From: Yuukianura sp. NJ FZ-2021 | Taxonomy: Eukaryota | Direction: 5' to 3' | Length of the DNA: 64,000 nt | Assembly: GCA_046563655.1 (NCBI GenBank) | Contig: CM102285.1 | Location: 9,052,001 to 9,116,000, forward strand | Shown: one piece after another, positions 1-64,000 of the stretch | Layout of the letters: the number at the start of each line of letters is the position of its first letter | Position numbering within the stretch: position 1 is the stretch's first letter | Translations under genes and position numbers: made by a program | Notes under the pieces: model-generated | Seen by the model: the letters and a program-made list of their open reading frames with translations, nothing else | Databases searched by the model: none | What the model was told of the DNA's origin: nothing

Positions 1-591
1 CCCTTTCTCAATTCACCCATGTCAGTAAATTCAATTTATAAAGAACTAAATTAGGATTTAGTAACCTTTTGGATAGAATCACGAGATTATTCTGCACTGT
101 TTACTAACAATTTTATGAACTGCGTCAAATTTGGAGTAGTGCGGCTACAGGGTGAAAAGAGACGCCGAAGTAGTGGAAGATTTTGGCAAGAGAAAGTTGG
201 AGGGAGAAAGCGGGCTGGATTTGGAAGGCAAGGGAGTCTTGCAAAGGCCTCTCTTTGGTACGCATCTCCCAAAGTCTTCTGCTGAACAAAGTCCAAAACC
301 TCCTACGTTAAGTCTCTAATTAACTTTCTTAGGCTTAACTTTTGGCGTACTATTAGCCACTCATCAACAAGTAATCTTCTTCAGCCGAACCCCAAACTTT
401 CTTAGTTTAGAAAACTTGGCAATTTACAGTTTCTGGTGTGAAGGCACCAAACTTCAAAGTGATTTCCATCTCTTTCTTGGTTTGGTGAAAGTCATGGAGA
501 AATTGGAAGTGTGGGCGGAGTGTTAATTGGAATTAAAATTATAATTTGTTAGTAAGTTTGTGAATTAAGTTTCTCAAAGAGAAAGTGGGGG

Positions 592-651
592 ATGAATACA
601 GCTGCTTCTGGCGGTGGAGGAGGATACAGCAGTAAGAAATGCAAGGAAGAC
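592..651 (+). CDS. Candidate distal alternative first coding exon (MNTAASGGGGGYSSKKCKED) of the DPP10-like gene
   Basis: ATG at 592, 20 open codons, then a consensus GTAAGT donor at 652 in phase 0, compatible with the phase-0 acceptor of exon 14218 (ELVAATP). No other + strand gene is seen between here and 14218. Confidence 0.6.
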
Positions 652-3103
652 GTAAGTCACGTTCTTAATGGAGCCTTACGTTGAAATAACATTTACTTTC
701 CCAATTACAAGTTTTCCTCAAAGAAATGAACAAGAAAAGTTTAATGTTCTAGGTCCAGTAGGGATACATTTCTCAGAAATTCCGACTTTACGCTCTATAT
801 CCAAGTTCACCTTGATTATTTATGCTACGCGTATATGATTTTCCCCGAAGTTATTGTTTTGTATAAAACGCGTCCATAAAACATTCCACAAAAGCAGCGC
901 TTTGAACTTTTTTGAACACATTTTGTACCTACTTTCAAAGATTTTCAAAATACTTCCTCATTTTTACCATAAAATTTCTCGTTAAGGTTCGTTCCGAATC
1001 ACCAGTAGAAAGCTTTGAATAGAAAGTACGGCGTAACATTTAACGGCTCTTCAAACTCTGCCAGCTCTTTGGCGCTGGTGATTATACGTGTCTGTGACTT
1101 TTTTTTTCCTAAACGCCAGCACTTTAGAGGCCGAAAAGACACAAAGTTTTGCTGAATTATTAGGTGGACATTTTCTGCGAAGCACGAAGCACTTGGGCTC
1201 CACATGGTGAAAAGCTTTCTCCACTTTTCGATTAATGGACAAAAAAGAGTCGCCGAAATGTCCTGCCGAATTTTTAAAGTCCTAACTTTTAGTAGCCTCC
1301 TGGTGGAGACTTCCTAGTTAGTTACTACCAACTGACTTTCCCCTCTGACGAAACTACTACTGGTTTCTCCTTAATGTGAGATACTAGTCCAGTAGTTCAG
1401 TTTACTTTATGTGCCCAACACAAGCTGAAATCCACTCCTTTTATGTCCCACCATGAATTAAGGTGGCACATAAAAAGGAAATGGGAAGTGGGACCTCTGC
1501 CACTGTCCATCTTCAAATTCAAGCTTGTCAATAAATTCGTTTTGGACTCACACAAGCGGACAGGGACGGCTTTTCCTTTAGAGCTTTTCCTCAGAGTTGT
1601 TCTATGGAAGGCGAAGAGTGTTCCAAGGGTTTAAGTTATTCCTTTTGAACTTTGGTTCTCTGAAATCCAGTGCTGTCTACATACGGACTTATGGCTCTCT
1701 TCTGCAGACTTCCTTGTGGAGTTGATGGTCTGAAAGCTCCAATTTCCACGAAATGCACAAACCTTAAGGAACTTAAAGCATTTGGAAAAAATTTGGGCCT
1801 TCAGAGAGAGAAGGAATTTGAAATTGAGCCAAAATAAGCAGAAAAGGCGAGACGCCTTTTATGACTAGGGAAAGCAGAAGAGAAAGTCTTTGCGGGAGGA
1901 ATTGAAAGGGCGGACTTTTTGCGTCCCGTAAAGAGTCAAGCTGTGTATTATTTCCGTAGGGAAAGTGTGTGGCAAACAGTGGAGCTTCAGTAGAGGGTGA
2001 CGGCGTTGTCTGAAGTGATGAAGGAACCGGAACTTGGAGGTCCTTACCTTATTCGTTCATTCATCACTCAACTAACGCCAAAAACTTTTATGATTTCGTC
2101 GTTCTTTTGTTTGATGCTCCAATCTTAGATCAAACGAAGAACTTTCAGGTTTCTTGCTATCGGTTCAAATATTGACTTTGGGAAAGTCTTTTTCCGTTTC
2201 TAGCGTTTATCAAATGACATCTTCACTACGAAACGAATGGAAGATTATCCCATTTTCCTATAATAAAATAATCACAACTTCTCGGGTTTATTTCATTTAG
2301 CAAAATGAAATTCGTAGCGTTGCAAAACTTCCTAATTTAAACTTATGGCAGAGCTAAGTTTCAAAATTTGCACTCACGAGCAAATTTTAGTTAAGAATTC
2401 AGTAGAATTTCCCAATTTCATTTTCCAAACAAGTTGAGACATCAGCAGCAAAAGTTAAAACAAAATTGTCTTCCGGATTATATTAGATTCAATCACTGGT
2501 TGGGCAAAATGACAGAAATTGAAACTATAGGTGACACGACAAAATTACAAAGCTTAGTACTAGTTTTTGGTACAGGGGAATGAAATTGTAAATGTCAAAG
2601 GATTCGGGACAAAAGTTTTTTGTTTGTTAGACTAAATTAGCAATTTGACCTTTGGAACAAAATATTCTGGAGTGACCGAAGTCATAAATCCCTTTACTTC
2701 CTTTTTCCTCTTGTGGACTCCTGCATCGTAGAAGTGAAAGCAGAAAACAGGTGAAACTGTTTTTGGCGTGACTCCCGCCCTAGTCCGTCTAGTCCTGGAA
2801 AATGTTGTCGTAATTTCATTTAAACTTGGCAAATAGAAACTTAAAAACAGAAACAGAGGACTGTGGGGCATTCCCGCTTTGCTTTCTCTTCCAAATCCAA
2901 GAGGCTCAAGTCCAAATCCCTTTACTTGGAGAAACGTCACATTCGGTAATTAGGTTTTCCCTGAGAGATGATTAATGGCTCAAGTTCAGCAGTAGCTGGG
3001 TGGACTATTTTGTTTTCTTCAGAAAACAGACCTTCCATGGGTTCAATTTGCCCAACCTAACACTACTCCATGACTCCGAAACTTAACTAACCTAAATAAC
3101 CTA

Positions 3104-3127
3104 ATGCCTCCAACCGCGTTGCGTCTT
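3104..3127 (+). CDS. Candidate alternative first coding exon (MPPTALRL) of the DPP10-like gene
   Basis: ATG at 3104, 8 codons, GTAAGT donor at 3128, phase 0. It is short enough to arise by chance. Confidence 0.35.
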
Positions 3128-6100
3128 GTAAGTAGTTCAACAACTGTGTTTCGTTTTAATCAAATGGCCAGACACTCTTCTTTTCCAATTTTCTCACACC
3201 GCCTTTGAAGGCGGCGAGGAACTTTCTTTTTATTTTCGTTTCACTTAAGTTCTCGAATGTTTTAAGAACCCGATTCATCTTCCTTTCCACGAATTTGAAA
3301 TTTGAAGAGTAGAAAATGAAGCTTTTAATGAAAATAAGCCTCCAGAAATGTCTGAAAGCACGGAACGTGACGGGGACGACTACTTTCACCGTCTACTCAC
3401 GTACTCACGTTTCTATTTAAAAAATGTAAAGTGAAAGAGCGACAGGAACTTAAATTCAACATGTTTTGAAGTAACAGAAGGCTTTTGTCATAATTTCAAA
3501 GTGTGACAGGAGTAGCGGGAATCAGACGTTTTCTTTTGAAATTTATTGAAATTCTCTAACTTTTTCGATTCTAAAAAGAAATTTCCAAGAGGCTTTTCTT
3601 TCTCTTCGGGAAAGTGAGAAAACTCAACCACTAAAAGGTAACGGCCATGCTTGAGTAAAGCGGTTTACTTTTCCGGGTTTCAACAGTTCTTGAGTAACTT
3701 CCTCCAACTTTTCCGTAGATATTTGACGTCTTGTTTTTGTTTAGAGTGTGAATTTTGAGCAAAAAATGGATAGTTTCTCGAAAAACCTACTCAATTTTTG
3801 GAGTGTCATTTTCACTGCAATGCTTGGTGAAGACTTGAGTGTGAGAAAGGCTTTGGGTCAAGGGATTTGTTATTCCAGACTCGTTCAAGTTCTATGTTCA
3901 GAGCAAGTTAAAATTCATGCCACAACGTTCATGTGGGACTGCATCATCCACATTGTCATAAAAGTAGGAAATAGGAAACCGAAATTGAGAAAAGGAAGAA
4001 AAACCATTTGAAAACAAATTCTAGAAATGGAGATCTCGCTTGCAGATCAGCATAAATTGGATAGTTGAGGATCCACTTTGTTCCTTTTTGCTTTCGGCTC
4101 AATGTGCTCAAAACTTGCGAACGAAAGTATCTAAACTAGTTGCCAATTCTCCAAAATTTGTTGTTTTTTTTTTGGGAGAAAGCAAAAGTAAAGAAAAATA
4201 CTCCAAAGTTGCCATTTTTGGAAGCAACCCTTGTTCATTTTTCTCAATTTTTTCCCTCGAAGTAGTACAAAAGACAACGATAATAAGACCAGGGAGTTAC
4301 GGCTCATCTTCAAATTCCTTCACGTTTTGCTCTTATCTCATCCCCTTTGTTTCTTTAGACTTGGGAGTAAGGGATGAAGAGCTCTTTGTGAGTTTTGAAA
4401 TTTATGTGAAATTCATGCAAATAAATGGAAAACTCAAAAAACTGAAAAGTTCTTGAGAAGAAAGTGGGAAAGCGTGAAAAACTTGTTTTCATGATCTCAA
4501 TTTATCACTTATGTAGTTAAGCATAGAGAAAGCAGAAAACGATTCTAGCAAACGTCAAAAAATGAAATTCTTCTTTCACATTCCTCCTCAAATTCCGGAA
4601 TTCTATTTTATTTATTTCAGTTGCATGAGTTTTGACTACTATACTATAAGTTACTTTAGGTTTCTATTTTTCACTCTATAATCTCGAAATGGAAACAGAT
4701 CTGTGTTTACCTTGATGGAACATTCCAGTTTTAGAAGAAAAATGTTAGTGAGTGAAATGGTAGAAAGTCAAAGTTGACAGGTAATGATGACGAGACTAGA
4801 AAATCCTTGGCCAATTCCACTTCAATCCTTTTAACAGAAATCGTAACTGGGAGATTTGTGATGGATTGTCGACAACAAAACTTAGGGTGTGGTCCTGAGA
4901 AAAAATTCATTTCAGATTTCAGAAAATTGGAAAATCTATACATCCATACACCATTCCATACAACCCTCTAATAAACGAAACAGTAAGAAGTTTTTCTGAA
5001 CCTCAGGTTGGTAAACTTGTTTCGTACTTGTTCTATTGATGCTTTGTAGCATCAAATTTGATAATCAATGTTAATTAAGCTTTCATGTTCTGGTGCCCTC
5101 AGTGATTTTTTCACGAAAAGTTTCATCATGGCAAAAACTGTTGAATTGGATTGCACGCACTCCGCATCCCCCAAAGAAAGCAAATAGTTGCTAATACTTT
5201 ACAGCAGGAGGATTAGGATTTAGGATTTTCGTAGAGTGAAAGTAGGACTCATTTCCGGTTTTAGAAGACTTTCCTTCCTTTCTTCTTCCTCTTACTTTCA
5301 CTCTACTGTTTTTCCACATTTGAAAATTTTCTAGAGAATCCCTTAGATTGTAATCTCAAATTCTGAAGTGGAAGAGAAGCACTGATCCAGCAGAGGACGG
5401 ATATGGGATTTGAAATGAGGACTTAAGAGCTTTCTCCCACGTCCCTACAAGCATAAATTAATCCTGACTTGGCCTAACCCTTTTACTAATCCAAGTTGAC
5501 TCTTACTCTAAAATTCACTTAGACAATGGGGATTTGGGCTGGACGCGTTTCAAGTTTCACTCAACAAACATAAAGATTAACTTCCTGAAATTTTAAAGCA
5601 CAAAAACGCTACCCTGCGCAGAATTCCTAAAGTTCATTATCATTTAAACACGAGCGAGAGCTCTGGTGCGTAACAAATTGGGCAAATAAGGAACAACGGG
5701 TGTTTAGCGTGGTTACTCTAAAGTTGCCGGCTTTCACTCCCGAGCGACCATGCTACGAAGAACCGCAATGCAGTGAAGCTTAGTCGTCAAAAGCTGCCAA
5801 GAGAGCAATTCACTTTCACTTTCCGTTCTGCCGAAGCGGCAAACACACTAGCAGGATGGTTGAACTTTCCCTTAGGTTACAGAAGGCAGAGGACGAAGGC
5901 CACTTTGCGTCCCTCACAGGGAGAATTGTGGAGTCCATTGACGAAGGCTCAACCGAACGTAATGACAGTCAATAAGACACAATGGACTTGGACGTACGTC
6001 AAGGCCAGCCGCTTGTCTTATTTATGACGATAGACCTTACGCTCATTCTAGTCGGTTAAACAGAACCGATTCCCAGATGATAGAAACAAATTGAGGAAAT

Positions 6101-6343
6101 GGAATACACATTGTATTCTATGTAGTATTGCCATTATAATCCTAAGTAAGTTTATTTGGAAAAATGTAAGTACAGAAATAATGAATTAGTTACAACACTT
6201 CAAGTTAGGGTTACTAACTACTACTACTTATTTTACTTCATTAACTCTATTCCGTGTTTGACACATTTGACATTACGCAAATAATTTGCAGTTGTAATTA
6301 GACCAATCACGGGATTTATATCATCCGTATAATTGCTGCGCAA

Positions 6344-7345
6344 TTACTTCTGAACTACAGCAAGTGCAAGTTCGTAGTTCAATCGATGTCCTCTTGGGCT
6401 CGATCCACAAATTAGTCCGCCCGTCTCCGTTGCACGCTCATTCAAAAATTTTTCATATTCCGCTTGCAATTTTTTGTAAGTTTCGGAACTTGGCAAACAT
6501 TCTCCAATTTCTGCCACATTACCAGCCAATAAGAACTCTGAAAAACAATTTTTTTAAGCTAATTTTTTCAAGAGAAAAGAAAATTTTAAAGAAAATCTGA
6601 AGAACCTACCGGCGCAATCTGCTTTGCTTTCGAATTGATTAAAGCCATTAAGCAATTGGAACGATTTGATTTGAAATCCAGCCGAGTTCAATGCCTTTTT
6701 GATGATCTCTGCATGATCTTTTCCCGCCCAACGCGCCAAAACCCAATCAGGAATTGGAATTTGATCTCCGATGGACTTCCATTCTGCACTGTCTTGTAAC
6801 ATTTTGATAAATTGGAAATAGTCATCAGACATTGATCCCATGAAAATGCAGCATTTCCCACCACTCTCCAACATGTTGTAAAATTTTTGCAAAACAGCTC
6901 GGTAGTTTCTGACGCTGTGAAGATAGTGGATCGTAACTATTGCTGAAAATTTTTTGTCCTTCAAAGAAAAATCTTCACTCAGAATGTCTTCATTCACATA
7001 CGTAACTCTGTCATGCGGATGATGCTCAATTGCATGTTCATAGTGTGATGTACATTTCTCGACTGCAAAAATTTTCAAATTTTTCTCTTCCGCCAGAGGA
7101 ACAAATTTTGCGAGTGTAAAAGTTCCAATTCGACAGCCGAAATCCAAAATATCTGAATTTGGTGGAATATCCAATGACTCAATTGCTGCCGTCAAATAAT
7201 TATCGTTGATAGCATGTATAAAAGCGCTATGTCGCTCAAAAGACGCCCCAAAATTATGAATTACTCTCAAAATTCTTTGAAGTCGCGAGACCTGTTTTCG
7301 AAATCGGCTTTCTTCTGCTGGTGTTGTTGCGTTCGCTTCTGCCAT
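6344..7345 (-). CDS. Class I SAM-dependent methyltransferase, juvenile hormone acid O-methyltransferase (JHAMT)-like, 2 exons (7345-6610, 6537-6344), ~309 aa
   Basis: ORF carries ILDFGCRIG (motif I), IFAVEK, HPHDRVTYVNEDI, KFSAIVTIHYLHSV and FYNMLESGGKC, typical of the JHAMT/Methyltransf family. The intron GTAGGT..TTTCAG (6609-6538) joins in frame (DCA-E-FLLAGNV). Confidence 0.8.
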
Positions 7346-7896
7346 TTTGCTTTCCCTCTTGTAATACTTTTTACACAAGTCAGAAAAGAAACTAATTCCT
7401 TTAAGTCGATTTTTCCGAATAATCACAAAAGTTCAAACTAAAATCTGTTGTGGTTCGCTAATGCATCTAAACAGGTTTCAAGCAGTAATTTAATTAAGGC
7501 AAATCAATCAACTTAAATACTCCACACACCAAACTTAATTGCCAATTAAAAATTACGAAACCTTACATAATGTCAATTTACTTGTTTTTCTCAAGAGAGA
7601 CCTTTTGGCTGTGACCAGAAATAAAGTATTTTTAAATTTGTTGTCCCGATTGAAAAGTCGCCGACCTTGATCTCAGAAAAGACGAAGCAAAAGAACTTGA
7701 TTCCGTCTTATTCTAAACACATTGATCAAGAAGTATTTCGTAATTTTAAGAAACTTCAAAATAGCATACAATTTTGCATTAGTCTTCTTGAGACACATAG
7801 CACCTACGACATGCTGTAAAAGATTGTTCATACGACTTTGTCTCGGTCATTAGGTTATTAAGTTAATCTAAAAACTTATTAACTTAATACATAATT

Positions 7897-7902
7897 AATA
7901 TA

Positions 7903-7972
<70 letters not shown>

Positions 7973-8024
7973 TTGTTCTATTTAAATACTTTCATTAAAT
8001 ATGAAGCTACTGAAGTTATATATT

Positions 8025-8116
<92 letters not shown>

Positions 8117-8177
8117 TATATATATAACTTCAGTAGCTTCATATTTAATGAAAGTATTTAAATAGAACAAAAGGGAT
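7897..8177. repeat. (TA)n microsatellites plus a ~58-bp perfect inverted repeat forming a ~210-bp palindrome
   Basis: (TA)n at ~7906-7967 and ~8027-8111. Arm 7966-8023 (ATCCCTTTTGTTCTATTTAAATACTTTCATTAAATATGAAGCTACTGAAGTTATATAT) is the exact reverse complement of ~8120-8177. Confidence 0.95.
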
Positions 8178-10637
8178 CCCATTTAAAACAGAAGTTTAGC
8201 AACGATTTATCATCATAAAATCCTCTTAAAAGACAATTACTTCCTTGAAACCTAATTACTTTAGTCAATTAAGACTTTTGCGCATCCGGAGAGTGTAAAA
8301 CTAAAACTGTAATACAGAGGCATTGTTAACAAACTGAACAAAATAAGCTAGTACAACTTTAGGACATGCCCTGAAACGAAGAAACTTTCAATAAATTTGT
8401 TCTTGACTAGAGCCCCTGTTCTCGTGTATTCTTTTCTTGCAAAGTAAAAAAAACTTGGCATTCATCTCCCCTTTGTACTCCTTTGTACTTTGAAATCTAA
8501 AGTTCTCTTGGCCTTCTCTAAAAACTAAAGGTTTTGTGTTATCGTCTTTTTTTTAGAACGTCTTCCCGTTTCGGGCTCATTAATTTCCTCGAAAGAGAAA
8601 GTTTTGGTTAGTTGGTGGGCAGAGAAAGGCTTTGTAGTGAAAGCAGTGACAGAACTCCTTTCCTGCAATAGCACTACAACTCCCGCCTTTTAGTCTGATT
8701 TTTATGCCATAAATTCGTGGGACGGGTGGGCGTTGTTTGCCAAATCTTAATTTAATGCTTTCTGGGCGGCCAGGCCTCCCGGCTGGGGTCAGGCTGAACC
8801 CATAATTCAAAAGGACTGATGTTCCCAGTGCTTTCACTTCCACTTTCCCCACTTTCAACAAACAACTGAAGTAATGGCACACAGGATATGTGTGTGCTTT
8901 GTTGTTACGACTCATTTTGATTAGACTCTCTCTAGAGCTTATGAATTGTATTACAAAAGTTTTAGGAAGCTCATAAATTCACGAAAAGTTCTCTTATAAA
9001 TTTTAAATTTTGTGAAAAGTTTTGAAAAATTGTTCCAAAAGGAAATTAATGTTCCAAGCAGCCTTTATTTTATTAGAGTCTAAAGTGCTTAGACACTCTT
9101 CAACAAAATTGGTCTAACACGGCCAATAAGAGTATGGAACAAGTGGGTGTGCCAAGAAATTGCACAGGTTCAATTTGTCTAAAAAATCGTCCAACACTTT
9201 CCCTGTTGTGCGGCACAGGAAGCAATTTGGACAACTCCTGGAAGAACACTGTAAATAACAGTTTCTAGAAGAAAAAAAATCTTCCGTGCTCATGCATCAT
9301 TTATTAGTGTCACTTTTATTTGTTTCCATATTTTATAAACTTTGCAAGCCAAGTGCCATTAATCAAAATTAGAGTCAATTCACTATGGGTCACTGATTTT
9401 TTGAAAACTTGAATGCTTGGTTTGCTCTAAATATTAAATGGTGTTTGCAAATACTTAAGGCGGGCTTTGAAGGCTTTGAGTTTTTAAGGCTTTACTTGAT
9501 AAACTGAAATAAGTTAAACTTTTTGCTTTCTAAAATATTTTTGATCGGAGAGTCGATTTTTTGAGTGGGTATTGTGAAAAAGTCGTAACTTTTTTTTTTT
9601 AGAAAAAAAAACGGAAACTTGCTAAAAGGCTTTTTTGAATGCTTATTCATGTGGGACGGATAAGGAAAGTCACGTTCTGTCGTCAATTATTGGTCATGCC
9701 TCGTGGGCTAGACAACTCCTTAGAAATTTTGTGGTTGTACTCTACGTTCAAAACTTTTTCTAAAAAGAAGTTGTTTAGAACGTTCCCGCTGTCAAACTGT
9801 AAATCCGAAAATGTTATAGCAGACATTTTAGTATCCATGCAACTGCTTTCTCCAGTTATAAAAATGGCTTCGAAGACATCACTTCGAAGCTTGGTTTACT
9901 TTCTCCGCCAGAGTTTTTGAATTTTTTCATTTTTTTCTTCCATGTTCAATGCGCCAAAACTTTTTTCAAGTTGTACAAGATTTATGTCAAAAATTGAGTG
10001 ATATGTTGACTTTTGTCTTGTCTTCTCCTTTCCCTTCGAAAATTCTGCTGAGATCGTGCCCGACGTATGAAATGTGGGATAATTTTGCGCCAAGTTGCCC
10101 ATAGATAAATTGATAGAAAGCTTAGAATTTCTGTAGAAAACGGACGAACTTTCTCCTGAACTTTCTCTGGGGAGCGTCTGTTTATGTGCCCAATAGTCGT
10201 GGTTGATTTATCGGAAGGAAGACAGAAACAATAACACCGTTTTATTGGAGATGATTAAGTGTCTTGGGGCTGCTTTTCCACTTTCTGCTGCCAGTTTGAA
10301 TTAGATTTCCCCGGGGGAGACCTCTGCACCAACTTCGATTACGCTTCACTTATCATTAGGATCACACTTTCTGCTTCCATCCTCTTCTAGACGCGACCAA
10401 AGACAAACTCATTTAAATATGCATCATCACGTACAACCCAAATTCGAAGGAAAAAGTAAAGTTGTTTCTCTTTTTTTTTTAGAATTTCCAAGTAAATTTT
10501 TCACTGCAACAAGTGCAATTACTCTCCTTTTCCGCCCAAGTTAAAAGCTTTCATAAAAGCAAATTTAAAAAAACGGAATTCAATGAGTGTTTTTTTTTCT
10601 CCAAAACTTTTACCACGGTTTGTAATTACGATAAATA

Positions 10638-10873
10638 TAGCGAGGTTTTTAAATATGGTGACACTTTCACCAGAAGTTGATTTGAAAATGTGCCTTAATT
10701 AACCAGTGTTAATTAAAATTTAGGATCTACACACCTAATCGCAATCTACAGCAACAACTAGCTCCGGCAATGATGTTAGATTTAAAACTGAACTGTCCAG
10801 TGATATTTAATTTAAATCAACTTTTAAAAATCAACTTCCGGTGAAAGTGTCACCCTATTTAAAAACACCGCTG
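10638..10873. mobile_element. MITE, Tc1/mariner-type (copy A)
   Basis: ~45-bp imperfect TIRs (TAGCGAGGTTTTTAAATATGGTGACACTTTCACCAGAAGTTGATTT ... AAATCAACTTCCGGTGAAAGTGTCACCCTATTTAAAAACACCGCTG), ~236 bp, non-coding. Shares the ACC(A/G)GAAGTTGATTT core with copy B at 23004. Confidence 0.75.
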
Positions 10874-11995
10874 TGTGAAAGTCTGAGAAATCACCAAAAC
10901 CAAAATGTTTAACGTGTTACTATGCATTACCAGTTCTTAGATGTAAAATTCAGTTCTTGGGATTCTGTAATCGAGGTATAATCGGTATAGTGCTTGTTTG
11001 GGTATGCAAAAGAAACCACTGCAATAAGTGGTTAGATCGTATGAGGTGTAGTGATTTGTCGGAGGCAGAGGCATCGTGCAAAATATTATCTTGTTTCCAG
11101 TAGTACGAACTACTATGTTGTTTTCTGTAGAATCTGCTTTCACTCCATCTTCCACGGAAGTGAAAGTTACGCTGCGAGCTTTCCAAATGCTTGAATTAAA
11201 GTGCGGCAGATGTCACTGTGTGTTAGAACACTTTGGTTGTGCCTCTGAACACTGAAGGAGAACGTTATGTTAGTCTTGGCTTGGCTCAGGACCAGTTTAT
11301 TGATCTTCCTTCCGAGGAAATGAGTTTCCACTGTTTGAAGGCTACGGTGAAAGATCTCTCCTTCGTAGATTTCCCGGCTATTTCCAGAACTGAGCCTTCC
11401 AGGCCGTGGTTCAGAGTCTAAAGGACATAGGAGCAGCAGGTTTACGTGGCTACATGTGCTTTAGCCTTCGTTTGGGAAGAGCTCGTGGACTGCTGCTCGA
11501 ATCGGAGCATTTCATCCAATTTGCTCCTTCTCCCAACCTTCTCCCGGGTCTTTCTCTGAAGAAGCCTTTTCAATTTCCAACAACATCTCTCATCCTCCTA
11601 TCATTCCAAGTCTGAGCCCAGAACTAGACTTAAGTTGGTCGCAGAGCGGAGGTGGGTAGCTGGGAAGTGCATAGGAGTCGTGTTAACAGGACGAACAGAT
11701 CAGCCAAATCCAATTATGACCAGTTCTCCAATCAATCTAAAGATCTGCCTCTCCCGTTTCCGACGGTACTTCTTTCAAGTGAAGCATGTAAGGTCTCCTC
11801 GGTTGTTGTTCCTTTAAACAATTCTAAATGTTCAATGGATATTGTTGCTGCTGTTGCCTGGCATTTGTCGTCAATGTGGCTACGCTGCATCCCGACAATC
11901 TTCTTGCTAACTGTTGAGTGACACTCGGTGTGGCTAAGAGCATTAAGAAATAAATTTCAAATATAAGCTAGCCGTTTCTGCTCAAAGTCAGCAAT

Positions 11996-14900
11996 ATGGG
12001 TGAATTCGATGCTCCAGATGAGGTATGTCGCTTTCAAATTCCAATTTTCATAGTATAAAGCACAGCGTATTGATTTTGAGTTTTTCGAATTTTTTTAATA
12101 GTTTAATAGTAATTAACTTTTCAAACCTTAATTATTTCTGATACATGCAGAGACTTAAGTACGAACTCTCCCAAAAAAAATGATACGACTGTTGTTCTAC
12201 TTTCTAAAATTGTTGACTGCTGCAAAAGTGTTAAACTTGTGAAGAAAATAAGTAAAAAATGGTTAAGGTGTTGCGTGAAATGATGCTGTGAAAGTGGTTT
12301 CGTTTTGAAAGCATGTCAGAAATGTTATGGTAAGAAAAAGACGTCAGAAAAAGATGAGCGTAACCTGCTGTTGCTTTTCAAAATTTGACTTTTTCCACTT
12401 GGTATACAAGTTCTGTGAACTCTGGGAGGTATTTTTTTTATACTATTCAGAAGGAAGCGGTTGAGGAAGAGTGAATACAAGCGTAACTGAAGCTATCTCC
12501 ATGGTTGAAATGTTTAGATTTTGGGAATCTCTGCCAGACTTTACAACTTGACAAGTTCCAGCTGCCAAAATCTAGGCGTGGATTTCTTTTGCAGTCAAAA
12601 TTTTGCACACACTCGTTTCCTCCTTTTCTTTCTACTTTCTGTTTCTGTGAAAAATGTCAAAAACGCCTCATTCTTTCGAAATAGCGAAGACTGGTAATTA
12701 CTGGCACCATTCTGAAGTGAATTAAATTGTTCAAAACATTCAAATTCCGAATTCTTGGTTTCAAAATTTCAAAATTTAAAAAAAAAACCTAAAAACTAAA
12801 GAACTTGATAAAACTTTGTGAATTTAAAAGTGAAAAAAAAATTGTTTGCTATTGGCATAGCGTGGATTGTGTGCGTAAACACTTTTAAAAGGCAAACCCA
12901 GGTTCTTCCCATTTTGGCCAAAATGCTTTCTCCTTTTTTTACCAAAAAAATTGCTGGAAAGTGTGGGAAATCTAGAATTTCCAGTTGGAAATATCATATA
13001 GGTTTCACCTCTATTCTCTTACGACGCATTTCCTGGGATTTTTCCGTTTCCAAGACTTTCCTTAGTCCTGATCCCATTTCCTAGCACTTCCAACTTACCC
13101 CGTTTTCCATACCTCAGGTTCACTTTGCTTTCACTACTTCTAGCATTTGGACTCTCTTTATTGAGCCGTGAAAGAACTTATAGGTAGAAGGGAAATCATC
13201 CTAGCATCCGGAAATAAACCTCCTCAAATACCACAAAACCCTGCACTAGCACATATTCCTCAGTGGAGAAAGTTAGAGAAAGGTCAAACGGAAACTACGT
13301 AGGATTCAACAAACCGTAGAGGTTTCACGCACATTCTGAGTGATTCTAAATCTATTTTAATATCATTCTGTCCAAGATAGCGAAGAGTTATGATTTGGGT
13401 TAGAGTCTATTACGCAATTTGTGGGTTCTGTGAAAAGTAAAAGTTGAACTTTCACCTGTTTCTTGTAGTAGTAAATCCTGTTAAAATACCTGGAGAAGAA
13501 TACAACTGAAGCAACCGCAAGGGAATTCTCAATTCCCAGCCACTCATTCCATCACTTACAGTCGGGAAAACCTTCTCCCTTCAACGAGTCCATATCTTAA
13601 CGTTAGTCCAGGAATCGAAAGTGTAATCAGGAAGTCTAACGACTTGGGATATGGGTTTTATTGCACCCTTTATCTTCAGACAATGGACTTTAGTTCCTGA
13701 AAAAAAATTCTCAGAGCTTCGTAGCAAAAGTCTGAAACTACGTCAAACCAAGCCATACGCTATTAGTTAACATAGAATGTTCATAGGAGATCTAAGGAAA
13801 AAATTGAGAATTTTGCTACTGCGAGAGGGTTTCACAAAAATGAAAAATGAAACTTCATTTCGCTTCTAAATTTTATAATTACGATACTTTCACTAAAAGT
13901 TACATTCTTTGAAGAACGAGATTTCAATTTTTTGGTACGCTCTTGGGAAAGTCTGAAAAGACTTTATAAACATCAAAGGCATTAATTTCAGGTTTCTTTT
14001 AATTTTTGAAAATTTCTTCTTTTGAATACAAAACTAGAAGCTTTTGACCCAAATTTTTTCCCCAAAATTATTAAGCTCTTTCCTCATCTTTGGTAAAGTG
14101 GACTGGAGATTTCAGAATTCAATTCATCAACTGCTAAAATTAATTTCAAAATTCATCTGCGATGTCCCACTTTTGAGGAATCTGCTAATGACATCCGAGT
14201 TTTCTTTTGTTTTTCAGGAACTAGTGGCAGCCACTCCGAGTCAGAAAAACTGGGCTGGGATTGTGATTTCCCTGTTTGTCATCTGTGCAGTCTGTGGCCT
14301 CATTCTCTTTTCCATCTACCTCCTTCGTCCTCCAGACGAAGGGCCCAGGGTCAAAGGCAGAAAAGTCAACCTCAATGACACCACGACGGGACACTTCAAA
14401 GTCCCGCCCTTCAATGGCTCTTGGATTTCGGGTGAGTACCCTCTTGACACATTTACACGATATTCTTGTGTGCCAGAAATTCCAGGACTCTCGTGGACGG
14501 TCACACATATGCTACCAACATGTTTAAGACCCAACCGAGTGGGTGTTCTTACGAACTACAAAGCAATTCTACGAACTACAAAGAATAACATAATAATTCT
14601 AAAATCTTAATATGAAACGGTTCATATGGGACCGTTCGTAAGTGTCAGGCTATGGCATCAGCCGTGACAAAGTGAAAAGATAGCAACAGACGTCGGTTAC
14701 TTTTCTCCAGCCACTCCAAAACTAAAATGCTTTCGTTGTTCAGTCATGTTGTGGTAAACAACGTGAAAACTTCGTTTGGCCACAAGGGCTTTCGAGTTTC
14801 AATTTCGCGGGAAAAGGAACACCAAGTGAAAGCGACACTTTCACTTTGCATGGAAATGTGTGTAGTAGAGTAACAAATGTCTTTTAAATTACACGTAGTA

Positions 14901-17900
14901 ACAGCTGTAAAACACGCTCAACCTCAAACCCACTACTCTACACTTTACTTTCCACTTTCTCCTTTTCATCAGTGTTCTCACCCAGCGGAAAACCGGAGTT
15001 TAGAGTTTACAGTACGAGAGTTGGCAGATTTTGTCCCTCTTCCTTTCTCGACATTATTATAAAAAATAGTGGAAAATTTTGTAAAGAAAATTGGTCAAGA
15101 GAAAAAAGGAAATAAAAAAAAAGAGCTAACAAGCCGAGCAAAGTTTTGTTGTCTCTTGTTATCTGTGATACAGCAGTGTAATAAATTGGCGTGACATCAA
15201 TTGAGCACAAAACAGCCCAACTAACGACATGTTGCGTTTGAAACAGACGGAAGTGATTTACTGCTAGATGAAAGACATGTTTGTTTTCGAATCTTTCATA
15301 TTTTTTGAAATTTACTTTGTCATACGCAGAGAATGAGCTGATCTTCCGTGATTATTTGGGCGGTCTTTCAATTCTGAATGCGGACTCCCTCCTGTCTCGC
15401 CCCTTTGTGTCAAATTCAACATTTGTAAGTTCTATTTCTAGCGTTCTTTTCATCTTCTTTTCCGTTTTTCCAAGGGCTCAGAGGAATAGACAAGAGACGT
15501 GAATCTTCGAAGAGGAGGAAGTGCTCTTATGATAAATTGAATCCATAGTGAAAGCGAAGGGAAAAAGTAATTTACGTTAATTGAAAAAGACTTAGGAGCT
15601 CAAAGGGTTGTGACAGGAGCCTTTTTATATTTTAATTTGGGAATAACTGGGAAGGCTTCACGTCATGTTTTTCCAAGAACCTCGAAAAAGGTGCTATTAG
15701 TGTCAGGAAGAAGGTTTTCAAAAGCTTTTGAAGCCTAGAAAAACCAACTTTTCATAGCAAATTAAATCATTTTTTTTTACTGTAGTTAGACAAAATTGGG
15801 AGGTGAAAGTTAGTACTTTTTCTGGGTTTTCTGTTCTAAAAAATGTTGTAATCGGAACAATGTTTTTTTTCTTTTCTTTTTTAATTTTTTTTTACAGAGA
15901 CGACTGGATGCCGACGTCTACTCGGTTTCGCCAGATCGTCAATTTATTCTTTTTAGTCATGAAGTGAAACCTGTTTGGGAGTTTTCACATCTTGCCAAAT
16001 TTACAGTCGACGACATAGAAAATGGGTAACACTTTTAACTTTCTCTGCTTTTTCGTGTTATCGAATGTGGATTCTGTGCTTTCAGTTTCAACGGTATTTT
16101 CAAAATTACAAAACACCAGAAATTGAGTCTGCACAAGCAGTCGAAAAAAAAGTTTGGTTGAAAAAATTCAAAAAAAAAAATTGCTGGTGGGCTTTGAAAA
16201 ATTTGAAATGCAAAAGATTTACATGGCAAAAAGAAATGGGCTGATAACATACATGTACTGAAATGATGAAAATATGGAAACTTTCTTTTTCGTTTTTTAA
16301 AAGTCAAATGCGGCAATCAGTCATTCAACGCGCTTGTACTATTTTTTTTCTAGTAATTCTCCACATCTTTTGACATGTAAATTTGTTTGTATTTATATAT
16401 TTGGTTTCACTCTAGGCATCCATGTCCTCTGACCCCGTTTCCAACGCAGTGTAGACTAGATGACCCGGATCAGCCCAAGTTACAACATGCCGAATGGGGA
16501 CCAACTGGAAACTCTCTGGTGCTCGTCTACGAAAACGATATTTACTACAGAGCCAATGCACGGGACAATACAACAAGAAGGATTACACAATCCGGGCAAC
16601 CGGGCATCTTCTTCAACGGCATTCCAGATTGGATCTACGAAGGTAAAGAAAACTTGCAACTTTCCCAGCATAATTCGGCAACTTCAAATTTAAGTAGCGT
16701 CGAGAGGGCGGGGTCTTTAGCATAATTTTTTAATTTTCGTCAAGAACGTTAACGTTCCTTAGTTATTGCTCCAGAGCATAATAATAACCTTTAGTGCCAT
16801 AAGCATTCGACAGGAGACATATTTCATTTTGATGGTTCGTACCATATGCCTCACTACTTTTCAAATGGATCAGAGACGGAAAAGATGTGAACAGCCTGTG
16901 CTGCCTAAATGGATATTAAAGAACCTGTCAAAGACAAGCGTCACCCTACGTCCTGTCTCTCAAAAAACTAATTCGTGTCATAGTGTTTTCATGGCCTGTC
17001 TCTTATTTCTAACCTAAACCTAATGTATTTTTCAGTTGAGATCCTCAAATCAAATAAGGCCCTGTGGCTGAGTCCTACAGGCGAAACGCTACTCTACGCC
17101 TCTTTCGATGACACAGAAGTCGGAGAGGTCATTTATCCATGGTATGCTGACAACAACCCCTACCCGCTGCTTAGAAGACTCAGATATCCTAAGGTACTTG
17201 GTCCATTTTATGTGTGTCACTTTATGTGTAGCTATAAATTTTACAGCCGAAATTATTGGCACAATTGAGGCCAAGCTGTCAGCCTAAGCTAAAGTATCGA
17301 CAGAAGCTTAATAACCTGGGGAAAGTTGTTTACCAAGTCCCTGATGACCACTACACTTATGATGTTAGCAGAAAAGAGTTATAATGTAGGAGTTCTTAAG
17401 CTTAAGTGTTCTTTGTTCCTGTCTAAAAGACAATGAAAGCTGCTCCAATCAAGTTAATGGTTCTCGGGAGACTAGGAGAAAGTTTCAAAAGCACGTCCTT
17501 ACTTCTGTTTTCCTTATTTCCACTTACTGCTCGACTTAACAATCCCATTTCAAACTATTTTATCAACAACTGCCAGCAGCTCAGACTTACTTTCTCCACC
17601 TACATTCCAAATGAGAAAACAAACTTTGGAAAGAAACCCATTTTGTTCAAATTGTTCTTTCAAATCCATTACTCACCCGAGGCTAATGGTCAGACTAATC
17701 CAAAATTCAAACTTTCTCTTTCCAAAGAAAGTTAGGTTTTTCTAAACAAAAGAGAGATTAGCAGGCTTAAATTTTTCACAGCGCCAAAATGTTAACCTTA
17801 GCTCATGATTTCAACGAATCCAGAACTACTGCTAAAAGCTGATTTGGCTTGAACAAAGTCACGAAAAGCTCTTACTTATTGATAATTATTTTAAAATATG

Positions 17901-20900
17901 TATAATTAAAATGTGTATTAAAACACTGTTTGAATGCGACATTGGTGATTCTTTTTAGGCGGGAACGGTCAATCCTGTAGTCAAACTCTGGACAGTCAAC
18001 TTGACCGACCAAGATGCAAAACCTATGGTTATAAATCCTCCAACAGAATTGGAATCCATGTAAGACTATAGTAAAACTTTAGAAGACAGAAATCTTTCTG
18101 GCTAAAGTTACTGAACCTCATTCAATTTCAAAAATCTATGTTCACAATTGTTGACAATTTCAGCGACCATTACATGACTACCGTTGAATGGGTAGATAGT
18201 ATCCATGTTTCCATTGTGTGGATGAACCGAGAACAAAACTTGTCCATCATTTCCCTCTGCACGCTCAAGGGCAATGTTTGGAACTGTCAAAAGGTAAGTT
18301 TCATTTTTCAAAAGTTGTTGTTTTTAGTTGTGCTAGGTATTGCGTATGAAATTTGAGTGAAAGCAGAAAGAACAGAGTAACTTTGATTCCGAAGATTAAC
18401 AAAAATTGGAATGGATTCAATTCCGCATTGGAGTTGCGGATAAAGCCGTAGGTTACGTGCATTATTTAATTGGTTTTCTATTCAATTACAGGTTTATAAG
18501 CTGAGCGTTAAGCCACAGGGAAGTGGTTGGCTCGAATTTCCACCACCGCCCATCTACTCTGCCAATCTATCGAGCTGTCTCCTCAGAATTCCCTGGAGAG
18601 ATGGTGGAACTGGCTACTTTTCCCACATCGTCTGGATGGATCTGTCCACTTTCAGGGAAGTTCCAATCACGCAGGGGCCCTTTGAAGTCACTCAGATCTC
18701 AGCCTGGGATCAAATCAACCACTTCATGTAACTCCAAAGTTGCATAATTCATTTAAAAGTCTGTTTAGAATTTCATAGCTTCAACTTTCTCCTCGATGAA
18801 AAGTGAAAACATTTTTTCAGAGTTACGTAGAGTTCATGCAGCGCAGTAGCTTTGTTTCCTGTAGTTTTATAGCGAGTTTGTGCATGAACTATTTAAAAGT
18901 AATAAGATGTCTAAATATTGACATTTTAATGCCAAATGAAAGTTGTGCGCCTAATGGAGCTGAAGTCCATTTGCCAAATGAGGCTTGCCTCTATAATTTC
19001 AATTTTGAAACAGAATTTCAGGAGTTGCAGAATTTCCATAGGCTAGACTGAAATTTTTTTTGTATGTTTTTGACCAGATACTTCCTTGGCGTTCCGCCTG
19101 GAAGGGCTGGAGAGCGGCATCTGTACAGAACGACAGAGAAAGCCTTCAATTCCACAACCGTCACATCTCCTGTCTGCTTAACCTGTCCTCTGACCAACAG
19201 CCGCCTCCGCCATTCCAATCCATTTCAGCCCCACAATCTGATCCTAACAGACAACGGAGGATCAGCAGGCGGAGAAAGCTATCCGAACTCCACACTCCCT
19301 TACTCGGATTGGATCGGTCGAAAATCCACAGATCATTTCCATAAGTCCTCACTTTGTTTGTACAACCAAGTCACTTTCAGCCCCAAAAACACTTTCTTCG
19401 TCCGAGAATGCTTGGGACCGGGCGTTCCAGCTGATATGCTTCATGCTGCTCCTTCAGGTCAACTCCTGTTCATTCTCAACAACAACACTGCGATGCGGCA
19501 AGAAGTGGCGGATTTGGGCCTTCCGCTCGTCCGAACGTTTCCGGTTGAAGTGCCGGGCAAGTATCACGCTCCCGTCCGACTCTTCCTACCGCCAGGATTT
19601 CGGGAAGATGAAGATTTCAAGTTTCCGTTTATACTTCATGTGTAAGTCAAATTTTCAGAACTTATTGTTAAATGGACGTCTGCTTAGTCAGAAATTTTGA
19701 AAACGCCTAATGCCCGGCAAATGGTAGACGTCCAGCTCTCGTACTTTCGCTTACAAAAAAAATTTGGATACTCTATTTTGGTTCAAAAATCTCGCTTTTA
19801 TAAGTCTCAATTTTTGACATCGCAGAGAATTGAAAACCCGTCAGAATAACTTTCTTTCTACCAAAGTAAACTTTTTAAAATGTTTTCAAAGATTTTGAAT
19901 TGCGATGTGTGAATCGCTTGAAAACTTTTCTTTCCACTTCTCAACTTTCTCCTGAGTTCTAACTTTCTTTTCAAATCTTTCGTTTTCAAAAGTAACTCTT
20001 TAGAAAAACTACTGCCTTTTCTATAGATTTAATTTCAAGTTCCTGAGATCCGATCTGATGGATTCTCATGAAATTCCCACTTTCTCTCGCTCAACTTTTC
20101 TCCTTTTGGATCTGATTTCTATATGTCATATCCTAACTTTTGAACTTTTCTTTTTGTTTTGATAGGGCTGGAGGCCCAGGGTCTCAAATTGTAACTGAAA
20201 AGTGGAGCATATCCTGGTCGTCGTATCTTACGAGTCAAAAGAACTTTATCGTGGCAGAGATTGATGGAAGGGGGACTGGAGGGCAGGGAGAGTCCCTTCG
20301 ACATTCCGTCTACAGGAAATTAGGAACTGTAGTCATCGAAGATCAACTGGAAGTTGTGAGGTGAGCTAACTTTGTTATTGGAAGTGAAAAAGCACCACGC
20401 CCCAAATTCTCATTTCAACACGCGCTTAATCCTCCTTTAGTTCCCCCAAATTGAATTCCCTTGAGCCACATATCTTTGTTGTGCAATTTTTTAGAAAATC
20501 CAATTTAGCCTGAAAGTTTCTAAAAGCGTCTCCAACAAAAGATTAGCCAAAGAACCTATTTTCTATGAAACTCTAAATTCCTATTTGATTACAACCTTAA
20601 CCGTGCCTAACCACGTAACTTTCACTTTTTCCTTCCAGGTACCTGAGAGATCAGTTGAAGTTTATTGACAGTGAAAACATGGCGGTCTATGGACATGGAT
20701 ATGGAGGTTACGCTGCTCTTCTGACTTTAGCTGCCGATACGACCGGAATCTTTCGTTCAGGAATTGCAGTTTCTCCTATAACAAAATGGGAATTCTACAG
20801 TAAGTTGATTTTCAAAGTAACTTAACCTCATGAGCAAAAAAAAATTCTCATTCTATACGCAAAGCCAGCGAAAACTGAAAAGCTTGAAAAAGCGTCCACC

Positions 20901-22042
20901 ACGAACGTTTCGAAATTGCTTTGCTGGAAACAGAATTAGGTTTAGATAAGTTATGTAAAACAGGAGGAGGTGGAGGCTTACAATTGCTTTCTCCGAAAGC
21001 AGTTTGAACAAGATTTGGTTTTAAAACGTGCCCCGCAGTTGTGGGAGGAAACCAAAGGGAAAGTTTTGACTTTGAGAAACTCTTGTCTCGAGTGGTCTCG
21101 AAGATTTAAGTATGGAATTTTGCCATTGGCTACCATTCGGTACGGAGTTTGTTCCAGGACCGCCACATTTTCTTAGGAACAGAGTTTGAAAAGTTTAGAA
21201 TGAAATTAGTGAGGCGAGAAACTAACTTTTAACTTTCTTCTTTCTCTTCACAGAAATTTATTTCTCAATTTCCAAAACTATTCCAATCTTCGGTCTGAAA
21301 ATTCTTCTCCACATTCGAAGTTTTTAAAATTCATTCCTCCTTTCAGTGGAATGTGCTTTATTGAAATGTTAACATCTTTCAGTTTTGACTTAATTTCGAA
21401 TTTTCATTTTATCGATTTTTTATATAAATCTTTGATAAAATTATGAAGAGAAAACAGACAATTTTGGAATGCTTGCTAGATTCAGGGACTTCTAAACCTA
21501 AATTAACCTAAGAATTAGCAACAGGATGGATGCTAAATTTTGAGAAAACTTCGGCTGGGTGTAAAATGCGGATTTTGAAAATATTTGTTAAATTTTAATT
21601 GCAGATTCCGCGTACACGGAACGAATCATGGCGCTGCCGAATAGTACCGATAACTTTCGGCGCTACGAGGATGGTGACGTGACTGGTGTGGTGAAGCAGC
21701 TTCACAATAGGAACGTATCATTACTTATCATTCATGGGACAGCAGACGAGAAAGTTCACTACCAACACACACTCCACTTAACAAAGGCTCTCATCAGAGC
21801 ACAAGTTCCTTTTGTAGAACAAGTAAGTTTTCACCAACTAATTGGATTTACCAAAAACTTTCTCCCACGCTATACGATTTCTTTGAAATTCCCCTCTCCA
21901 GGTCTATCCAGATGAGGGTCATGAACTATCCGGTGTAGTGGATCATCTGTACACCACTATGGAAACATTCCTGGACAGAAACTTTGATCCTATGAACTGG
22001 GAGGATTGGGACAAGGCCAACTTCCTAGGAACCAAGCCATAG
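11996..22042 (+). CDS. DPP10: Inactive dipeptidyl peptidase (DPP6/DPP10-like, S9B family pseudo-enzyme), 14 coding exons, ~864 aa
   Basis: Exons 11996-12022, 14218-14431, 15330-15424, 15898-16025, 16416-16642, 17036-17193, 17959-18059, 18164-18293, 18492-18727, 19078-19641, 20166-20360, 20639-20799, 21605-21822, 21902-22042 join in frame (2595 nt). Type II TM after KNWAG; FNGIPDWIYE, LRYPKAG, IDGRGTG, HGTAD and YPDEGH are present, but the nucleophile motif reads GHGYGG. The symbol denotes family likeness, not proven orthology. Confidence 0.9.
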
Positions 22043-23003
22043 ACACTTGCGTATTAGTTCTAGTTTGGACGAAATCGAAGAAATCATAAGTCTATTTAAG
22101 TTTATACTTTGTGCTAAATGTTATTATGATGTTATATATGTGCAAAGGGAACACTAGATTTCTTGAGCTGGCGCTATTACTGTAGTAAGTAAATCTGTTA
22201 TGAACAGATATTGAATTGGTTGAATAGATTCTCTAAAAATGTAGAAACGGAGCTCAAAAAGTGTAGTGGGTGCTTGGGAAAGAAAGTTAACTTTCACCCA
22301 AATTCTAGTCAGCCAATAGCTACTGTTACTGTTAGCTTTGCCGTTTACCCTGAGACTAACGAATGAACAATGCAACATTGAAAGCTAAAAGAAATAAGAT
22401 GAATATGTATTGAAATTCTGTGGGCTGCTACGAACTGTCGTACACTCCGCCCAACTTTGGTCTAGAAAGTTGGAATTCTCGCAGAAAAACAGCAATGTAG
22501 CATTGAATCCTGGCAGTGCGTTTTGTAATCCTTTACTTATTCGGCTGTGATATAGCATGTACTAATTTAGAAAGTCAATTAGTTGCGAAAAAGCTAACAC
22601 TTCAAGTGGTTAAAACTTGAGGTGAATCAAACAAAGCCAAACAAAAGCTGTTTTGTTCCTCGTTGAAATGTTAAGAAATTGACGTTAAGAAAAATGCATG
22701 AGAAAGCTAGTATAGCCTTTTGTGTTTTGAGGGAGAAAAGTCTAGAGTTAATGATTTCATCAATTCAGGTGCAAAATCCAGTGCAAAAGTGCAAATTTTT
22801 GTGGAAACGCTAGAGTTTAAGGCATGTTATGTGCAAAAATGAGGAAGCAAATAACAATCTGGAACTAGGATGAGGGTATCAGCCTACGAAAATATTTCAT
22901 CATTTGCCAACAACGCTTTCCCTTCGAGGGGATTATATCTAGCTCTAGTTTAGGAATTAGTTTAGCAAGAAATTAAAACATCCTGAAATCTCATGCTGAA
23001 ATA

Positions 23004-23235
23004 CAGGGAGGCTTAAAAGACTGCTAAGCACCGGAAGTTGATTTTTAATCGTGCTTTCAAGGTAATTGCTAATTAAAATCCAAAAAGTAAACGTATTGGC
23101 AGCATCTACAGCATGAACACGACCCAGGTTCGGCTAGTACATTAGATCTGAAAGTTTTGCAGTCCAGTACTTGTGAAAGCACGATTTAAAAATCAACTTC
23201 CGGTGAAAGCGTAGCAGCTTTTTTAGGCTTTTCTG
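23004..23235. mobile_element. MITE, Tc1/mariner-type (copy B), TA target-site duplication
   Basis: TA|CAG...CTG|TA ends (TA at 23002-3 and 23236-7). ~55-bp imperfect TIRs include CCGGAAGTTGATTTTTAATCGTGCTTTCA / TGAAAGCACGATTTAAAAATCAACTTCCGG. 232 bp, with internal words shared with copy A (TAATTAAAAT, ATCTACAGCA, GTCCAGT). Confidence 0.8.
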
Positions 23236-24221
23236 TACTGTTTTGATAGACTTCTTAAAATTTAAGTGCATTTTATAATATAAAGCAGCAGTGAAAAAAT
23301 TGACAAACAAATGGAGAAGCAAAACTACGATGTCCAACAGGTAGAAGATTTCAAAAGAAGGAAGATTTTTGAAAGGAGTTTAACTGGAAACTGAATTTAT
23401 TTTGATTCGAATCCAACTATAAGTAGTTTAGTTATAAGTTACTAGCGAGTGTTTAAATAAGACGAGTAATGGAATTAGGTAACAAGGCTAGAGATTTAGG
23501 TTACGTTGGGTTAATGTTGCTAAATGCTAACTATGCTAAAGGAAAACTACATTAATGGTAAACTACAATTAATAAACTGTAAACTACATCTTAAATGTTA
23601 CAGGAAAAACAACTTATACTGTACTTTGCTTTGTTCATTAAATGGAAAATGGAATTGGAAATATTAGAAAGGGCTAGAAATCCCAAGTTAACATTTTTAC
23701 TTACCTCGTCCATGCCAAAAAACAATGGATTTTCTAACGATTAGGTTGTTTTATAATCAATTGTCACAGCCACTCCTTCTGACGAAGACTTGTAAATCAG
23801 CTTACACTTTCTCTACAATTTGCTCAGTTATTAGATGAATTTGGTAGATATGTTAGGGTTGTGTTAAAATTTCTTAAAGCACAAGCACTGGGTCCAAATT
23901 GAAACTGGAACTGGACTTTTTAGAAGACAACATGAAGAATCACAACCATTGGAATGTATAAGTCAGACATATTGGACTTTGGATCCATAAGGATAATACA
24001 TTCCATGCAGTTTATAAGAGACACGAGAAGCTGAGGATCATGTGACATTTGACACTGGGACACAAGGAACGATTAGTTTAGTTGAAGATGGCTGGAAGAA
24101 CAATATGGAGGCAGGAAGGACAACACAGAACATGGACAACAATCCATTCTTCTAAATTTCTGCATTTTCATTTCAAAATTCCAGATTTCGGTTTTCATTG
24201 GAAGAATTTTGAAATTGGATT

Positions 24222-27200
24222 TTAGTCGAAGTCATCAAACTTTCCACCTTTGTTGAGCCCTGTTTCCACTTCGGGTGTTTTCTGCTTCTTGTAGCAATCG
24301 TCAAAGAATTCTTCTAGAGAGCGATGCAAGTGGATTTTGACTCCGTTTAAATTGTGTTGTTCGTCGGGATAAATCTGGAATTTTTTTTAGAAAAATGAAA
24401 TTTTGAAATCTCCAAATTTTGGGATTTGTTGGTGACTTACTTGTTGCCTAAACATGATTTTCTTATTGACGAGGGCCTTGGCCAGAAGCATGCTATGTTG
24501 AATATGAACGTTGTCGTCGCCTGTTCCGTGAATCAGGTAAAACATTTTCTTGTCGAAATTTTCAACGTTTCGAGTTATGTCGCTGTTGACGTAGCCTTTA
24601 TAATTGTCCGTTACATTTGGTGTTCCCATGTACCGCTCTGTGTAGGCAGAGTCTAGAAACCAAATAGAAAAACGACCAAACGTGAACTGGAGAAAGTTAA
24701 GTTAATTCAGTTTCAAATGTGCACCCTCGCATCTTTACTTTAAATCATTTAAATAAGCTTTTTAAATCATTTTTGAAATTGAAATTCTTAAATTTTGGAA
24801 TGAAACATACCATAAAGTTCCCATTTTGCAACAGGAGCAATGCTAGCTCCGCATTGAAATAAATTATGTTTGTCTTTATTGGTCATGATGAGGGCAGTGA
24901 GGTAAGCACCGTAGCTCCACCCGAAGATACCCACTTTATTTACTTCCACATACGGAAGGGAATCACGCAAGTATCTGCAAGGAAAAAAAAATTAATAAAA
25001 ATACTTCCTCCAGCGCCACCGTCCAGGAACAAAGTAAAAGTAACTTCAGAAACCTGGAAAGTGAAAGTTCGCTTTCACTTTGCGAGGTGGCGTGGCAGTT
25101 TAGAAGAAAAGAGAGAAAGTTGAAGCTTACTTGGTGATTTCAATTTGATCATCTGCCTCTAGATGACCTAAGTTGTGGTGAACTTCATGTTGGTAGTCAA
25201 ATCCACGACCACCACTGCCTCTTCCGTCGATTTGGGCTACGATGTAGTCCTTCTTCGCGGCCAAATATGTCGTAAACTCCACGCCCCACCGATCCAAAGC
25301 CAACTGCGTACCGGGACCGCCATATCTGAAATTCAAAATTTTAGATTTTTAGTTCAGGGTACCTTTGCTTTCAAAATACTTAGAGAAAATTATTTTCCGA
25401 AATCTTAGAAAGAAATTTACACGTTGACTATGAGTGGATATTGAGTAATTTCATCTTCTCGAAGTCCGGGAGGAAGCAGCAGTTTAACATGAACTGATTT
25501 TCCGGCCGTTAGCACCACTGGAAACGTTCTGACCTGTGGGAAGGCCATGTGACGGCTAAGGTTGAGTACAGCATCATTATTTTGTAGAACCTGAGTTTCA
25601 AAAAATTAAATGAATGAGAAAGTTGCTTTTGATCTCATCTGTCTTCTAAAAATAGAAGAAGCTATCTGGGACCTTTATAAGGCGGATTTTCGATGACGCA
25701 GGGTCGGGCATCGGAGGTGGGGAAGCATAGAGGGCTACATAGGGCACTTCTGCCCCACCACATTCCATCACAAAGTACTTCTGGGTGGGGCTAAACTTGA
25801 CTTTGGAGACAAAAGAACAAGACTTGTTACTGCGTAAAACTACGTTGTCTTTCGAAACGACGCGAGTGTGGAGGTCAGCCAGGTCTTCATGCCCCACTGT
25901 TGTCTTGCGAGCGTTGACACGGTCGAGTAGAACGTGGCCATCTTCACGCCCATCTTTGGAAGACGCCATGGCTGGGCATGTGAGGCATTCTGGAGCGTGT
26001 TCGGTATATGGTGGTTCCACTTTCACCCGATACAGTCTTCGCTCATTGGGATTGGCGGCTGTGGTGGCAGTGTAGTACCTGGAACAGAAAATAAAGTGAA
26101 AGTAGGGTATCACTTTACTCTATCATTATCACAAACTTTTTCTAACGCTTTTTGCAATAGAATATAGGTGCAGAAAATTGGAAAGTGAAAGTGAAATGGG
26201 ATACTTGTGTAACTTACACAAACTTGTTCGCTTCATCCCAGGCGTGTATCTTGATGACGTCTGAACTGCCGTGAGTAACTGGATGACTTCGCTTATACAG
26301 GGTGTCTACGAAGATCAAATGATCAAAGAAGCCATTCCCACCGTCACGGATCGGAACAACGGCCAGAAAGTTCTTCGAATTAGTTTCTCGGCTGCTAAAA
26401 ACTGGCAAGGGAATATTGTCCACCCAACTTTTCGGTTCTGTTTTCACAACTCGATACGCCTGAGATCAAGCCATAAAAATCAGTACTTTCATTAGCCTTA
26501 AAAAATTCAAGGAAAACTTTACAATTTTTTTGACCTCGTAATTTTCAAAGTCGTTTAAGATTAATAGCTACTTATATTTAAAATAGAAAGCTAAGTCTAG
26601 TGAAAGTTTTCAGAAAAAAACTTTCCAACTAAAACGCTCAATCAAACATTATGTACTTTATAGCAAATTGTTCACTCAAAATGTTGGTTTGGTCAGAACT
26701 CATTGATGAAGCGTAATAATTTAGCTGTCATGACTTCCTTTGACCCATTGCCAAATCAATTCCAGCCAGACTGTTGTGCTTTTGAAAAACATGATCCGCG
26801 ACTCAATTACAAAACCAGTAGTCCGAAACGCTGTTTTTCTTTCGAAACTCTCAAAATGGGGCACGTCGAATCAATCATGTCACTGCGACGTATTCAATCT
26901 AAACTTAATGCATCAATCCTAACCTAACAAAAATAAAAGACACACCAACTTGTTCCACTTCATATCCTACAACGTATGCACTGAACATCTATCGCTACAC
27001 ACAACGTCTTGCACACCATGGTGCAATTCAATTACAGCAGCCATGTTGCAGATTTTCTGATTTTCTAGTAATATCCACTTTTTCGAAGTTTTCAACTTTT
27101 TTTGTTAGAATTTTGAAAAAATGTGGTGAAAGTTTTTACCTCATGGCAGATTCCGGTTGAAATTGGACAAGTTGATATAATGGAAATGTTGTAAGATCGT

Positions 27201-30200
27201 GAAGTCCAAACAATGACGACGTCTGAGTTCCCAATCCATCCTGCTCCCACGATGTAGTACTCCCTAGAAATAATTAAAGATGCCAACGCAATGTTATTTC
27301 AAGGAAGGAAGATGAAGTTTCTCCTAGATCCGCAGCTTGTCATACCCACTAAAGCGCTGGGATTTTATCCAACCCCACCCCAATAGTAGCAGCCTAGTGA
27401 AAATAAAGTAAGCAGGCAGAAAGCAATATTGGATGACTGCCATAACTATATTTTTATTTCTTTGTTCTGCAAATCCACTAAATTCAGTCACCAATCTCAC
27501 TTCCCCAATTTGTATCTTTTTCCATCCAAGGCCTCCTGGCCATAATCTGCAATGCAGTAAAACCGGTTACTGCAAAATTCAAATGTGAAGTCAGAAAGAG
27601 AAAGTCAGAGCGTCGCTTTTCTTCATCTCGGCACCACTGCTGGGAGTAAAATCTAACGGAATCTAGTCTCAATCTAACAGAACTCTTATGGGAATGGAGG
27701 GCGCCATGAATAAAAGAAACGCATTTCGTTTCCTTTCCTTGCTAAACAAATGTTGTTTGACTTCTAGAATTCCACTAAAGAAAGGATCTTGACACACCCA
27801 GAAAGCCAAGGATTGAATTGGATCAAACACAATAATAAAAAACCAATTTTGGGCCGTTTGTCTCCCAATTTCTTGGGTCTGCGTTCTTCAATCCTCCGCA
27901 ATAACTTTTGTCTAATCATTGTAAACAAGTCTCCTGTTGTTTCGTTTATAGCTAAACACATTCATCACTAGAAAAGCTTCATGAAGACTTTTGACCTATT
28001 TCTTTTTGTGAGAAAAGACGCTGCTAGAATCCGAAAACACAAAATGACAAAATCAGTTTCCCAGTTTGTTTCTTTTGTCAAAAAGTGATTCTGAAAGGCA
28101 AGAGACAAAAGAGGAATGGAACGGGAGAAAACCTTTCAATTTTAAATTTCTAAGAAGAAAAGAGTTTTTCGGATCGGTGAAAGTGAAAGGTAGGAAATCA
28201 ATGTTCAATGTTGTGGTGGAGATGTGGTTTTGCAATTCCATGAAACCTGCCCATTATTTTCGAAAAGTGCTTTGATTCTACGAAACTTTATTGTTCGGAA
28301 GTACGTTGTTACTTGAAGCGTTATGGGAAAAGCACTCTTGACATTTTTATTGTTCTCCAAAACTGTGCTGCTGTAGTAATCACAAACGTTTGCTACTTCA
28401 AATCCCCATTGGCCAACAAGCTTTCAACTTTCACTTGAAAAAAAAACCGTTGTCAGATTTTCCAATTTTCTTAAAATCCAACTTTCTAGTCTCCGAAATT
28501 GTGATGGTTCACTTTGCTGATCTCTTCGTTATTGTTTTCATTTCACCTCGCGCAATGTGAAAACAAAATTTTATTCGAGCTGAACTGTGTTTCAGTTAGT
28601 CAGTTTCTGAAAACCCACGCATGAGTTATATTTTGTAGATTGGTTGAAATTTTTTAGCTACAGATTAGTCAAAAATTCAGCGAAGTGTGTACCTTTTTAA
28701 ACTTTTTTGAAAAGTAGTTTTAGGGAATTATGCGAGTTTGGAATTGAAAGCTTTCTATTTGCTTACTAGAAAGTTAGTGGAGGAGTGTTATTGGTGGAGC
28801 AGAGGAAATTGGGCTAAGTAGGTTGATGGATTTTACTTTCACTTGGCAGTGGAGCTGAATTTGAATGGATTAGGGAATCTTCTTTTCATGTTGGGTTAGG
28901 GACTAAGGGATCTCTGAGGCGAAAATGGTTCTTTTATCCTCTGAATTTTTTCCTTTTAACTTTTTTTCGTATTTTCTCCCACTTGGTCTTTTGTTCTTTG
29001 CGATTGAATTTAATTGAAAAGAGCTTTAGGAAGAAGAGGCAGTGGGAACTTACTGTGATGCTACGCCTTCCGGCGGTTCCAAGATCTTCCCTTTGAATCG
29101 ATTTCCTCCTTTCAGTTCACAGACAGTGGCTGTCACAATGGGGTTGTTTGTGCCAGGCTGAAAATATGAAACAATGAAAACTCTTCAACTTCCAAAGTCT
29201 TTTTGTAGCAAAATAACTTTTTGCTTCGAAATGCTTTTGAGAAAAACGAAGACTAATCGAGAGTCAAATTTATTCCACTTTCTTCGAAAAATGTGCCAAA
29301 TGTGTTTCGCTCATTAGAAAATCATAATCACTCATGGAAATTGTCTTTCACGTTGCAATCATGCAGTCGCGGATAAAATTGCTAAAAACTGAAACCATGT
29401 TTTTAAATCTCATAACCAAAGTACAGAAACAAGAAAATAGCTAAACTGATCTCACAACTCAACTAATCAGAGCGTTTGTTTTGTAGTCAAAACTTCAATG
29501 TGTGATGCAAAGATTTAAAGAACTGAATTTAGTTTTGTTAGTTTGTCTTTCAGTTTAAGCTATTTACTTAGATAGAGTGAAAGTGAAGTTGGGCATGACA
29601 GATTGGAAGTGAAACGTAAATGGAACAGTGTGACCTAATCCTCTAAATAAACCACATCTGAAAGTGCTTTGTAAGCTTCTCCTCTGCCGCAACCAAAAGC
29701 CTATGATTAGAACCTGTCAATTAGAAACAAAGTGGAGGTGGAAGTGATTACGCGGCATTTCCCTAACTCGAAACTGGTTTCGAACTAATTGTACACTAAA
29801 TAAGTTGCTTTTTCGGAAAACTTCAAATTTTTAGGTTTTGTACAACTTTCACCAAAGGGAGATCTTGTGATTTGTTTAAGATTAGTTGGTCGCTGAGACG
29901 AAACTAAAGTTGGAAGTTGTAATATCGGACATTAGATTCCTCTTGTTCCTTTCTTTTTTTCTTGCATAAGTTCATAAGCTCCTAGAAGTTTTATTTGCCT
30001 AAAATAAGCTAGCTTGGTAACTTCCGGCCTTAAATGGGATTTCAAAATTTTAGAAGAAAAAAAAACATAGTAAAAGCAGTAAAAAAAAGTTAACATGTAA
30101 CTCCATGGGGTAGGTTTTGGAAAAAGTTTTACTTTATTAAAAAGTTTCAAGAGTGAAAGTGGTGAGTTTACCTTAGGGTACCTCAGCGTCCTGACTTGCG

Positions 30201-33200
30201 GATACTGGAGCGGCTTTTCTGGATTTCCGTACTGGAGCAAGTGATGCTCTCCCACGAGGGAGTCGTTGAACGTCAAGAACAAAAGACGTTGCCCATCAGG
30301 GGAGAACCACAAAGCGGAATTACTTTCCAGCACTTCTTCTACAGTCATTACAGGGGCACAAAAGAAAATGTTCGTTTTAATTTTAACTTCTTCAAATCAT
30401 GTTTCTCTCATTTTGTTTCCAACTTTTGCTTAACTACGAACAACTTCTGCTGTAAATGCATTTTTAATTGATCGACAAACTTTTCAATCACTGCGGCGCC
30501 ATTGAAGAAAGCAACGGCCTGCCACGGCAGGTTGAAAAGACAAGGGTATGTACCCCCACGTAATAGTGTTTTTATAAATAGGTTTAGATATGGAACCAAT
30601 CAGGTTGTCAGAATTCGCCTCCAACAGCCAATCGAAGCGTCAGAATTCGCCTTCATATATCACCTTATATCCGGTGATGGCGGGAAGAGAAATCACTCCA
30701 CATTACACCTAGGCTATAACAGTGATCACCCCATATTCCAAAATCCCACTCCACTCGGTGAAACTCGTGAGGCCGAGTAAACATCGGAGAGGGGGGAGCT
30801 GAGGGAAAGAGAAAGTTTTCATTAACACCTTTCTCCACCCTTTGGCGGTTCAATGAGGATGCTTTCTTCAATGCTGCGGCGCTAACAGACGCTTTATTTG
30901 AAACAATGAGCGGTACAATAGGAAAATTGCCTACACTTTATCAAATTACATGTCGCCTCACATAAAAACATTGGGAGTGAATCCTTAAAAATTTCAGAAA
31001 ACAGCAGTTCAGTCCGACATTTAGCTACCGTAGTTTTGTAAAATTAATTTCGAAAAACAGCAGTCAGCAACATTTTTTTTAGGAAAAAGCTGATCACGGG
31101 TTAGGTTATGTGCGTTACCTTCGTACAGCCAGTCTGGAATCCCATTGTAGATGACCCCAGCCTCTGCTGAGTCTGTAATTCTGAGGACCGCAGTGTCATT
31201 TGGCCTTTCCTTGTAGTAAATGTCTCCTTGGTGTACAATTACCAAGGAACTCGCCGTAGGTGCCCACTTGACCAACTGGAACGTTTCGTCCGTGCCCTGT
31301 GTCTCTCCAAGGACCAGGGGCTTTGGATCCCTAAAAAATCAATGAACAATCCAATACAACTAGTCGAACTCTCGGTCCATTTATCAGGAACTTAAAGTCT
31401 TGAAGTTGCAGAGAGGAAGGAAACGGACCGTGTCCGCAAAACTTATTTTCAAAATAAACTCTCATTCTGCCTGTTCAACCCAATCGAAGAGGATTTTAAA
31501 TCTTTTTTCTTTTGCGTTCCCAGAAAATAAGCTTTTGGTTCTGGCGTATGTTCTACTAGGAAAAAATTCAGAAAGTAAGGATTTATGATTCGGAGAACTA
31601 AGAAATAATTGAGTTGTTCAATTCGAATCCCCCCAAAAAGTTACTAACGATTGAGTAGGCAGAGCATTTCAGTTTGAGCAGCGATCTGGGAAAGACGCAT
31701 AGATTCAAATCAGTATCAAAAACCAAGTTTCCTTTCTAAGAAAACTTTTCAAGCGTACAGAAGCGGAAATGAAGCGTTCGGTTTTGTTCAAAACCCGAGT
31801 TTCATTTTCACTCAAGTAGCATGGAAAGACTAAAACGCGTATTTTGATTGGTGAACTGGAGAAAGTGAGGTTTGACGTGCGCGTAACTAATGATTTCTCA
31901 AGATGTAATTTGTTCTTCTTTGAAACTACATGACAAATGTGACCTCATACACTTTGAAATCATTCGAAGAAAGAAATAAAGCAGACCCATGTTTTTTTGC
32001 TTTCTTTTGTAGCGTAAATCTGATTCCGAACCAAAAAAGCAGATGGTGTTCTGGATTTAAGTTGAAATTGAAGTTCAATAGAACTTTCTCCAGATATTTG
32101 GAAACCGCAGTTCCATTTTCCTTGGTCCAACTATTCCCTCTGTGTCGTCTTACATTTGATATTACATTATGATTTTATGGGTTTCTGCATAAAGCAAGAA
32201 CTTTCTTCCACTTTACTTCTGTTTTGAATTGGAATCCAATAAATCTATATCGTAATCCTATCATGTACTCAATCGAATTGGAACCATGAATAAATCCAAG
32301 GAAATTACTTGAAAAACGTGCACTTTATAGAACAACCAAAACGGATAGCCTCGACAGACTAGAATTGCCCAAATGCGATACTACTTTACTAAACGATTTA
32401 TGGAACAGTAAGCATGCTAAATGAAACTGAAAAAATTCACGATAGGATGAGAAATGAGAAGAGAAAGCTAAAATAATTTTGAGCCAACGAAGTGTAAGCT
32501 TTAGAAAGTTTAGCAACCCGCGTTAAGATCTTACCCTGTTGGAATATCCACGTAAGTGTACTTTGCGTTGTAAGAGTAACGATGTACCTGGAACAAAAGT
32601 TCATAAATGTTCATTTTGAATTGAATTTTGTTGTTTACTGCTAAATGAAAAACCGTTGACGTGAGTATAAGTTATGGGTTCAATATTATGCATAGTAGTA
32701 GTTTGGGCACTTACCTTTTGAATGTCATGAATAACAAGAGCGTAGAGATGATCGGCTGAGATCGTAAAAGACGATGGATCATAGCGTGTCTAAAAAACAA
32801 GCGTTGGAAAATGGTGAAAGTTTTACAATGTGAAATTCAAACACGAACTTTGCTCAACTTGAAAAGCCTCCAGCAGATCCAATCCACTTTCCCCAACCTC
32901 CGGCACTTTCCATATGAAATGAAATGAACCAGCAACTAGGGGTTGGATGCAATAACGAACAACCTATTTTTGCTCTATTGCATGAACAGTTTTCAATAGC
33001 TGGGTCAAATCTAACCGGAATTCAGTGATAGTGTCATAGAGTCATGTGATTTCCATACTGCTGACTTTAATGCTAGTTTAACCTTTAGCCTAACGCGAAT
33101 CGAAAGCACAATTACGAAATTGTACAGCTAAAAATTTTGGTCTTGATTTACTCCGAATCGGATAGCAGAAAAAATAACTTTGTAAACACACATTTCAATT

Positions 33201-36200
33201 TCCAAAATACTTTCTTGTTCCAGTGAAATGCTAAAATTCGGACCCACTATAAAAAAGGTTTCAAAATTCGCTGTCTTCTGTATGGTTTTGGATTCTCAGT
33301 TGGAAAATCAACACGAAGTGGATCCTATGTTTCTATGAACGACAAATCTTTCCATTCAAAGGCCTTTATTCCTACAATTGCTAAAATAATCTGCGCCCTA
33401 CCGACTGAACTTCAGGATCTTGGAATTGGCAAACCATTTGAACACTTCCGGAATGCCCTTCACAAGCATTTTCTGAATTTACAAATCTTGACGACGACAA
33501 AAAGTTCAAACCTAGCAAATATGTCCTATCTTGACTCTACCCTAAGTAATTCTTTTGTCTGAAATAATTTTAACTTTTAATCTTAATTTTACCAATTCTC
33601 AAAACCTCTTTTTAAGTTGCCTCATTTTTTTTTCTTTCTCAATATTTGTATCATTACCTACTAATTAACTAAAGTACACATCCTCCAATTAACTAAACTT
33701 AAACTCAAGTGTAATGGCCTGCATGCAGGGTACTTGCAGTGTAATAAACTCAAACTCAAATTCAAACTCAGTTGGATTCTAGCGACGGGTTGGATTTATT
33801 TTCGAAATTAAGCTTGATGCGAGTTGTGAGTTTGCAGAATTCGGATTGACAAAGGAAAAGTAAGTAGTATCTGGTTATAGACTTGCAAATACTCAAGTAG
33901 TCAGAATGAATTTTTGTTTGGTCCCTTGTTCAAACCAAACACGGGTAGTGGGATTTCTTTTTCATCTGTCCTGGCCCGTACCTGCTGCTATTGATTACCT
34001 GTCTCACAACTTTTTGACATGAATAGACCGCATTCCTGTCCCATGTACTTTCACTTGGCGTTTGTTAAGTTATTTAGCACAGGACCTAATATTCTGACAG
34101 TTAGCCCAGAGCTCACGAAGTTTTAATTAAACCGGCACGAACCTGGTGGTCCAACTTCCATGCCAGGAGTTCAGTCAAACCAAAATTTACTTTTATATAA
34201 AATCTAATCACAAAAACTTTTCCAGTCATCAGCCCACTGACTTCGCAGACTCAAAAGGACGGAGTTGAAAAGTTGAAAGTGAAAGTGACAGTTTCTCTTT
34301 TGAGATATGACTGTTATCTGAATGTCGCCAAATGCTTTCTTTCCGCCTCCCTTGAGGCAGTGGTAACTACTCAGCTCAAGGACATCATGTGAGGTAAATT
34401 TTCTGGAGGAAAGTAATTTCCTGTCGCGTGAAGCTACTGCGTAATCTCCTGCAGTTACTCTATCCATTCCAAGATGTAACTTGTAACCCTACCACTGTTG
34501 CCTAGCAACTTCCAAGTCCCGAGCATGTACACAATCCCTGGACAAGATGTGCCATAAATCCCATACCTGGGACTCTTGTCACATGCATTTGTTTCTTTCA
34601 AGTTTTAGCAAAGTCCCACCATGCACGAGAGTAAAGGAACGAGAGAAAAGCAATTTACCATTGTGAAATTACTGACGATCCATCTCCGCTTCATGGTCTG
34701 CACGTCCAGAACCCAGATTCCACCAAAGTCGTCACGAAACACCCATTCAGTATCTGTCCAGTCCACAAAGGAAATTTGTTACTTTGTGTATGTTTCAGAA
34801 AGCATTGTATTTAAATTGAAGCCAATAAATATGGATTAAATTGTCCAGAGACAAAACGACAAAATATTTCTAAATATTTTGGAAATTTTGGAAAACTGGC
34901 CAAATCGTTTCCATTTTCCATAACCCTGGTTTTATTTCCTTGGCAGAGTTCCCATACTTCATAAATTATATGATTCCAAACACAACTGGAACGGATTAAG
35001 TATCTGGAACTTGAGCAAAAACAAAAGCCTTACTGCGTTTATGTTACAAAAAAGACCTCGAGACCTTCTACGGTCATAAAAAGCAATAACATTCAAGTGA
35101 TAAAAATGTAGGGGAATGTTTGTATAAAAAAAATCTTGCTTAAAAATATCATTGTCCGAGTGGCCAAAGTAGGCTGCGAATTGGAGTGAAAGTAATATCA
35201 AGAGAAAGTGGAACTTTCTTGCTCTAATCTCATAATCTACACTTGTAGCAACTGCGAATTACTACTAAGGACTTTAGTCTATTCTGGATCACGTTCTGAC
35301 TTAATTGTAAGATTAGTAAAGACCTTCGCAATCCGCTGAAAACAGATTATTATTATTCTGACCGTGACTTTCACTTCTCCACTTGTTACATACTAAAGGT
35401 CATTCCAAAAAGGCGTGCAGTTTTCAATTAAAATTTTAACTCTGCAGAACGTGATTCATTAAAAAAAATAGGAAAAGGCCACTCTTTGCTAAATTTAACT
35501 AAATTTGTGCTTAGCTAACGCAACTCGTTCTGGAAACGTTTTAACGACCTTTCTTTTACTTCTGTAATTGGGAAAATTTTTAACAATAATAAAAATTTGG
35601 CAAATTTTTACCTGAAATCCAACTCCCGTTCATGTGTAATGGTTGGAAATCTGGACCAAAGATGTCTTCTAATTCAAACCTTCTGCCTTTGACTCTTGGT
35701 CCGAGGTCTGGTGGAGTGAGTAGAACGACGGAAGTGACAATTAGGGCCAGTACGGATGAAATGACGAGAACTGCTATGATGATGCCTTTCCAGTTCCGGT
35801 CACTGGGACTTGCCACGACCAAATCCTAACATAAAGTAAAAGTAAAGAGGGTGAAAGGTCAGGGGTTGAAGAGGATTTAGACGTCATGTCTTGCGTGTCA
35901 TAAGTGTCAAGGATTCTTCCTCACAACTGTCCAACTCCATATTTTTGTTTTCTTTTGGTTCAACTGACTTTCTTGACTTCAATCGATAATTTCCAAAAAC
36001 AGAAAGCAAAAAACGTTTTTCACAGAGAAAGTTGTACGTTTTATAAGAACATTCGTATGGTTTATATTTAAAGAAAACCAAAAATGAATGTCTCCCGGCA
36101 GCACCCTTGAGATTTTTTTTCCACCGAAGCGGAATGGAAAGCTTTCTTTTGTTTTTCTTCTCAAAAGAAAAAAGCCGAAACGAATGCACTGTCAGGATTG

Positions 36201-39200
36201 CCATTTAACTCAAAAGTCAACTCAATTCACCCAGAAATTGTTTTTAAATCATTAACAATAAATGCAACTTATTTAGCACATAGAGCATAACGGTTACTTA
36301 AAAATAAGTTAAGTAATGACGAAGCAAATAATTTGCGCAAGTCTTTTGATAGACTGCTTAAAATTTCTCTCAAAAAGCTATTTAATCTGCTTCTATCTAT
36401 TGAAAGATTACATGTAGTGAAAATGCCTGTTGATGATTGTGGGTTCGGGAAATTAATTATAGTTAAAACTTCTGTTTTTTTTTACAGATCAAATTAAAAA
36501 TTTACAAATTTTTATGAAGTTTTTGTTTGCTTACCTTGAAAGAACACGCCTATTTTGAGTTCATAACAATTTTTTCAAACTTGAAAATTTGAAAAAAAAA
36601 TGAGTCTACCTACATTTGTTTTCTTATGAAATCATGAAATCCAACACGAAATCTGCAACTTTGTTATTACCTGTTCCTCCATGAGAGCTAGTTGTTGAGC
36701 TGCCAATTGGGAAGCCTTGGTCATTGGAACAGTACGCCCTGCTTGGTCAACCGTGCCCTGTGGCATCTTGTTCTGAACAAGCGTAACCCAGCTTGTGACC
36801 TCCAGAATTTTACTTTTCACCCACCTCAAACACAATGGACCATCAGACTGCAAAGTAGGCACCACAACCGGAGAAGCTATTTGATTCTGACTTAACTCGA
36901 TCGTACAAAACCCATACTCTGTCCGAACCACCATGAACTCAGTACATTAAAGCTTCAGATCAAACTCGAATAGGTTAGGCTTAACCTAACTTTGGTCCAA
37001 CAAAGGACTCCTCGAGAGAGGGAGTAACTATGCCTCTGATCTCTGCCTGGAGGATGACTGATGGGGAGGAAATGAAGTGTGTGGGACTTTATACTTCCTT
37101 TCTCCACCCGCCGCTTTCTCCACTGCACAACATTTGTAACCAACTGATGCACCTTGTGTCTACAAGTACACCAGCAGCACCGAAGGATGCTCGTCTGCCT
37201 TAATGTATCCTCTCCTGCCAAATAATGTATTGAACCTTGGTTACTACCGATCCCAACCACTTTCTTCTCGCTTTCTCCCGCACAATAGACTCCAACGAAC
37301 CAACTTTACATGCGCCACCCAATTGTAAACTGCCTCTCTATCCAAATCCCTCGCTTCTTTTTCTCAATCTATACAACCATAATAGGATCTCAATTTTTGA
37401 ACAGAACCTTCTAATGATGCTTACTAAAAAACCCAGCGAAGGTCTAACAAGGACTTGAATCCTGCTTGTTCAACATAAGAGTACTTCCTGGGCATCATTA
37501 GCCGCTCTCATAAACTAGTATCTAATGATAGAGTGTTATTCTACTTCAAGTTCTATGACGTGGAAAAGAGAAAGTTTGTTTTTTCAAAACCAATTATTTT
37601 TAAGCCCAACCTGGGCTTTGTGTTCAATCCCTATGAAAAAAGCTATTCCTAAACCCTCCAGGAAGCAAGAGTTAACAAAAGTGAAAGTTAAATATTCTTT
37701 CGCACTAGTTCCACACGACCTTGTTCTGAAAAGGTCAAACTAAAGTTAATTGAAACGTGTGGGGGAAAGTATTTTATTTTCAAATTTAAATGACTAATGG
37801 TTCCCTTAAGTAGCTCAAACGAGAAACTGCAGAATCTGAAATGTAGCATTTGGGGAGAAGTGCTTTTGAAGAGACCTCAATTTCAAACCGCACCAAAGTG
37901 GAAGAGCTTTTGGTTTTGAGTGATAAATGGCATTAGGAAGTCGATGTTTTTGGAGAGCATTAGACGAGGTAAGTCCATTTTCAGAAGGAAGTGTTCCAAC
38001 ACGAAACAAGTTCCGGAGCAGGGCAGGACGAGAGATCCATCTTGCTCCGCCACCACTAACTTCCAAATCTCTCTTACCATTATGGATACGACGAAAGTAT
38101 TTTTTAAGAACAATTTTCTTACCTCCTGCGGCTATGTTCTAGAAATGTTCAAGTGAAAGTTCTCAGGGAGGAGGAACAGTATTGTCATGGCCTATCATCG
38201 TCCATTCAATGTTAAATGAATTATGACTCTACAGGATTTTCATGCACCCCAAGGGATAACCTAGGTTCTCATGGAGAAACTCTTTGGTATGGTTCTAAAT
38301 TCAATTTTGAGAATAGTCCGCTTCAGGCAATTACTTTGAAGAAAGTGGACAAGGATGAGTAAAAAAAATTTACGGAGTATTTTTCCTTCAATTTCAAACT
38401 TTTTGAACTTGTCCAGAACCTTGGTGTAATGTTGCGGAAAAATGGGCGAAGAGAATGGGGCTGTTGAATTATTAATACTTGCAAGATCTATTGTTCATCT
38501 GACAGTATTCATGAAACCTAATCCAATATTTAGTACTGTCCAAGAGTAGCGTAAGATCGAAAAAGTTTACAAAAAAAAACAAATTTTGAAAGTTTCAAAA
38601 ATTCAAAAAATAATACTCCAGTAAACCTTCTCCAATTGTCTACTTGACGTAAATACAACTATCAAACCTTTCCTCTTGAGTTTTGCTCAAACTTCATAAA
38701 AATTTTGCTTGACGTGAGACTAAAAAACTGAATTGGTGAAATCCAAACCGAAAATGTTTCGTTTACATTACATGATACTTTGATCAGCCAATGAAATTTC
38801 AGAAATCCAAAAACGTCACAGTATCCGGTGAAAATTGATTCGGAAAACAAACTTCCGTTTCCATTACCCGCTCCAACCAAGCTTTTGTTCAGCTTACTCA
38901 ATTTCTAATGGACACGATAGCATTAAGGTAAGACTCAGGTTTCACAGAAAAAATTACACCCAATCCCTGATGCCAAATTTCCCACACGCTACACTCGGCC
39001 TGGAAATTACTTTCTGTAAGCTTAGTACACTAAAAACCTCCAGGACTAAGACCCACACTCTAAATTTTATTTGGTCTTCCGTGCAGAATGTGGAAAAAGC
39101 AAAGAATCGCCTCAAGGTGTCAAGGAACTAAATAGAAGAAAAGGCTTTTCACTTCCAACTCTCATTTTGGAATGCTAGTCGACTGTAAAGAGAAAGTGGT

Positions 39201-41092
39201 ATTGATTTGTAATTGGGGGTAAGGGAGCGTTTCAGTCCAAGGGCTCGGAAACCTTTTCCAAGGTTCACAACATCAAATTTTGTTCAAGGATTTGTTTGAT
39301 TTGGTTAGCAAGAAGAGTAAACATCAATGTTAAGAATATCAATGTTAAGAATTTCCGGATTCCTGGAGCATTTCATGTCGCTACATCAAATTTTGAAATC
39401 AGTTTTCAAAATTCCTTTGGGAATGATTTGTTACGAATTTTGAACGCCCGAGAACGCTTGTTAAAAGAAAACATCTTCGGAATGTTAGCTTTAGCCCGTT
39501 TTAAGACGTGTTAATGTTCGCGAAATTATCCACTTTAATAATGTTGAGGTTTCTCGTAGGTTTCTCTGCGTTAAGTATCGGTGTTTACAACAATCGTCGC
39601 GAAAAGTACTTCTATCGTTAGTAATTTAGTGATTTCACAATTTTCAAAATTCGTTTTTTTTTTAAATAGTACCTAAATTTTTTTAAATTATGTTTCGAGG
39701 AACAGTGTTTTTACTAACGCGGGAAATGACGGAGAAAGTTTAAAAAGTAGAAAGCCAAATAGACGTATGACGTTTCGTTTTGACAAGAGTAACTTTTTAC
39801 CAAGACAGAAAGCTTTTTGTTGGTCTTTGTGGTTAAGCAAACTCATTAATCTCTCATTTTAATTAATGAAAAACTTATTTCTCTTCTGCTTCTGGCAAAG
39901 GACAGCAGACAAGCGGAAAGCGACGTCATCCTGACTCCAAATTTCCCCTTAGAAATTTTGAGAAAGATGGAAACTAAATTTAATAAAAGCAAAAGTCCGT
40001 TCCAGAAACAAAGGAGCAAAGTTTTCCAAGAAGCTTTCCCTCGGATTTGCGTCCACCATGATTCCACTTTCTGTTTTTTTTTCTGGCCCGCCAGTCGCTG
40101 GAGGAGACACTTTTCATTTCTGTCTTTTTTTCTCTCTTTTCGTCTTTTTTGAATTGTGAAAGTGAAAAAAGACATTGAGCTTTCACTTCTTTTTCCTGCC
40201 TAAACTTTCCACTTTGTGCAGAACGGCCCAGGAAGTGGGCGTCAGTTGTTAAATTCCGTCGAAGTTCAAAGATGCTCTGTGCAGATCTATGTGCTCTCAA
40301 CTTATTCCATCTGCCTTTTTTAATGCAATTTCCATTATTGATTCGCCTAATCTAAGCAAAAGTTCTTTTAAAAAAGACGAGCAAAAGGGGATGGAATAAG
40401 TGGAAATGTTTGTAGAAATTGAAAATGTTCAAGCAACTCACATTTCTCTGACAAAAAAAAAGTTCTACAAGCCATGCATCTTCAAATCCTTTTACGATCG
40501 CTTTTGAGTTTTCTCAAGTATTTGCGTCAAAATTCTAAAAAAAGTGCCTTAGGCAAAACTGAAGCAGCTTAGCTCTCGTTTCAATTTCAAATTTTTGATT
40601 GCTCTTTTTTTAAAAGGATTTTCTGGATCACATCCTTTCATCGAAATTGGATCCGACGGGAAATTTTTTCGCAAAAAAAATTACCTGGCAAAATTTGTCG
40701 AAGATCACTCAAAGCCTGAAAAAACCGCTCGATTGCAAAACGGCTTTCAAAGTGAACCATTTTTTGTCAACATATCATGTTTTCAAAATAAAATTCATTA
40801 AGTAATGCTAGATTGTAGTTTGTTAAGCATGTCTGGATGTTACACTACATTATACACGCGATTTACCCAAATGGAGAAAGTACTGTGTTCAGTCTTCAAT
40901 AAATATTTCAATTGAACAATTTGATAGTAACAACAGTAATTCAATTCTGCACGTCAACAATACAGTGAGCATTTGCTGTTCCTTTGAACCCTAATTCTGT
41001 CAAGTGCAAAATTGAAAAGTTCGATCGTGCATTCAAATGGGATTAATGATTTAGAAAGTCTTTACCTCTTCTTCAATGAAATGATCATCCAT
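24222..41092 (-). CDS. DPP4: Dipeptidyl peptidase 4-like (venom DPP4/omega-type S9B), catalytically intact, 16 coding exons, ~870 aa
   Basis: Exons 41092-41066 (MDDHFIEEE), 35825-35612, 34753-34659, 32789-32715, 32587-32535, 31330-31119, 30338-30172, 29157-29054, 27263-27140, 26459-26218, 26078-25673, 25590-25421, 25325-25131, 24974-24811, 24652-24441, 24374-24222 join in frame (2613 nt). Motifs RNWKG-TM, DWLYEEE, VYGGPG, GWSYGAY (Ser), HGTGDDNVH (Asp), IYPDEQH (His). The first exon is less certain than the rest. Confidence 0.9.
30500..30873. mobile_element. Non-autonomous DNA transposon (374 bp) with perfect 14-bp TIRs and 9-bp TSD, in an intron of the DPP4-like gene
   Basis: CTGCGGCGC (30491-30499) | CATTGAAGAAAGCA (30500-30513) ... 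TGCTTTCTTCAATG (30860-30873) | CTGCGGCGC (30874-30882). Confidence 0.85.
36671..36934 (-). CDS. Candidate alternative first coding exon (up to 88 aa, ends ...QQLALMEEQ) of the DPP4-like gene
   Basis: Open frame from ATG at 36934 to a CAG|GTAATA donor at 36670, phase 0, joining DLVVASP at 35825. The region is GC-richer than the surrounding intron. Downstream ATGs (MPQG, MTKA) are alternative starts. Confidence 0.55.
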
Positions 41093-41745
41093 GTTGTCTC
41101 TTCGTCGGAAGTCAAAGGCCTTGGGTTCTAGTGAAAGTCGTCTTTAATTATAGTAGTTATACGGGTAGTGATTCCTCAGGAAGTCCCTAAAGACATGTCT
41201 CTCAATCCACCAGAACCTCCCATTTCGTCCACGTTTAGTTTTCTTTATGAATAATTAGGCAGTTCCAGGAGAAAGTCTGAGTAAACAGTTTGTTAGCCCA
41301 GATCTTTCCTTCATTTTCACTCAAACTTCTTGTGTCTTGATCCAGTTACAGAAATCGACACGGTAAACAGCAGGAACTTTCTTAACTCAATGACGGCCAA
41401 CTGAGCCCTTAGCAGTAAGGTTAGGTTATGTGTGTTAGGTTGAGGCACTAGGATCAGGATGTCCTGATTTGGGCTGATAACTACTCTGAAAGGTCAACAG
41501 TGTCGTGACCTGGAAAAGACCACGTCACTTGCGGGTCTGAACGTTAAGTATGAGTGGTGTGCTGGCAGACGACTTAGTAGTGACTGTGGGAAGGCGTATG
41601 TATGTGGAAAGGGATTTAAGATTTTGATGGGATCAGAGCGCGCTTCCTACTTTCTCCGAACAAGGCACGGGAACCTTGAAGGCGACTTTCACCACGGACC
41701 CGAAACGGCCTTCGTGCATACCCTAGGTAGGCACGAACTCAATAG

Positions 41746-41754
41746 TTTTATATA
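41746..41754 (-). promoter_or_regulatory. Putative TATA box for the DPP4-like gene
   Basis: TATATAAAA on the - strand within a GC-richer segment ~650 bp upstream of the ATG at 41092. Confidence 0.35.
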
Positions 41755-42257
41755 GCAACTACGTTCGGCCCCTTCGACGAACATGCCGCTCCTCTTATAA
41801 GGCTTCCATCCCTCCGAGACCATTGGGAATCAACATCTGAAAGTGCTTTTTACTCCGTTTTCACATCACCTTCTGACACTCACTTGAAATACTTTCCTAT
41901 TTTTGGAAACGGCCACCCCCTGTTATGGCTGTAAGTGTAACAGACGCTTCTGAATTAATTACTTTACTACAGTCGAAAACACGATTTCGACATGCCAAAT
42001 GAAGTGTAGAATTACCAAAGAACTGACGGTGTCCTAAATAACTCGTAGACATGCAATGTCCAAAAACCGCTAATGAACTTTCCTGCACCTTTAACATTTG
42101 TCTCGGAAAGAGAAAGTTTCATAGTTGTTTATGCTCTATTTTATTTGTTTTTAATTTCTTGTGGTGCTTTTGGAATAATTTAAGTTGGACAACAATTTAT
42201 GTAATTTGAACATGAAACTGGAGCAGTGAAAGCATTTGTTTGAACTGTAATGAATAT

Positions 42258-43549
42258 TTAGTAGCCGTTACAATCTCCGCTAGTGAGAAGACAGCATTCC
42301 TTGGAAGCGCATCCAGCGGGACAGTTTTCTCCAGTGTTGCACTGAATTTTAGTCCCTATACAGTGGGTCCAGAAGAACGTACTAACACGACACTGGCATT
42401 TGTAGCCCACTTGGGAAGGTCCTCTGGAAATTATGCAGCCTTTCTTAGCTGCCACGTAGTGACATTCGCAGTGGTCCTGAGGTTTACTTTCTCCTGTTTT
42501 CCATTTCAAAAGAAACTCAGAATTATAATCAAACCTGATAAAGTCCAAGGCCCGTAGGCCGGGGGGACTAGAGCTCCGGCTCTATCCTACTAACACCTTG
42601 GACGGGCGCGGGTTCGAGTCCCGGCGTCGCCGACACGAAAGTCGTTTTCCAGAAATGGTTTTTCCACTTTCCTAGCCCAGATGGGGTGTTCGGATGATAG
42701 GTCAGTTTGGGGGTTATGGGTGCGTGTGAAGAGGTCAGTAGTTGCTGTTGTGGAGGGGGTCGTGGGCCGGTATGCGTACGATGCTGTTCCTGTCACTTGC
42801 CTGGAGCGGTGATATGTGGTAGGGCCCTAGCCCGTTCAGCTCTAGCAGAAAGCCTTTCGTCCTTCCCTCAGAACTTCTCGCCAACTATCTGACTGTACCA
42901 CCGCCCCACCTCATAGGACCTCAACCCAACCCAGAAATTCCCTACCCCTGTTGATAAAGCTAAATGCTAATGTCAATTAACTCTCCAAAAAAAAAAAAAA
43001 ATAATAATCAAACCTGAGGAACATAATTTCAAGAAATTTTTAAAAGAACGATAAAAATGAAAACTGTGCTAACGAATTCCTATAAAATACGAGCTTTTAA
43101 AAGTTGAAATTCATGTTCATAGGAACTGTCTAAAATATGTTGTAGTAATATGATTGTAATTCCTACACAATAGGATGTAGTAGCTAGGTATTGCATCATT
43201 AGCAAAATCTTATTTCAGTACTTTATTAGTGTTAAATATGTAAATAAGATCATACTATACTGAAGAATATACAAATTATTTTGATAATTTTGAGCAAGAA
43301 GCGAGTACTAATCTTAACGAGAAATTGATAGTTTTGGCACCAATATGCACTCAAGTAAATGTGTCATTTCTTAAACTTTGCGTCGAGAAAGAATCAAACG
43401 CTAACAAAAATAGCTTGTTTCTTGTATGACAGTAAACTGCAGATACTGCTACAAAAAGTCAATTGCATAAAAACTGTGATGCACTTACCAAAATCCAGGA
43501 TTTGGATGAGAACGATTACGAAAATGAATGCTAAGCAGACCCGCTTCAT
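42258..43549 (-). CDS. Small secreted cysteine-rich peptide, 2 exons (43549-43489, 42493-42258), 98 aa, 12 Cys in the mature part
   Basis: Signal-peptide exon MKRVCLAFIFVIVLIQILDF-G|GTAAGT (phase 1) joins AAAACAG|GA-ESKPQDHCECHY...SGDCNGY*. AATAAA on the - strand at 42140-42145. Confidence 0.8.
42539..43003 (+). mobile_element. tRNA-derived SINE (~465 bp) with poly(A) tail and 14-bp TSD
   Basis: TSD ATAATCAAACCTGA at 42525-42538 and 43004-43017; A15 tail at 42987-43001; B-box GGTTCGAGTCC at 42611-42621 in a CGGG/CCCG T-arm stem; degenerate D-arm/A-box-like GGCCCGTAGGCCGGGGGGACTAGAGC at the 5' end; GC-rich relative to the host intron. Confidence 0.88.
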
Positions 43550-45511
43550 GTTGACAGGTAAATACTAGGTTGTGTAACTTTTGGTAAGTATTGGCACACT
43601 ATTCTTCGTTGCATTCCTAATTACTATTTATATGAGTTTGGAAAATTAAGTCTAGGTACAAAAATTGGGTCAACGTGCGTCAGATTCGAAGAAATTGTTT
43701 CGCAAAAGTGCATATTAAATCATATCGTCCTTGGACATACGATTGAATTGAGTTTGACCTCACAACAGGTTTGATGAACTGTTAACAAAACATGCAAGTT
43801 ATTCCTACAAAACCAGTATTCCATGGTCTTAAACCACTTCGTCATATCATTTCAACGCTCCATAGCAGTAGTACTGGCAAAAAATACTCGGCTCGTATTA
43901 TAGTGAATTAAGAATTAAGAAATTCAAGAATTACGATGGAAAAGGCGGGTAACAAAAGCTACAATAATTAATTCTGGAAATGCTTGAATGATAATTTAGG
44001 GCCTCAGTTTTCTTTGAATGTTGGAAATGAGCCAAGACAAGAAAGCTACCATAACATTGGGCGCTGCAAGAAAAAAAGCGCGGATACTGTTGTTGGAGCT
44101 TCATGCTGAATTAATTACAAAATCTCCAGAATTTCGGGGGGTTTCGCTTTCATATTTAATTTATCCTGGTCTTGTCGTGCATAAAGAAAAATTCCAGCAA
44201 AAAATATAATCTTTTTCATCTCGTTCCAGTGTATGTTCTTTGAAAATGAATTCCTTGAGTTTATTAAGGTTTAAAAAAAAGTTTGAAACGCTGTCTCCAT
44301 TTACTCCTTATATGCTAAAACAAATGGTTCAAAAAGATATTGGAAAGTGAAAACTTTTTTGCCGACAAAACTTAACAAACATTTAATGATGCATGTTTTT
44401 GAAAAATGAATTGCGATGCATTTAAAAAAAACCTTTGCGACTGAACTTTCTATAGAGTAAAGTTGTGCGTTGTTCCAGATAATTCATACGACATGGCAAA
44501 ATTAACGAAAAAATTTCAAGTTGAAATACTTTCTTCAAAATAAAACTCCAAGATCACTAGTGAATCGAAGTAAAAAAAAAGTCGCAAGATCTCATTTTAA
44601 TTCTTTGTATTTAAAGTTGCTTGGAATCATAGGAGTTTAGAATGAATGCTCAGTTTGGACGTTTTAGTAACATGCATGGTTTACCCTATAGTACTACGCT
44701 AAAAGTTAAATCGGTAATTAAAATTGTTTAATTAAAAAACTAGTAAAAATTATTAATAACAAAGAGAGCAAAACGGTTAAAACACAAAGTAATCAACAAT
44801 ATTTATAGGCCATCGTTTGCTAATAATAAGTTAAAATATCTAGTTCACTTTCATCCCATAGGTTTGCTACACTATTATTTACTACACAATTTAACTTTTG
44901 TTAATAAATTAGGTTTCATTGTAATGTTATTGTCGTTGTCTCTGGCTCCTTGTTGCTGTTAAGGCTCATAAAGTTAAACCTTATTTAAGCTAAAAGTTAA
45001 TTAACATTTATCATTTTCAGCAACCTCTAATCCTACTTTGAGAAGAAAAAAATCATTTAGAGCATAGGACAGTTGTTTCTTCACTTTAGGCATTTTCTGG
45101 ACGATTCAATTTTTTAAACATCGAAATTCTTGGACATTTAGAGCATGCATTCGGAATGTTTCTTTTTCTACCTAAACAAAGGCGCAACGTTTGGCAAAAC
45201 GTTTTGTCTATCGAACAGAAATTGACAAACTGGTTTTCGAATTTCATATTTTGAACAAGAATAGTTCAAGAACTCATGTTTTTGAAAACGTCTCCCTACG
45301 GTTCAATTCAAATTAGAGTGAAAAATTTAGTTTGTCTACAAATCGTCTTTACGTTACTTAAGTTTCACAAGGACGTTGACACATACGTTTTTGAGAGCAC
45401 TTTTAAGCCAAATTAGCCAAAGGCATAGCAATAATCTCTTAGGTTTTGAATTTTAGTAATTTTTTTAAGTAGAAATTTGAGGCACTGGAATTTTACCATA
45501 GAAGAGCATTT

Positions 45512-47033
45512 TTAAGTTGCAGTTGTGGCGAAGGATTCGAAATCACTTTCTCTTATAATTCTAGCTACTGCTTTGTAGTCATGGTGTTTCTTATGAGCAC
45601 TGTAGACATGAGTCAGAAGAGAGTTACGTGAACTGTAGACACGTCCACAGATTAAGCACTTCCCTTGGATTCTGGCGCAGTGGACGTCTTCCATGTGTCG
45701 CTTCAAAGCGGATAAGCTGCTAAGCACTTTGCTACAACTTGAGCACTGTACGTAGCGTTTCGTCCGTCGTTGACCGCTGAAACGAAAACCAAATTAATCA
45801 GAAACTTTTGCAAAAAAGCTGCTTAAGAATTGAATCTGAACTAACGTTTCGTCAATGTCGAAAAGTACTTGGCCCTGTGAAGACATCGTAGATTTCAGGG
45901 GCTCCCGCATCATTCTCATCAGAATTCCATCTCCGGAAGTACCGAATTTTTTGTGCACGTTCTGCTTAGAGTCATAGCCTCCTCCTCGATTCCCGTTTCC
46001 AGAAGTAGAAGAATGTGCAATGCCCCATGACCTGGACGTGACCTGTTGTTGCATTATGGGCAAATGCTTATGGTCAAACGAGCCTTCAACTTCCATAGAC
46101 ACTTCTGGCAAGAGCGGAAGGCCTTCGTTGTCACTCTCTCCGCCATCGTGAGGAGTCAAGGGGTCACCGGGAGTGTCATCTTCGTCATCACCGGACAGAA
46201 ACATTATTTCCTTTTCTTCGTAATCTTCATAGTCGGATCGTATGGAATGGTTATGGTTGAGCTGTCGCTGTAAAATGGACGTCACCTCGGCCTCGCCCTT
46301 GGTCACTTGCCTGTCCTTGGGTTCGTTGTTGTTGGAATGGTCAGTGGAATGGATTTGGTTATCGGGGGATCCAGTGGATGGACGGGAATGGTTAGTTGGC
46401 GCATGAGCAGTGACGGAATTTTGATTCATTTCGGAATGTTCTTGGGAATAGGTTTGTTCGTCGGCTAACAAATCTTCGGCTTCCTATGGATCAGAAACAT
46501 TTACAAGTTTTAGTTCGAACTCCGTGAAATCCAAACGATTTAGCTATTATGTTTTATAGTGTATACCTCCTCATCAAAGTCCATTCCTTTAATCTTCAAA
46601 ATCCGGGCAACATGGAGGAAGGACTTGAGATCCCTTTGTTTAATTTTGATCTCTCCTTCGTAGATAAATTTAAGTACATGTTCAAAATCTCTGGAACAAA
46701 TTTGCGGCAGGAGTAGGACGGAATGGTGGTCACCAGGAACGCTCTACATTCACAAACGATAATTGAATTTAAACTGAAACCTTGTGTATACTACGTAATT
46801 ACATACTCCTTGTTTAGAATATATTCAAACTACGTTTGTATGCTTACTTGCAGAACGTGTTTGAGGTAGGGGCTACTTGCAGACAGCAGAAGTCGGTGGG
46901 CCTTGAACAGTTTCCCTTCAGTAAAAATCGTCGTATCCACAAATGCTTCTTCTTGAAACAGGGAGGCAACGGACTCTAGCAATGACCCCTGGTTATCCCA
47001 ACGCAGCCTAAAAAGAGAATCTTTCTCCGCCAT
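45512..47033 (-). CDS. Tramtrack/broad/abrupt-type BTB-C2H2 zinc finger transcription factor, 4 coding exons, ~421 aa
   Basis: Exons 47033-46848, 46743-46567, 46483-45846, 45776-45512 join in frame (1266 nt). BTB: FRLRWDN...FVDTTIFTEGKLFKAHRLLLSASSPY...LKFIYEGEI...LKIKG. Two C-terminal fingers: CSSCSKVLSSLSALKRHMEDVH and CLICGRVYSSRNSLLTHVYSAH. Confidence 0.9.
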
Positions 47034-48988
47034 TGTGCCAATGTGTCGAGGTCACTGCAAAATGAAAATACAAGTATGAACAATCAACATCGAAGTTCTT
47101 AACGTATACTGCCAATGTCAGTAATAACGTCCCTGTGCGCTGTGAGGGATTATTATAATGTGCTGAGCGGGTCAAACATTTTATTTTATTTTATGTTGCA
47201 TTTCGTATGAGTAACTACAATGTATGGAAATTAACACCTAAAAAAACTGTACAACCAAGAAAACTGCTAGTCATGTTTCTAATTGGTAGAGAAGATTTAG
47301 GCGAAATTAGTTTTCTCGAGAAATGTCGTTATTTTCGAATGCAAAATATATTGAGACAGACCTGTACATAACATCTTACATGGAAATGATGAAATGAAGC
47401 AGTGATATGTCTACAGTTCTACAAATAGCATCGTAGTCTTAGATTTAGCCAGAGTAATAAACCATGATAGTTTTCATTAGGAGAAAGTTAAGTTAGTTTG
47501 GACGCTAACTGTTGTGTTATGTGAGAGATGTGACTCTGACTTGACAAATTAAGAGGAGAGGAGGGAGAACTGTCAAAGTTGACAGATCAAATGATGACAA
47601 AGAGAAATGTCAAAAAGTGACTTTCTAAACGTACCTTTCTCTCCCAGATTAGGCGCATGAGAATCACACAGAATTTAGTTGTTAGTTTTAGATTTGAAAA
47701 GTAACTTAAATATGACAATGGAACTGACTCCGAAATGATCCTGTATAGCGTATGTTGCGGTGTGGTAGAGGTGAAGCTGTTCTTAGAAGCCTCTTCCCAA
47801 GATCCTTTGAATCATTGCTCTCTTTGTAATTTGGCCTTTGGCTAGAATTTTTTTGGGAGTAAGTACTAGAAAGTGTTGGTTTAGCTGTTTGGCTAGGGGA
47901 AGTGGACAGGATGGAAGAAAGAAGGGCATCAACTCCTATGCCTTTGCAAAGGAGATAGTTCTCATCGAATTCCTTCTAGATCACCACGATCTTCATCTGA
48001 GATAGAAAGCAAAGGAAGCTAAGGGATCTTGCCTTCGTACTTAGGATCTTCGTAACTTTGGGAATAAGATCCATACCCCCAGGGGAAGCAACATCATAGC
48101 ATCAACCTCAATTCTTCCTCTGCTCTTAACGACGCCAGACAACAATGACCTCCAAAGTCTTAGTTGCATAGGACCTAGAAGATTCCACATCTCTCTGCAA
48201 AACTGGTAGCAAAGTAAGGCACGACAAAGGCTCAGACGCTATCGTTTGTTCACACAATTCATCAAACATCATCAGCATTCATCAAGGATTTAGACTAGCT
48301 CCAAATCCACAGAGACCAAAAACTAATTAATTTTTTATAAATTATGTTTTTGTAATAATGTCATTCACACATCACTCCCAACCCAAATGCAGTCTAAGAA
48401 TTAAAACAGACTTAAACTTCAAACCAAGTGATTAACGTAATTTTTTGCTTATTAGAGTCGTGTAATTTCTAAATCCACCAGGGAGAGCTTGAGGGGGCAT
48501 TGCACCCTCGACGTGAATTTTAGCACAAATGCAAAAGAACATTTTTTGTTAGTTTTGCATGTTGCAACTTACGAAATGTGAGTAAAAAGAAGAAAAAATT
48601 GCCACGTTACAATCGAATTGCAAAGTTACTAGACTAAGGTTCTGTTGGTAATTTACTGAATTTATGGAAATTATGGTTATTGCAATGTTGCTTTACGAGA
48701 AAAAAGCAAAACGTGTCATGAAAACGCACTGACGGAGTTCATCTATCCTTGCCCTTGACCTCAAATGAAATCTCATGCAAAACTGAAAAAAAAAACTGGC
48801 GAATTCAATTTGTGAATTTCCAAAAATAAAAAACGAAGTCGAGTAACCAACACATCCTAAATGCAAACGAACACTGGCTGCATTATTGCGATTCAAATGC
48901 GGCGGGGACGCTGGATTGCTTCAGTTTGCCGTGTCTTCTGCAAATATTTTCTGGAAGGGACGCCCCCTCAAGGCCCTAGGACGGAGGT

Positions 48989-48995
48989 TATAAAA
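48989..48995 (+). promoter_or_regulatory. TATA box of the cuticular protein gene
   Basis: TATAAAA followed ~33 bp later by an Inr-like CCAGTA (49021); ATG at 49155. Confidence 0.65.
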
Positions 48996-49154
48996 GCGTA
49001 GAAGCTCCAGGGAATACTTGCCAGTACTGTTCCAGCATCAGCTCGTCCAGCACCTTCGCCGGCAGCATCCAACTTAGTACTCCAACTTCCTCAAGAATCT
49101 TTCTGGACACTTCCTTCGCGTCGTCCACATTTCCTCTCAACGCAGAAGTTCATC

Positions 49155-49800
49155 ATGGCTCTCTCCGTTCCACAGGTTCGAATGCTTTTAAGAGCCAATT
49201 GTCCTAACTTTTCAAGGTCACGTTAATTACGTTGACATTTTGAAAATGTCGTGACCTCTTGTTGTTCTAAAATCTAAACCTTGCCAATGTTTTTGCTTGC
49301 AGCTCTCTTTCGCACTGGTGGCTGGTCTTTCTGTACTGGTGATCTTCGCACACTCTGCCGCTGTTGAGCCTTCGCCAGCGACCGCTGACCCCGCCAAGGC
49401 AAAAGCCAAGGAGGAACCGTGGAAGCCCGTAACGGAGCCACAGGAGTTCAAGGTCAATGTCGCCGACGGAATCCAAGGAGCCAACCAAATCCGCTACGAG
49501 AAGTGGGACAAGGGAGCCATGACAGGAATGTTCAGTAAGCCTCTTGGAGACGGAAAGCACGAGGTCGTGACCTACATTGCTGACGACAAGGGATACAGGA
49601 TCACGTCGACGAAGGTCGTGGATGAGTCGGAGCTGAGCAAGATCCAGGCTGGAGCTGAGTTGACTCCCAACATAGCTCAGGTTGATGTCCAGAAGAACGG
49701 TGTCGCCACAAGCTACACAGTTACGCCGGATCAAATTGCTCCCCATGACCCTGAGAAAACTGATGCCGCACAAGCTCAACCTGCACAAAAACAGAGTTAG
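49155..49800 (+). CDS. Cuticular protein with Rebers-Riddiford (chitin_bind_4)-type motif, 2 exons (49155-49175, 49303-49800), 172 aa
   Basis: Signal peptide MALSVPQ|LSFALVAGLSVLVIFAHSAA. GMFSKPLGDGKHEVVTYIADDKGY matches G-x8-G-x6-Y-x-A-D-x2-G-Y. AATAAA at 49894. Confidence 0.8.
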
Positions 49801-50512
49801 ATAGTTTTTTAGAGCCACAATACGCTTAATAGTGAAACTAATTTTTAAAACTTACCAATTCAATTGATAATTTTAATTTTCGATCCTTTGCCAAATAAAC
49901 TTCGAGTCTTAGAACAAATTGGCTTCCGCGGTTGAGTTCTGACGTTTGATTTTTTGCTGTAATTGATTTCACTTTAACCGCTGTGGAGAGAGGTTAGTAA
50001 ATTCAACTCATAGAATTTTTCATTTCCTTCAAACAAAACTTGAACTGCAACATGAAAATACTAGAAGAATAGTCAAATTCATAACTGATTAACTTGAATC
50101 TTTGATTTAATGAGATGAGAAGTAGATCGTCCACAAACGAAACGATTATAACAATTCTTAAGACAGAGACAGTGACCTCACACTAAAAAGTTACTTTAGA
50201 AAATAAATAGGAATGATCATGACCTTTTGACCTTTAGAAAGTAAGTTCAACATTCAGTCCTTCCTCTTTTCTACTCGACTTGTAGCAAATGTAACAAATG
50301 TATTGATAGGAATAATTCTGTAGTTAAATATAGCAATGACAGCACAAGAAGAAGCGATTCAGCACGACCGTCAAAGGCTATGCTTCAAGTTTGTCTTCCA
50401 AAGAAGATTAGCATTTCATATTTTTTTTTTCCAACATTCATACCGGTAAACTTCTATTTAACAATTTGGTGATCTGTTTCCGTTAACTGTCTCCACTGTT
50501 GTTCCGTGTGCT

Positions 50513-52336
50513 CTACGTTTTATTTCTTGGCTTCAAATCATCCATGCATGGGTGAAGAAAAATTGCGTTTCGTTTCGCCGTGTTGTGGTGCTCGTGCCCC
50601 TGAAAAAAAAAGTAATAAAAAAGATTTTAGCATAAACCAATCACCACTGCTGCCAATCCCAGCGAGAGGAAAAGATTAGAGTAGGATCATAGGCTAACCT
50701 TCGACCAATCGTAACTGCATGCATATGCAAATATCTGTCCATCACTATTGAAAGCACAACACGAAATTGGCAAATCCGTTGGCTCAGACGTCTTCAATTT
50801 GGTTCTTGCATCTTTATCCCAGAAACTGTAACGACCATCGGATCCAACAGTTGCCAACGTACCATGAATTGGATGAAACTTAATGTCATTCACCTTGAGA
50901 AGAATATGACAGAAGTTATTAAAATACATGACGAAAATACGGCCAACTTTATACTAAAGACAGAAGCAGCGCATTGGGTAAGGACGTTTACTTACAGGAT
51001 AGATATCCTGGTATCCATTGTTCGTGCCATTGGATCGGTGACATTTGAATGTGAAATTGTCCTTGGGGTTTGATGAATTTACGTATTGAATTGCGACACG
51101 ACCCTCCACACTCCCAAGGGCGAACCCTAACGTATGAAGCAAAAGAACTATCAACTTCTGGAAGTCCCCTCAGAATTCAGGTTTAGATGTTCAAAGAAGG
51201 AAAATGTCAATTCTTTACCAGTGGGGGTATTTTTCTTGTCTCGGAAAATTGCTATGCAGCGGTGCTGGTATTTGAGTGGGGAGTCGATTCGCTTGTATTC
51301 TGATGGCGTCGTCTCTAATTGATAAATAATCAGTCCACGGTTGGCTGTTCCAACCACTGCCATTGGATAATCCTGACGAAATATAGGGAACATTACAAAT
51401 ATCGTGAAAGTATCACTTGTTGAGACTTTGCTGGCACACTTACGACATCAACTGTGTAGCACCTTTCTGGAACATTAATAGTCATCATGGGATTCGCTGA
51501 CCGCAAATCCCAAAACTAAAATCAACACAGAAATCAAAAATCCGTTCAGACTGAATCGTAAGAATCTAGTGCAAGTGGACAACGAATTTGACCATACTTT
51601 TAACCCGTAGCTATTTTAATGTTACAGACTTAAGTACCTTCAATGTTTTGTCCCATGAGGCTGTCATCACACAGGTATAGTTTGGGGCCTTGATGAAATG
51701 ACAGCTCTTTACAGGTGCATCATGCTGAGCAATGGTTGTTGCTTGCGTTGAAACGAGATCCCAACATTTTACAGTTTTGTCACAAGAGGCGACGAAGACC
51801 TTACTGCCATCCTGAGATCAATCACAAGCTGAATCTTCTTATCAGACCACATCATTTGGCAAGAAGTGTATGTATGAAGATAAGAAAAGCGAAAACTTAC
51901 ATCATGCCAACAAACGTCCAAGACTGGTCCACCCACTTGTTGTGGATTCAAGTACGCTCTCGGAGTAGTTTTGCCAGTATTCCTCTCAATTTCCCAGCAC
52001 CGAACCTGGAACACGAACAACCAAGCACATGAGATTGTGCCATAATTTCAAATATGCAATAACGGCACAAGCCTGAGAAGCAAGCAATTACTAAGCCAAT
52101 TAACTTACGCTACTGTCCCAGCTGCCGGCAACAAGGAATATTTGGGGTGTCGCTGGAGGACTGAAGCGTAGGCATGATACAGAATCTTCTGGAGGAGCCG
52201 TGACCTCAATGTCAGGGTTTGTAGGCTGCTGTTGCTGTGTCGTCATTCCGAACGTTTGACCAACTTGTTTCTGCTGTCCCACTCCGAACCCTCCCAGTGT
52301 AGAAGAGCCAAAAGCAGTGCCACCACCACCAAACAT
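50513..52336 (-). CDS. Rae1: mRNA export factor Rae1/Gle2 (WD40), 8 coding exons, ~381 aa
   Basis: Exons 52336-52109, 52005-51901, 51811-51638, 51515-51444, 51372-51219, 51126-50996, 50893-50699, 50599-50513 join in frame (1146 nt). Diagnostic [49 protein letters not shown] and SYDWSKGHE. Confidence 0.97.
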
Positions 52337-54473
52337 GTCTTGTCAATCTGGACCTCTGTATTAAGAAAATTTAACCCCCAGTCACAGAGGCTAGCTATCT
52401 TTCTAATTCGTAATACAAAATACAACTCACCGGCTGGTTTTGGTGGTTTGTGTTTGGAAGTTGCCTCTCTGGTTTGTTAAATCCTTTGCTCCGCTTCGAT
52501 TATTTCCCTTCAATTTGAATAAGAAAAATGTGATTAAATAAGATTATACGATTAGACTTGTGTTACTTATTGATGAATCGAGTAAAATGAACTGTTTGTA
52601 GTAATGACCTTGGCCTTTGCGCGGCGCTTTTAATGTCGTTTTTTAAAGCAAAGATATAAATCAAATGTTTCAAATGAATGAATCAAAAAATTACGACGTG
52701 TCTGATTACCTTGTCGATTCCTGACAACTTATGTATGACTTCAATAACCTTTGACCTTCCTTTTGATGTTTTGATGAATCTAACTGTTTTCGGGCTTTTT
52801 TTTGAAAACTAGAAAAAACGAAACAGCAAATCCCCCAAAAACCGAAAACGACTTGTTTTGTTTATGTTTTTCGTGCATAAAAAATTGAATTTGAATTTAC
52901 ACTTCTGTTGTATGCAGTAAGGTAACAGTGTTGTAATTGTGCCCCTCTCCATACAAAAAAAAATAATAAAAATAAAATAAAAGATAAGTTATAATTTCTG
53001 ATTAATTCGTGTTCAACAAGTAAAGGTACAGCAAGGTAACACCAAGGTAAAAAGGGAGCCATAAAAAATGTTTATTGCTTAGTTTATAATACCCCAACTA
53101 ATATAGAAGGTACTCGGGGTTTGATCTGGGTGATTTATTTTATTCACTTCCATTGATTTTTATTTAATCTGTCAAATCGCTTTCGAGGTTACCCGCTCTG
53201 CCTGCAGCCAGCCTCACAGCTTCGGCTACCGGGAAGACTTTAATTTTTCAACCTTGGTTGAGTCTGGTCTGATTTTCATTAATTAACAAAGTATTCATAA
53301 TCCTCTTTATTTTTACAGTAGAAAATGAAGACAAATGCTCTTGAAGGTCATTTAAGTTAAAGTTCCACTAACTTTTCAGTTATTCCAGTCTGCAGTAGAT
53401 GCGTTTCTAAACATCAATCGTCTACTATAATATAAAAATACTCTACAATAAAAGGATACAATGAGGGTACTTCAAGTGTTAATTGTATTCACAATTTGGA
53501 AGGACATGCGCAGAGTGTGTATGTATGAAGAAGAAGAAGAGGAGAGGTGCAGGCCCCTGTCGTCAACTTTGTGCCCTTCCCCTATGTGGTTGTGGTAGAA
53601 GCGACGACGCGCCGCTGCTGCTCTCATAAAAAAATCTCCCCTCTTCTCTTTGCCTATGGTCTGTTCTCCTCTCATGATCGCCATTTAATTCTCACACTGC
53701 CTCTGTCTCTCGTTCATGTCCTGGAAGTATTTGTAATCAATCTTTGACTGAAAATCGGTTTGGACGGGTCAAACGTCAAAGTGACCGTTGAAAAGGTTAG
53801 GTGTGAAAGGAAGAATAGTTGTTAAGTGGATCCGCTTTGATTGGGAAGTGACAAGTGGCGCTTCTTGGACGGTGTCTCTTTTGTGTTGTTTTAGTTGAGG
53901 TAAGGGTGGAGTAGTGCCGCTGGTGCCCATTTTCTACACTTTACTTTCGTTTTTCCATAGTGCAGATGCTCCCTCTCGTCCAACATAAGTATAACGCAAC
54001 TTGGAATGTTAGATCTCTCTAGTACCGACAGGTCGTGCACTTTTTAACAACTTTATACACATTGTTTACAGATTAATCTACAAAAGTCACTTTTGAATTT
54101 GATCGATAAAACATCAGTCCCGCAGAGAAGTTGTCATTTCATGTGGTAGTATTCTGTGATCAGCTGTAAAGATCAGCAGTCATTTAATTAATAGTGAAAC
54201 TCATCAGCTGTTCATCGACGGCTAAATTGCTTTGATGTGTGAATCAATCAATCAAAGCGTCTGAATTGAATTTTGAGTTTTTAAACCTTTTAAACCAACG
54301 CAAATTTAAGGTTGTAAGCATTTGGATTAAACATTACTCAAACTGTAGCGAAATGTTATTTTTTTCTTATACTATTTTGATGGAAAAAACTGTTTAATTA
54401 TAATTACTATAGGTTTTTTAACGTGAACGTCTGATTTGACAGGAACAGTTCAAACGGAAATCAAAACGAAAAC

Positions 54474-57400
54474 ATGGAAACCGGGGAACTCGGAGTCGGA
54501 GACGGAGAATTGGAAGTGACGTACATTGGAGAGGCTGACGGAGATGAAGAAGGTGAGTTAGAGTTTGCTTAATAAAAGCTGTGCGGTTCATACGAAATTA
54601 GGAAAGAAAATTCGTTTAATTTGAAATGCTGGATTGCTTTATGTAATTTTAGAGGATGAGGCTTATTTCATGGAAGAGGATGAAGATCATTTTTTGTATG
54701 AAGGAGAGGAAGATGAAGGCGAAGAAGAGGAAGACGAAGGTAATTATTAATCGTTTTGTTTGCCAATTTTACATTAACGGTTTAATAAAAAATAACGTTT
54801 TCCAAAGATGGAGATGACGATGGAGAGGAGGACGGAAATGTAACAAAAATTGAGCCTGACGAGGGTGAAGTGAAAGCTAAAACTGAATACGACTCGGTCA
54901 CAATCCTTCCTTCTGAAGGCGAATCCGGTGAAGTCAGTTACGTTCTTTACGTGCAGGATTCAGAACAGAAAGAAAGCAAAGCCGATCTCAAAGTTTTTGA
55001 CTTTGATGAAGGTGAAGATCCAAATGGAGAGGTAACGTTCTACTAACAAATCTCACAAAAACAACGACGAAAATGGTGATCACATGAAAAAATTCAAAAT
55101 TTTGAAGGATGATGAGGGTGTTGATGAAATCGATGAAGATCTGGTCAAAATTCCTAGAAAAGTCGGATCCAGCTCCAGAAAGTCCCAAAATTCTCATTCT
55201 CAGGCGCACATGTGCAATTATTGCAATTACACGAGTCCCAAAAGGTAGCCGACGTCTGTATTAATTTTCGGTCGAATATTCAATTTCCCCAAATTATTTT
55301 CTCCAAAGTTTAGTTTAATGAAGCCTAACCTAACCTAAATCATTTTTTTTTGTAGATATTTGTTATCGAGACACATGAAATCACATTCGGAGGAACGCCC
55401 TCATAAATGCAGCGTCTGCGAGCGTGGGTTTAAAACTCTGGCATCTCTTCAAAATCATGTGAATACACATACTGGAACCAAACCTCATAAATGCAAATTC
55501 TGCAATTCTGCTTTCACTACTTCCGGTGAGGATTTTCAGTCGTCAAATTGATTTTAAGTTTCAAAAATGCAAAAATTCACAATGCCTTTCTTTCCAGGTG
55601 AGTTAGTCAGACATGTGAGGTATCGACACACCCACGAAAAACCGCATCACTGTACCGAGTGCGAATATTCAAGTGTAGAACTGAGTAAGCTAAAGCGGCA
55701 TATGCGTTGTCACACCGGTGAACGACCGTATCAGGTAAAATTAGATTGAGAATGTTTTTGAGAATTACTTTTAAAAATGTAAAAAAAAATGTAATTAAGA
55801 AAAAAACATGACGCTGTTGAAGGGCCCGTGAAACCTCACTCTCAGTCTCAAAAAATTGACTTCAATAATAATTTTTACTGAGAATTTCGTCTGATGTAAT
55901 TCATTTTTGTAATTCCATGGCCGATTTTCAGTGTCCTCATTGCACTTACGCAAGTCCTGATACTTTTAAGCTGAAACGACATTTAAGAATTCATACAGGT
56001 GAGATATTTTCACAAAAGTTTTCTTGACGTAAGCATTTTTGACACTGGAATAAGACCAATTTCCCTGCGTGTTTAGGGGAGAAGCCCTACGTTTGTGACA
56101 TTTGCCAAGCGAAGTTCACGCAATCCAACAGTCTCAAAGCACATAGACTCATCCATACAGGTACGGGACACAAAACAAAACGTTTCATTCAGCGCTTGCT
56201 TTAGTAACTTTTTAATGTTAAAATCAATTCGTTCTGGTTAGGAAATAAACCAATTTTTAAGTGCGAGATGTGTCCAGCGACTTGTGGACGGAAAACTGAT
56301 CTTCGAATTCATGTTCAAAAACTGCACACAGCAGAACGACCAATGAAATGTAAAAGATGTAACAAAGTTTTTCCCGACCGTTATACTTTTAAGGTAAACA
56401 CACTTTCGCTTTCTGTTTCTATTTGTAACTTTTTATATTATTATTTGCACTTACTGATTTTTAATCTTTGACTTTTCAGTTGCATTGTAAGACTCACGAT
56501 GGAGAGAAATGTTTCAAGTGCGATTTGTGTCCATACGCTTCTTCATCACAACGGCATTTAGAATCTCACATGCTTGTTCACACCGACCAAAAGCCCTTCC
56601 AGTGTGAGCTTTGTGACCAGGTAAGTTCTCACTGCGGCTCAGTTTGTCAATAATTAACGGCAATTTCTAATTCTAAGTCAATTGACTTAGAAATGACTTA
56701 GAATTTCATTTTTTCGACAGTCTTTCCGGCAGAAGCAGTTGTTACGTCGTCATCAAAACCTATACCACAACCCCAGCTATGTTCCACCAACCCCACGAGA
56801 CAAGCAGCACGACTGCGCTGAATGTGGACGATCCTTTCGCCACAAAGGGAATCTTATACGGCATATGGCAATTCATGATCCTGAATCTGCGGTTCATGAG
56901 CGATCTCTGGCACTAAAGATGGGTCGACAGAGGAGATTGCAAATGATTGATGGGCAGCAAGTTGAAGTTTTGGATGATGATGATGGGCAGACGGAGGTTT
57001 TGGCTGTAGAAGGTGAAGATGGACAGCAATACGTCGTCTTAGAAGTCATCCAGCTCCAGGTAAGAACTGTCGGAGGTCATCAATTACCAATTAATCTACC
57101 GTGAATAGTTCATAATTTACAAAATTAACGAAATGTTACCCTTGACATAGGATGGTGATGGCACCGAACAAACCGTTGCCGTTATGGGAGACGACGATGG
57201 ACCACATACGATTATACATACAGATGCCGATCTCTCACAGCTTCATCATGACCCCACTATGCTGGAGTATTCCGTAAATGGGATTGATGGTAACTTGACG
57301 ATTGGATTTTTTACTTTTCCTTTTGTGTCTTTTTTTCTTTTTTTGCTGAATTTTATATGCATATAGTTGAGCATTTGGACTATGGTCTTACAGAGACTGA

Positions 57401-57604
57401 ATACGTGACACTGGAAGAGGAAAAGACTTCCACCATTATCAAGCAAGAAGTTGTGACAGCGCAAGATGTAAAGAGTTGCTTCGGTTTCGATGTAAGTTTA
57501 CTTTGAATTAAAACGTAAATTGTTTATTGAGTTGATGAATTGGCACATCTTTTGTTTAGGATTCTGACGACGAGGATGTAGGCTCGGAATTTTTAATCCA
57601 GTAA
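54474..57604 (+). CDS. CTCF: CCCTC-binding factor (CTCF), 14 coding exons, ~641 aa, 11 C2H2 zinc fingers
   Basis: Exons 54474-54552, 54653-54739, 54808-55031, 55108-55244, 55356-55525, 55598-55734, 55932-55998, 56077-56160, 56242-56393, 56480-56620, 56721-57059, 57151-57289, 57367-57491, 57560-57604 join in frame (1926 nt). Diagnostic [48 protein letters not shown] and [10 protein letters not shown]. Confidence 0.97.
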
Positions 57605-59522
57605 TTCCTGTGTACGGACTTCGTAATTTTAAAAAATTAACCACAAAGTTATTAGTTGGATGTTGGACTCGATTCGCAAAGGAGGCAGCAAAAGTCGTAG
57701 GCCACTTTTTTAAATAACTGGTTCGACTATTATGCCAAAGTTTAGATGAACGAAACTGTAAACGAGTTGTTTTAAATTAGTAGTTGTTGAATTTGTTAGT
57801 TTACTTCGAAGCTTTTAGCGGTGTAGTTGCAGTAGGTATTTATTTAAAGACACAATAATTGTTATTTATTAGTCTTCTTTTCGTTCCAAATCTTATATCG
57901 TTCCAAACACCCTTGTTTTTCTCTAACATTTTGAATCAGGTTAGACATCAGTTTATTTCAGTTTTCAAATTTTAATTGTTGTTGATTTTGTAGTTCTTTA
58001 GGATTTTAAACGTTCGATTTAAAATTAAAAACGTTCTGTAATAAAGTTGTACTTAATTACTTCGTCGTCACCAATTTAAGTGTTTTATTGTAAATCGGGA
58101 CACGTTTACTACAAAATTTGGCGTTTTGATTGTAAACAGAAGAATGTAAATAATTTCAGTAAACTTATTACTATAAATTAATTAATTTATTATTACTAAG
58201 TAAGTTGAAATTGTCTTTTTGAATAATAATATTAATAAATTACGATTAAGTTGTGTTTTTTTTGTATTAGGTTAGTATAATTCAAAATGTGTTTTTCTGT
58301 GCAATTTCTTGTTTATGTGCAGTGCACCATTCGACATAGGGAGTTTTTACATGATTTCTTTTTAACTTTTACTCTAAAACTTTTTTCTTGTTAAAAACCA
58401 CATTGATCCCTTTTTGTTTTAAATGTTGTATCCTGATGTGTGATATTTAAAGTTTAATTATTTTATTTGTGTTTACACTTCGACTAGAACACGTCACAAA
58501 CACAGTGAAAGGAAAGAGAAAGCAGTGAACAAGGGGTGAGAGGTCAAAGGTCAAAGCAGAGAAAGTGGTAGAAGACAAAACGACTTAAACCTTATTTAGT
58601 TTTTTGACTATACAAAATGGGATTGTCTTCAATTCAGTATGAATTTCATTCCTTTCACGAATGAAATGTCGAAGGAAAATAGAGTTATAGGTTACTTTCT
58701 TTTAATTTGAAATCCACAGCGACATTTCCGCTCAATTGAATTTCACTTTCTCCAAAGTTGAATAAAAGATGAACGTTGAGGATCCACATTACTTTTTTGA
58801 ACGTGTTCAAAATTCGGTTTTTAGCCCCGCACTTTAGGCCTGACCATTTGCAACTGTCAGAAGAAGTGAAGGTTCCGTTTTAGTTGACAGGATCTAAAAA
58901 GTCAAGAAATAGACAAACAGGCATTAGACACTCCAGTTTTCCAGGCTCATCCAGATAGGAATCATTTATATTCTGTCAAAACAACATAAGCTACTAGTTT
59001 TATACTTTTGGCACGTCCATTCAAACCCATTAGAGGCCTCATGCACCTAAACATGCTCTCTGGAGAAAGTAAAAAATTATGTAGAACTTTCTCTTTGCTT
59101 TGAATTTTTTCTGGATTATTTGGATACAGCATGTTGTTGTTAATAATTCAAAATGGGAATTGGAATAAGTAGAGCAGAAGAATTTAATAGAAGAGGAAGT
59201 TATGTTGTATATCTGGGTTTCATCTTGTTGTGTTAGGATAAGTGGCCAAGGTTGAAGAGTCAGGGAAATAAATGCTTTCTTATTCTGATATTCCTTTGCG
59301 GTTGGATTGAGGAGTTGGTTCCTTGTAGGAAGATTTAGGACTTGGTCTGACAGGATGGGCCCTTATCCCATCGCTCCTCATGAATTCTGAATAGAAGGCT
59401 GACAGCAGAGAAAGTGGCTTAAGGTTGGGATAGGAAAGTTTTGTGGAGTCGCAACAACTTTCACTAGGCTCCTTCTACCTCTTAGCTGACGACTACCACC
59501 ACATGAAATTGTAAGTCATTCG

Positions 59523-62500
59523 TCATTGTCCACTTACACTGGAGCAGTGTTGACTGTTGTCGTCGAAACTGGCAGTGGTGCTGCCGTTGTTGTTGGAAGA
59601 GTGATCAGTGATGGTCGTCTGGGTAGAAGCTTCCATCGGAAAAAGCAGAGAGCTCGTACAGTTTTGTCTCACGGTGGAGCCAGTAAATGACTGCTGCTGA
59701 CTATTCGACTGGTGGAGCGACGCCGTGCCAAGGCCGGCAACAGTTGTCCCCACGGAGGTTTCTGTTCGGTGGAGGTGGGTTTCGGGCTTGAAGCAAGTGA
59801 GTCCATTTTGAGTGGGATAAGAGACGAGGGATAGTGTGGGTTGGTGATGTGGAGCCACCAAAGTGGATCCGCCGGAAGTAGAAGTGCTAGGCCCAAGGCT
59901 CATTAGGGCTGAATTAGGAGACTGGAGCTGATGACTACTGTGCTGATCTCCGGAATCGTCCATGAGTCCACCATTATTTCCGCAAATGGCTCCATCTTCG
60001 TCCTTAATGTCCTGCAAATGGGATCAACCAAACATGAGAATATCGTTTTTCTCAGAATCACTTTGCCCTGACTAGTGCAAATTACTTTTCTTTTAGCACA
60101 CAATCCCAGCGCAGCCTACATAAACTTTACAATTGTAACCTCTCCCATGAGTTTTACTGAAACTTTAGAGTGTTGTTGTAACCGAACAAGAAACTGCCCA
60201 CATAAGTTATTATTCGGCATTTTGACGTGCTACCTAAATGAATTTGATTCTACAATGAAAGCAACAAGGATTTTCTGCACAATGATTTGAACGGAAGACG
60301 CTTCCGTGCTTTCTACTTTGAAAAAGTACGGTCAATTGTGAAGGTGCTCATGCGAAAATGGACGGAAGAGGAACAAAGGATGATTTTAGGGCAGAAAAGC
60401 ATGGAATAGAAGCAAAGCGGAAACGCGCTTCAGGAGCAGCGTCTCTTTCCCATGATTCCCTTCCTCAGCGTCAATTTGAACGTCCGTTCTGGAAGCGAAA
60501 CTGAATAGAATTCTTGCTCAAAGGCAAAAGACGCTACTACTACTGCCCAATTCTTAACATTTGGGCAAAGTGAAATAAGTTACATGGGAAGCAATAATGG
60601 TCTGACAGCTGGGACCAAGCTGGGATGAATGGAAGGAAGCAATATGATCGTAGACTCATCATTTTCTTCGTTTCCGTTTGAACATCTTCACAACAGAGGA
60701 GATGGAATCACTTTCCCTTCTGTTTCAATTTCAAACTCAAATCAAACATGGCTAATGATGTGTTCCTTGTCTTTTCTTCCAAGTCCAATAGAAGTAAACA
60801 TAACCTAAGTTAAACTACCTTGGGAAAAATGATAAGGTGAAAGTTAATGTAAAAATCCAACGCAAATAAAAACGTTTCATGGACTTGCCTTTCTGCTAAA
60901 GTTTCGCAATAGCAAATATTTGAGTCTATTTTCTGTACTAGGAGAAAGTTTGTGCAAAGTGAAAGTTGTAGGTACTACTAATCTAAATCTAACCTTAGGC
61001 AGAGAACTTTGAACTTTGGATGAATGACCTCATGAAAACTAAATTTGCACTTTGTGTTTTTTTTATCATGTGTTGACTAAATTGCAACAACTTACTTCAG
61101 ATTCTTTATTAGTGTCAGCTCCTAGAGTGTAGATGTTGAGCATATGAGCTGACTGAACGTGAACCATGAGATCCCAGGCGGATTCAAAGGAGTCCTTGCA
61201 CTGCGAACATAGAAGTGACGCTGGTTCTTCTCCGGGTGACTCTGGAAAACCGCAGAACAAATCAGTCTCTAACCCTTTAATTAAATATTCACTGCGTCCC
61301 GAGCAAACCAAACTGATTCTAAATGCAGATTCATTTCCAACGTCAACTAACAGTCACTTTCATGCAAATATTTTTAAAGGCATTTTCCAGACAGAAACTG
61401 TCAAGATTCTCCAAACTGAAAATTAGTCGGAATAGAAATTAGAGATGAACTTACTGGCTTTTGATCCGTTGAGCATGTGACACTTGCAGGTAAATCGAAG
61501 TTTGCAGTAGGTTTTCTTGTGTTCCATCAACTGCTCTACTTCGGTAAACATTTCCCGGCAGTTGCCACATATCAAAATATCAGGAGTGCCTATGAAAACA
61601 AATCTTGTGAAAGTAAATGCAAAAAAAAAATGAAAACCGTAATCTTGACGCTATTTTCGGCTGATGAAGAAAGTTTCGTCATTAAAAACTTCCTGAGCTT
61701 CCTAATTCGTTAAGAAGACTTCGCGTAGAAAGTAAATTACTAATTTTTTTTTAAAGACGATCACTTACTGTATGACTTGAGGTCAGAGAAGGAAGTGTTG
61801 TTGTTGGAGACGTGGGTCTGGTGGGTCTTGTTGTTGGGCGAATGGGGCTTGTTGTTGGGTATGGACCGTTGTTGCGGTGGGTTCGGCGGAAGGTGGATCC
61901 GCGGGCGTTTCATCGGTGGTAAAATCGGTCGTGGTGTTGGAAATCCCAGTTGAGCATAGTAGCTGTGGTAAACAGACTCAAGCTGCATTTTCAAACTGTC
62001 ACGCAACAAACAATCACACTTTGACACTTTCCCAACTTTTCTACTTTCACTAGAATCAGTCATTTCACATCTACAAAAGGCTCAAATTCCTCCACTAAAA
62101 ACATACAGCAATACTGAAAATCTTTTTTAAAAAAATCAAATTTCGAAGTTATAACCAGTTTTTTGTGTAAAAGTTCTGCATTTAGAAGTAACCAAGTACA
62201 GTTATCGGATACCTACTCACTTTTGAACTCAAACTCCAGTATTTCCGAGTAACAAAATAGCAAAAGGCGTATAAGAGTCACGTTAGAAAACTAATTTTCA
62301 ATATCACTGAATAGAAATGCACTCTCTTTTTTTAAAAACCTGCTTTCTAAATCTGTTTTTGTAGTGGCCAGTTTTACACCACTGGCAAAACTGCCACCAG
62401 ACGCCAAAGTGAAAGCACCCAACAATTCAACGATCACTTCCATTTCATTTCCGTTTTACGTCGTAAAGTTCCATAGGGACTACCTAAGGTTGTAAGCCAT

Positions 62501-63666
62501 ATTTTGGCAGTTCACACCTGAGACAACTACAACCACTAGGATTTGGGCTTTTCCCCGGGGAAGAGTTGAGAGCTTAAATGCTAAATTAAAGTGGCCATGA
62601 AAGTCTCCAAAAAATGAAATGGTCCTTAGAATCCTCTAGTGAAAACCGCCTTGACGCAATTTCTGCTGCTGACATGTTCTGATTAAAAGGAGGAGATCTC
62701 TGTGCCAAAAAATAAAATTCACAAGGGAGGAAACGCAGGAAGATGGAGATGACGCTAAAAATTCATAAATAAAATTCTCCAGCACTTGGGACACACTTTA
62801 AGAGGTCTCTTGCCGTCTGGTCATATCGTAAAACCAGCAGCTCATAAAGTCTAATAAAACGGAAAAAATGGAAGTGAAAAGACAAATGGGCTGATCTTTA
62901 AAAGTCAAATTCTGTTTTTGATCTCTTTTTGTCACGCTAATAATTTTAGCACAGATTTTTTAAGCTGTATCCTTTGATGTGTTTTTGTTTTTACACCACG
63001 CAGAAGCGTCTGTTGCTACTTAATAATAGTATCTGAGCTTTCACAACGTCTCATCACCATCCAAGATTAAAATGTATCTTCTTTGTGGACTTAAGTAACA
63101 GACTCTGTTTCATCTCCCTAATGAAATCCCAGTCTTAAAATAGTTTGTTTTGAACAATAAAATGGGACTCTTTGAACATGTTTTCAAAAGAGCTGAGAGA
63201 TATTTAAAGAAAGTTAAACAACCGAGGGCGGAGGGAGGAACAAAGAAAATAAGAGCCGTCCAAAGACAAAGAGTGCCAGCTACAGGAGGACAGTGATTAC
63301 TTGTTCAAGCCAAGTTCTACTTTTGACATTCCTTTTGTTCGATTTATTTTTGAAAAGAAGCGGGTGTAATGATGATGAAGTGGAGAACTTATTAGTGAGG
63401 TCTCCTAACCTGTCAAAATTATGACACCCAACATATCTCCTTTCTCAATTCTAAAGCCAATCCTTCCTATTCCTTCTCTATGTCTGTGACAGACGTAAAC
63501 TTAAAAAAGAAATCCAAATCTAACTTGAGAAAGGCGGTAATGATCTGTCTGCAAAAACCATTATGGGTTCTGCAAAAATCGCTTTTTGCAAAAACATCCT
63601 AAAGTTTCATTCACACAGAAGCAGTCTTCCCAAGCTTAGAAAACTTACCTGTCGTAGTAATAATCC
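59523..63666 (-). CDS. BCL11A-like zinc finger protein (CCHC finger + one C2H2 finger + low-complexity tail), 5'-incomplete
   Basis: Exons 63666-63649 (18-nt micro-exon), 61589-61455 (TPDILICGNCREMF...MEHKKTYCKLRFTCKC), 61241-61096 (CSQCKDSFESAWDLMVHVQSAHMLNIY) and 60011-59523 (to stop) join in frame. The motifs resemble the BCL11 N-terminal fingers (PDLLTCG..EHK..C; F.SAW.L..H.Q..H...IY). Confidence 0.8.
61769..62063 (-). CDS. Candidate alternative first coding exon (Pro/Asn-rich) of the BCL11A-like gene
   Basis: ORF MTDSS...SDLKSY-A|GTAAGT ends in a phase-1 consensus donor at 61768, compatible with the phase-1 acceptor at 61589. Confidence 0.6.
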
Positions 63667-64000
63667 CTGAAACAACAAAAAGAAATCATTAGAAACGAAG
63701 TAAAAAAAAATTAAAATTCTGTTTTGAAATTTCATGGGAAAACATTGCTTCAATTCGTTTTGATCTAAACTGAAGTAGTAAGATTGTCTGTTTACATCTA
63801 GGCATAAATGTTTAATGTTTAGTACAACATTTGTTTCTTTCCTTTTCGGAATAAGAAATTTTGAAGTTGTATTTTGGCGTGACGGGAGCCAAGGGAATGA
63901 TACATGGCGGGGCTAAAGGTCACGGTGGAGTGGTGAAGCAGAGTCTAATGAAGTCTTGCCACATTGAATCATTGTCAGAACATCCAGATGGAAACGACCA

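Follow-up and report, generated by a model that had tools for sequence, protein, structure and literature searches.

The 20-codon open reading frame at positions 592-651 of the window, by which we mean the whole 64,000-nucleotide stretch of DNA analysed from the springtail Yuukianura sp., is very probably a genuine and conserved alternative first exon (exon 1a) of a DPP10-like gene, here designated gene A; its RNA junction with the common exon, 651 to 14218, is predicted from orthologous gene models. The 20-residue tail encoded by exon 1a looks like the N-terminal "inactivation ball" of the vertebrate Kv4 auxiliary subunits DPP6a and DPP10a, a resemblance that falls short of established identity. 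Exon 1a shares the design of the vertebrate DPP6a/DPP10a first exon with a different motif, and its function is a predicted one.

Exon 1a and the DPP10-like gene A

The coding part of exon 1a (592-651, plus strand) starts with ATG and comprises 20 codons including the ATG, encoding MNTAASGGGGGYSSKKCKED; it is directly adjoined by a phase-0 splice donor, GTAAGT (652-657, plus strand). The reading-frame scan identified a TAA at 553-555 (plus strand) as the nearest upstream in-frame stop, and no further in-frame ATG lies between this TAA and the ATG at 592. The first intron of the 1a isoform (652-14217, plus strand; 13,566 nt, phase 0 on both sides) contains a second first exon, exon 1b, as well as a nested minus-strand methyltransferase-like ORF, and ends with the long polypyrimidine tract and strong acceptor ttttcttttgtttttcag (14200-14217, plus strand), of which the final cag ends at 14217. 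The common exon 2 (14218-14431, plus strand) encodes, in this order, the juxtamembrane motif ELVAATPSQKNW, the hydrophobic transmembrane segment AGIVISLFVICAVCGLILFSIYLL and the beginning of the ectodomain, and is followed by the donor GTGAGT from 14432. An earlier note on this DNA had described a 20-codon ATG-initiated frame with a phase-0 GTAAGT, 13.6 kb 5' of the common exon, and was right in every particular that could be checked (592-651; 13,566 nt).

The predicted cytoplasmic tail of the 1a isoform is 32 residues long before the membrane segment, 20 being contributed by exon 1a and 12 by ELVAATPSQKNW. Within the exon 1a peptide, 14 uncharged residues are followed by a basic cluster, KKCK, at positions 15-18; the peptide carries a Gly5 run and has its Cys at position 17. 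Queried against the PDB, it gave no match at E values up to 10.

Judged by its sequence, gene A is a DPP10-like gene of the second of two hexapod groups; its product is a type II membrane protein akin to DPP6 and DPP10, the auxiliary subunits of Kv4/Shal. The common exon matches springtail proteins annotated as inactive dipeptidyl peptidase 10, with 75% identity to Folsomia candida isoform X2, 75% to the Allacma fusca protein and 70% to that of Orchesella dallaii; no match reached 100%. The type II layout is present as the ELV..P.Q(R/K)NW juxtamembrane motif and the transmembrane segment (E 1.2e-10 to DPP6 over residues 1-71). The remaining exons were located at 15326-22036 on the plus strand (tblastn HSP bounds), colinear with Orchesella and Folsomia DPP10; over 14215-22036 (plus strand), 14 colinear HSPs were obtained with the former and 13 with the latter. 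The DPPIV_N beta-propeller (PF00930) and the Peptidase_S9 fold (PF00326) were detected on the Orchesella and Folsomia proteins and are assigned to gene A through colinear tblastn. The catalytic Ser of gene A is replaced by Gly in the exon at about 20640-20801 (GHGYGG versus GWSYGG of DPP4-type enzymes); the catalytic Asp (HGTADE) and His (DEGH) are retained. The label "catalytically dead", which gene A had been given before, therefore holds and is borne out at the serine, with Asp and His remaining in place.

A second, more divergent DPP10-like set (gene B) was mapped by tblastn to the minus strand, from 35825 down to about 24291, and keeps the motifs of all three catalytic residues (GWSYGA, HGTGDD and DEQH). 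For gene B, no first exon of the MN class (exon 1a and its relatives) was found in a scan up to 45.5 kb. Summed tblastn scores, as a means of assigning proteins to one gene or the other, are biased towards gene A, and a tree was used instead (quick maximum likelihood, 43 rows, LG+G4, SH-aLRT support only, the window genes being entered as joined HSP translations). Gene A was placed with the genes of Folsomia, Orchesella and Allacma (SH-aLRT 100), and this springtail clade lies inside a 14-row hexapod group including the Ischnura gene (SH-aLRT 98). Gene B belongs to the other hexapod group, alongside the Drosophila and Anopheles genes (98).

Conservation of the first exon and of the ELV boundary

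The N-termini of relatives were surveyed in the best 120 of 305 matches, from which 117 newly added proteins were obtained, 97 of them having the juxtamembrane motif within 260 residues; isoform X names are automatic annotations. Peptides homologous to exon 1a were identified at the N-termini of the Orchesella dallaii gene model (P0006), in which MNAASVNTGGGGLGKKDKD is joined to ELVAATPSQRNW at an ELVAAT junction, and of Ischnura elegans isoform X2 (P0169), in which MNTVQSGGGQGVASSGKKGDALE is joined to ELVAST. An unlabelled protein, P0259, has the N-terminus MNTVQSSHGGHGPVNKKGDALE joined to ELVS. The genes of these three first exons fall in the same orthologous group as gene A; the exons occupy the same place before ELV as exon 1a, and all share with it the MN start, Gly-rich middle, KK and acidic end, the lengths being 19-23 residues. 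What the hexapod peptides conserve is limited to MN, the Gly run and KK, the rest being of low complexity and weakly conserved, and the Cys is present in exon 1a alone. The hosts differ in the catalytic Ser, which is retained in Ischnura (GWSYGG) and lost in the springtail genes and P0259. A homologue search with residues 1-90 of the Orchesella protein detected only 3 proteins among 74 candidates.

For a test of significance, the window peptide was shuffled 20,000 times with Met1 fixed and the composition kept, and the local scores were compared. The observed score was reached by one of the 20,000 shuffles for Ischnura, by 42 for Orchesella and by 63 for P0259. In a six-frame scan, all 12,780 windows of 40 amino acids from the whole 64 kb were scored against the first-exon peptides of the relatives. 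The exon 1a locus was the top match for the peptides of Ischnura X2 (49 against 35 for the next) and Orchesella (39 against 36), and ranked second for P0259 (33 against 38). The peptide similarity, taken together with the orthology tree, indicates that the exon is conserved from Collembola to Odonata in orthologous genes. The proposal that 592-651 is a conserved distal first exon of an inactive DPP10-like gene is thus upheld by hexapod homologues joined to the same ELV exon (Orchesella, Ischnura) and by the shuffle scores.

That this segment is a chance ORF with a chance donor, and no exon, is very improbable. The ORF is indeed short and Gly-rich, and its donor score, 3.0, is modest owing to the exonic GAC (the matrix was a crude one of consensus frequencies, fit only as a rough filter), but the peptide has homologues in the first exons of two or three further hexapod genes, at the equivalent point in each gene. 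Moreover, among three strict phase-0 ATG...GTRAGT candidates on the plus strand of 1-14217 (14.2 kb), it is the only one of at least 12 codons, the other two having 8 and 11. We give just as little weight to the idea that gene A starts elsewhere, with 592-651 being part of another transcript or preceded by further coding exons 5' of the window. The in-frame stop at 553 argues against it, as do the Orchesella and Ischnura models, which start at the homologous Met and are joined to ELV, even though the window includes only 591 nt upstream of exon 1a, and first exons of the ..GEMDALLLG[RK]TR class (such as that of Folsomia X2), not found in the window, could lie further upstream. A Pfam scan of 11 selected ORFs also speaks against it: the one plus-strand ORF tested within 652-14217 (4025-4453) was without a Pfam family, and the sole match in this interval was the methyltransferase-like ORF on the minus strand.

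The second alternative first exon, exon 1b, has its coding part at 11996-12022 (plus strand; ATG GGT GAA TTC GAT GCT CCA GAT GAG), encoding MGEFDAPDE, followed by GTATGT in phase 0. It is of the short acidic class, matching the start of Allacma P0005, MTEFEAPDE joined to ELVAAT, and resembling the insect first exons M..D..[YF]DD(E). This brings the alternative first exons of gene A to at least two, located 13.6 kb and 2.2 kb 5' of the common exon. Among the relatives listed, four named N-terminal classes recur, all ending directly before [ED]LV: the short acidic class M..D..[YF]DD(E) (Drosophila MPEQDNYDD, Anopheles MTEADNYDD, a prawn and a spider), the ..GEMDALLLG[RK]TR class (Folsomia X2, Neocloeon X3 and a Tachypleus isoform), the ..KRVVxxLPGKE class, seen among the DPP10-like N-termini listed, and the MN class. 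In one Tachypleus gene, all differences among three isoforms (P0216, P0222 and P0224) precede DLVESG. Nothing convincing was found in the scan of the 64-kb window for first exons of the ..GEMDALLLG[RK]TR and ..KRVVxxLPGKE classes; the best match to a 1d-like first exon, at 13201, was discarded because stop codons interrupt it.

The same boundary is recognizable in vertebrates. In the PDB, the common exon aligns from its residue 1 (ELV) to DPP6 chain 7ukg_I from residue 18 (E 1.2e-10) and to DPP6 chain 7w6t_I from residue 76 (E 2e-10), two chains with different N-termini, which end at residues 17 and 75, respectively. The boundary between the variable and the common parts is therefore at the same residue in vertebrates and the springtail, in accordance with the earlier suggestion that the variable N-terminus is spliced onto the ELV exon as in vertebrates. 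Alternative first exons on a common core are the design described for DPP6 and DPP10 in the available text of a review of the family (PMC3973911).

Beyond hexapods, MNYSG or MNYSS starts before [ED]LV were found among the matches listed in five further models, namely two paralogs of the millipede Chamberlinius hualienensis, Tachypleus tridentatus isoform X1, Limulus polyphemus and the scorpion Hadrurus spadix. The MNYSG first exons of the millipede, horseshoe crabs and scorpion have the same layout as exon 1a. The MN-class set was thus composed of nine peptides (the window, Orchesella, Ischnura, P0259, two Chamberlinius, Tachypleus, Limulus and Hadrurus). The MN start is present in all nine, with the first charged residue being basic, at position 13-24, and a net charge of 0 to +3; an uncharged stretch ahead of a basic cluster is likewise a feature of 9/9. 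The Cys is found in exon 1a only and is missing from the other eight. The chelicerate N-termini of this class are 34-42 residues long, compared with 20 in exon 1a. The similarity of the exon 1a peptide to the MNYSG peptides was not above that of shuffles: among 20,000, the observed score was reached by 1862 for Hadrurus, 1027 for Limulus and 17996 for Chamberlinius d. The arthropod-wide MN class is therefore a reading of shared layout and start dipeptide that falls short of demonstrated homology, and its putative link to vertebrates is no stronger. Among the matches listed, an MN start occurs in 11 of 110 distinct N-termini; P0264 and P0003, the latter an intron read-through ORF, were rejected as members, being clearly unrelated despite their MN start. 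An unlabelled non-arthropod relative, P0144, which is on a long branch of the 43-row tree, starts MNQETTAAAM and has an N-terminus of 42 residues; its MNQETTAAA... start would fit a deep homology of the MN class.

Comparison with vertebrate exon 1a and other inactivating N-termini

The vertebrate comparison was made feature by feature, from published descriptions of the motif and of exon 1a; the original paper on the MNQTA motif is reportedly that of Jerng et al. 2009. According to the available text of two papers (PMC9409431, PMC3366920), exon 1a of vertebrate DPP6 and DPP10 encodes an N-terminal MNQTA motif conserved from fish to human. Deletions and point mutations in the MNQTA region alter fast inactivation, and a soluble peptide blocks Kv4.2 from inside (PMC9409431, available part). 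Deletion of the first 5 residues abolishes the inactivation effect of DPP6a/DPP10a, and the mechanism passes the tests of Shaker-type N-type inactivation, as described in the accessible text of PMC3973911. The variable N-terminus consists of 20 residues with a conserved Cys-13, which confers redox and hemin sensitivity; the substitution C13S leaves inactivation unchanged and removes only the redox sensitivity (PMC3968176, in part). Human DPP6a contains 13CPPGKGH19 (PMC7239824, likewise in part). Within the same portions of these sources, the vertebrate facts on which the earlier note relied hold: the MNQTA of exon 1a, the 20-residue N-terminus, inactivation by pore block and its loss on deletion of the first 5 residues (PMC3968176, PMC3973911, PMC9409431, PMC3366920).

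The window and vertebrate exons agree in several features. Both are alternative first exons of a DPP6/10-family gene; both encode about 20 residues with a Met-Asn start and, after an uncharged stretch, a cluster of basic residues near the end; and both are joined to a common exon starting ELV...P.Q(R/K)NW. The host protein is without the catalytic serine in vertebrate DPP6/DPP10 as well as in gene A. The total cytoplasmic length in the window, 20 + 12 residues, is similar to that of vertebrate DPP6a/DPP10a, as far as the latter is given in the sources available. The equal length claimed for the two N-termini is confirmed (20 codons versus 20 residues in the accessible part of PMC3968176), and so is the shared basic cluster, represented by KKCK at 15-18 near the end of the window peptide and by 13CPPGKGH19 in human DPP6a.

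There are also differences. The window starts with MNTAA and the vertebrate peptide with MNQTA, 3/5 residues being identical without a gap and 4/5 with one gap, and MNQTA is also unmatched in Orchesella (MNAAS) and Ischnura (MNTVQ). Of the parallel drawn between an MN-TA-S start and the vertebrate motif, the Met-Asn start is thus common to both, but the exact MNQTA is not matched. The Gly5 run of the window exon is another difference from vertebrate exon 1a. The "single Cys" had also been listed as a point of likeness, but the vertebrate residue is Cys-13 and that of the window is at position 17, and the Cys is not conserved in arthropods (1/9 of the MN class, absent from the other eight). Given these facts and the lack of effect of C13S on inactivation, the Cys argument should be dropped. 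The proposal of an arthropod counterpart of the "inactivation ball" is supported in part, by the real, hexapod-conserved exon and the shared ELV boundary, and not by the Cys or an exact MNQTA.

Two other systems are of use for comparison. Fly DPP10 (NP_609051; Shiina et al. 2016, PMC4873792) is of the DPP10 family and has the same juxtamembrane and transmembrane region as gene A. In the available text of that paper, it binds rat Kv4.3, shifts gating and speeds inactivation, and the juxtamembrane and transmembrane region that mediates Kv4 binding is the conserved part; no comparison of N-terminal isoforms of fly DPP10 was found in the same text. Unlike gene A, in which the Ser is lost, fly DPP10 keeps peptidase activity, and it belongs to the hexapod paralog group of gene B, not that of gene A. 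The Drosophila models listed begin with the short acidic class MPEQDNYDD and not with the MN class. The "ball-and-chain" N-termini of Shaker, Kv1.4 and Kvbeta1 resemble exon 1a in that an uncharged stretch precedes positive charges on a flexible tether, a layout described for N-type inactivation in the accessible part of PMC3973911. They are unrelated to exon 1a in sequence, and their ball is carried by the channel or by a cytoplasmic beta subunit, in contrast to the single-pass membrane protein of gene A.

Predicted action and origin of the Met-Asn tail

In the mechanism that we propose, a distal promoter would direct a transcript in which exon 1a is joined, in phase 0, with the common exon from 14218, and a proximal promoter would direct one with exon 1b used in place of exon 1a. 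The free Met-Asn N-terminus, the 14 uncharged flexible residues and KKCK would then act as a tethered open-channel blocker of Shal/Kv4, and entry of the 1a tail into the pore would bring about fast N-type inactivation specific to this isoform, in the manner of exon 1a of vertebrate DPP6a/DPP10a. Binding of the gene A protein to Shal is expected by analogy with the fly and vertebrate members of the family. By the same analogy, pore block of Shal/Kv4 by the 1a isoform appears to be the single most likely specific mechanism, although we hold it with somewhat less than even confidence; the alternatives, another isoform-specific role or only a mark of the distal promoter, are together about as likely as pore block, and each alone is less likely.

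Exon 1a may be real and conserved, with its peptide serving another isoform-specific role such as trafficking or surface expression, phosphorylation, lipid interaction of the basic cluster or contact with a cytoplasmic partner. We consider such a role possible, at roughly one chance in three or slightly below. Met-Asn N-termini are substrates of NatB-type acetylation, and the conserved Met-Asn would, on this alternative, reflect N-terminal processing; NatB-type acetylation could explain the conserved MN start under pore block as well. The Gly/Ser-rich, low-complexity peptide, of which only MN, the Gly run and KK are kept in hexapods, is consistent with another role, as are the unmatched MNQTA and the 34-42 residues of the chelicerate N-termini. 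Vertebrate DPP6/10 variants with N-termini other than "a", for instance DPP6K, have distinct effects that are not pore block (PMC3973911, available part). Set against this, a Met-Asn N-terminus at the same exon position is a known determinant of pore block in this family, in the accessible text of PMC3973911, PMC9409431 and PMC3366920, and the uncharged-then-basic layout is found in 9/9 MN-class peptides. It is rather unlikely that the distal promoter is what matters, through tissue- or stage-specific expression, with the 20 residues of exon 1a being a largely neutral leader. The first exons 1a and 1b are 11.3 kb apart, which implies two promoters; vertebrate first exons mark different expression patterns (PMC3973911, in part); and the peptide sequence of exon 1a is weakly conserved. 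Against this, the MN start, length and KK cluster have persisted from Collembola to Odonata, as they would not in a neutral leader, with identity over the remainder of the protein at only about 40-60%; the MNYSG start is also kept across millipede, horseshoe crabs and scorpion.

A further and more doubtful proposal concerns the origin of the tail. The MN-class exon might be the arthropod orthologue of vertebrate exon 1a, in which case a tethered Met-Asn blocker of Kv4/Shal, borne by a DPP on one of several alternative first exons placed before ELV, would already have been present in the last common ancestor of protostomes and deuterostomes and would still be working in springtails, damselflies, millipedes and horseshoe crabs. 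We regard this orthology as no better than a tentative possibility.

Gene models of the MN class are already present in public databases. In open-access papers and preprints, the literature searched, no paper was found that describes the MN-class exons or assays an invertebrate DPP isoform for N-type inactivation. In some vertebrate neurons, it is the N-terminus of DPP6a/DPP10a, and not Kv4 itself, that makes the A-type current inactivate fast, and in the portions of the literature that could be searched this subunit-borne inactivation is treated as a vertebrate feature, conserved "from fish to human". From arthropods, only the fly DPP10 has been studied in this literature. The vertebrate design, in which one of several first exons is joined to the common part at ELV, recurs in the DPP10-like genes of arthropods, and in one class of these exons the Met-Asn start is retained together with an uncharged segment and a basic cluster. 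The shared ELV design and the MN class together make the origin of subunit-borne N-type inactivation directly testable. If pore block is false, exon 1a would be an ordinary isoform-specific N-terminus. If it is true, the mechanism would be older than the protostome-deuterostome split, and the MNQTA, MNT.. and MNYSG N-termini would provide a natural series of divergent "balls" for structure-function work.

Alternative first exons and the first intron of gene A

An additional alternative first exon of gene A, the catalytically dead DPP10-like gene, was identified at 11996-12022 (+). This exon, 1b, encodes MGEFDAPDE followed by GTATGT, corresponds to MTEFEAPDE of the Allacma model, and is a member of the short acidic first-exon class that is widespread in insects. 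Relatives carry two further classes, ..GEMDALLLG[RK]TR, of which Folsomia X2 is an example, and ..KRVVxxLPGKE; neither was found when positions 1-14217 (+) of the window were scanned. Such exons may be missing, or they may sit farther upstream, outside the window, which starts just 591 nt ahead of exon 1a.

Nested in the first intron (13.6 kb), on the (-) strand opposite to gene A, is an open frame of 292 residues (6557-7432). It is uninterrupted from stop to stop, has a Met close to its start, and matches the SAM-dependent methyltransferase domain Methyltransf_23 (E 7.9e-11). The same intron carries a long microsatellite of the AT dinucleotide type (7895-8113; translation IYIYIY...).

Gene B and the neighbouring genes

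The second DPP10-like gene, gene B (24291-35825, (-)), is arranged tail-to-tail with gene A, the two ends being about 2.2 kb apart. Gene B clusters with the fly-type Dpp10 (tree, SH-aLRT 98) and carries the full catalytic triad (GWSYGA, HGTGDD and DEQH). The adjoining paralogs are one dead gene, A, and one possibly active gene, B. The common exon of gene B begins DLVVASPSDRNW, and 5.2 kb upstream of it an ORF for a short acidic peptide, MDDHFIEEE, with GTAAAG after it (41066-41092, (-)), looks like the probable first exon of this gene.

The neighbouring genes encode a BTB plus C2H2 zinc-finger protein (45515-47051, (-)), an insect cuticle protein (Chitin_bind_4; 49255-49797, (+)), a WD40-repeat protein with a Gly-rich N-terminus (50690-52342, (-)) and a C2H2 zinc-finger protein (54789-57400, (+)). 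The ORFs at 59526-62081 (-) gave no match in Pfam.

The MN class and the catalytic serine

P0144 (unlabelled), a non-arthropod DPP6/10-like protein, has a vertebrate-like juxtamembrane region and the N-terminus MNQETTAAAM, with 42 residues ahead of ELV. P0144 could be a link between the vertebrate MNQTA motif and the arthropod MN class, the alternative first exons starting with Met-Asn, to which exon 1a belongs.

Among MN-bearing genes, the catalytic serine was compared between P0004, P0005, P0006, P0241 and P0259 (lost) and P0169, P0021 and P0216 (kept). The serine is replaced by Gly in gene A, Folsomia, Hadrurus and P0259 (unlabelled) and by Asn in Orchesella and Allacma, whereas it is retained in Ischnura, Chamberlinius and horseshoe crabs. 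Some of these genes have thus kept the serine, and the others have lost it by different replacements; the MN-class N-terminus is therefore not coupled to loss of the enzyme site.
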